A stretch of 64,000 nt of DNA. It comes from Flavobacteriales bacterium. Lineage in GTDB: Bacteria > Bacteroidota > Bacteroidia > Palsa-965. A program made the position numbers and the translations under genes. The DNA lies in NCBI GenBank assembly GCA_040377305.1, contig JBEIPA010000017.1, positions 49,561 through 113,560 on the forward strand, read 5' to 3'. The notes beneath the pieces were generated by a model that was given only the letters and a program-made list of their open reading frames with translations, did no database searches and had not been told where the DNA came from. Position 1 is the stretch's first letter. Each line of letters starts with the position of its first letter. Shown here piece after piece: positions 1-64,000 of the stretch.

Positions 1-2
1 TG

Positions 3-1040
3 ACAGAAGTTTGTCGCATTGCATCTGCTGCAATGGAAGTATCGCGTGTCAACATCTGGGAGTTCGGTGATGGAATTACATCAATTACGGGTCTTGTTAA
101 CTATGATAATCGTTTCACCGAATTACTTCCGAATGCAACGTTATACCGCTACCAGATTCCGAGATACTTCAGCCTATTCGAAACCGAAGAAATTATTCCA
201 ACCTCTGACGCACTGAATCATCCGAGTACTGCCGAGCTGAAAGAAAGTTATCTCGAAGTAAACGGAATTCGTTCATTGATGGACGTGCCGGTTCGAATCG
301 GAGGAAAGATGATCGGACTTGTTTGCTTCGAAGACACGAAGAAAATGCGTGATTGGGATCCGGGTGAACAAAAATTCGGTCTCTTTATCTCGCAAGTGAT
401 TGCGCTTACAATTGAGTCAACACGCAGAAAGAAAACGCAGAATGACCTCGAGCTGATTCTGGATGAGAAGCGTATTCTGCTCAATGAAATTCACCGTCGG
501 GTTCGCAACAACTTTGCATTGATTCAGGATTTGCTTCGTGCTGAGTCAGGTCGTGCGCAAGACGATTATCACAAAGAACTTTTTTCTGATCTCCGAAACC
601 GGATCAATAGCCTTGATATGCTGCAAAGACAGCTTTATCAATCGGAGAAAGTTGATCGTGTTAACTTCCGTGATCTGATACTTGACCTTGTTGCCGGTTA
701 CCGTTCCACGTTCTCCGGTTCGCAAACAGATTTCATCACTACGCTCGACCAGTGTGAGTTGAATGTGGCAAAGGCCTCAATATCCGGTCTGTTTGTGAAT
801 GAAATCATGATGATGTTGATGAGTGAAGCTGGCCGATTGAAATCGAAAGAGCAAATTTCAATTCGTCTGAAGAAAGTAAACTCTCGTGTGAACATTGCGA
901 TAGGTTCATCGATAAACATTGATTCACGCAGCGAAAGAGAACGCATGCTCACATCATTCGAATTGGCTCAAAAACTGGGAAGCAAGCTCGAGATCGATCG
1001 GTCAAAAGGCACCGGCTATTCGCTGAGTTTCGACGCTTAG
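3..1040 (+). CDS. GAF domain + HisKA_2-type sensor histidine kinase-like protein, 5'-partial, kinase motifs degenerate
   Basis: The frame is open from the window edge (TEVCRIASAA before the Met at 33). GAF motifs GIRSLMDVPVRIGGKMIGLVCFE and RDW..E. HisKA_2-like LLNEIHRRVRNN and RQLYQS. Confidence 0.8.
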   Translation, partial: TEVCRIASAAMEVSRVNIWEFGDGITSITGLVNYDNRFTELLPNATLYRYQIPRYFSLFETEEIIPTSDALNHPSTAELKESYLEVNGIRSLMDVPVRIGGKMIGLVCFEDTKKMRDWDPGEQKFGLFISQVIALTIESTRRKKTQNDLELILDEKRILLNEIHRRVRNNFALIQDLLRAESGRAQDDYHKELFSDLRNRINSLDMLQRQLYQSEKVDRVNFRDLILDLVAGYRSTFSGSQTDFITTLDQCELNVAKASISGLFVNEIMMMLMSEAGRLKSKEQISIRLKKVNSRVNIAIGSSINIDSRSERERMLTSFELAQKLGSKLEIDRSKGTGYSLSFDA

Positions 1041-1149
1041 TCAACTGATTTTCTCCTTTTCATTGTTACTTCTTTGTGAATGAAATATTTTGATTCGCAC
1101 CTGCATTGGCGTATTTTTCTTGTGGCAAAAACACACTTAAACCCATTGC

Positions 1150-4100
1150 ATGATGAAGAGAACTCTACTCCTACTACTTCTCTCCGTGTTTGTTTTCTCA
1201 ACTCATTATTTATCAGCACAGGCGTCTGCTTGTCCTCAGGTAAATGCCGGAGTGGATCAAACAATCTGTCCGGGCCAATGCGTGAATCTTACAGCAACCA
1301 TTCAAGGTCCGCATGCCACAACATCGTACATAGGTAATGCGATTCCTTATAGCCCGTATTCTTATACAACAGGCACTCCGGTTCTCGTTAACATAGACGA
1401 CGTTTGGACGCCGGTGATTAACATGCCATTCTGCTTCCAGTTTTATGGTAACACATACAACCAACTTGTTATTGGTTCGAATGGACTGATTTCATTTAAC
1501 CTCGCTTACGCAGGTGCATTTTGTCAGTGGTCATTCGTAAATCCGATTCCAACCAATACATGCCCGATCAATTCGATCATGGCACCGTACCATGATATTG
1601 ATCCTTCGATCGGTGCAACTTCAGATACGCGTTACGCAACTTATGGAACTGCACCATGCCGCGAGTTTGTAGTGAGCTGGTATAACGTTCCGATGTTCAG
1701 CGGAGCGTGTAACTCCCAACTTGCAAGTCAGCAGATTGTTTTGCATGAGAACACCAACATCATTGACATTTACATTGCCAACAAGCCTTTGTGCGCAAGT
1801 TGGAATGGTGGTCGCGCCACAGAGGGAATTCAGAATGCTGCGGGTACCGCTGCTAACTTTGTTCCCGGACGTAATGCGTCACAGTGGGTTGCCGCAAACG
1901 ATGGTTATCGTTTCACACCGAGTGGTGCTGCGCAGTATGTGTTGACATGGTTCGGACCTAGCGGAAGTTTAGGTAGTGCAAATCCCATTACGGTTTGTCC
2001 CTCAACAACTACAACATACACTGCTCAGGTTGTAAATACGACATGCGCCGGTAACGTAACTGTTTCTGATCAGGTAACAGTTAATACTACTTCAGGAGGA
2101 ATAACTACAACAGGATCGCAAACAGATATTTTGTGTAACGGACTTTGCACCGGATCCGCAACTGTTAATATCACGGCGGGAACAGGACCGTTTACTTACG
2201 TCTGGGCGCCAGCACCCGGAGCGGGACAAGGAACTGCAAGCGCCAGTGGATTGTGCCCCGGTATATACACATGCATCGTGTCGAATGCCGCCGGGTGTAC
2301 CGCATCACAAACATTCAACATCACCCAAGTCCCCGTCATAACAGCAACACAAACACAAACGAATGTATTGTGTAACGGAAGTTGTACGGGACAAGCCAAC
2401 GTTGCCGCCGGTGGAGGAACCGGTACATACAGCTACAACTGGGCACCAGCACCGGGTGGCGGACAAGGAACCGCTACAGCAACCGGACTCTGTGCGGGGG
2501 TTTATGTGTGTACAATCACATCCGGTCCTGCTGGTTGTACGATTACAAGAACATTTACAATTACTGCGCCGCCTGCAATTACATCGACGATGGCCATGAC
2601 ACCAGCAACGTGTGGAGCATTCAACGGCACTGCAAGTATTACTCCGAGTGGCGGGGCAGGTGGATACACTTACAATTGGACTCCTGGAAATCCGACGGGT
2701 GATGGAACAAATACTATTTCCGCTTTAGCGCCGGGTGCATGGGTTTGCACTGTAACTGATGCCAACGGATGTACGCACACGAACACGATCAACGTAACGT
2801 CAACTACCGGGATCACTGGAACATTTACTGCAACTAACGCAGCGTGTTTCGGTGGAACAGGAACTGCAACTGCTGTGCCTACCGGCGGAACCGGACCGTA
2901 CACTTATGCATGGGCACCATCAGGTGGTAACAATGCAATAGCAACAGTGCCTGCAGGTGTTTACACCTGTACGATTACCGATGTTCCAACCGGATGCACC
3001 GTTGTAATTACTGTGACAATCACTCAACCACCCGCACTGAGCGTTACCCCTACACAAACGAATATCACGTGTAATGCACTTTGTAATGGTGCTGCATCTG
3101 TAAACGTTTCAGGAGGAACTGCAGGTTACACGTACAATTGGTCACCTGCACCGGGCGCGGGACAAGGAACAGCGAATGCAAGTTCTTTGTGTGTTGGAAC
3201 CTACACATGCACTACTACCGATGCGAACGGTTGTACGATCACTCAATCATTCAACATCACCCAACCTCCTGCACTCACACTTGTCATGTCAATGACTCAA
3301 GCAACGTGTGGCAATGCGAACGGTCAGGCATGCGTTGTGGCATCGGGAGGATCACCGGGTTACACGTATGCGTGGTTACCAGGTGGAGGAACTGGTGCTT
3401 GTGCAACTGGATTGCTCTCGAACATTTATACCGTGACTGTTACAGATCTCAATGGTTGCACAGCTACGAACTCAATCAATGTCACAAACGCAGCTGCACC
3501 TTCTGCAACAATTACGGCATTCACAAACGTTAGCTGCTTCGGTGGCAATAATGGATCTGCAACTGTTGCTGCGAGCGGGGGAACAGGTCCTTATACATAC
3601 ACATGGTCACCGGTTGGCGGAAACACAACCGTCGGAACTCCTCTCACTGCGCAGAATTATACAGTGACTGTTGCGGATGCAAACGGATGTACAACTACAG
3701 CTACCGTTGCAATAACACAACCGCCGGTATTAACCGCAACTGCTGCAGGATCAAATGTATTGTGTAACGGTGCTTCTACAGGATCTGTTACCATCACAGC
3801 TGGTGGTGGCGTTGGTCCTTACACTTACGCATGGACTCCAAGTGGTGGACCAGGGAATACAGCAGCGAATGTTCCTGCAGCGCTATATTCATGCACAGTT
3901 ACGGATGTAAATGGTTGTACGGTTACTGCAACATTCAATGTAACCCAACCAACGGCACTTAGCGTAACAACATCCTTTACTCAGTCAACATGTGGTTTGC
4001 CTAACGGTAGCGCGTGTGTGAATGCATCGGGTGGAGCTGGTGGATATACTTACGCGTGGAGTCCGGTTGCTGGTGCCGGAAACTGTCTCAACAATATTGT

Positions 4101-6348
4101 AGGTGGAATATATACCTGTACCGTCACGGATGTGAATGGATGTACAATAACAACTACAGTTAACGTCCCAAGCGCAAATACTCCTGTGGTATCGATTATT
4201 TCTTTCACGAACGTAACATGCTTCGGCGGAACTGACGGTGGTGCAACTGCATCTTCAACCGGAGGAACCACACCATATGCTTACGTGTGGAGCAACGGAG
4301 ATCCGGATTCAGTGCTTAGTACTGTAGGAATGGGGACCTATATCGTGACCGTTACAGATGCCAATAGTTGTTCAGACACAACGCAGGTAACGATCACAGA
4401 ACCACCACAGCTTACAGCAACAATTTCTGGAGTTGATATTTTGTGCTTTGGAAACACAACAGGATCTGCAACTGTCACACCTTCCGGCGGAACCGGTGCT
4501 TACTCCTATGTGTGGAATCCTTCAGCACAAATCACACAAACGGCAACGAACCTTGGTGCAGGAACTTATAGTTGTACCATTACAGATGCGAACGGATGTA
4601 CAACAATGGTTTCAGTCACGCTTACTGAACCACCGTTACTCACTGTTGCATCAGCAGGATTCAATGTAACGTGTTTCGGTGCATGCGACGGACAGCTTGT
4701 TTCCATTCCGGGCGGTGGCGTTCCGAACTACACATTCAACTGGTCATCGGGATGCATTACTCCCGCATGTAGCAACGTGTGTACCGGAATTTACACCGTA
4801 ACTGTTACAGACATGAATGGTTGCACAGCGTCGGATACAGCGCTGGTAACTGAACCAACTGCAATTGTTATTAATACATCTGCGGTAGATGCACATTGCA
4901 ACCAGGCTGATGGTTCTGCTTCTGCAAATGCTAATGGCGGAACCGGACTGTTAACTTATCAATGGATTAGTGGTCCGGCGAATCAGAATTACAACAACAT
5001 TGTTGCCAATACTTATTCGGTGATCGTAACGGATGCAAATGGTTGTGCAGATACAGCGACAGCAGTAGTGAACAATCTGAATGGAGTAACAGCAACGTTG
5101 AATGCGTCCGTTGATCTTTCCTGCTTCCAATCGAATGATGGATCTATCGACATTGATGCAAGTGGCGGAACACCGGGCTATACATACACATGGTCGCCTA
5201 ACGTTTCTGCAACCGACATCGGATCGAATCTATCAGCTCAACCTTACGCTATTACTGTTACTGATGCTGCTGGTTGTACATCTGTTGTGAATGTGATCCT
5301 GACTGAACCTCCCGTGCTAACGCTTGCGGCAACTGCAACACCAGCTGCAGTTTGCGCCGGATCACCGGTAACGTTGAATGCTATTGCAAATGGAGGAACT
5401 CCGGCTTATACATACACATGGAATCCGGGTGCCATGATTGGTGCAACGCAAAACATTACTCCACCGGCAACTCAAACGTATACTGTTGATGTGACTGACG
5501 CGAATGGCTGCACAGCATCTGCACCCGTTCTTGTTACTGTAAATGATTTGCCTGTCTCAACATTTACATCAGATCTGGTTTCAGGTTGCGCACCACTCAC
5601 CGTTAATTTCACTGACTCAAGTACTGTATTAGCTCCGGGTACTATTACAGGATGGACCTGGGATTTCGGTGATAATAACACCTCAACACAGCAAAGTCCT
5701 TCGCACACGTACACCACACCTGGTGTTTATACAGTGATTCTTACTGCAACAACCAGCGCAGGATGTACGCAAACCATTACGATGAACAATTACATCAATG
5801 TGTTTGCCGTACCCGTTGCAGCATTTATAGCCGGCCCACAACCGACAACGATTCTGAATCCCGACATTTCATTCACCGATGCTTCTACCAATGCGGCGTC
5901 GTGGCATTGGACTTTCGGTGATGCAACAACACCATCAAGCTCTACAGACCAGAATCCAACGTTCACGTATGATGAACCATCCTGTTACAATGTGGTGCTG
6001 GAAGTAACTTCCATTGACGGTTGCGTAGATGTTGACTCACAACAAGTATGCATTGACCCAGACGTAATTATTTATGTACCGAATGCATTCACGCCGAATG
6101 ACGATGGAGTCAATGATGAATTCATTCCTATGATGGAAGGAATTGATCCTGATAACTATCAGTTGTGGGTATTCGATCGTTGGGGAAATATGATCTGGTA
6201 CACGGATGATATAGATGAAGGTTGGAATGGTATCGTACTTGGCGGAACGGAATTATGTCAGATCGACACGTATGTCTGGAAACTGAAGTGTAAAGATATT
6301 CTCGACAAACGCCACGAATTGATTGGGCGTGTAAGCTTAATTAGGTAG
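1150..6348 (+). CDS. T9SS type B (gliding-motility-associated CTD) adhesin: NIDO-like head, SprB repeats, 2 PKD domains
   Basis: Signal peptide MMKRTLLLLLLSVFVFSTHYLSA. Repeated GGT.PYTY.W...YTVTVTDANGC units. PKD motif WTWDFGD. C-terminal IYVPNAFTPNDDGVNDEF...VFDRWG. Confidence 0.92.
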   Translation: MMKRTLLLLLLSVFVFSTHYLSAQASACPQVNAGVDQTICPGQCVNLTATIQGPHATTSYIGNAIPYSPYSYTTGTPVLVNIDDVWTPVINMPFCFQFYGNTYNQLVIGSNGLISFNLAYAGAFCQWSFVNPIPTNTCPINSIMAPYHDIDPSIGATSDTRYATYGTAPCREFVVSWYNVPMFSGACNSQLASQQIVLHENTNIIDIYIANKPLCASWNGGRATEGIQNAAGTAANFVPGRNASQWVAANDGYRFTPSGAAQYVLTWFGPSGSLGSANPITVCPSTTTTYTAQVVNTTCAGNVTVSDQVTVNTTSGGITTTGSQTDILCNGLCTGSATVNITAGTGPFTYVWAPAPGAGQGTASASGLCPGIYTCIVSNAAGCTASQTFNITQVPVITATQTQTNVLCNGSCTGQANVAAGGGTGTYSYNWAPAPGGGQGTATATGLCAGVYVCTITSGPAGCTITRTFTITAPPAITSTMAMTPATCGAFNGTASITPSGGAGGYTYNWTPGNPTGDGTNTISALAPGAWVCTVTDANGCTHTNTINVTSTTGITGTFTATNAACFGGTGTATAVPTGGTGPYTYAWAPSGGNNAIATVPAGVYTCTITDVPTGCTVVITVTITQPPALSVTPTQTNITCNALCNGAASVNVSGGTAGYTYNWSPAPGAGQGTANASSLCVGTYTCTTTDANGCTITQSFNITQPPALTLVMSMTQATCGNANGQACVVASGGSPGYTYAWLPGGGTGACATGLLSNIYTVTVTDLNGCTATNSINVTNAAAPSATITAFTNVSCFGGNNGSATVAASGGTGPYTYTWSPVGGNTTVGTPLTAQNYTVTVADANGCTTTATVAITQPPVLTATAAGSNVLCNGASTGSVTITAGGGVGPYTYAWTPSGGPGNTAANVPAALYSCTVTDVNGCTVTATFNVTQPTALSVTTSFTQSTCGLPNGSACVNASGGAGGYTYAWSPVAGAGNCLNNIVGGIYTCTVTDVNGCTITTTVNVPSANTPVVSIISFTNVTCFGGTDGGATASSTGGTTPYAYVWSNGDPDSVLSTVGMGTYIVTVTDANSCSDTTQVTITEPPQLTATISGVDILCFGNTTGSATVTPSGGTGAYSYVWNPSAQITQTATNLGAGTYSCTITDANGCTTMVSVTLTEPPLLTVASAGFNVTCFGACDGQLVSIPGGGVPNYTFNWSSGCITPACSNVCTGIYTVTVTDMNGCTASDTALVTEPTAIVINTSAVDAHCNQADGSASANANGGTGLLTYQWISGPANQNYNNIVANTYSVIVTDANGCADTATAVVNNLNGVTATLNASVDLSCFQSNDGSIDIDASGGTPGYTYTWSPNVSATDIGSNLSAQPYAITVTDAAGCTSVVNVILTEPPVLTLAATATPAAVCAGSPVTLNAIANGGTPAYTYTWNPGAMIGATQNITPPATQTYTVDVTDANGCTASAPVLVTVNDLPVSTFTSDLVSGCAPLTVNFTDSSTVLAPGTITGWTWDFGDNNTSTQQSPSHTYTTPGVYTVILTATTSAGCTQTITMNNYINVFAVPVAAFIAGPQPTTILNPDISFTDASTNAASWHWTFGDATTPSSSTDQNPTFTYDEPSCYNVVLEVTSIDGCVDVDSQQVCIDPDVIIYVPNAFTPNDDGVNDEFIPMMEGIDPDNYQLWVFDRWGNMIWYTDDIDEGWNGIVLGGTELCQIDTYVWKLKCKDILDKRHELIGRVSLIR

Positions 6349-6575
6349 TGTCTCTTCGTTTGAAAGTATGGAACCCCGTTTAAGTATTCAGGCTTTCTTG
6401 CCCATTAATTTTCAACACAATTTTCAACGAAAGCGCGTTAAACTTCGACCAGACCTGACAATTGTTAGACGAATCTGAGCTTTTGCACATTTCCGGGAAA
6501 ACTGTTGCCAACTTGCTGTATTTCACTAAATTGTGCATGGCAAATTAACCCAGAGTACCCCTTACACGACTCAAA

Positions 6576-9500
6576 ATGGCACAACCTCTACACGCACGAC
6601 GGGTGAAGTCCGCACATACTTCACGCGTATTAATTTTTGTAGTAGTCTCCTTCCTGTTTTTTGGATTCCAAAACCTTCTCGCACAAGCAACAGGTCCTGT
6701 TGTTTGTCCAGTGAATGCCGGAGCAGATGTCAGCATTTGTGCACCGAACTGTGCACCACTTTCAGGAACCTACACGCAGGTGAATGCACCGACTAACTAC
6801 GCTGTAAGTTCAATCCCTTACGCTCCGGATCCATTTACTACAGGAACTAACGTGGCATTGTTTGATGACCAGTGGTCTGCTGCGATCAATATCGGTTTCC
6901 CTTTTTGTTTTTACGGTAACACATACACACAGGTTTTGATCGGCTCCAATGGCTTGATCTCATTCAACGTTGCGTTAGCGGGTGGTTATTGTCAGTGGCC
7001 GATCAACGCAGCAGTGCCAAGTGCAGCTGACCCAATGAATACTGTAATGGGTCCGTGGCAGGATCTATATCCTCCAGGCGGTGGGACAATACGTTATACA
7101 ATTTACGGTACTGCTCCATGCCGTCGTTTCGTAGTGAGCTGGAACCAAATGCCAATGTATTCATGTACCTCAACCCTTTGTACGCAACAGATCACGCTCT
7201 ACGAAACCTCAAACGTCATTGATAACTACATTCAGACAAAACCGTTGTGTACAGGTTGGAACGCAGGGACTGCAATTCAAGCCGTTCACAATGCTGCCGG
7301 TACTGCCGCGGTTGCAGTTGCTGGTCGCAACTATCCAACACAGTGGACAACAACAAACGATGCACGTCGTTGGACACCAAGTGGAGCAAACATGACTTCT
7401 ATTGGTTGGTATATTGGTGCTGCTTTACAAAGCACTGCGCAGAACTACACACCATGCCCTACTGCAACTACTACTTATAACTTCACAGCGACGTATACCA
7501 ATTGTAACGGTACTACTGTTCAGCAAACTGATCAGGTTGTTGTAACTGTAAGCTCACTCACGGTTACTGCAACGCAAACAAACTTAACGTGCTTCAACAA
7601 TTGTACAGGAAGTTCGACTGTTACAGCATCAGGAGGCGGACCATACAGCTACAACTGGTCTCCCGCTCCGGGTGGTGGTCAAGGAACAGCAACTGCCACG
7701 GGATTATGTGCCCAGTCGTACACGTGTGTCGTTACGGGTGCTGGAGGTTGTACGGGGCAAGTCGTCGTCAACATCACTCAGCCTCCGCAGATTGCATTAG
7801 TACCAACGCAAACGAACGTCCTATGCAATGGAGTGTGTAACGGAGCCGCTTCAGTCGTCGCCTCGGGTGGTACAGGAGTCTATACTTATGTTTGGGCGCC
7901 AGCTCCCGGAGGAGGACAAGGAACCGCAAATGCAACAGGTCTTTGCGCAGGTACATATACGGTGACAGTTTCTTCGCCAGCAGGTTGTACACGAACACAA
8001 GCATTCACGATTACGCAACCGCCGGCGTTAGCTTCAACCGGATCACACACAAATATTCTATGTAATGGAGCGTGTACTGGTGCTGCTTCTGTAACGCCTT
8101 CCGGAGGTGTTGGACCTTACACTTATTCATGGGCTCCCTCCGGTGGTACGGCTTCCTCAACTACAGGTAGATGCGTGGGTACTTACACGGTCACATTTAC
8201 GGATGCAAACGGTTGCACGGGAACCCGAGTATTCAACATTACACAACCGACTGCGGTTACAACTACAGGTGGACAAACCAACGTAACCTGTAACGGGGCT
8301 TGTACCGGTTCTGCAACTGTCACTCCATCTGGTGGCGTTGGACCTTACACTTACGTTTGGTCGCCAGCACCTGGTGGTGGACAAGGAACTGCAATTGCAA
8401 CAGGATTGTGTGCCAACACATACACTGTAACTGTAACTGATGCTAACGGATGTACCGCAACCAGAATATATACAATCACACAACCTCCCGTAATTGCATT
8501 AGTCCCTACGCAAACAAACGTTTTGTGTAACGGACAATGCAATGGAGCCGCTTCAGTTGTTGCATCAGGTGGAACGGGAACTTATACATACGTGTGGGCT
8601 CCGGCGCCGGGTGCGGGACAGGGAACTGCGAACGCTACGGGTCTGTGTGCTGGTAACTACACAGTGACAGTATCATCACCTGCTGGTTGTACAAGAACAC
8701 AGATATTCAATATTACCGCGCCACCTGCACTTACATCAACTGGTTCACACACCAACATATTATGTAATGGTGCGTGTACAGGGGCTGCAACAGTAACCCC
8801 ATCAGGAGGTGTAGGTCCTTACACTTATTCATGGGCTCCGTCCGGCGGAACTGCTGCAACAACAACCGGTCGATGTGCTGGTACTTACACTGTAACGTTT
8901 ACAGATGCGAACGGTTGTACGGGTACGCGTACGTTCAACATTACTGCTCCACCTGCCTTGACTTCGACTGGATCACAAACAAACATTCTTTGTAATGGTG
9001 CATGTACTGGTGCGGCTTCAGTTACTCCTTCGGGTGGTGTTGGTCCGTACACCTATTCATGGGCTCCGTCTGGTGGTACTGCATCATCGACTACAGGTCG
9101 ATGCGTTGGTACTTACACTGTAACATTTACAGATGCAAACGGATGTACAGGTACACGCATTTATAATATCACTCAACCACCTGCTCTTACATCAACAACA
9201 TCGTTCACACAGGCAACGTGTAACATGTCGAATGGACTTGCTTCGGTAACTCCTTCGGGAGGTGTTGGTCCGTATACTTATCTGTGGGCGCCATCAGGCG
9301 GAACAGGTGCAACTACAACGCCAAGACCTGCCGGTATTTACACCGTAACATTCACAGATGCGAACGGATGTACTGGAACTGCAACGGTAAACATTCCTAA
9401 CGCTGCTGCACCAACAGCAACGATCACAGCAGTAGTAAACGTTACCTGTTTTGGTGCAAGCACGGGAAGTGCAACAGTTGCCGCTTCAGGTGGAACTGGT

Positions 9501-12500
9501 CCGTACACATATGCATGGACGCCATCCGGTGGAACAGGAACTACAACAACTCCTCGTCCTGCCGGCAACTACACAGTTACCGTTACCGATGCAAACGGAT
9601 GTACCGTGCAACAAACAGTTGCAATCACACAACCACCGGCAATTACACTCACTCCAACTCAGACAAACGTTTTATGTAACGGTGGCTTAACAGGAAGTGC
9701 ATCAGTTGTTGCATCAGGTGGTACTGGTACATTTACTTATGCATGGGCTCCGTCTGGCGGAACAGGTGCAACAGCAACAGGACTTGGTGCTGGTACTTAT
9801 ACAGTAACAGTTTCTTCTCCGGCGGGATGTACTGCAACTCAAACTTACACGATCACTGCTCCTCCTGCATTGACATCAACCGGAACACAAACAAACATTT
9901 TGTGTAACGCTGCATGTACAGGTGCTGCTTCAGTAACAGTTACAGGAGGTGTTGGACCATATACTTATCTATGGGCTCCTTCTGGTGGTACTGCTGCCGG
10001 AACAACAGGTCGTTGTGTTGGTACTTACACAGTAACATTCACGGATGCAAACGGATGTACAGGAACTCGTTCATTCACTATTACACAGCCAACCGCGCTT
10101 GCTGCAACAACATCATTTACTCAGGCAACTTGTAACATGTCGAATGGTTCGGCATCCGTTTCGGTTTCTGGTGGTGTTGGTCCTTATACATATCTGTGGG
10201 CTCCGCTCGGCGGAACAACAGCGACGGTGACTGGTCGTCCTGCAGGTACATATACAGTAACTTATACTGATGCTAACGGATGTACAGGTACTGCTACAGT
10301 AACTATTCCAAATGCTGCTGCTCCAACTGCAACAATCACTGCAACAGTTAACGTGACATGTTTCGGTGCTTCAACAGGCGGTGCTACAGTAGCTGCTTCA
10401 GGTGGAACTGGTCCATACACTTACGCATGGACTCCGTCAGGTGGAACCGGTTCATCAACAACCGGTCGTCCTGCAGGCACATATACTGTAACAGTTACAG
10501 ATGCGAACGGATGTACTGTGCAAGCAACAGTAACAATAACACAACCACCAGCCATCACCCTCACTCCTACTCAGACAAACGTTCTGTGTAATGGTGGCTT
10601 AACAGGAAGTGCTTCCGTTGTTGCATCAGGTGGAACTGGTACATATACTTATGCATGGGCTCCGTCAGGCGGAACAGGTGCAACAGCAACAGGACTTGGT
10701 GCAGGAACTTACACGGTGACTGTTTCTTCACCTGCCGGCTGCACTGCAACGCAAATATTCAACATCACTGCTCCTCCTGTATTGACGACTACGGGTGCAC
10801 AAACGAACGTGTTGTGTAATGGTGGAACAACAGGATCTGCAACAGTTACTCCTTCAGGAGGAGTTGGACCATACACGTATTCATGGGCTCCTACAGGTGG
10901 AACTGCAGCCATTGCGACAGGATTAACAGCACAGACTTACACGGTAACAGTTACTGATGCAAACGGATGTACTGCTACGCGAACGTTCACTATCACACAA
11001 CCACCTGCACTTACTTCCACAACATCATTCACGCAGGCTACCTGTAACATGTCTAACGGTTCGGCATCCGTTGCAGTTTCCGGTGGTGTAGGTCCTTACA
11101 CATATTCATGGGCTCCTACAGGTGGAACCGGCGCAACCGCATCAGGTCAACCTTCAGGAATATACACGGTAACATTCACAGATGCGAACGGATGTACAGG
11201 TACGGCAACAGTGAACATTCCGAATGCTGCTGCACCTTCTGCAACAATCACTGCAACTACTCCAGTTGTATGTTTCGGTGGTAACACAGGTTCCGCGACG
11301 GTTGCTGCATCTGGTGGTACCGGCCCTTATACGTATGCCTGGGCTCCAATCGGTGGAACAGGAACAACAGGAACCAACCTCACTGCTCAGACTTACACCG
11401 TCACAGTTACTGATGTCAACGGATGTACAGCAACAGCAACTACAACGATCACGCAACCAACAGCTGTTACTGCAACTGCTGCTTCTTCACCAGTTCTTTG
11501 TAATGGTGGATCAACCGGAAGTGCAACTGTTACACCTGCTGGTGGAATTGGCCCTTACACGTATGCGTGGGCGCCAAGTGGCGGTACTGCTGCAACTGCA
11601 ACAGGATTGAACGCAACTACATATACTGTTACTGTTACAGATGCGAATGGTTGTACAACCACGGCGATGACAACCGTAACTCAACCTACCGCTGTAACTG
11701 CAACTGCTGCTTCATCACCTGTCCTTTGTAACGGTGGTACAACAGGATCTGCAACCGTAACTCCTGTTGGCGGAACAGGTCCATACACCTTTGCGTGGGC
11801 TCCTACTGGTGGAACCGCTGCGATTGCGACAGGATTAAATGCGAATACATATACGGTAACGGTTACCGATGCTAACGGTTGTACAATCACAGCAATTACA
11901 ACCGTTACTCAACCACCGGCACTTTCTGCTACTACATCATTCACGCAAGCTACATGCGGAGCCTCTAACGGTTCAGCATCGGTTGCTGTTACTGGTGGTG
12001 TTGGTCCTTATACGTATGCATGGGCACCTGCGGGTGGAACAGGCGCAACTGCAACCGGACTTGCAGCGAATACTTACACAGTAACTTTCACAGATGCGAA
12101 CGGATGTACAGGAACTGCTTCTGTAACTGTTCCAAACGCTGCTTCACCATCAGCAACAATCACTGCAACAACAAACGTTTCCTGCTTCGGTGGTAACAAC
12201 GGTTCTGCAACTGTAGCTGCATCGGGTGGTACAGGACCTTACACTTATGCATGGACACCAATCGGTGGTACAGGTACTGTAGGAACTAATCTCACTGCGC
12301 AGATTTACACCGTAACAGTAACTGATGCTAACGGATGTTCCACTACAGCCACTGCAACAATCACTGAACCTCCGCTGTTAACAGCTACTGCTACTTCATC
12401 TCCGGTATTATGTTTTGGTGGAACAACAGGCAGCGCAACAGTAACTGCTTCAGGTGGTGTTGCTCCTTATACCTATGCGTGGTCGCCAACCGGCGGCACT

Positions 12501-15500
12501 GCAACAACTGCTACCGGTCTTAACGCAACGACCTACACGGTAACAGTTACGGATGCGAACGGTTGTACAACAACTGCAATGACCACCGTAACTGAACCAA
12601 CTGCTGTTACTGCAACTGCAGTCATGACTCCGGTTCTCTGTAATGGTGGGAACACAGGTACTGCAACTGCAACTCCAGGTGGTGGCGTCGGACCATATAC
12701 GTATTCATGGTCACCATCCGGTCAAACAACAGCAACCGCAACGAACCTCACCGCACAATCTTATACCGTAACTGTAACTGATGCTAACGGATGTACTGTT
12801 ACAGCATCGGTAACTGTAACTGAACCGCCTGCACTTGCTGCAACCACTTCGTTCACGCAAGCTACGTGCGGTGCAACGAACGGTTCTGCTTCTGTTAACG
12901 TAACAGGCGGTGTCGGTCCTTACACCTATTCATGGTCACCATCCGGTGGAACCGGATCAACTGCAACAGGACTTGGTGCTAACGTTTACACAGTGACATT
13001 TACTGATGCGAATGGTTGCACAGGAACCGCAACAGTAAACGTTCCGAACGCTGCTGCACCTTCTATCACTATAACAGGTACAACTGCGGTAACATGCTTC
13101 GGCGGAAACGATGGCACTGCAAGTACTTCTGCATCGGGAGGAACAGCTCCATACACATACTCTTGGGCGCTCACCGGTGGTACTGGTGCAACCGGAATAG
13201 GAATGATCGCAGGTAACTACACCGTAACTGTTACTGATGCGAACGGATGTACTGCAACAGCAACTACAACAATCACCGAACCTACTCAGGTAACAGCGAC
13301 GTCATCAACTACGGATGTGATCTGTAACGGCAATGCAACAGGAACTGCAACAGCAGTTGGTGCAGGCGGTATCGCTCCTTACACTTACCTCTGGTCATCA
13401 GGTGGAACGAATGCACTTGAAACCGGATTGCTCGCAGGCTCATACACATGCACAGTTACTGATGCTAACGGTTGTACAACAACTACAATTGCAACTGTAG
13501 TTGAACCAACACAGGTTACTTCGACAATCTCCGGAGTAGACATCCTTTGCAACGGTGGCAATAACGGTTCTGCAACAGTAATTCCGGCTGGTGGTATCGG
13601 ACCATATACCTATTTGTGGACACCAACTGCACAGACAACTGCAACTGCATCAACACTTACAGCAGGTACATATTCATGCGATATTACAGATGCGAACGGT
13701 TGTTCAATCACAGTGACCATCACGCTGACTGAACCAGCTGCACTTACAGCTACAACTTCATTCACCCAGGCTACGTGCGGAGCGGCGAACGGTTCTGCAG
13801 TTGTAACTGTGAATGGTGGTATATCACCTTACACCTACCTATGGTCTTCTGGCGGAACAGCCGCTCTCGAGACGGGACTCGCTGCCAATACTTACACTGT
13901 AACATTCACAGACGCGAACGGATGTTCAGATACTGCACAGGTCACTGTACCTAATGCTGCTTCACCAGTAATTACCGTAACAGGTACTACCCCGGTAACA
14001 TGTTTTGGCGGCAACGACGGAACGGCTTCCACTAACACAACAGGCGGAACTGCTCCTTACACGTATGCATGGGCGCTTACTGGTGGTACTGGTGCAACCG
14101 GAACAGGAATGGTCGCTGGTAACTACACAGTGACTGTTACTGATGCAAACGGATGTACTTCCACCGCTACTACAACAATCACGGAACCAACTTTGGTGAC
14201 AGCGACTTCAACCACAACAGATGTAATCTGTAATGGTAATGCAACCGGAACTGCAACTGCAGTTGGCGCGGGTGGTATTGCTCCTTACACTTACCTCTGG
14301 TCATCAGGTGGAACGAATGCACTTGAAACCGGATTGCTCGCAGGTTCTTACACGTGCACGGTTACAGATGCGAACGGTTGTACAACAACTACAATTGCAA
14401 CTGTAGTTGAACCAACACAGGTTACTTCAACAATCTCCGGAGTAGACATCTTGTGTAACGGTGGCAACAACGGTTCTGCAACAGTAGTTCCTGCTGGTGG
14501 TATCGGTCCATATACATACTTGTGGACACCAACTGCACAGACAACTGCAACTGCAACAACTCTGCTTGCTGGTACATACTCATGCGATATTACAGATGCG
14601 AACGGATGTTCAATCACAGTAACCATCACATTGACTGAACCTGCTGCACTTACTGCAACAACTTCGTTCACGCAGGCGACCTGCAGTCAGGCGAATGGTT
14701 CTGCTGATGTAACCGTATCAGGTGGTATCGGACCATATACTTATTCATGGTCATCCGGAGGAACTGCCGCACTCGAAACCGGTCTCGCTGCGAATACGTA
14801 CACCGTAACATTCACAGACGCGAACGGATGCTCAGATACAGCCCAGGTAACAGTTCCTAACGCTGCTTCTCCTGCAATCGTTGTTTCAGGTACAACAGCC
14901 GTAACCTGCTTCGGTGGTGCCGACGGAACTGCAACAACGGTTACAACAGGCGGTACTGCTCCATACACGTATGCATGGGCACTCACTGGCGGAACAGGTT
15001 CAGTTGGTACGGGAATGATCGCAGGTAACTACACAGTAACAGTTACTGATGCAAACGGATGTACTGCAACTGCAACAACAACCATCACAGAGCCAACTTT
15101 AGTAACTGCAACCTCATCTACCACAGATGTAATCTGTAATGGTGATGCAACCGGAACAGCAACAGCAGTTGGTGCTGGTGGTATCGCTCCTTACACTTAC
15201 CTCTGGTCATCAGGCGGAACGAACGCACTGGAAACAGGATTGGCTGCAGGTTCTTACACGTGTACAGTAACTGATGCGAACGGATGTACAACTACAACTT
15301 CTGTAACTGTTGTCGAGCCTACACAGGTTACTTCAACAATCTCCGGAGTTGACATTCTTTGCTTCGGTGGTAACAACGGCTCCGCAACAGTAACTCCTGC
15401 GGGAGGTATAGGACCATACACGTACTTGTGGTCACCATCTGCTCAAACAACTGCAACAGCAACTACGTTGACCGCACAGACTTACTCTTGTGATATCACA

Positions 15501-17960
15501 GATGCAAACGGATGTTCAATCACGTTGACAATCACATTGACAGAGCCACCTGCACTTGCAGCTACAACTTCGTTCACGCAATCAACTTGTTCTCAGGCAA
15601 ACGGTTCTGCTGATGTAACAGTAACGGGTGGTACGGGTCCAGGAACTTACACGTACGTGTGGGCTCCTTCAGGCGGAACTGCTGCACTTGAAACGAACCT
15701 CGCTGCCGGTACTTACACAGTAACATTTACAGATGCTAACGGATGTATCGATACAGCACAAGTAACTGTACCGAACGCTGCTTCTCCTGCAATCGTTGTT
15801 TCAGGTACAACAGCCGTAACATGCTTCGGTGGTGCCGACGGAACTGCAACAACGGTTACAACAGGCGGTACTGCTCCATATACGTATGCTTGGGCACTCA
15901 CTGGCGGAACAGGTTCAGTGGGCACAGGAATGATCGCAGGTAACTACACAGTAACTGTTACTGATGCGAACGGATGTACTGCAACTGCAACTACAATTAT
16001 CACAGAGCCTACGTTGGTAACTGCAACGTCATCTACAACAGATGTAATCTGTAATGCAGGTGCAACAGGAACTGCAACTGCTGTTGGTGCCGGTGGTATC
16101 GGACCTTACACGTATAGCTGGAGTACTGTTCCTGTTCAAACGACAGCAACTGCAACGGCTCTCCTTGCTGGATCTTATACGTGCACAGTAACTGATGCAA
16201 ACGGATGTTCAACTACAACTTCAGTAACAGTTGTTGAACCTACACAGGTTACTTCAACGATCTCCGGAGTTGATATCCTTTGCTTCGGTGGTAACAACGG
16301 TTCTGCAACGGTAACTCCTGCGGGTGGTATCGGACCATACACGTACATGTGGTCACCATCTGCTCAGACAACGCAGACTGCAACTACATTGACAGCGCAG
16401 ACTTACTCATGTGATATCACAGATGCGAACGGATGTTCAATCACAATCACGATTACGTTGACTGAGCCACCAGCACTTTCTGCGGTGACTTCATTCACAC
16501 AGTCGACTTGTGGTGCTTCAAACGGTACAGCTGATGTAGTCGTATCGGGTGGTGCTGGTCCTTACACCTACTTGTGGAATCCTTCAGGAGGAACCAGTTC
16601 AACAGAGCCGAACATTCCTGCAGGTCCTTACACAGTATTGATTACAGATTCTAATATGTGTACACTCACTGCTTCCGTAACGGTTCCAAGTGCACCAGGA
16701 CCAGTTGCAGTGATTGCACCTCCGAGCAATGTACTTTGCTTCGGCGGTAACACAGGCTCAGCATTAGCAAGTGTTTCATCGGGTGGTACTGGTCCATTCA
16801 GTTATGTGTGGAGCAACAACGATCTGGATTCTCTTGCAGGAAACCTCATTGCAGGTAACTACTCGGTAGTAATTACAGATGCGAACGGTTGTACTTCATC
16901 GGCTTCTGTTCTGATTACGGAGCCACCACTACTCACAGTTCAGGCAAATGCTAACCCGAATACGATTTGTGCGGGTACAGTAGTTGCACTTTCTTCGAAC
17001 GCGGGCGGTGGAGTTCCGGCATATACTTTCGATTGGACTCCAGGTCCGTTGAGTGGAGCTAACCAGAACGTGACACCAATGGTTTCAACAACATTCGTAG
17101 TGACTGTTACTGATGCGAACGGATGTACAACAACACAAAACGTACCGGTGACGGTGAATCCGCTTCCGGTAGCTGTTGTGGGTGCAGACGTAACACAAGG
17201 TTGTGCACCAGTTTGTGTGAACTTCGCTGATCTTTCAACGATCGCGTCAGGTACTATCACGAGCTGGGCGTGGGACTTCGGTGATGGCAACACATCGAAC
17301 GTGCAGAATCCACCACTCCACTGCTACGACAGCGCAGGTGTTTACACGGTAACGTTGTTTGTAACCAGCTCTGACGGATGTTCGCAAACGATTGTGATGA
17401 ACAACTACATCACCGTATTTGCAAATCCAGTTGCGGCGTTCGGTGCTGGTCCATTGCCAACTACGATTCTGAATCCTGAAATCTTCTTCACAGATTCATC
17501 GACACTGGCAGCTGAATGGAACTGGAACTTCGGCGACTTCCTGAATTCTGCTTCAACAGATCAGAATCCATCATTCACTTACAACGAAGCCGATTGTTAC
17601 CTGGTAACATTAGAGGTAACATCATCTGATGGATGTGTTGATACTGCGACTCAGGAAATCTGTATCGGACCAGATGTATCAATCTATGTTCCGAATACGT
17701 TCACGCCAAACGGAAACGGATTGAACGATGTGTTCATCCCAATTACAATCGGTATAGATCCGGAACAGTATGAACTTTGGATCTTCGATCGTTGGGGCAA
17801 CATGATTTTCTACACGAACGATCTCGATGAAGGTTGGGATGGACGTGTTCAGGGTATGACAGAAATCGTACAGCAGGACACGTATGTCTGGAAGATTGTT
17901 GCGAAAGATTTGGTGGGTAACCAGCATAATTTGATTGGACATATTAACGTGATCAAATAG
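6576..17960 (+). CDS. Giant (3794 aa) T9SS type B SprB-repeat adhesin, paralog of the upstream gene
   Basis: N-terminal hydrophobic signal ending NLLAQ. Same head domain (FPFCFYGNTY..IGSNGLISF). About 40 SprB-type repeats, 2 PKD domains, CTD IYVPNTFTPNGNGLNDVF...IFDRWG. Confidence 0.92.
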   Translation: MAQPLHARRVKSAHTSRVLIFVVVSFLFFGFQNLLAQATGPVVCPVNAGADVSICAPNCAPLSGTYTQVNAPTNYAVSSIPYAPDPFTTGTNVALFDDQWSAAINIGFPFCFYGNTYTQVLIGSNGLISFNVALAGGYCQWPINAAVPSAADPMNTVMGPWQDLYPPGGGTIRYTIYGTAPCRRFVVSWNQMPMYSCTSTLCTQQITLYETSNVIDNYIQTKPLCTGWNAGTAIQAVHNAAGTAAVAVAGRNYPTQWTTTNDARRWTPSGANMTSIGWYIGAALQSTAQNYTPCPTATTTYNFTATYTNCNGTTVQQTDQVVVTVSSLTVTATQTNLTCFNNCTGSSTVTASGGGPYSYNWSPAPGGGQGTATATGLCAQSYTCVVTGAGGCTGQVVVNITQPPQIALVPTQTNVLCNGVCNGAASVVASGGTGVYTYVWAPAPGGGQGTANATGLCAGTYTVTVSSPAGCTRTQAFTITQPPALASTGSHTNILCNGACTGAASVTPSGGVGPYTYSWAPSGGTASSTTGRCVGTYTVTFTDANGCTGTRVFNITQPTAVTTTGGQTNVTCNGACTGSATVTPSGGVGPYTYVWSPAPGGGQGTAIATGLCANTYTVTVTDANGCTATRIYTITQPPVIALVPTQTNVLCNGQCNGAASVVASGGTGTYTYVWAPAPGAGQGTANATGLCAGNYTVTVSSPAGCTRTQIFNITAPPALTSTGSHTNILCNGACTGAATVTPSGGVGPYTYSWAPSGGTAATTTGRCAGTYTVTFTDANGCTGTRTFNITAPPALTSTGSQTNILCNGACTGAASVTPSGGVGPYTYSWAPSGGTASSTTGRCVGTYTVTFTDANGCTGTRIYNITQPPALTSTTSFTQATCNMSNGLASVTPSGGVGPYTYLWAPSGGTGATTTPRPAGIYTVTFTDANGCTGTATVNIPNAAAPTATITAVVNVTCFGASTGSATVAASGGTGPYTYAWTPSGGTGTTTTPRPAGNYTVTVTDANGCTVQQTVAITQPPAITLTPTQTNVLCNGGLTGSASVVASGGTGTFTYAWAPSGGTGATATGLGAGTYTVTVSSPAGCTATQTYTITAPPALTSTGTQTNILCNAACTGAASVTVTGGVGPYTYLWAPSGGTAAGTTGRCVGTYTVTFTDANGCTGTRSFTITQPTALAATTSFTQATCNMSNGSASVSVSGGVGPYTYLWAPLGGTTATVTGRPAGTYTVTYTDANGCTGTATVTIPNAAAPTATITATVNVTCFGASTGGATVAASGGTGPYTYAWTPSGGTGSSTTGRPAGTYTVTVTDANGCTVQATVTITQPPAITLTPTQTNVLCNGGLTGSASVVASGGTGTYTYAWAPSGGTGATATGLGAGTYTVTVSSPAGCTATQIFNITAPPVLTTTGAQTNVLCNGGTTGSATVTPSGGVGPYTYSWAPTGGTAAIATGLTAQTYTVTVTDANGCTATRTFTITQPPALTSTTSFTQATCNMSNGSASVAVSGGVGPYTYSWAPTGGTGATASGQPSGIYTVTFTDANGCTGTATVNIPNAAAPSATITATTPVVCFGGNTGSATVAASGGTGPYTYAWAPIGGTGTTGTNLTAQTYTVTVTDVNGCTATATTTITQPTAVTATAASSPVLCNGGSTGSATVTPAGGIGPYTYAWAPSGGTAATATGLNATTYTVTVTDANGCTTTAMTTVTQPTAVTATAASSPVLCNGGTTGSATVTPVGGTGPYTFAWAPTGGTAAIATGLNANTYTVTVTDANGCTITAITTVTQPPALSATTSFTQATCGASNGSASVAVTGGVGPYTYAWAPAGGTGATATGLAANTYTVTFTDANGCTGTASVTVPNAASPSATITATTNVSCFGGNNGSATVAASGGTGPYTYAWTPIGGTGTVGTNLTAQIYTVTVTDANGCSTTATATITEPPLLTATATSSPVLCFGGTTGSATVTASGGVAPYTYAWSPTGGTATTATGLNATTYTVTVTDANGCTTTAMTTVTEPTAVTATAVMTPVLCNGGNTGTATATPGGGVGPYTYSWSPSGQTTATATNLTAQSYTVTVTDANGCTVTASVTVTEPPALAATTSFTQATCGATNGSASVNVTGGVGPYTYSWSPSGGTGSTATGLGANVYTVTFTDANGCTGTATVNVPNAAAPSITITGTTAVTCFGGNDGTASTSASGGTAPYTYSWALTGGTGATGIGMIAGNYTVTVTDANGCTATATTTITEPTQVTATSSTTDVICNGNATGTATAVGAGGIAPYTYLWSSGGTNALETGLLAGSYTCTVTDANGCTTTTIATVVEPTQVTSTISGVDILCNGGNNGSATVIPAGGIGPYTYLWTPTAQTTATASTLTAGTYSCDITDANGCSITVTITLTEPAALTATTSFTQATCGAANGSAVVTVNGGISPYTYLWSSGGTAALETGLAANTYTVTFTDANGCSDTAQVTVPNAASPVITVTGTTPVTCFGGNDGTASTNTTGGTAPYTYAWALTGGTGATGTGMVAGNYTVTVTDANGCTSTATTTITEPTLVTATSTTTDVICNGNATGTATAVGAGGIAPYTYLWSSGGTNALETGLLAGSYTCTVTDANGCTTTTIATVVEPTQVTSTISGVDILCNGGNNGSATVVPAGGIGPYTYLWTPTAQTTATATTLLAGTYSCDITDANGCSITVTITLTEPAALTATTSFTQATCSQANGSADVTVSGGIGPYTYSWSSGGTAALETGLAANTYTVTFTDANGCSDTAQVTVPNAASPAIVVSGTTAVTCFGGADGTATTVTTGGTAPYTYAWALTGGTGSVGTGMIAGNYTVTVTDANGCTATATTTITEPTLVTATSSTTDVICNGDATGTATAVGAGGIAPYTYLWSSGGTNALETGLAAGSYTCTVTDANGCTTTTSVTVVEPTQVTSTISGVDILCFGGNNGSATVTPAGGIGPYTYLWSPSAQTTATATTLTAQTYSCDITDANGCSITLTITLTEPPALAATTSFTQSTCSQANGSADVTVTGGTGPGTYTYVWAPSGGTAALETNLAAGTYTVTFTDANGCIDTAQVTVPNAASPAIVVSGTTAVTCFGGADGTATTVTTGGTAPYTYAWALTGGTGSVGTGMIAGNYTVTVTDANGCTATATTIITEPTLVTATSSTTDVICNAGATGTATAVGAGGIGPYTYSWSTVPVQTTATATALLAGSYTCTVTDANGCSTTTSVTVVEPTQVTSTISGVDILCFGGNNGSATVTPAGGIGPYTYMWSPSAQTTQTATTLTAQTYSCDITDANGCSITITITLTEPPALSAVTSFTQSTCGASNGTADVVVSGGAGPYTYLWNPSGGTSSTEPNIPAGPYTVLITDSNMCTLTASVTVPSAPGPVAVIAPPSNVLCFGGNTGSALASVSSGGTGPFSYVWSNNDLDSLAGNLIAGNYSVVITDANGCTSSASVLITEPPLLTVQANANPNTICAGTVVALSSNAGGGVPAYTFDWTPGPLSGANQNVTPMVSTTFVVTVTDANGCTTTQNVPVTVNPLPVAVVGADVTQGCAPVCVNFADLSTIASGTITSWAWDFGDGNTSNVQNPPLHCYDSAGVYTVTLFVTSSDGCSQTIVMNNYITVFANPVAAFGAGPLPTTILNPEIFFTDSSTLAAEWNWNFGDFLNSASTDQNPSFTYNEADCYLVTLEVTSSDGCVDTATQEICIGPDVSIYVPNTFTPNGNGLNDVFIPITIGIDPEQYELWIFDRWGNMIFYTNDLDEGWDGRVQGMTEIVQQDTYVWKIVAKDLVGNQHNLIGHINVIK
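9204..16520 (+). repeat. Higher-order tandem repeat (~906-921 bp, four SprB domains per unit) inside the giant adhesin
   Basis: FTQ(A/S)TC-coding units start at 9204, 10116, 11028, 11940, 12852, 13761, 14667, 15573 and 16494. Confidence 0.88.
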
Positions 17961-18003
17961 ACGACAGGCTTCAGTCGGGAGACTGGAGTAAATGATAAAT
18001 GTA

Positions 18004-18032
18004 AAAGGGCGATTCATTGTGAATCGCCCTTT
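18004..18032. terminator. Probable bidirectional intrinsic terminator
   Basis: Perfect stem AAAGGGCGATTCA/TGAATCGCCCTTT with a TTG loop, between convergent genes. Confidence 0.85.
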
Positions 18033-18094
18033 CTCTTTCTAACGTACTGAATTCGCGTACTCCCGTCTCCCGCCTGTAGTATGTCATCCAACAA

Positions 18095-18796
18095 CTATGC
18101 GCCTGTCAACAGCACATGCTTTATTTCCCCATTCCCATATTGCTTCACATCTTTCACGTTGGCATCTCCTGAATAGTGAATGAATCCGCTTCCGTAATGT
18201 GACATACTGATGTTCTCGTTCGCGTGAAGCAAAATATTTCCAACGGCCATGTTGCTGATCGTGACATCTCCTGCCTGCACTTGTGATGCATCAAAGTTTC
18301 CTGTGCTCTGATTTTTGATCTCCAGTTTCTCACAACTGCCTTTGAGTGTGATATTGCCGACGGCTTGCGCGAATATCTTCAAAGAGGGACAAACAATATT
18401 CAGTTCAGAGTCTGCCACGCTTTGAATTTTTACATCGAGCGGCTCCTTCAAAACGAGTTGTTTCGGGCAAAATGTTCTGCCGTCGTGATTTCGCAGAATA
18501 ATTTTGTTGAGCTGACGAAAAAACACTTTGACAGTGCAGGATGTGAACACCGGCTTTCGCAGATTGCCTTCATTTGAAACGTAAAGTGTTCTACCGGCAT
18601 TGGTGGCTGCGAAATATTCCATCAGGTTTTCGTCCGCTTCCATCGTTACTTTTTCTTCATCGCTTTGATGCAATTCGATTGTTCCCGTACAGCCGAGATG
18701 CAATCGTATATAAGTGCTCACACTTATTTCACGGGAAACAATGTTTCCATTTCCTTGTACTTCTACCATTTTCCTAAGATTTTTAAAACTGACCAT
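18095..18796 (-). CDS. GIN domain (DUF2807) beta-solenoid protein, no obvious signal peptide
   Basis: VQGNGNIVSREI, MEADENLMEY, G.ITLKG, YGSGFIHYSGDA are typical DUF2807 repeats. Confidence 0.85.
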   Translation of the reverse strand: MVSFKNLRKMVEVQGNGNIVSREISVSTYIRLHLGCTGTIELHQSDEEKVTMEADENLMEYFAATNAGRTLYVSNEGNLRKPVFTSCTVKVFFRQLNKIILRNHDGRTFCPKQLVLKEPLDVKIQSVADSELNIVCPSLKIFAQAVGNITLKGSCEKLEIKNQSTGNFDASQVQAGDVTISNMAVGNILLHANENISMSHYGSGFIHYSGDANVKDVKQYGNGEIKHVLLTGA

Positions 18797-18806
18797 GTGC
18801 TTTGTC

Positions 18807-19025
18807 TTAATCGTTAAACACTTCGCAAGAAAATCCTTGTTGCTTCACAAGTTCAATGATCTGCTGAGTAGGTACGGGCGCCCACGCTCCTACTACGCGC
18901 AACATTTTGTCGTTATCGTCCAGTTCCAGCGTTGCAACGACACCCGGAATCTGTTCCCGGATAGCCATAAGTACCTGTTTTTTAGCTCCTTTGTGCTGAA
19001 TGTTGGTTCTGAACAATTCGATCAT
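18807..19025 (-). CDS. Small conserved Bacteroidota protein, HMA/ferredoxin-like fold suspected
   Basis: MIELFRTNI...LELDDNDKMLRV...GFSCE pattern. Start moved to the Met at 19025, downstream of the -7 box. Confidence 0.65.
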   Translation of the reverse strand: MIELFRTNIQHKGAKKQVLMAIREQIPGVVATLELDDNDKMLRVVGAWAPVPTQQIIELVKQQGFSCEVFND

Positions 19026-19052
19026 GCGTATGAGTGTTTGAATTTGTTGAAG

Positions 19053-19110
19053 CAAAAGTAGACGAGAACAAATCCCGCCATATTATATTATAAGTAGCAT
19101 ATATTATATT
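19053..19110 (-). promoter_or_regulatory. Bacteroidota -7 box (TACTTTTG) with an upstream direct repeat at 21-bp period, candidate AraC-type operator
   Basis: caaaagta at 19053-19060. ATATTATATT at 19080-19089 and 19101-19110. Confidence 0.55.
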
Positions 19111-19119
19111 TACAGTATT

Positions 19120-19872
19120 ATGGGAATTCGGATTATTCGACAAAATTCACAGGAGATGCTGGTGCAACCCTTCGCGCGCAGCGGAAAACGCACGCGTACC
19201 CTGCAGTTGTGGTTCGATGTGCAGAAGCATAACCTCAATCTGGTTTGCGCGAACAAAAAACTGAAGCAAAATTTTGTCGTTGAGTTTTCACTGAGTTCGT
19301 TTGAATTGATTGCATCAACAGGAATTGACGCGCTAAAGTCATTCGCGCATAAATTAAAGAGCGCGGGAACTCATTCCTTTTCGAAGCAAGCGTTACCGAT
19401 GGATGCGGCCATGCATCAGTGCATCTATAGAATCACCCACTATAGCGGAGAAGAAAGTGTGAAGAACATGTATCTCTACGGACAAGTTGTTGAATTGCTT
19501 GTTCTCATGCAGATGTGTTACATCAGACACACAACAACACAACCTGTTCACATCCGAAATGAATATGATAAGGAACGAATTCTCTATGCGCGTGATTATT
19601 TGCTCACTCATATGGATGCACCACCCGGATTGCCACAGCTCGCCGCGATTGTTGGCATCAACGAGTTCAAACTGAAATGCGGATTCAAAGAAATGTTCGG
19701 TCAGCCCCCGTTCACATACTTAGCCGATGTGCGGTTGGAAATGGGGAGAACTGCTTTGCAGAAAAAAGAAAAGACGATTACGCAAATTGCATTCGAGCTG
19801 GGATATGCCTCGCTGCAACATTTTAGTATGGCGTTCAAGAAGAAGTTCGGAATGTCGCCGGGGAAAGTCTGA
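19120..19872 (+). CDS. AraC family transcriptional regulator
   Basis: LAAIVGINEFKLKCGFKEMFG and ITQIAFELGYASLQHFSMAFKKKFGMSP form the double HTH. Confidence 0.92.
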   Translation: MGIRIIRQNSQEMLVQPFARSGKRTRTLQLWFDVQKHNLNLVCANKKLKQNFVVEFSLSSFELIASTGIDALKSFAHKLKSAGTHSFSKQALPMDAAMHQCIYRITHYSGEESVKNMYLYGQVVELLVLMQMCYIRHTTTQPVHIRNEYDKERILYARDYLLTHMDAPPGLPQLAAIVGINEFKLKCGFKEMFGQPPFTYLADVRLEMGRTALQKKEKTITQIAFELGYASLQHFSMAFKKKFGMSPGKV

Positions 19873-19998
19873 AATTTCACGGCTTATTTTCAACACAGAA
19901 AAAAACTGATGCAACGGATTAACACGGATTTAGTGGTAGTGACAAAAACAAAACGTGCCATACTTTTTAGCACATTATCCCATTAGCACACTAGCACA

Positions 19999-20406
19999 TT
20001 AAATCCGATTGACATTCATCACCGTCGCTTCTCCGTTGATGACAACATCGCCGGTTGCTTTGTCAACGATTACGGTCTCCACATTCGCGCGATGTTTCTC
20101 TTTGTTTACTTCTTTCACCGTCATACGAACTTCGTAAGCAACGTTCACAAACATCGGGCGCATGAAGGCCATGGACTGTTTCATGTAAATCGTTCCTTCA
20201 CCTGGAAAAAGTGTTCCGAAAACTTTTGAAAAAACCGATCCTCCGAGAAATCCGTGCATGATTGGTTTCTTGAACATGGTGTTCGCAGCATAAGCTTCAT
20301 CAAGGTGAACAGGATTTTTGTCGCCTGTTACGTTTGCGAATTGCACTACTTCGTCTTGCGTGAAAGAAAATTCGTGCGTGTAGGTTGTTCCGGCTTCGAT
20401 AGTCAT
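19999..20406 (-). CDS. phaJ: MaoC-family (R)-specific enoyl-CoA hydratase, PhaJ-like
   Basis: Hydratase motif FANVTGDKNPVHLDEAYA, PIMHG, FPGEGTIY. Start moved to the Met at 20406. Divergent from phaEC. Confidence 0.85.
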   Translation of the reverse strand: MTIEAGTTYTHEFSFTQDEVVQFANVTGDKNPVHLDEAYAANTMFKKPIMHGFLGGSVFSKVFGTLFPGEGTIYMKQSMAFMRPMFVNVAYEVRMTVKEVNKEKHRANVETVIVDKATGDVVINGEATVMNVNRI

Positions 20407-20482
20407 GATCTTCTTTTTTCTCGGTGTGAACGCGAACTTACAATAAAAAGTGAGACGTGCTTTTTCGTTACGCCTTCGGCGT

Positions 20483-20589
20483 TTTGCCACAGATTCGCAG
20501 ATTACGCTGATCTCGCAGATTAAAATATTCGCGGATAACGTTAAGAAATGAATTTGCGCAATCTGAGAAATCTGCGAATCTGCGGCAAA
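20483..20589. repeat. REP-like palindrome built of GCAGATT units
   Basis: tttgccacagattcgcagatt (20483-20503) pairs with aatctgcgaatctgcggcaaa (20569-20589) at 20 of 21 positions. Confidence 0.8.
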
Positions 20590-20722
20590 GCGCGTTTACG
20601 CGCAAGGGAAAGAAACATGAGGATTTGATAACAACAAGGACACTTGAAATTCAGCCGAGATGCCGATTTTTGCCACGAATAAGGGTTATCGGTCGACGAA
20701 TAAGATTTTTTTACCTGTTTAA

Positions 20723-20753
20723 TTGACTTGAGCCTCCTTTTCACGTACCTTTG
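20723..20753 (+). promoter_or_regulatory. Bacteroidota housekeeping promoter for phaEC
   Basis: TTG at 20723-20725, a 20-nt spacer, then TACCTTTG at 20746-20753 (TAnnTTTG consensus). Confidence 0.7.
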
Positions 20754-20815
20754 CACCCGTTAAACCCAAGAACAAACCATTTAACTGAAAATCAACAAGT
20801 TACAAGCAAATAATC

Positions 20816-22213
20816 ATGGAAAACAAGAATTTCTTCGAGGCGTGGTTGGAAACACAGAAACAATTGATGGACAACTGGACTGAAAGCAACAACAAATTGC
20901 AGGAGTCGGTAAAGTCTGGAAATGCTTCTAAAGACGGTTTCTCTATCTACCAGGAGTGGTTGAGCAAACAAGCGGAGATCACGAAGAAAGCAACTGAGAA
21001 TGCTACGGTAGATGCAAAAGCATCTTTCGAAAAAGCTTCTGAGTCGTTCAAGAACCAGGCGAACCTTGGTGACATCTACAACAACTGGGTGAAAGCACAG
21101 CAAGAGAATGCTGCAAAAGCATTTGATGCTTACAAAGGATTCACACCTTCATTCAACGGATTTAATGGTTTTAACGGATTCAACGGCTTCAATAATTTCA
21201 ACAATCCAGCTGACATGACGAAGAACTGGATGGAGACGTCTAAAAATTTCTACGAGCAGTACGCGAAAAACTTTGGACAGGCGAACAATCCGTTTGCTGA
21301 GTGGACAAAGAATTTCAACAACGATACTACGAAAGATGCGTGGGCTAAAATGACTGAAGCGAACAAAGGTTTCTTTGCTTTCTTCGAACAGTGGAAGCCA
21401 GCATTCGACGCTGCACAGAACAACACGTTCAACACGGAGTGGTTCAAGAATTCTTTCAATCCGTCTTCTTTCCGTGAACTTATGGACAAGACTTTGGAGC
21501 AGATTTCTCCTTCACACATGAGTGAATTGGTTTCTCAGTACAAGAACTGGTCTGAGATGGCAACTAACTACAGCAAGAATGCATACAATCAGTGGGTGAA
21601 CCAACTTCCTGAGAACATGCGTACTTCTACACCATTCACTTTCTGGCAGAACATCCAGGAGCAGTCTGGCAATAATCCTTTCACAGCATTCCAGAAATCG
21701 GTAATGCCTGTTTTCTCTTTCTTCAATCAGGGGAAAGAAGGTGAAGTGCAGGAGTTGACAGTTTCTGTTCTTGAGAAGACAGCAGACTACGGACAGAAGC
21801 TCAACGAAATGCAGCGTATCCTTTACGTGAACGGTGCTAAACTTTGGGAGACTTTTGTAACTGAGAACGCTGATAAAATGCGTAAAGGAACAGACCTGAG
21901 CAACACGCAGGAAGTATTCCAGAAATGGGTTGCTTATTGCGAAGAGTCTTTCATCGGAATCTATCGCGGTGAAGAGTACTCGAAAATTCAGGCTGAGCTT
22001 CTTGATCTTTCTCTCGAGATTCGTCAGAAAAATGAGAAGATCCAGGAAATTGCTCTTGCAAACACTCCTGTAGTTCTTCGCAGCGAAGCAGATGAGCTTT
22101 ACGAAACAATTTACGAATTGCGTAAGCGCGTTTCTTCTCTTGAGAAACAACTCGGAGCTGAAGAAGTAAAAGAAAGCAAACCAACTTCTACTAAGAAGAA
22201 GGCAACTGCTTAA
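20816..22213 (+). CDS. phaE: Class III polyhydroxyalkanoate synthase subunit PhaE
   Basis: C-terminal FQKWVAYCEESF...EEYSKIQAEL and RSEADELYETIYELRKRVSSLE coiled coil, typical of PhaE. Directly upstream of phaC. Confidence 0.85.
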   Translation: MENKNFFEAWLETQKQLMDNWTESNNKLQESVKSGNASKDGFSIYQEWLSKQAEITKKATENATVDAKASFEKASESFKNQANLGDIYNNWVKAQQENAAKAFDAYKGFTPSFNGFNGFNGFNGFNNFNNPADMTKNWMETSKNFYEQYAKNFGQANNPFAEWTKNFNNDTTKDAWAKMTEANKGFFAFFEQWKPAFDAAQNNTFNTEWFKNSFNPSSFRELMDKTLEQISPSHMSELVSQYKNWSEMATNYSKNAYNQWVNQLPENMRTSTPFTFWQNIQEQSGNNPFTAFQKSVMPVFSFFNQGKEGEVQELTVSVLEKTADYGQKLNEMQRILYVNGAKLWETFVTENADKMRKGTDLSNTQEVFQKWVAYCEESFIGIYRGEEYSKIQAELLDLSLEIRQKNEKIQEIALANTPVVLRSEADELYETIYELRKRVSSLEKQLGAEEVKESKPTSTKKKATA

Positions 22214-22322
22214 ACCGATTAGTTGATTACCGATTAGTTGATTAGTTGATGGCAAACACCACTAGCCCAACTAATCGGTACTTCTACAATTAACTAATTG
22301 GAAATCGGAAATCTACTAATCG
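22214..22322. repeat. GATTAGTT-unit direct and inverted repeats between phaE and phaC
   Basis: accgattagttgatt at 22214 and 22229. Inverted copy caactaatcggta at 22268-22280. Confidence 0.75.
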
Positions 22323-22329
22323 TATTTGC

Positions 22330-23376
22330 ATGTCACAGAAGAACGTTGTAAAGGAATGGAGCGAAACCACAGCCAAGATGGTTGCTGGTTATGACAATCT
22401 GTTGAAGATCGACAAAGTTGAAGTTGCAACGACTCCAAAAGAGCTCGTACACAAAGTTGACAAGATCAAGTTGTATCGTTACACACGCGAAACACCAGCG
22501 AAGTTCAAGACTCCGATTGTGATTTCTTATGCGCTTGTGAATCGTCACGACATGCTCGATATTCAGCCCGATCGCAGTTTCGTTCGCAATCTGCTCGGAC
22601 TCGGTTTCGATATCTACATCATCGACTGGGGATATCCAACAAAAGCAGACAAGTTCGTTACGCTTGACGATTATGTGAACTGGTATCTCGATGATATCGT
22701 TGATTTCGTTCGCAAGAATAACGACGTTGAGAAAGTAAACCTGATGGGAATCTGTCAAGGCGGAACAATCAGCGTTATTTACTCGTGCCTGCACAACGAG
22801 AAAGTTCAGAACATCGTTACGCTTGTTACACCAATTGATTTCTCTACGAACGACGGATTACTTTTCCGCTGGTCGAAGAACATTAACTTCGATCGTTTGG
22901 TAGACACGTATCGCACAGTTCCCGGTGACTTCATGAACAATGGTTTCGCAATGCTGAAGCCGATGATGAAAGTTCAGAAGTACATGAACATTCTCGACAT
23001 CATGCAGGACAAAGAGAAGACATTGAACTTCCTCCGCATGGAGAAATGGATCAACGATTCTCCTTCACAGGCCGGAGAATGTTTCCGCCAGTTCATGAAA
23101 GACCTTTACCAGGACAACAAGCTGATCAAAGGTGAACTTGTTCTCGGTGGAAAGAAAGTGAACCTGAAAGATTTGAAAATGCCATTGCTGAATATTTATG
23201 CATCGGAAGATCACCTTGTTCCGCCTGCGGCAACTATTCCGTTGAACGATCACGTTGGCACAAAAGATAGTGAGCTCTATAAATTCCCCGGTGGACACAT
23301 TGGTGTGTTCGTAGGTGGACGCTCACAGAAAGAATTGGCTCCGGCTGTTGCGAAATTTTTGGGCAACAGAGATTAG
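22330..23376 (+). CDS. phaC: Class III poly(R)-hydroxyalkanoate synthase subunit PhaC
   Basis: YALVNRHDMLDIQPDRS, IIDWGYP, lipase-like box GICQGG (catalytic Cys), EDHLVPP (Asp), GGHIG (His). 348 aa fits class III. Confidence 0.95.
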   Translation: MSQKNVVKEWSETTAKMVAGYDNLLKIDKVEVATTPKELVHKVDKIKLYRYTRETPAKFKTPIVISYALVNRHDMLDIQPDRSFVRNLLGLGFDIYIIDWGYPTKADKFVTLDDYVNWYLDDIVDFVRKNNDVEKVNLMGICQGGTISVIYSCLHNEKVQNIVTLVTPIDFSTNDGLLFRWSKNINFDRLVDTYRTVPGDFMNNGFAMLKPMMKVQKYMNILDIMQDKEKTLNFLRMEKWINDSPSQAGECFRQFMKDLYQDNKLIKGELVLGGKKVNLKDLKMPLLNIYASEDHLVPPAATIPLNDHVGTKDSELYKFPGGHIGVFVGGRSQKELAPAVAKFLGNRD

Positions 23377-23465
23377 GAGCGTGTCATCCAGACGAGCTTA
23401 CGCTGTCGGGATGACATCACGGAACTGACCAGCTTGCTCATGAAGCTGATTGGTGTGCTTGTTTG

Positions 23466-23492
23466 AGCCCGGGTTGGTCCCCGGGCTTTTTT
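23466..23492 (+). terminator. Intrinsic terminator after phaC
   Basis: AGCCCGGG/CCCGGGCT stem followed by a T tract. Confidence 0.85.
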
Positions 23493-23550
23493 GTTGAACA
23501 TTGAACATTTGCAGTTTGGCGTTGTGCGTTCCTGATTTAACTTTACCTGA

Positions 23551-24525
23551 ATGCGTTTCTTAATAGCCATATTATTATCCTCGTCGACGCTTGCTGGCCA
23601 AGTGCCAGATTGGGATATTTTGAACCTGGATAGTTTTCCGACTAATGTTCGATCAGTCAAGATTGTCAATCAGCAATTCTCAGTAAACGAGGATTCCGAA
23701 GAGCCGGATACTACGTTTACCCCAAGAAACGTTAAGCTCATGAGATTTGATCGGGACGGTCGGAAAATTTCGGAGCGTTACTGGCTTGAAGATGAGGTTA
23801 CGTATGACACCATTTGGTATTCGAAAGATGGGTTGATCCGTTATGAGAAGACTAAAAGTTCGTTCGACATAACACTAACCACTACCATATTCAATATGAA
23901 TGGAACTATCATAAGCGAGATGTACGACGCGACATATCATGGAGATGTTTTCACTCAATACGAATATAATGAGGTGAACGCGCCCATTCGAAAGACCGTA
24001 ACGTATTCAGAATACAAAACGGTTGAGGAAATCACTTATGACGTCAACGGACAACCAATGATTGTCACATACAATTCAAGTGAAACCACAGAACCGCTGA
24101 TGACTAAACGATGGGAGAAAGTGCTTAGATACAACGACGCTGGTCTTTGTGATACTGCCATAAAAACAGTTTTCAGATCTAATGGCGAAATATTCCAAGA
24201 TACAACGTGGTTTAATTATGATACATTGGGCAAGATTCGGTCACAGAAAGATTCAAAGTACGATGGAAAACAAACGACTGTGTTCATATACGACGCCCAA
24301 AACCGAATTACCAGTGTATTTCATAATCAATATGACAATACACGATACAGATTCGATGATCATGGGAATTGGCGCTCGGTCAGTATCACTTCGAATTCAT
24401 TCTCCAATTCGGAAGATGAGGAATGGTCCACGACGTATAATGATAAAGGCTTACCCATAAGGTGTGTTCATAGACACGGCGAGGAAACAACTATCTATAC
24501 ATGGAAATACCAGTATTGGAAATAG
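23551..24525 (+). CDS. Secreted hypothetical protein with YD-like beta-hairpin repeats
   Basis: Short signal peptide. Repeated YEYNE, YDVNG, YNDAG, YDTLG, YDAQNR, YNDKG motifs. Confidence 0.65.
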   Translation: MRFLIAILLSSSTLAGQVPDWDILNLDSFPTNVRSVKIVNQQFSVNEDSEEPDTTFTPRNVKLMRFDRDGRKISERYWLEDEVTYDTIWYSKDGLIRYEKTKSSFDITLTTTIFNMNGTIISEMYDATYHGDVFTQYEYNEVNAPIRKTVTYSEYKTVEEITYDVNGQPMIVTYNSSETTEPLMTKRWEKVLRYNDAGLCDTAIKTVFRSNGEIFQDTTWFNYDTLGKIRSQKDSKYDGKQTTVFIYDAQNRITSVFHNQYDNTRYRFDDHGNWRSVSITSNSFSNSEDEEWSTTYNDKGLPIRCVHRHGEETTIYTWKYQYWK

Positions 24526-24540
24526 TGATATTAAATTACG

Positions 24541-25329
24541 GTGGATACAACTTACTCTGATAGCGGCAGTCGTAATTCAACCCTCGTATTCCTTCACGGT
24601 CTAGGTCTGAATCGGAATTTCTGGTCGTCAACAATTGCGAATCTTCATTCACACCGTTGTATCGCGATTGATCTTCCGGGTCATGGAGAATCACACCACA
24701 TCGCGACAAACGGATCAATGACATATTACGTTGCAGCAGTTCGTGAAGTAATCGAGAAACAGAATCTCACAGAAGTCACGCTCGTTGGTCATTCCATGGG
24801 AGGACAAATCGCGATGATTCTTGCCTTGCAAATGCCATCAGTCGTTTCGAAACTCGTGCTCGTATGTGCTGCAGGAATAGAGACGTTCACAACTGATGAA
24901 GCAGAGAAACTGAAATCAATCACCAACCAGATTTACGCGAACCCAATTTCGGATGATGTCCTGAGTCGTACGTTCTATCACGCGAACGCGGAAATACGCG
25001 CTCTACTCATGCACGAACACGTGGTACATCAACGCGGAAATTTCAGGCATCTCTCAACGCTCATTACTTCATCAGTTGCCGGAATGCTCAATGAACCCGT
25101 GTTTCCATTTCTGAAACAGATTACACAACCGGTATTGATGATCAACGGTGCAATGGACACGGCAATTCCGAATCGCTGGTTGCATCCTCAGTTAACCTTA
25201 ATGGAATTGCAGGCGACAGCGAAAAGAGAAATTAAAAATTGTGAATCGGTGCTTATGCCTATGGCGGGACATTATCTTGCAGTCGATCAACCAAACGATC
25301 TCGCGCAGAAAATAATAAGCTTCGTATGA
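24541..25329 (+). CDS. Alpha/beta fold hydrolase
   Basis: LVFLHG, IDLPGHGES, nucleophile elbow GHSMGG, GAMD, AGHY. Confidence 0.9.
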   Translation: MDTTYSDSGSRNSTLVFLHGLGLNRNFWSSTIANLHSHRCIAIDLPGHGESHHIATNGSMTYYVAAVREVIEKQNLTEVTLVGHSMGGQIAMILALQMPSVVSKLVLVCAAGIETFTTDEAEKLKSITNQIYANPISDDVLSRTFYHANAEIRALLMHEHVVHQRGNFRHLSTLITSSVAGMLNEPVFPFLKQITQPVLMINGAMDTAIPNRWLHPQLTLMELQATAKREIKNCESVLMPMAGHYLAVDQPNDLAQKIISFV

Positions 25330-26549
25330 CCACATCAATAATCATTACGATATGCATTTTGCTTTTGCTTGCGTATGTTTTCGACATCAGTTCCGCTAAG
25401 ACAAAAATTCCCTCTGTCATTCTGTTATTGCTCCTCGGATGGGTTGTAGGACAGCTTACCACATTATCAGGTGTTCAGCTTCCTGATCTCACTCCCGCCC
25501 TTCCGTTATTAGGCACAGTCGGACTTATTCTGATCGTCCTCGAAGGTTCGTTGGAACTTGAACTTAATCGTTCGAAGTTGCCCCTGGTTGGAAAATCGTT
25601 TATCATGGCCATTGTTCCTCTGGTCGCAATAAGTTTTGGACTGGCATATTGCTTTCAGTATTTCGGTGGCGTGCCGCTTAAAACCGGATTAGCCAATGCC
25701 ATTCCTCTTGCAATCATCAGCAGTGCAATCGCAATTCCAAGCGCGCGCAACCTGGGAAAAGCATCAAGCGACTTCGTTGTTTATGAAAGTAGTTTGTCCG
25801 ATATTTTTGGCGTCCTGTTCTTCAACTTCATCACATTGAACGATACGATCAATTCACATTCGGTACTGGACTTCTTCATTGAACTTGGTCTGCTGCTTGC
25901 CATAACATTGGTAGCCACACTCGGACTTGCATTTCTCCTCAGCAAAATTACGCACCACGTTAAATTCATGCCGATCATTTTAATCACGGTATTGATCTAT
26001 GGAATTTCAAAAGTTTATCACCTTCCCGGATTATTATTCATTCTCATACTTGGTCTCTTCATCGGCAATCTCGACGAACTAAAAAGATTCCGCATCATAC
26101 AGCGTCTCCATCCTGAAGTGCTGAACCGTGAAGCGAAAAAATTCAAGGAACTCATCACGGAATTCACTTTCCTTATCCGTGCACTATTCTTTCTGCTTTT
26201 TGGTTATCTCATTCAGACCAGCGAAATCATTAATCCAAAAACACTCGTTTGGTCGATTGGAATTACCGCCGGAATTTTTATTCTGCGGTATATCTTATTG
26301 AAAATAGTGCGGATGCCCGTGCGTCCACTCATGTACATCGCACCGCGCGGACTCATAACGATTCTTCTCTTTCTCGCAATTCCGGTTACGCAGTCGATTG
26401 AATTAGTCAACAAATCGCTCATCATTCAGGTTGTGATTCTCTCTGCCTTGATGATGATGTTCGGTATGATGACCACTCGCCGCGAAAAGGAAACAGTGTT
26501 TTCAAACGACGAATCCAACGAACCGGATACTCAGCAGGAATCAGTATGA
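25326..26549 (+). CDS. Cation:proton antiporter family membrane protein
   Basis: About 12 hydrophobic segments. SSAIAIP, YESSLSDIFG, APRGLITIL. Confidence 0.8.
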   Translation: MTTSIIITICILLLLAYVFDISSAKTKIPSVILLLLLGWVVGQLTTLSGVQLPDLTPALPLLGTVGLILIVLEGSLELELNRSKLPLVGKSFIMAIVPLVAISFGLAYCFQYFGGVPLKTGLANAIPLAIISSAIAIPSARNLGKASSDFVVYESSLSDIFGVLFFNFITLNDTINSHSVLDFFIELGLLLAITLVATLGLAFLLSKITHHVKFMPIILITVLIYGISKVYHLPGLLFILILGLFIGNLDELKRFRIIQRLHPEVLNREAKKFKELITEFTFLIRALFFLLFGYLIQTSEIINPKTLVWSIGITAGIFILRYILLKIVRMPVRPLMYIAPRGLITILLFLAIPVTQSIELVNKSLIIQVVILSALMMMFGMMTTRREKETVFSNDESNEPDTQQESV

Positions 26550-27232
26550 GTACGAATCTTGAAACGCTGAATTCATCGGGCTATGTGATTGTTCCCGAAA
26601 TCTATTCTGAAGCAGAATTGGAATCAATCCACACACGCATTGCGCAAGTTCACGGTAAAGTTGAGTTGTTCGGCACGCGGCAATTTCTAATGCGCACATC
26701 GGGTCTTCAGGATTTGCTGCTGAACGAGAGAATGAAAAATCTACTCGCTGAAGTTGCTCCGAACTACTTCATCATCAAATCCATTTACTTCGATAAGCCT
26801 CCGGGTGCAAACTGGTTTGTTTCTTTTCACCGCGATCAAACCATTTTCGTGAAGGAGAAAATGGACGCATTCGGTTTCAAAAACTGGACGCAGAAGGAGA
26901 ATGAATTCGGTGTGCAACCACCTGCAGAATATCTGGGCGACATCGTTACGGTGAGAATTCATCTTGATGATGCCGATGAAACCAACGGTGCGCTCAAAGT
27001 AATTCCATACACCCACAGTGAAGCCAGTGTTCGTCCTGCTGCCATGTCGTTTTCCGATTCCGATTCGGTTTTGTGTCCTGTTAAAGCCGGTGGCGTGATG
27101 CTGATGAAACCTTTGTTGTTTCACGCTTCATCAAAGTCTACGTCAGAGAAACCACGTCGTGTGATTCACCTGGAGTTGTGTAGTTTGGAATTGCCGGAAG
27201 GAATGGGGTGGTCGCAGAAATCGGTTATCTAA
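26546..27232 (+). CDS. Phytanoyl-CoA dioxygenase family (Fe/2OG) protein
   Basis: FDKP..NW...HRD, RIHLDD...NGALKVIP..H, HASSK...RRVIH. Confidence 0.88.
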   Translation: MSTNLETLNSSGYVIVPEIYSEAELESIHTRIAQVHGKVELFGTRQFLMRTSGLQDLLLNERMKNLLAEVAPNYFIIKSIYFDKPPGANWFVSFHRDQTIFVKEKMDAFGFKNWTQKENEFGVQPPAEYLGDIVTVRIHLDDADETNGALKVIPYTHSEASVRPAAMSFSDSDSVLCPVKAGGVMLMKPLLFHASSKSTSEKPRRVIHLELCSLELPEGMGWSQKSVI

Positions 27233-27247
27233 ATTAACCGAACTCCT

Positions 27248-27664
27248 CTATTTCATATACGTCACTCGCCCTGTAAACACAACCTTATCTTGTTTGGTGT
27301 CGTGCAGGTGAGCAATTTTCGGGTAGAAGCTTTCCAATCCAGGTTCTACACCAATTGTACAATTCGCATTGTCGCCGGAAGTTTCAATCATAGAAACCGG
27401 GTACGAACGACGTTTTGATTCTACACCTGAGAATTCGCCACCGATCTGAAGTTCAACTCCTGCATCAGCACCTTTAACACACTGCAGGTGGATATTAATA
27501 CGCGAATATTCCTTCTCGCCAGCCGGAACTTCTAAGCCGTAATTCTTCTTCAACAAACTGATCAGTTCAGTTTGCTCATCACCACCCAGAATTTCATTCG
27601 GAAAGCGTTTCCGTAAATCCTGAAGGTCAATTTCCCATGTAAAGCGTGGTCCGGCTGTGATCAT
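27248..27664 (-). CDS. Hypothetical protein
   Basis: 138-aa ORF with plausible composition filling the gap; no motif recognised. Confidence 0.6.
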   Translation of the reverse strand: MITAGPRFTWEIDLQDLRKRFPNEILGGDEQTELISLLKKNYGLEVPAGEKEYSRINIHLQCVKGADAGVELQIGGEFSGVESKRRSYPVSMIETSGDNANCTIGVEPGLESFYPKIAHLHDTKQDKVVFTGRVTYMK

Positions 27665-27706
27665 TTACTTTCTATTTGCGATATAAACTTTTCCCTAAAC
27701 ACTCAG

Positions 27707-27740
27707 AGAAAAAATAAAGACCAGCCATTAGCTGGTCTTT
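27707..27740 (-). terminator. Intrinsic terminator after tRNA-Leu
   Basis: Stem AAAGACCAGC/GCTGGTCTTT with an adjacent A tract (U tract on the minus strand). Confidence 0.8.
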
Positions 27741-27742
27741 TG

Positions 27743-27823
27743 TGCGGACGGGGGGACTCGAACCCACACGCCTCTCGGCACCAGATCCTAAGTCTGGCTT
27801 GGCTACCATTACAACACGTCCGC
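27743..27823 (-). tRNA. tRNA-Leu (anticodon TAG)
   Basis: Reverse complement gives acceptor stem GCGGACG/CGTCCGC, anticodon arm CCAGA-CTTAGGA-TCTGG, a long variable arm, T loop TTCGAGT and discriminator A. CCA is not encoded. Confidence 0.95.
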
Positions 27824-28016
27824 ATAAACGGTATTCGGTAGCGGTGCAAAGATCGCATTTTTACTACAATTTCAAACTCTTTCAAAGGTTTAACGCTACC
27901 CCCAACTATTTATTTTCTGCGAAATTATCGCGTTCTGGCACATGACCGTTTGCTGGCATACCAGTTGATTCCCTAAGGCATCCTTGACCAAAAAGTCAAA
28001 CCTAAAAAATCTAACT

Positions 28017-28715
28017 ATGAAATGCTCAGGTTTCAATGTGCTTAAAGGAATTGTTGTTCTCTTTATTGCAGTTACGTTTACAAGTTGCGCAAATGAAGAT
28101 TCTTCCGGCGTAAACCAGGACAGAATTTATGCGGAGTACGAATTGTTTTACGATGCGAATACAGACAAAACCTACGCATCGGCAATTTTCAGATTTGGTC
28201 ACGCTTCAGGAACGCAGCTCGAACTAACTGCACCGAGTGAAGTGAAATTCAACGGCGATGTAATTCCATTCGACGGAACATTTTCCTACTATAGAAAAGA
28301 GTATGCCGGAAGAATCACCACAGGTACGTTTGTGTTTACGGATACAGATGGAAATTCATTCACGAATACAGTGAGTTCAACGCGTACCATTGCGTTCCCA
28401 GCCGGTCTTGACACCATTCACAATACATCAAGTTATTCATTGACCTGGATCGGCGACAGTATTGTGCAGGACGAACGTGTGGATGTTTGGATGGATGGAC
28501 CATTGCAGAATAACGCTGAGTTCTTCACGCAGTATTTGGTAAATACGAATTCAATTGTACTTGCCGCGAACAAATTGCAGGCTCTTGGATTGGGAACAAC
28601 CACATGTACAATGGAACGTATCTGGGAACAGAATGCAGTTGGTGTGACTGGTGCCGGTGGAAAAGTGAGAACGAAATACAAGGCGGTCAACCTAGCAATT
28701 CAGGTGGTGCAATAG
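28017..28715 (+). CDS. Hypothetical lipoprotein
   Basis: Lipobox FTSC followed by acidic ANEDS. Start moved to the ATG at 28017. Confidence 0.75.
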   Translation: MKCSGFNVLKGIVVLFIAVTFTSCANEDSSGVNQDRIYAEYELFYDANTDKTYASAIFRFGHASGTQLELTAPSEVKFNGDVIPFDGTFSYYRKEYAGRITTGTFVFTDTDGNSFTNTVSSTRTIAFPAGLDTIHNTSSYSLTWIGDSIVQDERVDVWMDGPLQNNAEFFTQYLVNTNSIVLAANKLQALGLGTTTCTMERIWEQNAVGVTGAGGKVRTKYKAVNLAIQVVQ

Positions 28716-28722
28716 ACGAAAT

Positions 28723-28917
28723 TGGAACGCGGATTTTGATGGGTGTGGCATATTAGTCCTACACTCGGATCACCAGGTGTATTATACATTGCGCAATCGG
28801 ATTTTATGAGATAAGCTTAGCAAATCTATCTCATGAAATCCGATTCCCGCTTTTCTATTTACCACACTGATCCGAGCGATTGAATAGAAAACAATGAGCA
28901 TCAAAATCCGCGTTCCA
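28723..28917. repeat. ~195 bp nested palindromic element, copy A
   Basis: 19-bp perfect terminal IR (28723-28741/28899-28917), 9-bp middle IR (28764-28772/28868-28876), 19-bp inner IR with one G.U pair (28795-28813/28827-28845). Confidence 0.9.
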
Positions 28918-28937
28918 TTTTGCCGTAATTTAGTGGA

Positions 28938-30311
28938 ATGCGATCGCTAGGCTCACTCCTGCTCTGCTTACTTCTTCTTGCAGGTTGCGGCGATCCTGTT
29001 CCTCAAACAACACATCAACTGGTAATCACAAACGCATCCGTGCTCAACACACTTACGGGTGAAGTGGAATTACACAAAACAATTGTTGTCGACAGCGGAT
29101 ACATTGTTGCTGTTCTGGATTCTGTAGAAGAAATTCTTGCCGACACAATTATCGATGCGCAAGACAAAATTGTTGTTCCTGGATTCATTGATGCAGTCGG
29201 ACATCTCGATGATGTGTTCGGTGATCGTCCGGATACACTGAAGTCGTCGGTAGAAGATTGCATGAAGCAGTTTTCGGAAACGTATTTGCCTTATGGTGTA
29301 ACAACTGTCCGCAGCTCCGGTGATGGAACAGGCTATTATGCAATCGCCAATTACATGTGCCAGTTTGCTTCTGAAACTTCTCCCGATTTCTATTTTTCCG
29401 GCGGAAGTATTGCAGGTTGGTACGACGGAACTCCGTATGTCAATCACTTGCTCGTTCAGGATTCATCGGAAGCTGACTACTGGGTTTCTGAATTGAACAA
29501 AACCGGAACAGTAAGCTCGATCAAGCTGTACTGCAATGGTGCAATGAACTATTCCATTTTTAAATCGGGATTGAACAAAGCACAGGAATACAACCTGAAT
29601 GTGACAGCACAAGTACAGAATGAAATTACAATTGATAGTGCATTGAGCCTGGGTTTGCGAAATTTCGAACACGCATCAACACTCGTGTATCAACGAAATC
29701 TTTTTCACTTCACTGACGACCGATCATTCACCGATACGTTGAATCACTATTACAACGAACAGGAAGAAGGCTCGCGTATTTATCCCTACATGGAAGCTGC
29801 ATTGAAAACCGGAGCAAATAATCCGGAAGTGCTTGCAACTATTGCCAACATGAAAGCGCACAACGCAACGATGACCACGTCTCTGCACTTCTTTGCGCAG
29901 TGGATGTACCTCAGTTATTTCCGTTCCACACCTAAAGGAGACCGTTTTGTGACGAGTCATTTCACGGAAGAACAGATGTCGCGTTGCAAGAAAGGCTTTT
30001 CTATTCTTTCGGGTTATGTGAAACAGATGTACGATTCAGGCATTATTCTGGCAATCGGAACTGATCACAAAGACGGAGGCAAAGCAGTGCTATCCGAGAT
30101 TTTATTGTTGCACGAAGCTGGAATTCCGTTGAACGATTGTTTCCGCATTGCGACAATCAATACAGCGAAAGTAATTGCACAGGAAGATCGTTACGGGAGT
30201 ATTACTGCGGGTAAACGTGCAAACCTGGTGATGTTTGATCATAATCCGTTTGAGAATCCGGAGAATGTGCTGAAGGAGAAGACGGTCATCAAAGACGGAG
30301 TGATCTATTAA
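28938..30311 (+). CDS. Amidohydrolase superfamily lipoprotein, metal ligands partly degenerate
   Basis: Lipobox LAGC. IVVPGFID, GVTTVR, FEH, AIGTD, ATIN.A, GSI..GKRANLV. Confidence 0.85.
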   Translation: MRSLGSLLLCLLLLAGCGDPVPQTTHQLVITNASVLNTLTGEVELHKTIVVDSGYIVAVLDSVEEILADTIIDAQDKIVVPGFIDAVGHLDDVFGDRPDTLKSSVEDCMKQFSETYLPYGVTTVRSSGDGTGYYAIANYMCQFASETSPDFYFSGGSIAGWYDGTPYVNHLLVQDSSEADYWVSELNKTGTVSSIKLYCNGAMNYSIFKSGLNKAQEYNLNVTAQVQNEITIDSALSLGLRNFEHASTLVYQRNLFHFTDDRSFTDTLNHYYNEQEEGSRIYPYMEAALKTGANNPEVLATIANMKAHNATMTTSLHFFAQWMYLSYFRSTPKGDRFVTSHFTEEQMSRCKKGFSILSGYVKQMYDSGIILAIGTDHKDGGKAVLSEILLLHEAGIPLNDCFRIATINTAKVIAQEDRYGSITAGKRANLVMFDHNPFENPENVLKEKTVIKDGVIY

Positions 30312-30551
30312 GTGCACCGCTTGACCTTTCTTTCCGAGGTATGACAAAAAAAGCCGCAACATTTCTGCCGCGGCTTCTCTCAATACGTGATGTTGAAATA
30401 CATTGTTCAAAAAACAATGTAGCTTTTACCAACCGAACATCACACCTACTCTATTCTTGAATTTCTCTGATTTTCGTGCGTCTGCTTTACAAATACGTAG
30501 CTCTTGAAATTCCGGATTTAAGACAAAGAAGAATTTAACTAACTTGACCGT

Positions 30552-31043
30552 ATGTGGAAATACGGACTGTTACTTTTTGCCCTGCTCGCAGCCTGTGGCG
30601 GGGAAAATATTCCGCATGAGAACAGCGATACGGTGAATGACACATCGGCAACCGTATCCATTCCTCAATTAGATATCAGCGGAGAATTCGAAGCCGGATT
30701 CCTGAAGGGAGAAACCGAAATGTTTTTCGATAAAAACCTATCTACGCTTTCAATTACAGATCTGCAAGACGACGATTCGCTTTACATCCGATACAAAGCC
30801 ACATTTCCATGCGAAGAGTGCCGGGTGGAATTTCAAATATGGCGTAACGACAAGTATGTTGAAATTGTCCGTGATACTGGTTTTGGCGGCGAACCCGTTT
30901 ACATTCCCGCGTCAATGCTTTTAGAGGCCAGTAAATTCGGAACACCTGAATATTCGGAACTAGGAATTTATATGTCGGTGCGACAATATCATCCTGTAGA
31001 AACAGGTAACAAACGTTTCTTGTTTTATGTCAGCCTGAAATAA
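30552..31043 (+). CDS. Hypothetical lipoprotein
   Basis: MWKYGLLLFALLAAC lipobox. Confidence 0.65.
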   Translation: MWKYGLLLFALLAACGGENIPHENSDTVNDTSATVSIPQLDISGEFEAGFLKGETEMFFDKNLSTLSITDLQDDDSLYIRYKATFPCEECRVEFQIWRNDKYVEIVRDTGFGGEPVYIPASMLLEASKFGTPEYSELGIYMSVRQYHPVETGNKRFLFYVSLK

Positions 31044-31095
31044 ACGCTTCGTTGTGTTGTTCGGCAAACAGTTCAACTCGTCCTTCCGCGTTAGC

Positions 31096-31680
31096 CTAAT
31101 TCTGTTTCGAGAGCTTCTGCAGATGCTCTCCCGTGTAGAATGCAACCTGATGTACGAATTTCACATCAGCCTCCTTGAACCACGCAGGATTCTTGTGTTC
31201 AGAGTCAATGATCATCACAACCACTCCATTTGATATTACCGGCACCGACAATTCAGAATAACGTACGTCATCGTCGGGAACGTAACGCGGATCTTTGCTC
31301 GTGTCACCTATCCACTCTGATTTTCCGCTTACAGCAACGTGACCAACAATCCCGCGTCCAAATGGAATATTGATGGGATTCAGAATACTCTGTTTGTCTG
31401 GATTCTTAGGACCATAAGCTGCAATCTGTCTGCACACTTTGTCGGTCTGATCAACTTTGTACACCACACAATCCTGATATCCGGCTGCACCCATAACATC
31501 ATGCGCCACAAACCAGGAAAGTTCATCTTCCGATTTGAAACTGCTTTTGATTAAATGGGTAATGAGTTTATTCTTGCGATTCCCTTTTGCTTCTTTGCGT
31601 AAGTAGACAATGAGAATAATAATTCCTACCAGAGGAATGGTGAGATAAACCGATTGTTCACCAAGCTTAACGTAATCCAT
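31096..31680 (-). CDS. Membrane-anchored stand-alone GAF domain protein
   Basis: N-terminal TM helix. IPFGRGIVGHVA, DTSKDPRY, SELSVP, IDSEH. Its ATG overlaps the mazG stop codon. Confidence 0.85.
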   Translation of the reverse strand: MDYVKLGEQSVYLTIPLVGIIILIVYLRKEAKGNRKNKLITHLIKSSFKSEDELSWFVAHDVMGAAGYQDCVVYKVDQTDKVCRQIAAYGPKNPDKQSILNPINIPFGRGIVGHVAVSGKSEWIGDTSKDPRYVPDDDVRYSELSVPVISNGVVVMIIDSEHKNPAWFKEADVKFVHQVAFYTGEHLQKLSKQN

Positions 31681-32480
31681 CAGTCATTTTTTTTCGCACG
31701 TTCCCAATACACATCCATCTCCGCCAGAGTCATTTCACCCATCTTCTTTCCGTCATTCTGCGATTCACGTTCAAGATACTGAAAACGTCGGATAAATTTC
31801 TTATTCGTTCGCTCTAATGCATCCTCAGGATTAACACCTAAAAAACGTGCGTAATTAATTAACGCAAACATTACATCACCAAATTCATCCTCCAGTTTCT
31901 CAACCTTGCTTCCTTGTTTAACCTCTACGAGCAATTCTTCCATCTCCTCGTACACTTTCCCCCACACCTGTTCCGGTTTTTCCCAATCAAATCCAACTGC
32001 ACGCGCTTTCTCTTGTATGCGTGTAGACTTTACCATTGCGGGCAGTGAAACCGGGACGCCGGTTAACACCGAACGAAATCCGTCAGCGGTAATACTATCC
32101 TTTTCCTTCAGCTTGATCTTCTCCCAATTCTCCTTCACCTGTTCTTCATTCTCGACTTTCACATCGCCGTAAATGTGCGGATGGCGATTAATTAATTTAT
32201 CGCACTCTGCATGAATTACGTCCGCTATATCGAAATCCTTCGTTTCACTTCCGATACGGGCATAGAAAACAATGTGCAACAGTACATCGCCCAGCTCTTT
32301 CTTAATTCCGTCCATATTCTTGTCGAGAATCGCATCCCCCAGCTCATACATTTCCTCAATGGTAAGATGACGGAGACTTTCGAAGGTTTGTTTTTTATCC
32401 CACGGACATTGCTCACGCAGTTCATCCATGATTTGCAACATTCTTCCGAATGCTTCCTTTTGCGCCGTATAATCCTTCAT
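31680..32480 (-). CDS. mazG: Nucleoside triphosphate pyrophosphohydrolase MazG
   Basis: LREQCPWDKKQT, EELGDVLL-type KELGDVLL, RHPHIYG, GFDW, EFGD, KFIRRF. Confidence 0.95.
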   Translation of the reverse strand: MKDYTAQKEAFGRMLQIMDELREQCPWDKKQTFESLRHLTIEEMYELGDAILDKNMDGIKKELGDVLLHIVFYARIGSETKDFDIADVIHAECDKLINRHPHIYGDVKVENEEQVKENWEKIKLKEKDSITADGFRSVLTGVPVSLPAMVKSTRIQEKARAVGFDWEKPEQVWGKVYEEMEELLVEVKQGSKVEKLEDEFGDVMFALINYARFLGVNPEDALERTNKKFIRRFQYLERESQNDGKKMGEMTLAEMDVYWERAKKND

Positions 32481-32547
32481 GAATTCACAATTTTTCGGCT
32501 TCGAAGTTAGCCATTAGAACCAGTGAAACTATTCTTATTTTCGCAGA

Positions 32548-33675
32548 ATGTCGCTGCGCCGATTTTCACTGTTAATTACCGCTATTCTGGCACCCTTGTT
32601 TTTGTTCTCGCAAACGGAAACAGTGATTAGTACGCCTGCAGGCTATTACCTCGGCATTGGTGGTGGCTATGGATTTCTATGGGCGCACCGACCTACAATG
32701 TCGCACCTCGTAAACAAACACATTCCTGCATTGGAAGTAAGTCTTTCGAAAACGACCAATCAAACCCAGTGTTGGCATCTGCCTTACAAAAATCCGCAGA
32801 GTGGTGCTTCATTTACCGTTATTCCATTGGGAGATGATCGGCTCGGCACAGCTTACGGGCTCTATCCGTTTGTGATGTTGCCCTTACGTGAGAATGCAAA
32901 GAAACTCAATCTCAATATTCAACTTGGCTGGGGAATTGGTTGGATCACCAACAAGTTTGATCCGCTTGAGAATCACAAGAACAATGCAATTGGTTCCAAT
33001 CTCAACACCTGTATTCTCATTCGCGGTACGCTGAAATACGAGTGTTCCGATAAACTGCAGTTCGAGGCCGGAGTTGGAATGACACATTTCTCCAATGGTG
33101 CAATGTCTCTGCCGAATCTGGGTTTGAATATTCCCATGATTGCAGCAGGATTCCATTACCGAATCGGATTAGTGAATGAACAATGTGATCAATCTGTAAA
33201 AGACCGCGTCTTGCGCACAGATTCACTGGTCAATGACAGACATTGGCACTTAACCATGACCGCGAATCTTGGCATGAATGACATTGCTGCACCCGGCGGA
33301 AATCGTTTCGGTATCGCGAACGTACAGTTTACGTACATGAAAAACACCGCACGTAAACATCGGTTTGGTGGAGGACTTGATGTGATGTACAGCCAGGGCG
33401 TTCGACACATCATGGTGTACAACGATGATCCAACAACAACACTACAAGCCGTTCAGGTAGGTGTAAAATTCAGTTATGAATTAGTATTCGGCAGATTTTA
33501 CATGCCCTACGAAATGGGGGTATATGTACTTTCCAAATACAAAGAAGCGGGACCCGTGTATAATCGGATCGGTGCGCGATACCTGATTAATGATCATCTC
33601 ATTGCAAGTATTACGCTGAAAACACATTTAGCGCGGGCAGAACATTGGGAAATCGGATTCGGTTGGAGAATATGA
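32548..33675 (+). CDS. Acyloxyacyl hydrolase / PagL-like outer-membrane beta-barrel protein
   Basis: NNAIGS.LN and THFSNG...PNLGLN motif. Signal peptide. Aromatic C-terminal strand. Confidence 0.8.
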   Translation: MSLRRFSLLITAILAPLFLFSQTETVISTPAGYYLGIGGGYGFLWAHRPTMSHLVNKHIPALEVSLSKTTNQTQCWHLPYKNPQSGASFTVIPLGDDRLGTAYGLYPFVMLPLRENAKKLNLNIQLGWGIGWITNKFDPLENHKNNAIGSNLNTCILIRGTLKYECSDKLQFEAGVGMTHFSNGAMSLPNLGLNIPMIAAGFHYRIGLVNEQCDQSVKDRVLRTDSLVNDRHWHLTMTANLGMNDIAAPGGNRFGIANVQFTYMKNTARKHRFGGGLDVMYSQGVRHIMVYNDDPTTTLQAVQVGVKFSYELVFGRFYMPYEMGVYVLSKYKEAGPVYNRIGARYLINDHLIASITLKTHLARAEHWEIGFGWRI

Positions 33676-34430
33676 ACAGAGCAAAATACATACCGTTAGC
33701 AATTTGTTTGCTCGTTGTAATCCTGAGTGGAATTCAGGGATGCAAGAAGGAGAACATGTGCGATTGCATCAAACGTACTGGTGACGTTATAACGGAAACG
33801 CGTACGATCGAACCATTCACTGCACTATTCATTGAAGATAAAGTGAATGTCATTCTTACAGAAAATGCAGCACTTACAACAGAACTGAAAGTTGAAGCCG
33901 GAGAAAATCTTATTCCGCTCATCAAAACCGAAGTTGTAAATGGTATCCTGCGAATCAAAAATGCCAACAAGTGCGACTTCATGCGCAAGTATGATGTTCC
34001 GGTAAACATCTATGTAAATTACAATCCGAACATTGTTCGTATAACAAACAAGGGTACGGGCTTAGTATCGAACACCGATACATGTACTGCTTCAAATGTC
34101 GATCTGGAAACTATCAGCGCAGGAGATATCAAGCTCAACGTTGATGCAGGAACCATTCTTACACATCAACACAGTGCGGGCGATGTGGAACTTTACGGAA
34201 CCGCGAATGAAGTGATCATCTACAACACGGGCAACGGATTCACACTTACCGACGAATGCCAGGTTGATTACGCCTGGGTGTACACGCGTACCACCGGAAA
34301 AATTACAGTCCATACAACCGGCTTGCTTATCAGTGAAATTGAAGGTCCGGGCAATGTATACTATCGAGGTGAGCCTACGGAAATCAACTCTACAGAGAAC
34401 GGAGAAGGCCGCCTTTTACCATTGCAGTAA
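33672..34430 (+). CDS. GIN domain (DUF2807) lipoprotein
   Basis: ATGA overlap with the upstream stop. Lipobox IQGC. VEAGENLI, G.GNVYYRGEP. Confidence 0.85.
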   Translation: MNRAKYIPLAICLLVVILSGIQGCKKENMCDCIKRTGDVITETRTIEPFTALFIEDKVNVILTENAALTTELKVEAGENLIPLIKTEVVNGILRIKNANKCDFMRKYDVPVNIYVNYNPNIVRITNKGTGLVSNTDTCTASNVDLETISAGDIKLNVDAGTILTHQHSAGDVELYGTANEVIIYNTGNGFTLTDECQVDYAWVYTRTTGKITVHTTGLLISEIEGPGNVYYRGEPTEINSTENGEGRLLPLQ

Positions 34431-34491
34431 GACGCAACTTTTTGAAGATTTTGCGTCTATAGGGCACAGTTCTTGCCATCTTTGTACAGTT

Positions 34492-35781
34492 ATGACACGG
34501 AATTTCCTTTTCACAGCAGTCCTTGCAATTTTTTCAACGTGTGTTTTTGCTCAGGGAGCAGATTACGTTTCCGAAAAAGTGATCCGTTACGACGATCGCG
34601 TCTATGAGCCTACAATTGCAACCGTGCTTCTCAGCCCTGATCTGCCAAGCATGCTGCCACCAATCATTGCATTGAATTCCGAAGAGCAATTGTTTTTCTC
34701 CTTCGATGATCTCACCGGCGACATGAGGCAACTTTCGTACACGGTTGTGCATTGCAACGCAAAATGGGAACCATCTGATTGCAGCGTGAGTGACTACCTC
34801 GACGGATTTTACGAGCAGGAAATTTCCTCATACAATTATTCCAGGAACACCTTGCAGCGATACATTCACTACAACTCTACTTTCCCGCATGATAATTTCA
34901 AAATTCTTATCTCCGGAAATTATGTGCTGAAAGTTTTTGAAACCGGTAGTCAGGACAGTCTCGTGCTCACGAAACGATTCATGGTGTATGAGAAAAAAGT
35001 GGAACTCTCCGGAGATGTTCATGCTCCAACAATTGTTGCCGACCGCAATTACAAACAGGAAATAGATTTCATCGTATCCTACTCGACTCCTGATATTACA
35101 AATCCCTTCCAGGAAATCTACCCGGTAATTCTTCAGAATGGTCGCTGGGACAATGCGATTACTGGCTTGCAACCTCAGTTTCTCATGGACAAAGAGCTGC
35201 GTTACGATTACGAAGATGTGAACGTGTTCAAAGGCGGTAAAGAATTTCGTTGGTTCGACACGCGTACATTGCGTTTGAATACAGAGCGCGTAGAGAAAAT
35301 CACCAAGGATTCAACCTACCATGTTTACCTGCTCGCCGATGAACGCAGAACGTTTAAACGGTACATGAACAATGCCGACATCAACGGAAAATATCTCGTA
35401 AAGACGCAGGATAATGAAGATGATGAAATTGAAGCTGAGTATAGTTACGTTCACTTTTTTCTCGCGTGGCCCGTTCAGGAAATGGGAGGCAACATGTACG
35501 TCATGGGTTCTATGACCGACTGGCAATGCACATCGAAAAACAAAATGACTTATGATAAAGTTAAACGCGGGTACGAATGCGTTCTCTATCTCAAGCAGGG
35601 TTACTACAATTACCAGTATGCATTTCTCAAAGACGGAGAAGTTGCAGCCGACGAATACACGGCCGAGGGTATGAACCAAGAGACCGAAAACGACTATTGG
35701 ATTCTGATCTATCTGAGAAAACCGGGTGCGAGAACAGATGAGTTAATAGCGGTAAAGCGCCTCAATTCACGCATTCACTAG
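34492..35781 (+). CDS. DUF5103 family protein (T9SS Plug-like)
   Basis: FSFDDL, YTVVHCN..W..S, S.NTL..Y.HY, SGNY, QNGRW, LKQGYYNY, ETENDY. Start moved to 34492, which gives a signal peptide. Confidence 0.8.
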   Translation: MTRNFLFTAVLAIFSTCVFAQGADYVSEKVIRYDDRVYEPTIATVLLSPDLPSMLPPIIALNSEEQLFFSFDDLTGDMRQLSYTVVHCNAKWEPSDCSVSDYLDGFYEQEISSYNYSRNTLQRYIHYNSTFPHDNFKILISGNYVLKVFETGSQDSLVLTKRFMVYEKKVELSGDVHAPTIVADRNYKQEIDFIVSYSTPDITNPFQEIYPVILQNGRWDNAITGLQPQFLMDKELRYDYEDVNVFKGGKEFRWFDTRTLRLNTERVEKITKDSTYHVYLLADERRTFKRYMNNADINGKYLVKTQDNEDDEIEAEYSYVHFFLAWPVQEMGGNMYVMGSMTDWQCTSKNKMTYDKVKRGYECVLYLKQGYYNYQYAFLKDGEVAADEYTAEGMNQETENDYWILIYLRKPGARTDELIAVKRLNSRIH

Positions 35782-35917
35782 TGCCGGTTTCGACCATTGG
35801 TCAGAAACCCAAGGAGAAATCTGTTAAAATGGTCGTTTTCAGCAGTGTCATGTTGAGAAAGAGTCGACGAATAAATTGTTTTTCCAGTGATACTGCTCTA
35901 AACTTGTAGACGATATC

Positions 35918-36304
35918 ATGGTAACACGCATCACAAAAGGCATTCGGATTAGTGTAACCTGTAGGTATCAGGAATTATATTCCCGTCCTGAGAGCAAACA
36001 CTTTTTCTTTTCGTACCGCGTGCGCATAGAAAACACGTCGAGTCACACCGTGCAACTCATGCGTCGCCATTGGTTTATTTTCGATGCTGCAACTCAAAAG
36101 CAGGAAGTTGAAGGCGAAGGAGTAATCGGACAACAGCCTGTGCTTTCTCCCGGCGAAGCTTATGAATACGAATCGGCATGTAACCTGACTTCAGAATTAG
36201 GAAGTATGCACGGAACGTATTTGTTCAAAAGCATTGAAGATGAAACGGAATTCAAAGTGGCAATCCCTCGTTTTGAACTTTCGACTCCGTATCGTCTCAA
36301 CTAA
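35918..36304 (+). CDS. apaG: ApaG protein
   Basis: VQLMRRHW.I, EVEGEGVIGQQP.L.PGE.YEY.S, GSMHG.Y. Confidence 0.95.
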   Translation: MVTRITKGIRISVTCRYQELYSRPESKHFFFSYRVRIENTSSHTVQLMRRHWFIFDAATQKQEVEGEGVIGQQPVLSPGEAYEYESACNLTSELGSMHGTYLFKSIEDETEFKVAIPRFELSTPYRLN

Positions 36305-36307
36305 AGC

Positions 36308-36397
36308 GTTGTCATCCCCATAACTATCGGGACGAGTAAACTCGAAATTCTGCGGAGCAGTTTGTGTATGGAATACGCTATACCGAGGAATGACAAC
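36308..36397. repeat. GTCAT..ATGAC-bounded REP-like palindrome
   Basis: gttgtcatccc/ggaatgacaac arms. TACCGAGGAATGAC is shared exactly with 52296-52309. Confidence 0.75.
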
Positions 36398-36479
36398 CGC
36401 CTGAACTAATTCTCTCCCGCTTAACACATTTTAGCGCTTCCTGACATTCACGCAAAACCATCGTCGTACATTTGCAGCA

Positions 36480-38939
36480 ATGAAATTTTCCCTACCATTC
36501 TTTGTATTCATTTGCTTCGTCTTATTCGCGACGAATTCATTTGCACAAGCTCCAGCGCAGCAATCTCCTCCACAAATCGGAACAGTTATCGGAATTGTTT
36601 CGGACTCTCTGACAGGGCAAAAAATCGAGTATGCTGCGGTCGCAATTATTGCTGTAACTGATTCAACAGTGAAAGGCGGAGGCATTACGGGTGCGGACGG
36701 ATCTTTCTCCGTGTCGAAACTTCCTCCGGGGAAATTTATGGTGCGCATTACATTCATGGGCTACAAGGAATGGTATTCAGCCCCATTCACGATTTCCATG
36801 ATGAATGTGCAACACGATGCAGGCGCAATCAAACTCAGAGCGTCTGATGCACAACTCAACACGGTTGTGATCGAAGAGCAACGCAGCGATTACTCGAACA
36901 GCATCGACAAGAAAGTGTACGATGTCAATCAGAATATCACGAACACAGGTGGCACGGCTACAGAAGTACTGCAAAATATTCCGTCGGTAACAGTTGATAT
37001 AGACGGCAATGTAAGTTTACGGGGATCTGCAAACGTTACGATTCTCATTGACGGAAAGCCTTCGGGCATGACCGGCGACGACCGTCAGGCTGTCCTAGCT
37101 CAAATTCCTGCAAGTATGATTGAGCGCATTGAAGTGATTACGAATCCTTCTGCGAAATATGATGCGCAGGGAATGGCCGGTATCATCAACATCGTGCTGA
37201 AAAAAGAAAAAGGTAAAGGCTACAATGGCACCATTGGCGGCGGTGTCGGGACAGGAAATAAATACAACGGTAGTGTCAATCTCAATTTGCGCCGTGAGAA
37301 AGCAAATTTCTTCGGCAGTTATTCGTATCGGTATGAAGATCGCTGGGGAAATTCGTTCGGCGAGCAGAGTACAACAACACCAGATTCTTCATTCCGCTAC
37401 AACAGTGATGGCGGCAACCTCAGCAGCAGCTATTTTCACAGCGGAAGAATCGGCACCGACATCTATCTTAATCCGTACAATGCGCTCTCCATTTCCACGG
37501 GATACACGTTCAGAAATGAACTGAAAGATGACAGCACACATTATTATTTCTACAATGAAGATGATTCACTGACCAGCGACTTTTCTCGCCGTACTGGTGG
37601 TTTCGACAAGACCAGCACAATTGATGCGGCCCTCGATTTTCGTAAGACTTTCCCGGGAAGCAAAAACACATTTTCCTCTGCAGCGTCCTTCACCACGAAT
37701 CAAAGAAGCGTTCAGAATAATTTCAAGCTCAACTCGTACGGATTTGAAAATGCACCCTATCAGACGAACAAAGCGAATAACGAATATTACAACGCCATTG
37801 TGCAGGCCGATTATAGCCATCCATTCTCCGATTCATTCCGTATCGAAACGGGTGTGAAATACAACTACCGTCAGTACAGCAATCTTCAGTCAGGTTACCA
37901 ATATAATTACAGCGACGAGATGTACATTTCTGATCCGCGCTTTGCCGATCACTTTCAGTACTCCGAAAATGTTGGAGCAGCTTATGTACAAATGAGCATG
38001 CATCGCAAGAAACTCGATTACCTTGCCGGTGTGCGCGCAGAATACACGTACCTCACTGGAACGTCTTCATCACAAGACACGAGCTTCGTGAAAAATTACC
38101 TTAACCTGTTTCCGAATGTTGCGGTTCGATACACAACATCAGGCGGCACAGAAATGCAACTCAGCTATGGACGACGCCTGAACCGTCCGGGGAACTGGCA
38201 CCTGAATCCATACATCGACTACAGTGATTCGATTAACCTGCGTACCGGAAATCCATACCTCAATCCGGAGTTTATTCACTCGTTTGACTTCACCATTACG
38301 CGTGCACAAATGAAGTACATGTGGTCATTCACATTCTACTACCGTCATAGCGACGATGTGATTACGCATGTCAGAACATTTGATCCGGAAACAAACCGTG
38401 GACTTATGATGCCGATGAATTATACTTCGGCAGAAAATTATGGTGTAGAATACGTGTTACGCGTTCCGTTCAAAAAGAAAGGAAATGTCATGTTGAGCGG
38501 TTCTGCATACCTCAATCAGGTGAACGGAGATAACATTGATGCTGCACTACAAAGCTCTGCCTTTCACTATAACGCGCGCTTGTCGTTCACGTATAAAATT
38601 TTCAAGACAACAACGGCTCAGCTTTCCGGAATGTACTTCTCACCATTCATTAATCCAATTGGATCTTTCTGGATGAAAGGTGGAGTTGACCTCGGTATTC
38701 GTCAGGATATTTTCAAAGGAAAAGCGCAGTTGAGCGCGAACCTTACTGACGTATTCAACACCCGCGCATTTGAGGCGACGAATGTTACTCCGCAATACAA
38801 TTTCAAAGGCGGACGTAAGCGGGAATCGATGGTGCTGATGCTTTCATTCTCATGGCGCTTCGGAAGCAACGATGAAATATCGAAACGCAAAACGCAACTG
38901 AGCGCGCCAAGTGATGAAATGCCGAGTGGCGGATTTTAG
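36480..38939 (+). CDS. TonB-dependent receptor / outer-membrane beta-barrel with an N-terminal carboxypeptidase-regulatory-like domain
   Basis: Plug motifs L.NIPSVTVD.DG.VSLRG and IERIEVITNPSAKYDA.G.AGIINIVLK. Barrel motifs GNP.L.PE and SWRFG. Confidence 0.9.
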   Translation: MKFSLPFFVFICFVLFATNSFAQAPAQQSPPQIGTVIGIVSDSLTGQKIEYAAVAIIAVTDSTVKGGGITGADGSFSVSKLPPGKFMVRITFMGYKEWYSAPFTISMMNVQHDAGAIKLRASDAQLNTVVIEEQRSDYSNSIDKKVYDVNQNITNTGGTATEVLQNIPSVTVDIDGNVSLRGSANVTILIDGKPSGMTGDDRQAVLAQIPASMIERIEVITNPSAKYDAQGMAGIINIVLKKEKGKGYNGTIGGGVGTGNKYNGSVNLNLRREKANFFGSYSYRYEDRWGNSFGEQSTTTPDSSFRYNSDGGNLSSSYFHSGRIGTDIYLNPYNALSISTGYTFRNELKDDSTHYYFYNEDDSLTSDFSRRTGGFDKTSTIDAALDFRKTFPGSKNTFSSAASFTTNQRSVQNNFKLNSYGFENAPYQTNKANNEYYNAIVQADYSHPFSDSFRIETGVKYNYRQYSNLQSGYQYNYSDEMYISDPRFADHFQYSENVGAAYVQMSMHRKKLDYLAGVRAEYTYLTGTSSSQDTSFVKNYLNLFPNVAVRYTTSGGTEMQLSYGRRLNRPGNWHLNPYIDYSDSINLRTGNPYLNPEFIHSFDFTITRAQMKYMWSFTFYYRHSDDVITHVRTFDPETNRGLMMPMNYTSAENYGVEYVLRVPFKKKGNVMLSGSAYLNQVNGDNIDAALQSSAFHYNARLSFTYKIFKTTTAQLSGMYFSPFINPIGSFWMKGGVDLGIRQDIFKGKAQLSANLTDVFNTRAFEATNVTPQYNFKGGRKRESMVLMLSFSWRFGSNDEISKRKTQLSAPSDEMPSGGF

Positions 38940-38951
38940 GAACGAGGAATT

Positions 38952-39144
38952 GGAACGCGGATTTCCAAGTCTGTTGGTTGCTAGTCTCTCGCCCGGATGA
39001 ATCTACTAAATTTCAAATATCGTATTTGGATTTTATGAGATAAACTCAAGCCTATCTCATAAAATCAAATTTCACACAGCTGCTAATTACCGGAGTGATC
39101 CGAGTGATCGGCTAACACGCCTCGGACATAGAAATCCGCGTTCC
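38952..39144. repeat. ~195 bp nested palindromic element, copy B
   Basis: 14-bp terminal IR GGAACGCGGATTTC/GAAATCCGCGTTCC, 14-bp inner IR GATTTTATGAGATA/TATCTCATAAAATC, imperfect middle IR. Homologous to 28723-28917. Confidence 0.9.
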
Positions 39145-39160
39145 CTTTTCGCGTTCCTTT

Positions 39161-39547
39161 TTAGTTGTGATTTCCGCGCTGTTCCAGCAACCACTTACAC
39201 GCATTCTCCTCATTCGAAAACATCCTGAACGGAGTTGCTGGACGAAAAATTCTCAGAAAGAGATTCAGCGAAATTTTTGAAAAAGGATTCGGATTGATCA
39301 CCGCGGTTGCCAGTCGGTTGCTCACATTCTGCGCAGCGAATTCCTGTGCTTCTTTTGTAACGGTGTGACTGGATGTCGCATCAATGAGCACAAGAATTTT
39401 TCCTTCGCCGCATAAACGACGAATAGTTTCGAACTGCAGCCTGGCCTGCGGAAGACCTATGACCGCACTTTCGTTGATCTTAATGCGAAGAATTCCATCG
39501 TCGCCATAAGACATTATAACTGTTTCAAGAACCGCCTCTTTCGCCAT
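39161..39547 (-). CDS. Small STAS/SpoIIAA-like protein common in Bacteroidota
   Basis: DGIL, LVLID, TKEAQEF, N.FL.I.RP..P.RMF..E..A..WL. -7 box TACTTTTG at 39579-39586. Confidence 0.75.
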   Translation of the reverse strand: MAKEAVLETVIMSYGDDGILRIKINESAVIGLPQARLQFETIRRLCGEGKILVLIDATSSHTVTKEAQEFAAQNVSNRLATAVINPNPFSKISLNLFLRIFRPATPFRMFSNEENACKWLLEQRGNHN

Positions 39548-39624
39548 ACTCAGTAACCGGGGGATGTACTAACAGACGCAAAAGTAGACCCATTCTGTAT
39601 GCCCTCCGGTGAGCTTTATACAAG

Positions 39625-39756
39625 TGGCAGGAATCAGTAGGCAGTCGGCAGTTTGGCAGTTGGCAGTCAAATTCGCCTAAAAAGTACCAAAGCGGTCGAT
39701 TTAGTTGACAAATTATCCCATTTACTGCCTATTGCTTACTGCCCTACTGCCTACTG
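39625..39756. repeat. Inverted arrays of 7-8-mer GGCAGT/ACTGCC units upstream of tig
   Basis: cagtaggcagtcggcagtttggcagttggcagt versus actgcctattgcttactgccctactgcctactg. A half copy lies at 50526-50558. Confidence 0.8.
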
Positions 39757-39761
39757 TTTCT

Positions 39762-39769
39762 TATCTTTG
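39762..39769 (+). promoter_or_regulatory. -7 promoter box for tig-clpP-clpX
   Basis: TATCTTTG matches TAnnTTTG, about 60 bp before the ATG. Confidence 0.7.
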
Positions 39770-39827
39770 CCCGCTTAATTAATCCTCCAAAATCCTTCAA
39801 AAACGGACTGCGGAACAATCTGATAAC

Positions 39828-41171
39828 ATGGATATTACAAAAGAATCAATCGACGAGTTAAATGCGGTTGTGAAACTGAAAGTTACGCCTGCTGATTACA
39901 CAGACAAGGTGGAGAATGCATTGAAGTCTTACCAGAAGAAAGTGAGCATGCCTGGATTCCGTCCTGGAAAAGTTCCTGCTTCGCTCGTGCGTAAGATGTA
40001 CGGCAAATCTGTTCTCGCTGAAGAGCTCAACAGAATTCTATCCGATTCACTTTACAATTACATCAAAGAAAATAATCTCGAAGTACTCGGCAATCCACTT
40101 CCTAAACCGGAGAACGATAACGTAGACATCGAGAACGCGAAAGAATTTGAATTTTCTTTCGACATGGCACTCGCACCACAGTTCAGCCTGAACCTCGACG
40201 AGAAAACAACCTTCACTGAAATGCAGGTTGCTGCCGATGAGAAAATCATCAACGAATACGTGAGCGATATCACACGTCGTTACGGACAAATTGTTCCTGC
40301 TGAAGTTTCTTCAGAAGGCGATTTGCTTTACGGTGAATTTGTTGAGTTGAATGATGCTGGTGAGATAGTTCCGGGAGGAATTTTCAAATCATCGTCTATG
40401 TTCCTCGACAAGCCTGTGAAAGAAAACCACACCCTTCTTGTTGGTTTGAAAGCAGACGACAAAGTTGACCTGGATCCTATTCAGGTTTCAGACAACGTGA
40501 ACGATCGCGCACAGAAACTTGGAATCACTCCGGAACAGGCTGAAGCATGGAACAACAAATTCCGTTTCACTGTGAAGAGCATCAACACGCTTATTCCTGC
40601 TGAACTCACGCAGGATTTGTTTGACAAAGTTTACGGACCCGGAAACGTTACCAACGAAGCTGAATTCCGCACTCGCATTGCGCAGGAACTTGAGAAAATG
40701 TTCTCACGCGACACCGAAGAGCGTTTACGCAGCGACATTGTGAATACACTTCTTGGTAAAACAAATTTGTCGTTGCCTGATACTTTCCTCAAGCGTTGGC
40801 TCGTAGCTGCGAATGAAAAGCCGGTAACCATGGAACAGGTTGAAGCGGAATACCCGATGTATGCGCGTCAATTGCGCTGGCAGCTTATCGAAAACAAGCT
40901 CATCAAAGACAATAATCTCACAGTGACTCCCGACGAAGCAAAAGAGCACGTGAAAGAAATTCTGAAGGACAACTTCCGCAAGTATGGCAGAAACCCCGAC
41001 GAAGTGTCTGAGAACGAGTTGAACGATACCGCTGCTCGTGTGTTGGGCAAAGAAGATGAAGCGAAGAAGATTTTTGAGAATTTATACGCTCAGAAACTCA
41101 TGACGCTGTATCGTACGAAGTTTAACATCGGAACGAAGAAAGTTTCTTACGAAGAATTCATCAAAGGCTGA
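39828..41171 (+). CDS. tig: Trigger factor
   Basis: Ribosome-binding signature MPGFRPGKVP. tig-clpP-clpX gene order. Confidence 0.95.
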   Translation: MDITKESIDELNAVVKLKVTPADYTDKVENALKSYQKKVSMPGFRPGKVPASLVRKMYGKSVLAEELNRILSDSLYNYIKENNLEVLGNPLPKPENDNVDIENAKEFEFSFDMALAPQFSLNLDEKTTFTEMQVAADEKIINEYVSDITRRYGQIVPAEVSSEGDLLYGEFVELNDAGEIVPGGIFKSSSMFLDKPVKENHTLLVGLKADDKVDLDPIQVSDNVNDRAQKLGITPEQAEAWNNKFRFTVKSINTLIPAELTQDLFDKVYGPGNVTNEAEFRTRIAQELEKMFSRDTEERLRSDIVNTLLGKTNLSLPDTFLKRWLVAANEKPVTMEQVEAEYPMYARQLRWQLIENKLIKDNNLTVTPDEAKEHVKEILKDNFRKYGRNPDEVSENELNDTAARVLGKEDEAKKIFENLYAQKLMTLYRTKFNIGTKKVSYEEFIKG

Positions 41172-41240
41172 CCAATTGTCAGTGAATAATCGCTGGCACT
41201 GAAGTTGACCCAACCAAAGCATAACCGTAATTTCTAAACT

Positions 41241-41921
41241 ATGTTTGACAACAACGAATTCCGCAAATACGCAACAAAACATGCTGGCATCAACAGCATG
41301 GTTTACGATCAGTATACTTCAATGTATGGTGTTCGCAACATGACCCCACAGATTGTGGAAGATCGCCCTGTACAGGGAACAGTGATGTCGGTGTTTGACC
41401 GACTCATGATTGATCGTATTATTTTCCTGGGAACTGGAATCAACGATCAGATCGCGAACATCGTTCAGGCTCAGTTATTGTTTCTTGAATCTGCTGACTC
41501 GAAAAAAGACATTCAGATTTATGTAAACTCTCCGGGCGGATCTGTTTACGCAGGTCTTGGAATCTATGACACCATGCAGTTGATTCAGCCCGACGTTGCA
41601 ACGATCTGCACAGGAATGGCCGCTTCAATGGGTGCAGTTCTTCAGTGCGCAGGTACAAAAGGAAAACGCACAGCGCTTCCGCATGCACGCGTAATGATTC
41701 ACCAGCCACTTGGTGGTGCAGAAGGTCAGGCTTCAGATATCGAAATCACAGCACGTGAAATTCAGAAGCTGAAGAAGGAACTTTACGAGATTATCGCAAA
41801 TCACTCCGGACAAACCTTTGACAAAGTGTGGGCAGATAGCGATCGTGACTACTGGATGACCGCTGCAGAAGCGAAAGAATACGGCATGATTGACGAAATT
41901 TTGGAGCGTCGCATTAAATAA
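41241..41921 (+). CDS. clpP: ATP-dependent Clp protease proteolytic subunit
   Basis: DRIIFLG, NSPGGSV, AASMGA, MIHQP, DRDYWM. Confidence 0.98.
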   Translation: MFDNNEFRKYATKHAGINSMVYDQYTSMYGVRNMTPQIVEDRPVQGTVMSVFDRLMIDRIIFLGTGINDQIANIVQAQLLFLESADSKKDIQIYVNSPGGSVYAGLGIYDTMQLIQPDVATICTGMAASMGAVLQCAGTKGKRTALPHARVMIHQPLGGAEGQASDIEITAREIQKLKKELYEIIANHSGQTFDKVWADSDRDYWMTAAEAKEYGMIDEILERRIK

Positions 41922-42033
41922 CAGTTTTCCACACTGTGGAGGACAAGGTAATTTGTAACTTAGAGTATAAGGAAACAGTCTAAGAATAGAAGTCAGGTGT
42001 TAAAGCCTGACTTCATCTTTAAACAAAAACAAA

Positions 42034-43281
42034 ATGGCCGGGAAGGAAACAAACATTCATTGCTCGTTTTGCGGGAGAGATAAGCAGGACACATTAGTCC
42101 TGATAGCGGGGATACAGGGCCACATTTGTGATCAGTGTATACAACAGGCATATCGAATTGTGAAGGAGGAACAGGACGCGAAGAAGAATCAGGCGATATC
42201 TTCAGCGCTTACACTGTTAAAGCCACAGGAAATTAAAAAGTCGCTCGACGAGTATGTGATCGGGCAAGACACTGCGAAGAAAGTTCTTTCGGTTGCAGTT
42301 TACAATCACTACAAACGTATTGCGCAGAAGCCTTCGAAGAAGAACGTAGAGGAAATTGAGATTGAGAAATCCAATATCATTCTCGTTGGAGAAACAGGTA
42401 CAGGAAAAACTTTATTGGCGCGCACAATCGCGAAGCTGCTGAATGTTCCTTTCTGTATTGCTGATGCAACGGTTCTAACCGAAGCAGGATATGTTGGAGA
42501 AGACGTGGAGAGCATTCTCGTTCGTCTCTTACAGGCTGCTGACTATGACGTAAACGCTGCAGAGCGCGGAATCGTTTTCATCGACGAGCTTGACAAGATC
42601 GCACGCAAGAGCGACAATCCGTCTATCACACGTGACGTATCCGGTGAAGGTGTACAACAGGCACTTTTGAAATTGCTTGAAGGAAGTGTTGTAAACGTTC
42701 CACCGCAAGGCGGACGTAAGCATCCGGAACAGAAAATGATCCAGGTGAACACACGCAACATTCTTTTCATCTGCGGTGGTGCATTCGACGGCATTGATAA
42801 GAAAATTGCACGTCGTATGAAATCGCAAACGATGGGTTACACGGCAAGTGTTGAGGATACACACGTTGACAAGAACAACTTGTTGCAGTACATCGTTCCC
42901 CAGGATTTGAAATCATTCGGATTGATTCCGGAATTGATCGGACGATTGCCAGTACTTACTCACCTCGATCCGCTCGACAAAGAAACATTACGCAGCATCC
43001 TAACGGAGCCGAAGAACGCACTCATGAAACAGTACGTTCGCTTGTTCGAAATGGATAACGTGAAGTTGACATTCGACGCTGAAGTATACGACACCATTGT
43101 AGACAAAGCAATGGAGTACAAACTCGGCGCTCGCGGATTGCGTTCTATCTGCGAAGCCATCATGGTCGATGCCATGTTTGAGATTCCTTCCGACAATGCG
43201 CTGAAGAAACTCAACATCACGCTCGACTATGCAACAGAGAAACTGAATAAGGCGAAGATTGAGAAACTGAGAGTGGCATAG
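42034..43281 (+). CDS. clpX: ATP-dependent Clp protease ATP-binding subunit
   Basis: C4 zinc finger CSFC...ICDQC, Walker [28 protein letters not shown]. Confidence 0.98.
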
Positions 43282-43303
43282 AGATTAACCACCAGAAACA
43301 CGT

Positions 43304-43335
43304 AGAGCACGGACATTCATCTGTGCTCTTTTTTT
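43304..43335 (+). terminator. Intrinsic terminator after clpX
   Basis: AGAGCACGGA/TCTGTGCTCT stem with a T tract. Confidence 0.85.
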
Positions 43336-43529
43336 ATTCGTCAACATCTTAGCGGTCCTTTGCGGCTTGGCGCCTTTGTAGTTGCTGACCATGAAGATTT
43401 AGGTCTCACGACAAAGCCGAAATCCCGGTCCTCATATCCATGTGTTGATAGGGGAAAGCTGAGAAATTAGTTATTCACATATAATGTATCTATTCACTTT
43501 TTCTTTATACTTGTATAAAATACTGTGAA

Positions 43530-43733
43530 ATGGCAAGAATCGTAGTAAACGTGCCCGATGAAAAACTCGCAGAGTTCAATCAGGCCATGAGCAAACTGGG
43601 CTTTCAACCCAAGGAAGAAGATTTCGTTGTGCCGGAGTGGCATAAGGAGATTGTGCGGGAAAGTATCCGGAACACAAAAGAGGAAGACTACATCCCTTTC
43701 GAAGAGATCAAAAAGAAATACGGAATCAAGTGA
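43530..43733 (+). CDS. Addiction-module antitoxin
   Basis: 67 aa, VPEWHKEIV...IPFEEIKKK pattern. 4-bp overlap with the toxin gene. Confidence 0.75.
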   Translation: MARIVVNVPDEKLAEFNQAMSKLGFQPKEEDFVVPEWHKEIVRESIRNTKEEDYIPFEEIKKKYGIK

Positions 43734-44104
43734 TGGAATTTATAATTGAGTTTAGCCCTTCGGCAGATTCATGCATGGAGGAACAGCAAGAATATTATAA
43801 CAATCTCGTTCCTGGCTTAGGCGACAAATTTGTCAGGCGAGTCATTGAACACGGCAACGCGCTCGCTAAATTCCCAAAGATGCAATTGAGATATGAAGGT
43901 ATACGTTGCATTCCGCTGAATGGATTTCCATTCATGATTCACTTCTCCGTTTTGGAAGACAGAAATCTTGTACGGATACACGAAGTAATTCACACCTCAC
44001 GAAATCCTTCAGAAAACTGGAACAAGAATGATTGGATGGTTAGTGAACCGTTCCCAGCCTATGGAGTTCACGCGTATGATCTGGAGTATTATTATGCGGC
44101 GTAA
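43730..44104 (+). CDS. RelE/ParE family toxin with a C-terminal extension
   Basis: YY....GLGDKF, L..FPFMIHF, V.HTSRNP..W. Confidence 0.85.
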   Translation: MMEFIIEFSPSADSCMEEQQEYYNNLVPGLGDKFVRRVIEHGNALAKFPKMQLRYEGIRCIPLNGFPFMIHFSVLEDRNLVRIHEVIHTSRNPSENWNKNDWMVSEPFPAYGVHAYDLEYYYAA

Positions 44105-44146
44105 AAATCCGCGTACATCCGCTTGATCCGCTCGATCCGCGTCCTA

Positions 44147-44653
44147 TTAAGCCTTGATTCTCTCATACCTGATAAATGTAAAATCATACGCATGCTTCTC
44201 ATCCGCCTTATGCTCTTCTCTCCACGTTTCCTTCCACACTTGCGGATCAATCACCGGAAAAAATGTATCAGCAATAAATGAGTGATGTACTTTGGTATAA
44301 AGAATCTCATCGGTAATCTTCAATGTCTGCTTGTAGATTTCCCCGCCACCAATAATGCACAAACGCTCTTCTCCCCTACTCTTCGCGTATTCAATTGCTT
44401 CTTCAACACTCGCAACAACAACTGCACCCGGCGCGACATAATCTTTCTGTCGTGTGATCACAATGTTCGTACGTTCAGGCAGCGGACGGAATTTATCGGG
44501 AATGGACTCGTAGTTCTTTCTTCCCGTCACGATACAATGTCCCACCGTCTGATCCTTGAAGAACTTCATGTCATTCGGCAAACGCCACAGAAGACGATTG
44601 TCTTTCCCAATGGCATTGTTCTCAGCAACAGCGACTACAGCAACTATTTTCAT
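44147..44653 (-). CDS. folA: Dihydrofolate reductase
   Basis: AIGKDN.L.W.LP.DMKFFK, GRK, RPLP.RTNIV, IIGGGEIY, DTFFP. Confidence 0.97.
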   Translation of the reverse strand: MKIVAVVAVAENNAIGKDNRLLWRLPNDMKFFKDQTVGHCIVTGRKNYESIPDKFRPLPERTNIVITRQKDYVAPGAVVVASVEEAIEYAKSRGEERLCIIGGGEIYKQTLKITDEILYTKVHHSFIADTFFPVIDPQVWKETWREEHKADEKHAYDFTFIRYERIKA

Positions 44654-44741
44654 AATCTCACTAACAATTAATGTTTATCTAGCGGCTAACACTAACGGCA
44701 TCTGCACATTTGCATATCTGCAGATCGACCGCGGTGATGTT

Positions 44742-45536
44742 TTATACCGCGACTGCCGCCTTAATATGCGGATGCGGATCATAACCCTCGAGCACAAAAT
44801 CCTCATACTTGAAATCAAAAATACTCTTCACCGCCGGATTAATCTTCATCGTTGGCAATGCACGAAAATCCCGCGACAGCTGCAGCTTCGTCTGCTCGAT
44901 GTGATTCGAATACAAATGCGCATCTCCCAACGTGTGAACAAAATCTCCCGGCTTGAGATCACAAACCTGTGCAATCATCATCGTCAGCAATGCATACGAT
45001 GCAATGTTGAACGGCACGCCGAGAAAAATATCCGCGCTGCGCTGGTACAACTGACAGCTCAGTTTTCCATCAGCAACATAAAACTGAAAGAACGCATGAC
45101 ACGGTGGCAATTTCATCTTGTCAATTTCCCCAACATTCCATGCACTCACAATCATGCGGCGTGAATCCGGATTCTTCTTGATCTGATCAATCACTTGCGT
45201 AATCTGATCAATGTGTCTTCCGTCTGCAGTCGGCCATGAGCGCCATTGTGATCCATACACAGGACCGAGATTTCCGTTTTCGTCTGCCCATTCATCCCAG
45301 ATGCTCACACCATTCTCTTTCAGATAAGCGATGTTTGTTTCACCTTTCAGAAACCACAGCAATTCGTGAATGATAGAACGCGTGTGTACTTTCTTCGTGG
45401 TCAGAATCGGGAAACCTTCTTCGAGATTAAATCGCATCTGGTAACCAAAAACAGAAATAGTTCCTGTTCCTGTGCGGTCTGTTTTTGTTGCGCCGTGCTC
45501 GAGCACGTGACGCATGAGGTCGTGGTATTGTTTCAT
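44742..45536 (-). CDS. thyA: Thymidylate synthase
   Basis: DRTGTGT, GPVYG.QWR, LPPCH, YQRSAD.FLGVPFN. Confidence 0.98.
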
Positions 45537-45538
45537 TG

Positions 45539-46612
45539 TTATTCTACGAATAATTTTTTCTGAATGGATTCTTCAACCGATTGGTAGATGTTCTTTTGAA
45601 TAACGGTCATACGAATCATCATTTCCATAGCCGTGATGTGGTAAAAATTGTCTTTAACCCACTGGTCTTTATATTCAGGTGTATCGCCAATCGGAATTGC
45701 GAATTTAATATCCGGATGCAGCTTAATGTTACGATATACTGCAAGATAGCCGTATAGAATAATGCCCTTCCCATTTGGTACTGCAGGATTTTCACCAACC
45801 ATCATTAAGGTTGAAACATCAACATCATTCGGATTATCTACCCGATAAGCCTTCTCAGTACCGTCGCAGTAGTAATTGTCATTGAGCCTCGACAAGAATC
45901 CACATTTCAATTCTTCGATGTTCGAAACAACCTCCAACGCATCGGTAAAATATTCTGTCGCTGCAGAATCAATGTCGTGGTTCATTGAATCTGAATGAAA
46001 CTCAACTATCATACTATCCACACGATTTTTCAGTATTACATAATCAGAAAGTTCTTGCGTGAAGATTCCGGACTTGTCTTCTATCTCGCTTGTCTTTTCC
46101 TTTGCTGACCAACAACCCACACCCAGTGAAGCAACCACCAACAATGCAAGCACAGAGAAATTCGAAATACTTCTTGTTTTAACGTCAGGTTTTCGAAAGT
46201 TTGCGAGGAAAATGATCAGGAATACAACTTGCCCCGCTGCACCGACGTAAATCATATTCATTTCACCGGGCCAACGCTGAACACAGAATAACAAACCAAC
46301 CTGCAAGACAGCAAAACTAAATCCGCAAAGTTTTATTGCAAACTGCATCGCCTTCTCTGTTTCCACTTTACTAAGAGAAAACAGATACAGAGGCATCGCA
46401 GCAACAGAAAAAAGCGTTGTGAACAGAACCAACAGAATTCCTCCACCAGGCAAGCTATTCAGTTTGAGAACTGCGCCAGCTAAGGAGAATACCGCACAAA
46501 TAGTTCCGAGAATGTAGGCCGCTTTACGCACGATTTCAGAGTGAAATTTACCCTCAAATTTACCACCCTTCCGAATGGAGAAATCGTAGGTTTCAGAGGG
46601 CTTTTCAGCCAT
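45539..46612 (-). CDS. Membrane protein with GldL-like TM hairpins and a GldM N-terminal-like periplasmic domain
   Basis: [12 protein letters not shown] and [10 protein letters not shown] resemble the GldL GA.FK..HWPG motif. MMVGENP..P.GKG and W...NFYH......MT.IQKNI resemble the GldM helical domain. Confidence 0.6.
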
Positions 46613-46656
46613 TTATTAACCGAAAACAGCGCGAATTATCAATGAAAATCAGGCTT

Positions 46657-48687
46657 TTACTTCGTGCCGTTCACTTTGACCGTGAAGTAACCAGGAAGTA
46701 CCGTACGTGGCTCACCAAAAGGAGTGTCACTGCTGGTGCTATACTGCTTGTGCGCAAAAGTCAACGCATTCACGTGCTTGTACATCTGTCCTGAATGCGG
46801 ATTGTAGTACCAGTCTTCATCAAATCTGATTTCGTTGAAGAGATAATACTCTCTGCCTTTATCGGGATGAGTGTTCGATGCTGCTGCGCATGAATCAATC
46901 AGGTGCTGAAATGTTGCCACTGACAATGGTTGCGGATTTGCGCTTGTCGACCACGCTTTAATTTTTCCTGCGCGAATATTATCAATCACCTGCTGCACCA
47001 TTTGGTAACGCGCTTCGTTCTCAATCTGCTCTTCGTACGTTGCGCCATAACTTACAATGGGCTGACCACTGTTTCCTTCTTCAGGATAATATTCACAATA
47101 ATTGAGCAAGCATGGGGTAATCACATTTTTCGCAATGAGATACTTCGGCTGAAAAACAGAATCGATTGGATTGTTCGGATTATCGTAACGCGTCCACGGT
47201 TGAGCGGCTCTGAATTCCTGCCATGCGTTCATTACATACATCAGAACTCCGATTGTCTTTATGTCTTTCTCAAAACGCATCGTTGAAGGATCAAACTTCC
47301 AACGCTCCGAAAAACCAAAACCGCAGTAATACTCATGACCAAGATCCGTTGCGACAGGAGCCTCAACATAATCGCCATGTGTTGGATCTTCAACCATTAC
47401 AATTTGCGTGTCGACATACAGATCGAAAATCTCCGCAGCTGTCAAAGGCACACGACGTTTGTCGAGCGGATCATTGTATTCCCACGCCACTTCCCTGTTG
47501 TAGGAAGGAACTTTGCCATCACGCATCAGCATTCCTGCATGGACTGCAAGTTTGCTCAATGCAATGGAATCCTTTTGCAGAAACGTCGGGTAATTTCCGT
47601 CCGGCAGATTATAAAATGCGGTATTCGAATAATAATTCTCAATCGTTACTGCTCCATTCGCGGTGAATCCCGGAACAGAGCCATTCAGTGGCATATACGT
47701 CGACCATGAAAACAAATTGCCCCACACGATTCCATTCGCATCCGGTGGTTTTGGTCCGAGATTCTTTCCGAAGTAAACTCCCTTCACTGTTTTCGAGAAT
47801 GTCATTTGTGTAAGATCGGCCGACCATGTTTCACGGAAACGAAGTGTATTCGCCTGCAGGTTTTCATTACCCGCTGCGGTTCTCTTCTTTTTGTCTTTGA
47901 TCAATGCAAAAGGTGAAATGGGCTCAAACAACGAATGCGTTACGTTCTGACTTTCGGAAGCAAGTGAACCCAACAATTTATTCCGCATATCTGCAACATC
48001 GGGTGAACTATACGAACTTCTGTATACGAATTTGTTCTCATCCCCGTAATCCAGCAGTTGCATGCTGTCTGCAACAAAATTGTAACTGATGTTTGCAGAA
48101 AAATCCTTTTGCTTCACCTCACCGTTTGTGAATGGAATATATCCGAGTGGCAGAAGTCGCACACTATAAGTTTCTCCGTTCATGAAGTAACCATAATCAA
48201 GAATCGGTATAATTCCTTTCACTTTTTTGTCCAGGGTGAGTGTGGCCGGATCATAAAACCATTCTTCGTGAAACAGAACAGCTATAACGTGTTCGGGTCT
48301 TTTCAATTCCATGACCTGAAGTGTAAGGAGGTCCATCGTCACCGGATCTTCCACTTCAATTTCCAGTGGAATTGAGATTGCAGCGATTGCATCATCCTGA
48401 CTCAACTTTTCGGAGAAAGGATAAGTTGGTGCGTAAACATCAATTTCCTTATTCCTGATTTTTTCAAACAACACACCAAAGAGTGAATCATTTGCCATCG
48501 GAGTGATGTAATCTCCGGTCCAGTCCTTCTGCAGTTCTTCCGGTCCGATTTGCTTTCTCAGTTGCACTGCATAAACCACTTCGCCCAGTGAAACCGGTGC
48601 TGGAAAGTTCGCAACGTCTGTAGATATTTCGAACGATTGCAAAGCGAAAGTGGCGACCAGAATCGCCGGAACAAGAAGCTTTCTCAT
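46657..48687 (-). CDS. Exported protein with four GldN-like motifs
   Basis: Signal peptide. HEEWFYDP....DKKVKGIIP and three related copies resemble GldN E.W.FD......I.GI.P. Confidence 0.6.
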   Translation of the reverse strand: MRKLLVPAILVATFALQSFEISTDVANFPAPVSLGEVVYAVQLRKQIGPEELQKDWTGDYITPMANDSLFGVLFEKIRNKEIDVYAPTYPFSEKLSQDDAIAAISIPLEIEVEDPVTMDLLTLQVMELKRPEHVIAVLFHEEWFYDPATLTLDKKVKGIIPILDYGYFMNGETYSVRLLPLGYIPFTNGEVKQKDFSANISYNFVADSMQLLDYGDENKFVYRSSYSSPDVADMRNKLLGSLASESQNVTHSLFEPISPFALIKDKKKRTAAGNENLQANTLRFRETWSADLTQMTFSKTVKGVYFGKNLGPKPPDANGIVWGNLFSWSTYMPLNGSVPGFTANGAVTIENYYSNTAFYNLPDGNYPTFLQKDSIALSKLAVHAGMLMRDGKVPSYNREVAWEYNDPLDKRRVPLTAAEIFDLYVDTQIVMVEDPTHGDYVEAPVATDLGHEYYCGFGFSERWKFDPSTMRFEKDIKTIGVLMYVMNAWQEFRAAQPWTRYDNPNNPIDSVFQPKYLIAKNVITPCLLNYCEYYPEEGNSGQPIVSYGATYEEQIENEARYQMVQQVIDNIRAGKIKAWSTSANPQPLSVATFQHLIDSCAAASNTHPDKGREYYLFNEIRFDEDWYYNPHSGQMYKHVNALTFAHKQYSTSSDTPFGEPRTVLPGYFTVKVNGTK

Positions 48688-48695
48688 TTTAAAAA

Positions 48696-49019
48696 TTAAT
48701 ATCCCGCTGGAGATGATTTTGAAATATTAAAGCTTGGTCCGAATACATTAGAGCCTTTGCTGTAGTATGTTTCATTGTTGCCGGTCTCCGTGTCGTAAAC
48801 GATCACCGACCAGTTGATCTGATCGTTACCAGCCGGTGCTGCACACATCGACATCTGATACTTTCCGATTTTGCTTGTGCCTTCCTCGATAAATTCCAGC
48901 GGAGTTGGTGCTGCGTTTGCGGGTTGAATACTGAAATTAAAAGCAGTAACTGAGAGTACAATGGCAGAAATGCCAAGACAAACTTTCAGGATTCCATTTG
49001 CTGAGATGTTCATGTTCAT
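48696..49019 (-). CDS. Small exported hypothetical protein
   Basis: Hydrophobic N-terminus ending ANA. Start moved to the Met at 49019. Confidence 0.6.
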   Translation of the reverse strand: MNMNISANGILKVCLGISAIVLSVTAFNFSIQPANAAPTPLEFIEEGTSKIGKYQMSMCAAPAGNDQINWSVIVYDTETGNNETYYSKGSNVFGPSFNISKSSPAGY

Positions 49020-49234
49020 AGGTTTTAGAATAAAAAGATAGCGAATTAGGTAATAGGAAATAGAAACAGACCAGTTCATTCAGGACTACATTGCCGGAAA
49101 ATATGTACACATGAGATTTGATTTCGAATCGCAGTCAGGAAGCATGGTGCTGTGACAGCTAATATCTGACCACCAGGCTCACCACTACACCAAGACCGCT
49201 TCTTTGTGTCTTGGTGCTCTTTGTGGTCATTTTT

Positions 49235-50491
49235 TTAGTGGTTGATGGTTGCGATTTTCTCCGGCTCGTGCTTATGTTTAAACATGATCGCGAAGAGAAT
49301 CGCGACAACAGCCGAGTAAGCAGCAAAAGCTAACCATGCATCCTGCCAATTGGTAGATCCATTTGCGTTAACGAAATATTTTCCAATGAGCCAGCTACTG
49401 CCAACAGTTCCGAGGTATGCGCCTACTCCATTCGTCATCATCATGAACAGACCTTGAGCGCTTGAACGAATACGAGGATCGGTTGTAGTTTCCACGAAAA
49501 GTGAACCGGAAATATTGAAGAAGTCAAATGCCATACCGTAAACGATACAGGAAAGAATGATCATCCACAATCCACCCATTGGATCACCGTACGCAAACAA
49601 AGCGAAACGCAGCACCCACGCAATCATTGCGAACAACATCACATTCTTGATGCCGAATTTTTTCAGGAAGAATGGAATGGTGAGAATGAAAGCTGTCTCC
49701 GAAATCTGAGAAATCGACATGATGATGGTCGAGTACTTTACCACCAGTGAATCTTTGTACATCTCCACTTCGCGGAAGCTGTCGAGGTATGCATCACCGT
49801 ACATGTTAGTAAGCTGCAATGCGGCTCCAAGAAACATCGCGAAGATGAAAAACAATGCGGTTTTGTATTGCGCAAACAATTTGAAGGCATTCAGTCCGAG
49901 CATTTCTACGAAGGAAGCATTGGGTCCAATGTTTTTCGCAGGTGGACATTTCGGCAACGAAAAAGAATACAAGCCGAGTACAATTGCCATGATCGCAGCA
50001 ATCACGAACTGACCAGAAGTATCTTTACTGCCTGTAAGGTTCGTCACCCACATGGCTGCAATAAATCCGATTGTTCCCCACACGCGAATGGGAGGAAAAA
50101 CTTTGATGACGTCGTAATTGTTGTTCTTCAATACGGTGTACGAAATGGAATTCGCGAGCGAAATCGTTGGCATGTAACAAATCATCGCCGCGAAAATCAC
50201 ATAGAACAAAGTTCCCGGATCATCTACCTGCGGCACATACAAAAGAATTACTCCATATAGAATGTGAAGCACTCCATACAATCGTTCCGCATTCACCCAA
50301 CGGTCGGCAATGATTCCCGTAATCGCTGGCATGAATAAAGAAGAAAGTGCAAGCGTGGAGAAGATCGCACCGAATTCAGGAAACGACCACCCCTTAGCAT
50401 TTACGCAGTATGTCCCAATTGTAATAAGCCAGGCTCCCCACACAAAGAATTGCAGGAAACTCATTACAGTAAGTCGTAGCTTAAGATTCAT
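49235..50491 (-). CDS. nupG: Nucleoside:H+ symporter (MFS, NupG/XapB family)
   Basis: FLQFFVWGAW, FPPIRVWGTIGFI, SQISE, GMAFDFFNISG. Confidence 0.9.
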   Translation of the reverse strand: MNLKLRLTVMSFLQFFVWGAWLITIGTYCVNAKGWSFPEFGAIFSTLALSSLFMPAITGIIADRWVNAERLYGVLHILYGVILLYVPQVDDPGTLFYVIFAAMICYMPTISLANSISYTVLKNNNYDVIKVFPPIRVWGTIGFIAAMWVTNLTGSKDTSGQFVIAAIMAIVLGLYSFSLPKCPPAKNIGPNASFVEMLGLNAFKLFAQYKTALFFIFAMFLGAALQLTNMYGDAYLDSFREVEMYKDSLVVKYSTIIMSISQISETAFILTIPFFLKKFGIKNVMLFAMIAWVLRFALFAYGDPMGGLWMIILSCIVYGMAFDFFNISGSLFVETTTDPRIRSSAQGLFMMMTNGVGAYLGTVGSSWLIGKYFVNANGSTNWQDAWLAFAAYSAVVAILFAIMFKHKHEPEKIATINH

Positions 50492-50552
50492 CAGCGGTTA
50501 TTATAGATGCACTACCCGGGCTTTGACTGCCTACTGCCCCACTGCTTACTGC

Positions 50553-51170
50553 CTACTGGCTTTTTCGCTTATTCAACTCGTCTCGTATGCGTGAAGCTTT
50601 CTCGTAATTTTCTTCCTCAAGAGCCTTATTCAGCATCTCCTCAAGCTCCTTATCCGTCTTACGCTGATAATCATTGCCGCTGGTCACTTCTGCGAGCAAT
50701 TCTTCTTCCTCTTCGGGAGACATATCATCCTCATTCACGGTAGCGCCACCTTCTTGTTCTTCATCCAGAACGATACCAGCCTGAGAAAGGATAAACTCAT
50801 ACGTGTAAACCGGACAGTTAAAGCGTACAGCGAGTGCAATGGCATCAGAAGTACGTGCGTCGATTTCGCCCTCGGTAGTTCCGTTATCGCAAATCAATTT
50901 CGCAAAGAAAATACCTTCGATCAGATCGTAAATGAGAACCTCTTTCACTTCAACACTGAACGTTTCTGCGAAGCTGCGGAAAAGATCGTGTGTGAGTGGA
51001 CGACTTGGTGTCATTTTCTCAAGTTCGATCGCAATTGCCTGCGCCTCGAATCCACCAATAATAATCGGGAGTCTGCGTTTGCCTTTGGTTTCCCCAAGAA
51101 CAAGAGCGTATGCACCGGACTGTGTTTGGCTATATGATAGCCCAACAATTTCCAGTTTTATTTTCTTCAT
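50553..51170 (-). CDS. Bifunctional nuclease family (DUF151) protein with a C-terminal UVR domain
   Basis: RLPIIIG.FEAQAI, RPLTHDL, DARTSDAIALAVR, AL.EENYEKAS.IRDE. Confidence 0.92.
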   Translation of the reverse strand: MKKIKLEIVGLSYSQTQSGAYALVLGETKGKRRLPIIIGGFEAQAIAIELEKMTPSRPLTHDLFRSFAETFSVEVKEVLIYDLIEGIFFAKLICDNGTTEGEIDARTSDAIALAVRFNCPVYTYEFILSQAGIVLDEEQEGGATVNEDDMSPEEEEELLAEVTSGNDYQRKTDKELEEMLNKALEEENYEKASRIRDELNKRKSQ

Positions 51171-51223
51171 GTCCTTACTCACGGGAGAATGGCATTACGA
51201 TTAAAGATAAAGCTAATTCGCGA

Positions 51224-52207
51224 TTAGTGCTGAGCAGCTTTGAATTTTTTGATGGCTTCAGTAAGCTTCGGTACGATTTCAAAAGCATCGCCAATGACAC
51301 CGTAATCAGCAGATTTAAAGAACGGTGCCTCCTTGTCGGTGTTAATTACAACGATTGTTTTTGATCCGTTTACGCCAGCCAAATGCTGAATTGCACCGGA
51401 AATTCCAATTGCGATATACAGGTTCGGGCGAATTGCAACACCGGTTTGTCCAACGTGTTCATGGTGCGGACGCCAGTGCATATCTGCAACAGGACGTGAA
51501 CATGCCGTAGTTGCGCCCAATGATTGTGCAAGTTCTTCCACGATCCCCCAATTCTCCGGAGCCTTCATTCCTCGTCCTGCAGAAACTACAAGCTCTGCCT
51601 CTGGAAGTGGTGCTGTTGCAGCCGAACGTGTCTTGCGTTCTTTCACTGTTACTACTCCTTTTACGCCGTCGAGATTTGCAGTCATTGGAGCAACCTCTGC
51701 TGTTCCTTCTCCAAGCTTCACAGGAAATGAATTCGGAAGCAAAGTGATGATTTTCTTTTCAGAATGAATCGTATGCGTTGCAGTTGCTTTGCCTGAATAT
51801 GCCGTTTTAGCAACGGTAATTTTATCGCCATTCACTGCAGGAGCTCCTGTAGCACCGGCAACAACACCTGCTTTCAGTTTCACCGACAAACGAGGAGCAA
51901 TTGCTTTACCCATCAGATCGTGTGAGAACACAACCACTTTCGCGCCTTCAGCATTTGCAACTTGTTCGAGCGCTGTTGCCCAGAGTGCAGAATCTCCGCT
52001 CTCCAATCCGCTACCGGAAACAGTCACAACTTTTGTTGCACCTGCTTTTCCAAGTTCTGCCAGTAATGCTGCGTCTGTCTTTCCATCGATCACCGCAGTT
52101 ACTGATGTTGAAAGTTGTTGTGCAATGTTTGCAGCGTAATTCACCGCTTCGAGTGAATTCTTCCGGATTTTTCCGTTACCTGCTTCTGTAAATACGAGTA
52201 CTGACAT
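51224..52207 (-). CDS. etfA: Electron transfer flavoprotein alpha subunit
   Basis: VGQTG, LYIAIGISGAIQHLAG, IN.D.EAPFF..ADYG. Confidence 0.95.
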   Translation of the reverse strand: MSVLVFTEAGNGKIRKNSLEAVNYAANIAQQLSTSVTAVIDGKTDAALLAELGKAGATKVVTVSGSGLESGDSALWATALEQVANAEGAKVVVFSHDLMGKAIAPRLSVKLKAGVVAGATGAPAVNGDKITVAKTAYSGKATATHTIHSEKKIITLLPNSFPVKLGEGTAEVAPMTANLDGVKGVVTVKERKTRSAATAPLPEAELVVSAGRGMKAPENWGIVEELAQSLGATTACSRPVADMHWRPHHEHVGQTGVAIRPNLYIAIGISGAIQHLAGVNGSKTIVVINTDKEAPFFKSADYGVIGDAFEIVPKLTEAIKKFKAAQH

Positions 52208-52248
52208 TTTATAGATTTTTCAATTCGTTAATCTCATTTATTGATTTT

Positions 52249-52309
52249 GTCATTCCGAGTAGTCGCCACAATTTAATTTGCCTCAATTGCAGACGTACCG
52301 AGGAATGAC
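52249..52309. repeat. GTCATTCC/GGAATGAC REP-like palindrome between etfB and etfA
   Basis: 8-bp terminal IR. 14-bp identity to 36381-36394. Confidence 0.75.
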
Positions 52310-53052
52310 TAAATCACCTTTGCCTCACTATGCAACATCGCAACCAACTCATCCATGTTATTCGGATCAATCATCTTCACCGCTTTTCTTCCTTCAGCAG
52401 GAACGAAATTATCAGTACTCGTTAATGAAGAAGGATTTGCAGCAGGTACAACTGTCAACGGCTTCGTACGGGCAGCCATAATACCGCGCATATTCGGAAT
52501 ACGTGCTTCCGCCATTCCCTTCTGACAACTTACAACCGCTGGAAGATTGCATTCAACAACAGCACTTCCGCCGTCGATGTCGCACTCCAGGGTTGCAACC
52601 GTTCCATTCACATCCAGCTTCGAAGCGAGAGAAACGTAAGGCATCTGCAATTGTTCGGCGAGCATTCCACCTACCATCGAACTGTTAGAGTCGATTGTTT
52701 CTTTTCCAACGAGAACGAGATCGAAACCTTTGTCTTTCGCGTAAGCAGCCACTTGTTCTGCAACTGCGAATGCATCCGAAGGATCGAGATCAATACGCAC
52801 GGCATCATCAGCACCGATTGCAAGTCCTTTGCGGATAATTGCTTCGTTTGCAGCAGGTCCAACGTGAATGAGTGTTACTGTTCCGGCACCTTTTGCTTCT
52901 TTCAGCTCAAGCGCGCGAACGAGTGCATACCACTCGTCGTATGGATTAATCACAAACTGAACGCCCTGTGTGTTAAGGGATTTTCCATCCGGAGTGAAAA
53001 CTATTTTGGTAGTGGTATCAGGAACATTGCTGATGCAAACGAGAATTTTCAT
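52309..53052 (-). CDS. etfB: Electron transfer flavoprotein beta subunit
   Basis: MKILVC...VPDT, INPYDE, A.GAD, RIPNMRGIM.A. Confidence 0.95.
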   Translation of the reverse strand: MKILVCISNVPDTTTKIVFTPDGKSLNTQGVQFVINPYDEWYALVRALELKEAKGAGTVTLIHVGPAANEAIIRKGLAIGADDAVRIDLDPSDAFAVAEQVAAYAKDKGFDLVLVGKETIDSNSSMVGGMLAEQLQMPYVSLASKLDVNGTVATLECDIDGGSAVVECNLPAVVSCQKGMAEARIPNMRGIMAARTKPLTVVPAANPSSLTSTDNFVPAEGRKAVKMIDPNNMDELVAMLHSEAKVI

Positions 53053-53084
53053 GCAATCTGAATTTGTGTGTTTTCTAAGAGGTG

Positions 53085-53189
53085 CAAAAATAAGGTTTTG
53101 CGGGGCTTCACAAAGCTATTTTTCGTCATAATTCCACTCCTTTTCGCTCCCCACTCCTATCTCTCGACTCCCATCTTTTCTTACATTTG
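53085..53189. promoter_or_regulatory. Divergent -7 boxes for etfBA (minus) and pdhB (plus)
   Basis: caaaaata at 53085-53092 (TATTTTTG on minus) and TACATTTG at 53182-53189. Confidence 0.7.
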
Positions 53190-53216
53190 CGTTCACTTGA
53201 ATTATCCATCATTCCT

Positions 53217-54200
53217 ATGAGAACAATTGCTTTCCGTGAAGCCCTTAGAGAAGCCCTGAATGAAGAAATGCGTCGCGATAAGGACGTTTTCCTTTTGGGA
53301 GAAGAAGTTGCAGAATATAATGGTGCTTACAAAGTGAGCCAGGGAATGCTTGCTGAATTCGGACCCGAACGTGTGATCGACACACCAATCGCAGAGCTTG
53401 GTTTTGCAGGAATTGCTGTCGGAGCAGCAATGAACGGTTTGCGTCCGGTTTGCGAATTCATGACGTTCAACTTTTCACTCGTTGCAATTGATCAGATTAT
53501 TAACGCTGCAGCAAAAATGCTGAGTATGAGCGGTGGTCAGTTCAACATTCCAATGGTGTTCCGTGGACCTACAGGAAGTGCTGGTCAGCTTGGCGCACAA
53601 CACTCACAGAATTTTGAGAACTGGTTTGCAAATACACCAGGATTGAAAGTGGTTGTACCTGCAAATCCATACGATGCAAAAGGACTTTTGAAGTCGGCAA
53701 TCCGCGATAACGATCCTGTTATTTTCATGGAATCTGAAGTCATGTATGGCGACAAAGGAGAAGTTCCTGAAGGGGAATACCTGTTGCCGATTGGTGTTGC
53801 TGATATCAAGCGCGAAGGAACAGATGTAACCATTGTTTCATTCGGAAAAATTCTGAAAGTTGCACTCGCTGCTGCTGCCGAATTGGAGAAAGAAGGTATT
53901 CAGTGCGAAGTAATTGACTTGCGTACTGTTCGTCCTATCGATTATACCACCATTATCAACTCGGTAAAGAAAACGAACCGACTTGTAATTGTTGAAGAAG
54001 CGTGGCCACTCGCGTCGATTTCTACCGACATTACATTTGTTGTGCAGAAAAATGCATTCGATTATCTCGACGCGCCTATCGGCCGTGTTGTAAGTGCTGA
54101 CGTTCCGCTTCCGTATGCAGCAATTCTTGTTGAAGCTGCATTACCTAACATCGCGAAGACTGTGAAAGCGGTGAAGGAAGTGATGTACGTGAAGGCGTAA
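53217..54200 (+). CDS. pdhB: Pyruvate dehydrogenase E1 beta subunit
   Basis: GEEVAEYNGAYKV, DTPIAE.GF, EFMTFNF, AQHSQ. Start moved to the ATG at 53217. Confidence 0.95.
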   Translation: MRTIAFREALREALNEEMRRDKDVFLLGEEVAEYNGAYKVSQGMLAEFGPERVIDTPIAELGFAGIAVGAAMNGLRPVCEFMTFNFSLVAIDQIINAAAKMLSMSGGQFNIPMVFRGPTGSAGQLGAQHSQNFENWFANTPGLKVVVPANPYDAKGLLKSAIRDNDPVIFMESEVMYGDKGEVPEGEYLLPIGVADIKREGTDVTIVSFGKILKVALAAAAELEKEGIQCEVIDLRTVRPIDYTTIINSVKKTNRLVIVEEAWPLASISTDITFVVQKNAFDYLDAPIGRVVSADVPLPYAAILVEAALPNIAKTVKAVKEVMYVKA

Positions 54201-54221
54201 CGGATACAAAATTTAATAGAG

Positions 54222-54252
54222 AAGCCGCGGAGATATTCACTGCGGCTTTTTT
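54222..54252 (+). terminator. Intrinsic terminator after pdhB
   Basis: AAGCCGCGG/CTGCGGCTT stem with a T tract. Confidence 0.8.
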
Positions 54253-54260
54253 GTTTCCCG

Positions 54261-54740
54261 TTAATTCCTCAGCCAGCTGATTACTTCCGGCTCTCCGTTT
54301 TCAGTACGACGAACAATTTTCATCCACTCAAGCAGCGGCAGTCCAATATATTTTCTGTTGGTGAAATTTTCAATCAGCCATGCTGAATCACCTTTGTAAC
54401 CATCCGGATGAAACACAAATTCCAGCGGAACACCGGCGTACTCTGCAGCAAAGAACGACCAAACTAAAACGCCCATCTCATATCCTTCCGCTTCAATTCC
54501 TCCCCCGGTTGCATCTCCATTCATATTCTGCCGCTCTGACGGAAGCATAAGCGCAATGTGTCCTGCTTCGTGCAACAGATCTCCCGGGAATTTCATCTTA
54601 CCGGGCTCTACAATCAAGCGCCCTTCGCTGATAGTGATTCCCGGAACAAATGTTTGGCCGTCAATAGCACGCTCTTCGATTTCAATTCCGATAGAACGGA
54701 TGAACGCATAGCAGCGGTCAATTACTTCCTCACGCTTCAT
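54261..54740 (-). CDS. Hypothetical protein with a zincin-like HExxH motif
   Basis: PGDLLHEAGHIA and a downstream Glu (GYEM). 11-bp overlap with the upstream gene. Confidence 0.7.
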   Translation of the reverse strand: MKREEVIDRCYAFIRSIGIEIEERAIDGQTFVPGITISEGRLIVEPGKMKFPGDLLHEAGHIALMLPSERQNMNGDATGGGIEAEGYEMGVLVWSFFAAEYAGVPLEFVFHPDGYKGDSAWLIENFTNRKYIGLPLLEWMKIVRRTENGEPEVISWLRN

Positions 54741-55710
54741 GCGGCTTAAGTTCGTTGTGTGTAATCACCTCTTTCAGTTTTCTGAACATTTCTTCCGACT
54801 TCACGAAGTCTCCCCATCCCGATGGTCCATGCATATCACCACTGAAATTTTTTTCCGGATTCTTCGAATGAAATCCCACACGATTCTGCATGGCAGTAAT
54901 GATCTGTTCATCTGGAAAATAGCCGCACGTGCTGAACACCTTCTCCGTTATCTTCATTGCTCCGTCATGGTAACTTAATGCAACGCTTACTTTGTTCGAT
55001 TTCAATATTTCCACATAGGCACTGAAATAACAACCGAGCACATGGTCAAGATAACTGCCTCTTGTCATATTCATTGCTTCTTCTGCTTCAAGCTGAAACA
55101 ACGAAGGTTCGATTACGCCCGGCACAGAATGCATGGCCGGATGCTTCGCCTGCGAAGCGCCTACTTCTTTTGGTGAACGGTACATCAGGAAGGAAGGAAC
55201 AGCGGGATACCACGCATTCAGCTGTCTGTAATAAAGGACGTGCCAGCTATCCGTCTTAACGAATACACGTTGCTCTGCATTTCGTCGCCGGCTCAGCAAT
55301 TTTACCACCGCCTTATATTGCTGTTCCCTTGCAAAATCGTTCTGCAACGAATCAGTCGTACGGAGTATTGCATCGAGCAAAGGAACTTCCGACAGAACGA
55401 TGTTGCAGGGGTCGCACGACAACAATTGCGCAACCAGCGTGGAACCACAACGCGAGATATGATAAATAAATGCTGTGTGCGAAACGCTGTCGGCTTGTTC
55501 TGCAATGCGCACCAACGTTTCTGCTGAAGTCACAGGAAATTTTCCAGGAACATTCTGCGGTAGGGACAGGCATGACGCAATCGACTCTTCAAAGAATGGT
55601 TCTGTGAAGGAATGATTGCCTACATATAGCCATCTGAAATTCACATCGCCATTGTTGTCGGCTAAGAGTTTGTATGGAACCCATCCGTTCAGAAGTTCCA
55701 GGTCATCCAT
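54730..55710 (-). CDS. Sulfotransferase-fold (P-loop) protein
   Basis: 5'-PSB-like FIYHISRCGSTL, LSE.P, and 3'-PB-like YRSPKEVGAS. Confidence 0.75.
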   Translation of the reverse strand: MDDLELLNGWVPYKLLADNNGDVNFRWLYVGNHSFTEPFFEESIASCLSLPQNVPGKFPVTSAETLVRIAEQADSVSHTAFIYHISRCGSTLVAQLLSCDPCNIVLSEVPLLDAILRTTDSLQNDFAREQQYKAVVKLLSRRRNAEQRVFVKTDSWHVLYYRQLNAWYPAVPSFLMYRSPKEVGASQAKHPAMHSVPGVIEPSLFQLEAEEAMNMTRGSYLDHVLGCYFSAYVEILKSNKVSVALSYHDGAMKITEKVFSTCGYFPDEQIITAMQNRVGFHSKNPEKNFSGDMHGPSGWGDFVKSEEMFRKLKEVITHNELKPHEA

Positions 55711-56404
55711 TGATCTGCTTTTTGAGGTCAGCGATTATTACTTTCGAAGTATCGGTATTGATCCGTTCCAGTTCTGCAATCATTGCCAAGACTGTTGCTT
55801 CATCGGGAGCAAGCACCTTTCGTTCACATTCAAAATCATAACCCGCTTCTGCGAAAAGTTGGTCCGACCACTCGTTTCTCACACAATCAATGACCAGGTG
55901 GACACGAGGAAGTTCTCCTCTATTTTTCACACTGTGCGGCAGATCGAAATTGGCGTACCAACACTCACCGGCCCGCATGTTCATTCGTTGATTATCCACT
56001 ACAAAATCAACATCCTCACTTGTCTGCAGGGGAATATGAAGACGGAATGCACCCCGTTCATAACACAATCCACGGTCGCGGTGCTCATGAATAATACTGC
56101 CCGGAGCTAACCGTAACAAACGGACAGCCTCCTTATCACATTTCAGCTCACTGAGAATCTTAAGGATATAAGGACAACTTTCAAGTAAGGGCGTCGGCAA
56201 GAATGCCCCTCCCTCTGTGCGTGTATCATCCGCATTTCCGGAAAGTGAATACAGCGCTATACTGGTCCAGTCTCCGGAATAATCTTGCGTATTAACATGC
56301 CTGCTCCAGTCGGACCTTATACAGGTGAGCATATCGGCGGATAATAAATCACCTTCGAAAGTCAAAGGCAGTTTCAGAGAGTGACAGGCTGTTGTTAGAC
56401 GCAT
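55703..56404 (-). CDS. Aspartyl/asparaginyl beta-hydroxylase family Fe(II)/2OG dioxygenase
   Basis: VRLLRLAPGS.IHEHRD (HxD), RLHIP, GECWY.NF..PHSV.N.G...RVHLVID. Confidence 0.9.
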   Translation of the reverse strand: MRLTTACHSLKLPLTFEGDLLSADMLTCIRSDWSRHVNTQDYSGDWTSIALYSLSGNADDTRTEGGAFLPTPLLESCPYILKILSELKCDKEAVRLLRLAPGSIIHEHRDRGLCYERGAFRLHIPLQTSEDVDFVVDNQRMNMRAGECWYANFDLPHSVKNRGELPRVHLVIDCVRNEWSDQLFAEAGYDFECERKVLAPDEATVLAMIAELERINTDTSKVIIADLKKQING

Positions 56405-56417
56405 GAAATAGTATAAT

Positions 56418-56530
56418 GCAATATAGAATTCATTTCCCGGTGGTTTAGGATTTCAAATTAATACAACAATTAATTTACACATTTAAATTATCAATAAGAT
56501 CTTAATATTACATCGCATTTCCTATATTGC
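56418..56530. promoter_or_regulatory. Divergent promoter region with identical variant -7 boxes CTATATTGC on both strands
   Basis: gcaatatag at 56418-56426 (minus) and ctatattgc at 56522-56530 (plus), separated by AT-rich DNA. Confidence 0.5.
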
Positions 56531-56583
56531 TGCCAATTCGCTAACCAAATCATTCATTTACTCACTAAACCCATTCAACTTTT

Positions 56584-57126
56584 ATGGAAGGAACATTGGC
56601 TGTCATAACTCCTGTAGCTTATGACTTTACACCCCGTTACTGGCAACAGTGCAGCGGGCAGATTCTATCAATTGCACAGAATCAGGCGTTGTTTTCACTA
56701 CTCGGTACAACCTATGGTGGAAACGGAATTCAGACTTTTGGTTTACCAGATTTACGCGGTCGTGTGGCAACCGGTATTGGTCAAGGTCCGGGACTCCAGT
56801 ATTACACACTGGGTGAAGTAACCGGCACTGAAAACGTCACACTCACGATGAACAACCTGCCGCCGCACACACACAATGGTGTTGTGCAGATGACTCCACT
56901 TGGTGGAAATTCAGGCGATAGTGCTACGCCGGTTGGTGGTTATCCAGGTCCGATTCCAAATGGTTATACCACGACTCTTGCTGGTTCATCGCCGATGGGT
57001 TCTTCGTCGTTCGCGAATACGAACATCGGTCAGGCTGGAAGTAATTTTCCGGTTTCTGTTCTGACCCCATATCTGACCTTGAATTTCGTGATTTGTGTAC
57101 AGGGCATTTTTCCTTCACGAAACTAG
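56584..57126 (+). CDS. Phage tail collar domain protein (MdpB/microcystin-dependent family), paralog 1
   Basis: C.GQ.LSI.QNQALFSLLGTTYGGNG..TFGLPDLRGR, LPPHTH, C-terminal GIFPSRN. Confidence 0.92.
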   Translation: MEGTLAVITPVAYDFTPRYWQQCSGQILSIAQNQALFSLLGTTYGGNGIQTFGLPDLRGRVATGIGQGPGLQYYTLGEVTGTENVTLTMNNLPPHTHNGVVQMTPLGGNSGDSATPVGGYPGPIPNGYTTTLAGSSPMGSSSFANTNIGQAGSNFPVSVLTPYLTLNFVICVQGIFPSRN

Positions 57127-57182
57127 TCGCAGTACGCAACCGAACTTTTCAAACATTAACTGAATTCAAAAACCTATAACAT

Positions 57183-57734
57183 ATGTTCGTAGAACCATAT
57201 TTGGCCACAGTTACAAACTTCGCAGGAAATTTCGCTCCACGGAGCTGGATGTTCTGTCAGGGCCAGTTACTATCAATTGCAGAATACACAGCACTTTTCG
57301 CACTCATCGGTACTACCTATGGCGGCGATGGGCAGACAACATTTGCATTGCCTGATATGCGCAGCCGTGTCGCAGTTAGCATGGGGCAAGGCCCGGGACT
57401 TTCCAACTACATGCTGGGACAAGCAGCAGGCACTGAAAACGTCACTATCCTTTCTTCTCAAATGCCCGGACACAACCACGTGGTAACTACTTTCACTGGT
57501 GCATTTCAGGCTTCTACCAGCACAACCGGACTTGTAGGTGTACCTAATAATGCCATTCCTGCAGCAGGTGCAACTGCCTATTCCAACGCACCGGATGGAA
57601 ACACTTTTGGCCCGATGAACCTGAATTCAATTACACCAATGGCCGGAGGCAATCAGCCCATTTCCATAATTCAACCTTATCTAGGTATGAATTTTATCAT
57701 CGCGGTGGAAGGTATTTTTCCATCACGTAACTAA
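57183..57734 (+). CDS. Phage tail collar domain protein, paralog 2
   Basis: FAGNFAPRSW.FC.GQ, GTTYGGDG..TFALPD.R, MPGHNH, GIFPSRN. Confidence 0.92.
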   Translation: MFVEPYLATVTNFAGNFAPRSWMFCQGQLLSIAEYTALFALIGTTYGGDGQTTFALPDMRSRVAVSMGQGPGLSNYMLGQAAGTENVTILSSQMPGHNHVVTTFTGAFQASTSTTGLVGVPNNAIPAAGATAYSNAPDGNTFGPMNLNSITPMAGGNQPISIIQPYLGMNFIIAVEGIFPSRN

Positions 57735-57768
57735 CTTATTTAAGAACACTTAAACAACTTATAATACT

Positions 57769-58314
57769 ATGGAAGGTGTAATTGGTTATACAACAATCTT
57801 CGCCGGCAATTTCGCTCCCAAGTCATGGGCGTTTTGTGCAGGGCAAATAATTAACATCGCATCAAACACTGCATTGTTCTCTATTCTGGGAACAACATAT
57901 GGTGGAAACGGAACTACAACTTTTGCGCTTCCCGATTTACGCGGACGTACAATTGTTGGAGCAGGAGCAGGCCCCGGTCTTTCTTCTTATAATATTGGTC
58001 AGGTGGGTGGCACAGAATCTACTGCCCTTACCACGCTCACTATGCCGGCACACGTTCACCCGGTAACTGCTCAGTTGAATATTTCTGCAACTGACAACTC
58101 CGCTACGCTGACTAATCCGATTGGCAACGTATACGGACAGGAACCTTCGACCAATCCGATCTATGGTGCTGACGGAAATGTAAGCATGGCAAAAATCGAT
58201 GCCAGCCTTACAATGACGAGCACCGGAGCCGGGGCTTCATTTGAAATTCTCCGCCCACTGCTCGGATTGAATTACATTATTTGTCAGTACGGAGTATTTC
58301 CGGCACGCAATTAA
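57769..58314 (+). CDS. Phage tail collar domain protein, paralog 3
   Basis: FAGNFAPKSWAFC.GQ, GTTYGGNG..TFALPDLRGR, MPAHVH, GVFPARN. Confidence 0.92.
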   Translation: MEGVIGYTTIFAGNFAPKSWAFCAGQIINIASNTALFSILGTTYGGNGTTTFALPDLRGRTIVGAGAGPGLSSYNIGQVGGTESTALTTLTMPAHVHPVTAQLNISATDNSATLTNPIGNVYGQEPSTNPIYGADGNVSMAKIDASLTMTSTGAGASFEILRPLLGLNYIICQYGVFPARN

Positions 58315-58332
58315 TATTATTTCATTATAGAG

Positions 58333-58360
58333 AAAAGGGGAACAGTGCTGTTCCCTTTTT
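58333..58360 (+). terminator. Intrinsic terminator/attenuator after the tail-collar triplet
   Basis: GGGAACA-GTGC-TGTTCCC stem with a T tract. Confidence 0.75.
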
Positions 58361-58396
58361 CTTTGTTTTTTTGCAATCTCTTCACCCGCTTAATTT

Positions 58397-59521
58397 ATGC
58401 CGCATAAAATTGGATTTCTCATGCCCCGCTCCGGCGAATTTCCGTCGATGAGTTTTGATTTGAACGATGGCTTTCGTCTTGGTCTGGCGCAAGCTGGTAT
58501 AACTGACGTAGAAATTATCACAGACAGTATCGGATTTGGAGAAGACACTCAGTTAAACCATTCCAGGGCCGAGAAGCTGGTCATGAACGACAACGTTGAT
58601 CTTATTGTGGCGTATGCAACATCGCTCAATGCGGAAGCCTTGTACGATTTTGCAAAGACAGCAGGCAAACCAATCCTGTTTCTGGATGCTGGAATGGAAT
58701 TGTTCGAATTGCCTCCTTCGCCTAATTGCTATCACATCACACTTCAGGGCATGCATGCAAGCCGCTTAACAGGAAGAGATGCAGGATCGGGCGGAAGAAA
58801 TATTATTAGTGCCACGAGTTTCTATGATGGAGGGTATCGCGCACCGTGGGCAATCGCTCAGGGAATTGAAGAAGGTAAAGGTAGAACTTGCGGAAATTAC
58901 GTTAGTGTTTTCAAACCGGAAGAGTTTTCCGTAGATCAATTGATTCACGTGATTGAAAACACCGAAGCACAAGGCATCACGGTCTGTTTCAGCATGTACC
59001 TCGTTGAATTATTCATGAAGGGACTGAAAGAAAAAAATCCTGTCTCTACTTCCTTGCCGTTTTACTGTTCCCCTTTTACTGCTGAAGAACAGTGGCTGGA
59101 GAAATGCGATTTCCCCGGAGGAACATTCCACGCTATCGTTCCGTGGTCAATCCTGCTGGAGAATCCTGCTCAACAGGCAATGAAAGATTCTCTTTTGAAG
59201 AACAAAAACAAAACGGCCAACCTGTTCAGTCTACTCGGATGGGAAGCTGCGCAGGTAGTTGATCAGATCATCAAGGGTGGGACATCCTCTCTGGACAACT
59301 GGTCGTTCGAAAGTCCAAGAGGTGTTGTATGTTTCCATCCCGATTCGCACTGTACATATGCCCCGCTGTATAATGCTTTTATAGAAGGCAATGAAAACGG
59401 CAAATGCAAACTTCGTATAACGAACCCGATCAATATCAATCCGGAAGAACACCTTACCGTTTTCAGGTCACGCCCGGAAGGAGACTATACCCGCTGGCGC
59501 AATAATTATTTCTGCATCTAA
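58397..59521 (+). CDS. Type 1 periplasmic-binding-fold (LivJ-like) protein without a signal peptide
   Basis: KIGFLMPRSG at the very N-terminus, AEKLV..D.VDLIV, GWEAA, FESPRG...F. Confidence 0.75.
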   Translation: MPHKIGFLMPRSGEFPSMSFDLNDGFRLGLAQAGITDVEIITDSIGFGEDTQLNHSRAEKLVMNDNVDLIVAYATSLNAEALYDFAKTAGKPILFLDAGMELFELPPSPNCYHITLQGMHASRLTGRDAGSGGRNIISATSFYDGGYRAPWAIAQGIEEGKGRTCGNYVSVFKPEEFSVDQLIHVIENTEAQGITVCFSMYLVELFMKGLKEKNPVSTSLPFYCSPFTAEEQWLEKCDFPGGTFHAIVPWSILLENPAQQAMKDSLLKNKNKTANLFSLLGWEAAQVVDQIIKGGTSSLDNWSFESPRGVVCFHPDSHCTYAPLYNAFIEGNENGKCKLRITNPININPEEHLTVFRSRPEGDYTRWRNNYFCI

Positions 59522-59524
59522 GCT

Positions 59525-60451
59525 ATGCGTATCGCTATACTTTGTAACGACCGCATCGGTTTCCCTGCAATCCATCAGTTACTGCCTCATCGTTTAATCG
59601 TAGCAGCAGGAACTTCCGATCGTTTACCGGAAACCACAATGGCTCTTCAGCAATTATGCGGAATGGCTGCAATTCCCTTGCAGGTATTTTCCAAAGCAAA
59701 TTTCGCAACGGAAATACGTTCGTGGCTTCAGCAACACCAACCCGATGTAGTTCTGGTAAAAACTTTTCCATACAAAATTCCGGCTGATGCATTGAACGTA
59801 CCGAAGTTTGGCTTCATTAACTTTCATTATGCACCCTTGCCTGCATTCCGCGGATCAAATCCTCTATTCTGGATGATTCGAAATGGCATTACGGAAGGTG
59901 GTGTAACCCTCCACAAGATGGATGAAACGTTCGACACCGGTGAAATCTTAATCAGGCAGCAGGTAATTCTGCAACCCGATACCAGTTTCGGAATGGCAGT
60001 CAGTCAACTTGCGTTTACCGGTGCCACACTAACGGGTCCGCTGCTACAGGGATTATTGAACAGTTCTCTGACTCCAATGGATCAAGATTCTTCTCTGGCA
60101 AAATGGTATGGCCGTCCTAAGCCTGAAGATCTTTTCATCCGTTGGAATACAATGACGGCAACTGAAATACGTAATCTGGTGAATGCATGTAATCCATGGA
60201 ACAGAGGTGCTGTTGTCCGGTTCCGCGGATGGACTTTCGCGATTACTGATTCTTCTGTTTCTGATAATACAGTTGCTGATGGAACGGCTCCAGGCACCAT
60301 CATTTCTATGGATGAAAATATTGGAGTCATTGTTTCGTGTAAAGGATCGGAAGCAATCCGGATCAATGCAATCTATACGGAAGAGGGTTATTTCTCTGCT
60401 TTTCGACTCAAAACTTTCGGAATTCAGGTTGGCGAAAAACTGGATGCTTGA
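59525..60451 (+). CDS. Formyltransferase (Fmt/ArnA-like paralog)
   Basis: INFHYAPLPAFRGSNP, GVTLH.M...FDTG.I, and a C-terminal I.W..M.A..I.NLV.A.NPW domain. Confidence 0.88.
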   Translation: MRIAILCNDRIGFPAIHQLLPHRLIVAAGTSDRLPETTMALQQLCGMAAIPLQVFSKANFATEIRSWLQQHQPDVVLVKTFPYKIPADALNVPKFGFINFHYAPLPAFRGSNPLFWMIRNGITEGGVTLHKMDETFDTGEILIRQQVILQPDTSFGMAVSQLAFTGATLTGPLLQGLLNSSLTPMDQDSSLAKWYGRPKPEDLFIRWNTMTATEIRNLVNACNPWNRGAVVRFRGWTFAITDSSVSDNTVADGTAPGTIISMDENIGVIVSCKGSEAIRINAIYTEEGYFSAFRLKTFGIQVGEKLDA

Positions 60452-60613
60452 TTTCTGCTTAATTAGCGGCATTTACAAGAATTAACGGCTGCTGATAAAA
60501 CCAGCATCTTTCCCTGATTTATTTAGATATTATTGCTTGAGAACACCTCAGGAAGTGTTATTTTCGGGTCGCTAACACAAAACCAATAACTCCGCTTATC
60601 TCAACTTTTTCCT

Positions 60614-63600
60614 ATGAAAAGAATGTCTGCTTACAACCCAATGAATTGTTTTCGTGCAATTACACTTTTGACATTGTTCCTTTTTTCTGCGGCTTCGTTA
60701 CGCGCACAAACCTGGACATTTGAAGGTGCCGGTGGCTCTGCAAATGCGGAGAACGGTAAAGCAGTATGCGCTGATGCATCAGGAAACGTATACGTCACCG
60801 GGTCCTTCTCGAATACCGTCGATTTTGATTTGGGCGGAGGCACTGCCAACCTCACCTCGAATGGCAATAACGATATTTTCATTGCCAGTTATACAGCGGC
60901 CGGAGCATACAGATGGGCGGTGCGTGCTGGTGGAGCTGCTCTAGATAATGGTTCTCCTGCAGGCGGAATCTGTACAGACGGCACAAACGTTTACGTTACG
61001 GGATCATACAACGGTGCTGCAACAATGTTTGGTGCAACAAGCCTTACGCCAAACGGAGGAGGTGGAACGGATGCTTATGTTGCAAAACTGAATGCTGCCA
61101 ACGGTGCGTGGATATGGGCCGTTAGTCTCGGTGGACCGGGTAACGTAGATAATGGTGTAGCCATGTGCCTCGACCCTTTGGGCAATCCTTATTTATTAGG
61201 AAGCTTCAACGGAACCATGAGTGGTGCTTGTGCGAACGTTTCCGCTGGGGGAACTGATATTTTTGTAACCAAACTCAATCCGGCTACAGGTGCATGTGTA
61301 TGGATGGCCAATGGTGGTTCAACCGGCAATGATGGAACCGCCGGGGGTGGTATCTGTTATGATCCGATAACAACAGAACTTATTGTAGCCAGCAACTTCA
61401 CGACAAGTGCCGGCAATTTTGGCGCATTCTCGGTTCCTTTTGTGGGTGGTATTGAAATGTGTGTTCTGGAATTAAATTCCACGACAGGTGCATGGATGGG
61501 TGCTGTAGGAACCGGATCGGTCACCAACGATGATGCAGTTGCTTGTGCGCTGGATCCGAGTACAGGTAATGTGATGGTGGTTGGAGCCTATACGGGTAAC
61601 ATGACTTTGCCGGGTGGAATCCCGCTTACTGCATCGTTCGCAGGAGCCCAGGATGCATGGATAGGAAGTTATTCAATTGCTTCCAATACATTCTTATGGG
61701 CAAAAACGGCTGCCGGAGTATCAAACGATCGCGCTAACGGAGTAGCGGTAGATGGCGTCGGGTCTGTATTGATGACAGGTCAGTACATCAGTAGCCCAAC
61801 GACATTTGGTGCTTTGGCCTTGACAAACACCAATAGTTCCGGCTTCGACGATATGTTTGTGGTTTGTTATTCTGCAGGAACGGGAATAGAACGTTGGGCT
61901 ACAAAAAATACGAATTCAGGTGTTCAGCCTTCTGCAAATAATGGCAGAGGAATCGCTTATGCAGGTAGTAATAATTTTTGGATCACGGGGCAACACGCCC
62001 AAGGTTGCACATTCGGGGCACTAGGTCCACTGAACTCCAATGGCTTCAACGATTTTTATGTTGCCAAGCTTAATGCACCACCTCCCCTCACCGCTACTCA
62101 ATCACAAGTCAACCTTACTTGTAACGGTGTGTGCACAGGAAGTGCTACAGTTGTTGCGAGTGGTGGACAGGCGCCCTACACGTACAGTTGGTCACCATCA
62201 GGTGGATCAGGTGCTACAGCATCGTCGTTGTGCTCAACAAATTACACGGTAACAATCACAGACGCTGCTGCAACTTCAATCACAAGAACTTTCAATATCA
62301 CACAGCCACCTGCTATTGTTGTCACACCTATCTCGCAGACCAACGTTTCCTGCTTCGGCGGATCAAATGGAGCAGCACAGGTAACGGCTTCAGGAGGCAC
62401 AGGCTCTTTGACCTACAACTGGACACCGGGCAATCCTTCTGGTGATGGAACAGGTAGTGTTACAGGGTTAACCGCCTCGGTTTACACCATCACTGTTACA
62501 GATCAAAACTTCTGCACCGCTACAAGAACTTTCAATATTACTGCACCACCCGCACTGTCTGTCACTCCGAATTCACAAACGAACGTTTCCTGCTTCGGCG
62601 GATCAAATGGCGCTGCATCCATCAATTTACCAACTGGTGGTGCAGGTGGCTATACTTACAATTGGACACCTGGAAATCCAACTGGTGACGGAACAATATC
62701 TGTGACAGGATTAACTGCACAGGTCTACACCGTTACAGTAACTGATGCTAACACGTGTACTAGATCTTTTACATTCAATGTTACAGCACCGCCTGCACTT
62801 TCAGTTACACCAAATACACAAACAAACGTTTCCTGCTTCGGCGGATCAAATGGCGCTGCATCCATCAACACACCAACAGGTGGAGCAGGTGGATACAGCT
62901 ATAACTGGACACCGGGCAATCCTACAGGTGATGGAACAACATCGGTGACAGGATTAAGCGCACAAGGATATACAGTAACTGTAACTGATGCGAACTCTTG
63001 TACTGCATCTTTTGCTTTCAACGTTACTGCACCTCCTGCACTTTCAGTCACGCCGAATTCACAAACAAACGTTTCCTGTTTCGGCGGATCAAATGGCGCT
63101 GCATCCATCAACACACCAACTGGTGGTGCAGGTGGATATAGTTACAACTGGACACCGGGAAATCCAACAGGTGACGGGACAACAAGTGTTACAGGGTTGA
63201 CTGCTCAGGTCTATACTGTGACAGTAACAGATGCAAACTCATGTATTGCAACACAAACGTTCAACCTCACTGCTCCTACTGCACTTGTTGTAACTCCTGC
63301 TTCACAAACAAATGTTTCCTGTTTCGGCGGATCGAATGGAGCTGCATCCATCAACACACCAACTGGTGGTGCAGGTGGATATAGCTACAACTGGACACCG
63401 GGAAATCCAACAGGTGACGGAACTATATCTGTGACAGGATTAACTGCACAGGTGTACACCGTTACTGTAACGGATGCAAACTCATGCGTTGCAAATGCTA
63501 CGTTCAACGTTACTCAACCTACTTCTCCGGTGAGCGGAACAACTGTTGTCACTAACGTTGCTTGCTTCGGTGGATCAACTGGTGCAATTAACTTAACACC

Positions 63601-64000
63601 AACTGGTGGATTCGGTCCATATACTTTCAATTGGTTGCCTTCTGGACCAACTACTGAAGATCGCACTGGTCTTGTGCAGGGAACTTACTCTGTACAAATC
63701 ACAGATGTAAATGGATGCGTTGGAACAGTGACCGCCAGTGTGACTCAACCAACATCACCTGTAAGCGGAACAACTGTTGTAACAAACGTTGCTTGCTTCG
63801 GCGGCAATACTGGCGCAATCAATCTTACACCAACTGGCGGAACAGGTCCGTACACGTTCAACTGGTTGCCAAGCGGACCAACAACAGAAGATCGCACTGG
63901 TCTTGTGCAGGGAACTTACTCTGTACAAATCACAGATGTAAATGGATGCGTTGGAACTGTTACTGCTACAGTTACACAACCAACTTCACCAGTATCAGGA
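60614..64000 (+). CDS. Giant secreted adhesin, 3'-partial: signal peptide, seven-blade SBBP-like beta-propeller, SprB repeats (absent from the ORF track)
   Basis: Hand translation from the ATG at 60614 gives MKRMSAYNPMNCFRAITLLTLFLFSAASLRAQ, seven D..GN.Y.TG-type blades to ~62075, then QTNVSCFGGSNG...TVTDAN.C repeats. The frame is consistent to the window end; no stop was seen in the stretches translated. Confidence 0.9.
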   Translation, partial: MKRMSAYNPMNCFRAITLLTLFLFSAASLRAQTWTFEGAGGSANAENGKAVCADASGNVYVTGSFSNTVDFDLGGGTANLTSNGNNDIFIASYTAAGAYRWAVRAGGAALDNGSPAGGICTDGTNVYVTGSYNGAATMFGATSLTPNGGGGTDAYVAKLNAANGAWIWAVSLGGPGNVDNGVAMCLDPLGNPYLLGSFNGTMSGACANVSAGGTDIFVTKLNPATGACVWMANGGSTGNDGTAGGGICYDPITTELIVASNFTTSAGNFGAFSVPFVGGIEMCVLELNSTTGAWMGAVGTGSVTNDDAVACALDPSTGNVMVVGAYTGNMTLPGGIPLTASFAGAQDAWIGSYSIASNTFLWAKTAAGVSNDRANGVAVDGVGSVLMTGQYISSPTTFGALALTNTNSSGFDDMFVVCYSAGTGIERWATKNTNSGVQPSANNGRGIAYAGSNNFWITGQHAQGCTFGALGPLNSNGFNDFYVAKLNAPPPLTATQSQVNLTCNGVCTGSATVVASGGQAPYTYSWSPSGGSGATASSLCSTNYTVTITDAAATSITRTFNITQPPAIVVTPISQTNVSCFGGSNGAAQVTASGGTGSLTYNWTPGNPSGDGTGSVTGLTASVYTITVTDQNFCTATRTFNITAPPALSVTPNSQTNVSCFGGSNGAASINLPTGGAGGYTYNWTPGNPTGDGTISVTGLTAQVYTVTVTDANTCTRSFTFNVTAPPALSVTPNTQTNVSCFGGSNGAASINTPTGGAGGYSYNWTPGNPTGDGTTSVTGLSAQGYTVTVTDANSCTASFAFNVTAPPALSVTPNSQTNVSCFGGSNGAASINTPTGGAGGYSYNWTPGNPTGDGTTSVTGLTAQVYTVTVTDANSCIATQTFNLTAPTALVVTPASQTNVSCFGGSNGAASINTPTGGAGGYSYNWTPGNPTGDGTISVTGLTAQVYTVTVTDANSCVANATFNVTQPTSPVSGTTVVTNVACFGGSTGAINLTPTGGFGPYTFNWLPSGPTTEDRTGLVQGTYSVQITDVNGCVGTVTASVTQPTSPVSGTTVVTNVACFGGNTGAINLTPTGGTGPYTFNWLPSGPTTEDRTGLVQGTYSVQITDVNGCVGTVTATVTQPTSPVSG
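62335..64000 (+). repeat. Tandem 231-243 bp coding repeats
   Basis: AA(C/T)GTT(T/G)C.TG.TTCGG anchors at 62342, 62582, 62825, 63068, 63311, 63554 and 63785. Confidence 0.85.

Follow-up and report, generated by a model that had tools for sequence, protein, structure and literature searches.

Organisation of the locus

The window (the whole 64,000-nucleotide stretch analysed, part of contig C43) contains nine intact open reading frames between positions 54261 and 64000, each confirmed in the window sequence. The contig ends at 64000 and the gene for a giant adhesin-like protein is cut there. As the preliminary description had it, an operon of overlapping genes reads leftwards and a second unit rightwards: the gene for the Asp/Asn beta-hydroxylase-family protein (AspH; 56404-55703) overlaps the sulfotransferase gene, which starts at 55710, by 8 nt, and the sulfotransferase gene ends at 54730, overlapping the HExxH gene (start 54740) by 11 nt. 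The features are as follows.

54261..54740, minus strand: HExxH protein, 159 aa; modelled zincin-like fold, H57-E58-x-x-H61 and E88
54730..55710, minus strand: PAPS-dependent sulfotransferase by predicted fold, 326 aa; invariant H-x-SRCGST and R178/S186
55703..56404, minus strand: Asp/Asn beta-hydroxylase-family Fe/2OG oxygenase (PF05118), 233 aa; H108-D110-H157 and R167 conserved
56584..57126, plus strand: collar protein 1 (PF07484), 180 aa; HxH, C-terminal GIFPSRN, lysine-free, no signal peptide
57183..57734, plus strand: collar protein 2 (PF07484), 183 aa; similar to T4 gp12 in its collar part
57769..58314, plus strand: collar protein 3 (PF07484), 181 aa
58327..58366, plus strand: intrinsic-terminator-like hairpin (18 pairs and a T run), 3' of the collar triplet
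58397..59521, plus strand: signal-less protein of periplasmic-binding-protein fold (Peripla_BP_6), 374 aa; C-terminal W-x-N-x-[YF]-x-C
59525..60451, plus strand: Fmt-like formyltransferase, 308 aa; N99/H101/D137 conserved, score below the fmt equivalog cut-off
60614..64000, plus strand: giant adhesin-like protein, more than 1129 aa, truncated where the contig stops; an SBBP-like propeller and SprB repeats behind a Sec-type leader

Terminator-like hairpins follow the last collar gene in 14 of 89 cases and lie between collar genes in 0 of 101; a hairpin at the end of the triplet would leave the collars expressed at a higher level than the genes behind them. A scan for sigma-70 promoters returned 9 matches against 10.5 expected by chance, which is chance level.

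Whole-genome searches placed no sheath, tube, baseplate-J or PF03237 terminase gene on contig C43, so the absence of phage structural genes first described is upheld for these four, and no prophage tail module of adjacent terminase, tube, sheath and baseplate genes occurs on this contig. Among 32 window ORFs (18095-60448), the only PHROGs tail matches are the three collars. A PHROGs match to 'head maturation protease' at 41241-41918, flanked by a 447-aa gene and an ATPase, presumably reflects a host tig-clpP-clpX arrangement.

Collar proteins, adhesin and export

All three collar proteins belong to the phage tail collar family (PF07484, COG4675), with E values of 9.5e-24 to 5.5e-27 and 83.6-93.9 bits against a cut-off of 24; their initial recognition as tail-collar paralogues was correct. 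The collar part of collar protein 2 aligns with T4 gp12 (1ocy, E 1.4e-4), and Microbacterium phage Jefe gp40 (189 aa) has approximately 40% whole-length similarity to a collar. The HxH motif, which T4 gp12/gp37 and Jefe gp40 share with the window proteins, is present in 191 of 195 collars. In contrast to the window triplet, the T4 and Jefe genes are single-copy phage genes situated among tail genes (homotrimers in the case of the T4 fibres) and have no modifying enzymes.

Within 92 collar arrays, one, two and three copies were counted in 32, 19 and 41 cases. We dropped the statement that an array never exceeds three collars when one array of four was found (G243); arrays above three copies are almost never seen. 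A tree was built from 90 of the 195 collars, comprising the triplets of the sulfotransferase loci and the window, and in this tree each window paralogue falls in a starred nine-row clade of same-position genes. Three consecutive, position-specific paralogues are likewise a feature of the virophage DSLV2, whose tail protein trio is described as co-purifying 1:1:1 as 16-nm fibres that bind Synechococcus cells, the suggested receptor being LPS (PMC12724248). The likeness extends to three consecutive small PF07484 genes, a collar with a variable head, and position-specific groups. The DSLV2 trio is, however, of viral origin, with a capsid as its predicted docking site, whereas the window genes are chromosomal and capsid-free, their companions are tailoring enzymes, an adhesin and a binding protein, and their trimer is a prediction.

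The position-specific clades, the rarity of arrays above three, the Tat or Sec leaders of some homologues and the DSLV2 heterotrimer together make a heterotrimeric, exported fibre-tip knob likely. We consider it likely that one copy of each collar joins in this heterotrimer and that HxH supplies its metal site. The tip region is hypervariable in the manner of a receptor-binding head. Lysine is absent from 57 of the 195 collars, leaving the N-terminus as their only amine. The conserved tip tyrosine does not discriminate for or against its being a sulfation target, its conservation being about the same whether or not a sulfotransferase is linked (90% of 128, 70% of 67, 87% of 15).

The adhesin is the only protein of the block with a hydrophobic leader; the enzymes and the window collars have none. 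Collar homologues elsewhere do carry twin-arginine or Sec-type leaders of their own, and the mixed triplets L033 and L037 each include one leaderless member. At 33 of 52 loci a Tat-leader gene, recognised by motif, is situated within 6 kb, and the clade of loci to which the window belongs has none. The genome's own homologue of the Tat-leader neighbour (on C34, 32%) was considered as a carrier acting in trans and set aside since it resembles an ordinary 5'-nucleotidase pair. A PF07484 protein is listed in the exoproteome of Ruegeria pomeroyi (PMC4949626). The collars probably work outside the cell.

The binding protein matches Peripla_BP_6 (E 1e-18) and forms a dedicated family with the conserved C-terminal W-x-N-x-[YF]-x-C; this signal-less protein is a putative assembly or escort factor. 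The adhesin has eight SprB matches in Pfam and an N-terminus (residues 32-490) resembling an SBBP beta-propeller. A T9SS C-terminal domain on the adhesin is suggested by relatives: two same-slot proteins (L165, L168) end, by eye, in a YPNP-type tail, and a Pfam T9SS sorting domain is present in 13 of 29 large neighbours, many of the others being cut by locus ends. Contig C37, which starts in SprB repeats and has a T9SS-like tail, was examined as a continuation of the adhesin and could not be assigned to it, its repeats being of a different type. Adhesin domains differ from locus to locus with no evident shared dock domain. The proposed tie between triplet and adhesin stands in that a large exported protein recurs; the adhesin itself is interchangeable.

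Tailoring enzymes and conservation of the cassette

The AspH protein matches PF05118 (E 7.5e-20) and possesses the HxD...H triad of its family. The sulfotransferase sequence has no Pfam match of its own, and a PDB sequence search with its profile returned no match. The top fold matches of its model (pLDDT 91.8) are all sulfotransferases, and both the fold and the 5'-PSB and 3'-PB motifs are those of PAPS-dependent enzymes. Tyrosylprotein sulfotransferases lead (Z 14.8, 14.6 and 14.4), a polyketide sulfotransferase (Z 13.9) and Stf9 (Z 13.8) tie within 1 of these scores, and cytosolic SULTs reach at most 10.6; the modelled fold thus appears closest to tyrosylprotein and other macromolecule-acting enzymes. 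Genes resembling cysC, cysD and cysN lie on contig C49 of the host. The formyltransferase has the N- and C-terminal Formyl_trans domains and retains the catalytic N/H/D, but scores 127 bits against the TIGR00460 cut-off of 201.5 and so falls outside the methionyl-tRNA formyltransferase (Fmt) equivalog; a further homologue is encoded on contig C55. On the basis of folds and catalytic residues, 2OG hydroxylation, PAPS-dependent O-sulfation and N-formylation are highly probable activities of this set.

The HExxH protein has no Pfam match, and its model places HExxH and a third ligand on a zincin-type fold. VIA Z scores were 5.3 for ArdC, 5.3 for BepA, 4.8 for YfcM (whole domain) and 4.8 for CapP, all below 8, tied within 1 and with rmsd above 4. 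The Atlas comparison gave an EpmC cluster at 0.91; Foldseek returned no match at E ≤ 0.001, with YfcM absent among the matches listed. The protein represents a separate family of about 1000 clusters. Forty long homologues include fusions to AspH (15), GNAT (4) and carbamoyltransferase (4), and also to APS kinase and sulfotransferase, one being a GNAT-HExxH-AspH fusion. Judging from the model, this protein is not clearly a protease, its fold tying zincin proteases with the hydroxylase EpmC/YfcM. The first assignments hold for AspH, sulfotransferase and formyltransferase, while the suggestion that the HExxH protein cleaves the collars must compete with an EpmC/YfcM-like hydroxylase.

Linkage was assessed at the best 80 of 582 sulfotransferase loci, at 38 collar-first loci (2 of 40, L045 and L054, gave no collar ORF in clustering) and in 8 of 48 plasmid records. 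Cultured carriers among them include Spirosoma luteum (L122) and Mucilaginibacter rivuli (L144). L161 and L162 duplicate L073 and L072, and the loci are related by kinship, so the counts are not independent. Collar genes lie within 10 kb of the sulfotransferase at 52 of these best 80 loci, against a baseline of PF07484 genes in 46 of 201 genomes of a Bacteroidota sample. The other 28 of the 80, held by 27 genomes, have no nearby collar; collars occur elsewhere in 22 of these genomes and none was found in 5. Also at the best 80 of 582 loci, APS kinase is present at 57, PKHD 2OG oxygenases at 30 and PhyH at 16, and AspH-sulfotransferase fusions at 4 suggest hydroxylation followed by sulfation of a single substrate.

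In an unbiased 200-genome sample, all 13 non-self matches of the binding-protein family have a collar gene as their neighbour, and the HExxH family was found in 9 genomes, every one of which carries collars. Of the 8 plasmid loci covered among 48 records, which come from Deinococcota, Pseudomonadota, Bacillota and Bacteroidota, seven combine a large exported protein, three collars and a GNAT or formyltransferase; across phyla an N-acyltransferase stays beside the collars while its family switches. Viewed from the collar side the picture differs, as the 38 collar-first loci hold 0 sulfotransferase, 2 AspH and 4 HExxH genes, from which it follows that the knob can exist without sulfotransferase or AspH. 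The predicted co-occurrence is borne out from the enzyme side. The collars and their partner genes are a conserved non-phage cassette, which supports the idea that the collars keep company with modifying enzymes and with a large surface protein of T9SS type, and the hydroxylase/sulfotransferase/HExxH operon is an accessory add-on to it, not core.

A proposed surface knob and its alternatives

We propose, with a probability of about 0.4, that the collars form a heterotrimeric, metal-stapled fibre-tip knob that is tailored in the cytoplasm, exported folded and shown with the neighbouring giant T9SS-type protein, for which it would serve as a swappable binding head. The parts differ in strength. 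It is somewhat short of an even chance that the knob itself is the enzymes' substrate, receiving a formyl (elsewhere acetyl) group on an amine such as the N-terminus. Gene linkage suggests that the knob may dock on the adhesin, at odds we put at evens. A broader scheme, which is doubtful, would have bacteria of many phyla domesticating nothing but the receptor-binding tip of a phage fibre, to be plugged as a heterotrimeric head into giant adhesins that are not related to each other, the Bacteroidota version tuning specificity by a new pathway of beta-hydroxylation leading to O-sulfation, together with N-formylation, organised by the HExxH protein, itself perhaps an EpmC-like hydroxylase.

The knob could instead be a secreted binding tip, with the enzymes decorating another molecule (glycan, lipid or small molecule) carried or recognised by the knob, binding protein or adhesin. 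The enzyme set (sulfotransferase, APS kinase, carbamoyltransferase, acyltransferase and several 2OG oxygenases) does resemble a tailoring cluster, weak NCBIfam matches point to NoeE (E 0.038), LpxO and a non-proteinogenic amino-acid hydroxylase, ArnA is among the formyltransferase matches, the enzyme operon is often distant from the collars and a binding-protein fold suggests a small ligand. We think this unlikely, yet deserving of weight: the best 80 of 582 sulfotransferase loci show no recurring cluster of glycosyltransferase, NRPS or PKS type, the fold of the sulfotransferase places it among enzymes that act on macromolecules, and the N-acyltransferase keeps its place by the collars despite its changing family. 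A trimer set free as a lectin-like protein or a cross-linker of the matrix, sharing the adhesin's regulation but unattached to it, would suit the terminator that parts the triplet from the downstream genes, the freely varying adhesin architecture, the COG4675 proteins of a soil metaproteome and the exoproteome protein. This reading is improbable given that a large exported protein adjoins the triplet across four phyla and that the stand-alone Jefe homologue, in a run of minor tail proteins, is a docked part. Still less probable is modification of the adhesin before export with the collar trimer as a cytoplasmic scaffold or chaperone; most collars, including those of the window, and the binding protein are indeed leaderless, but the leaders of homologues and the receptor-binding-like tip argue otherwise, and the adhesin has a Sec-type leader.

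The genome does encode an eCIS-type locus (sheath, two tubes and baseplate on contig C5, with a lone tube gene on C15), for which the collars might supply tail-fibre tips in trans. The preliminary description, drawn from the window, is to be amended to that extent; sheath, tube and baseplate are missing from the collar locus itself. Of the sampled genomes, 18 of the 45 with collars have tube genes, compared with 19 of the 155 others, and for collar genomes of the same class the figure is 11 of 17; genome size and kinship could explain this enrichment. We rate the trans supply as very improbable, since a PF06841 tube is missing from 8 of 13 other triplet genomes, among them the one-contig G122 with triplet, binding protein and formyltransferase, and no injection-system gene recurs in the clusters of collar-first or sulfotransferase loci. 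A decayed prophage remnant is scarcely credible. In its favour, phage minor tail proteins are homologous to the collars over their whole length, and of 476 phage records that match, 279 cover at least 80% of the query; set against this are intact genes, a host-like GC content (0.45-0.48 versus 0.451), the phage-free contig and a gene order conserved across genus and phylum, the last of which largely refutes this origin.

The collar-enzyme-adhesin system is apparently undescribed: a cellular collar cassette was not found in the literature, judged by titles and abstract openings of mostly open-access papers. The PF07484 genes of the Bacteroidota sample, many of which lie outside phages, commonly receive the label 'tail fiber protein', and a cellular system is concealed by it. 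If correct, the proposed knob would offer a general route to exchangeable binding heads on giant adhesins and a rare bacterial pathway of protein hydroxylation, sulfation and formylation, and it would assign a function to MdpB/RhiB, a family that has long lacked an explanation. RhiB (Rhizobium rhiABC) and Microcystis MrpB/MdpB, which we take to be cellular proteins of the COG4675 collar family, are expressed in rhizosphere or bloom settings; compared by description rather than sequence, neither a triplet-enzyme-adhesin system nor a mechanism was found for them in the literature searched. In eCIS and tailocins a phage tail part is likewise kept for host use, whereas this cassette retains the fibre tip only, with no sheath, tube or baseplate.

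Nod-factor and lipid A tailoring enzymes decorate non-protein molecules. In Xanthomonas, RaxST sulfates the RaxX protein in the cytoplasm ahead of export, as proposed for the knob, the difference being the hydroxylase coupled here. The tyrosylprotein sulfotransferases, although the closest solved folds, share 11-13% identity with the window enzyme. EpmC/YfcM (the EF-P lysine hydroxylase) and ArdC/IrrE-type zincins have HExxH and a distal Glu in common with the window protein, which nevertheless belongs to its separate family.

Gene content at the contig end

All nine ORFs named in the preliminary description were recovered in an ORF check of the window, confirming a leftward operon of overlapping genes that diverges from a rightward unit:

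54261..56404 (-), PF05118 oxygenase (AspH), a 326-aa protein and a 159-aa HExxH protein
56584..58314 (+), triplet of tandem PF07484 tail-collar proteins (collars)
58397..59521 (+), signal-less Peripla_BP_6 protein (binding protein)
60614..64000 (+), giant SprB-repeat protein with a propeller-like N-terminus (adhesin)

An Fmt-like protein (formyltransferase) completes the rightward unit, and the contig stops at 64000. The three collars share 42-46% pairwise identity, and the genome (99.99% complete) holds no collar genes beyond them. The GC content of the cassette is host-like. Searches of the whole genome for sheath, tube, baseplate and PF03237 terminase genes gave no match on this contig but placed an eCIS-type locus on contig C5. 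The gene block exists as described, is conserved, and does not represent a prophage remnant.

Two further giant SprB-repeat proteins (1150-6348 and 6576-17960; 1732 and 3794 aa) carry PKD and CHU_C T9SS domains, and propeller paralogues are numerous in the genome. Two leftward genes adjoining thyA and folA (45539-48687; 357 and 676 aa) may encode GldM/GldN-like gliding-motility proteins, which their products resemble by eye.

Conservation of the core and of the enzyme module

GTDB genomes yielded 582 confirmed sulfotransferase loci. Neighbours at the best 80 of these were AspH (70 loci), APS kinase (57), collars (52), the binding protein (41), HExxH (39), the formyltransferase (35), a PKHD-type oxygenase (30) and PhyH (16), with an AspH-sulfotransferase fusion at 4. 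The 28 collar-less loci sit in 27 genomes, 22 of which hold collars elsewhere; comparison with the phylum-sample baseline (46/201 genomes) overstates this enrichment because that sample includes smaller genomes.

The collar side was surveyed at 40 hand-picked loci of the phylum sample (20 tandem arrays, 20 singles), 38 of which yielded collar ORFs. Most of the 38 had a large exported protein; further neighbours were the binding protein (13), the formyltransferase (9), HExxH (4) and AspH (2), and none had the sulfotransferase. The proposed co-occurrence of the enzymes with the triplet is upheld when viewed from the sulfotransferase. In the unbiased phylum sample, each of the 13 non-self hits of the binding-protein family had a collar gene no more than about 2 kb away, and the 9 genomes with HExxH all had collars, adjoining in 4. 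Within the window's genus the binding protein occurs in 14/24 genomes (one unpublished); 10 relatives with the upstream region visible had the sulfotransferase (9), AspH (7) and HExxH (2). Eight loci were examined from 48 plasmid records, and 7 of them, in four phyla, combine three collars with a large Ig-type protein and either a GNAT or a formyltransferase; a Deinococcus locus has an annotated substrate-binding protein. The core is therefore collars, an N-acyltransferase and a large exported protein, to which the binding protein belongs in Bacteroidota; the genes of the leftward operon form an accessory module for tailoring. Differential-expression tables for Acaryochloris list three collar genes together with an acetyltransferase (PMC11633204).

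Members of the binding-protein family share a conserved W-x-N-x-[YF]-x-C motif at the C-terminus, with a penultimate cysteine. One locus (L092) has arrays of 2 and 3 collars, each with a binding-protein gene. Upstream of the collars at six loci from several Bacteroidota (L040, L048, L057, L058, L052, L157) lies a conserved divergent two-component system (HisKA_3 kinase, LuxR regulator), accompanied by small genes of no assigned family.

Build and probable export of the collars

The collar framework is invariant (collar domain, HxH in 191/195, C-terminal G[IV][FY]P[SA]RN) and encloses a middle part, roughly 50 aa long, that varies. Over 92 arrays, some cut by locus ends, the copy number was one in 32, two in 19 and three in 41. 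Four tandem genes at G243:C84:70241-72151 were the sole exception seen to a maximum of three. A tree built from 90 members of triplets places every window paralogue in a starred clade comprising 9 genes of the same position; triplets in other families appear to have a separate origin. Whole-length homologues that stand alone are minor tail proteins of phages. A strong terminator-like hairpin lies 3' of the third collar. The nearest experimental case, as described for virophage DSLV2, is a trio of consecutive PF07484 proteins that co-purify as a heterotrimer and form 16-nm fibres (PMC12724248). We infer that the collars form an abundant heterotrimeric knob working outside the cell.

At motif level, some homologues from other Bacteroidota classes bear twin-arginine or Sec-type leaders (L033, L037, L039, L051, L069; L055, L059, L061), with one chain leaderless in the mixed triplets of L033 and L037. 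A motif-level scan found a Tat-leader gene within 6 kb at 33/52 collar-bearing loci and none near collars in the window's own clade of loci. TatC is present. At L050:8984-10460, a Sec-leader protein pair has a GIFP-type motif ahead of the collar, which looks like a circular permutation joined to a fibre-like repeat.

Tailoring enzymes, their possible substrate and the injection-system locus

The predicted model of the 326-aa protein has a sulfotransferase fold. In the VIA comparison, tyrosylprotein sulfotransferases head the list (Z 14.8, rmsd 3.7, 211 aligned), level with a polyketide sulfotransferase and with Stf9; cytosolic SULTs rank lower. APS kinase and ATP-sulfurylase-like genes lie on contig C49. 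The catalytic residues are conserved in both AspH and the formyltransferase. The HExxH protein has a confident predicted fold with weak matches throughout (ArdC, BepA, YfcM/EpmC and CapP tied), and its Atlas rows include an EpmC cluster. Fusions found in a set of 40 long homologues join it to AspH (15), GNAT (4), carbamoyltransferase (4) and, once each, APS kinase, the window's sulfotransferase family and another 2OG oxygenase; the NodU/CmcH-type carbamoyltransferase (P0126, P0137, P0164, P0193) represents an alternative O-transferase partner. These fusions link all of the enzymes to a single pathway and make a plain protease role doubtful.

The cofactors of the tailoring enzymes reside in the cytoplasm, and the adhesin bears a leader that the collars lack; the collars are therefore the likeliest protein substrate. 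The enzymes may instead act on a glycan, lipid or small molecule, and conservation of the collars' tip tyrosine did not discriminate between loci with and without a linked sulfotransferase. Alternatively, the collars could serve the genome's own eCIS. The locus at C5:1-20000 encodes a sheath cut by the contig start, two tubes, a spike, a PAAR-like protein, a baseplate, a 598-aa fibre-like protein and large accessory proteins, with a lone third tube gene at C15:15125-15586. Tube genes are commoner in collar-bearing genomes (18/45) than in the other sampled genomes (19/155). However, 8/13 other triplet genomes have none, among them a genome on one contig that carries the complete core cassette, so the cassette can do without an eCIS.

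The favoured reading, tentative at a probability of roughly 0.4 for all of its steps together, is a heterotrimeric fibre-tip knob that the enzymes tailor and that is displayed alongside an interchangeable adhesin of T9SS type. Its component parts are members of known families, and no described system matching the whole cassette was found in the open-access literature searched. A second HExxH-family gene (C50:143270-143755; 39% identical) lies away from any collar gene, and a PKHD-type oxygenase homologue stands alone on contig C60.
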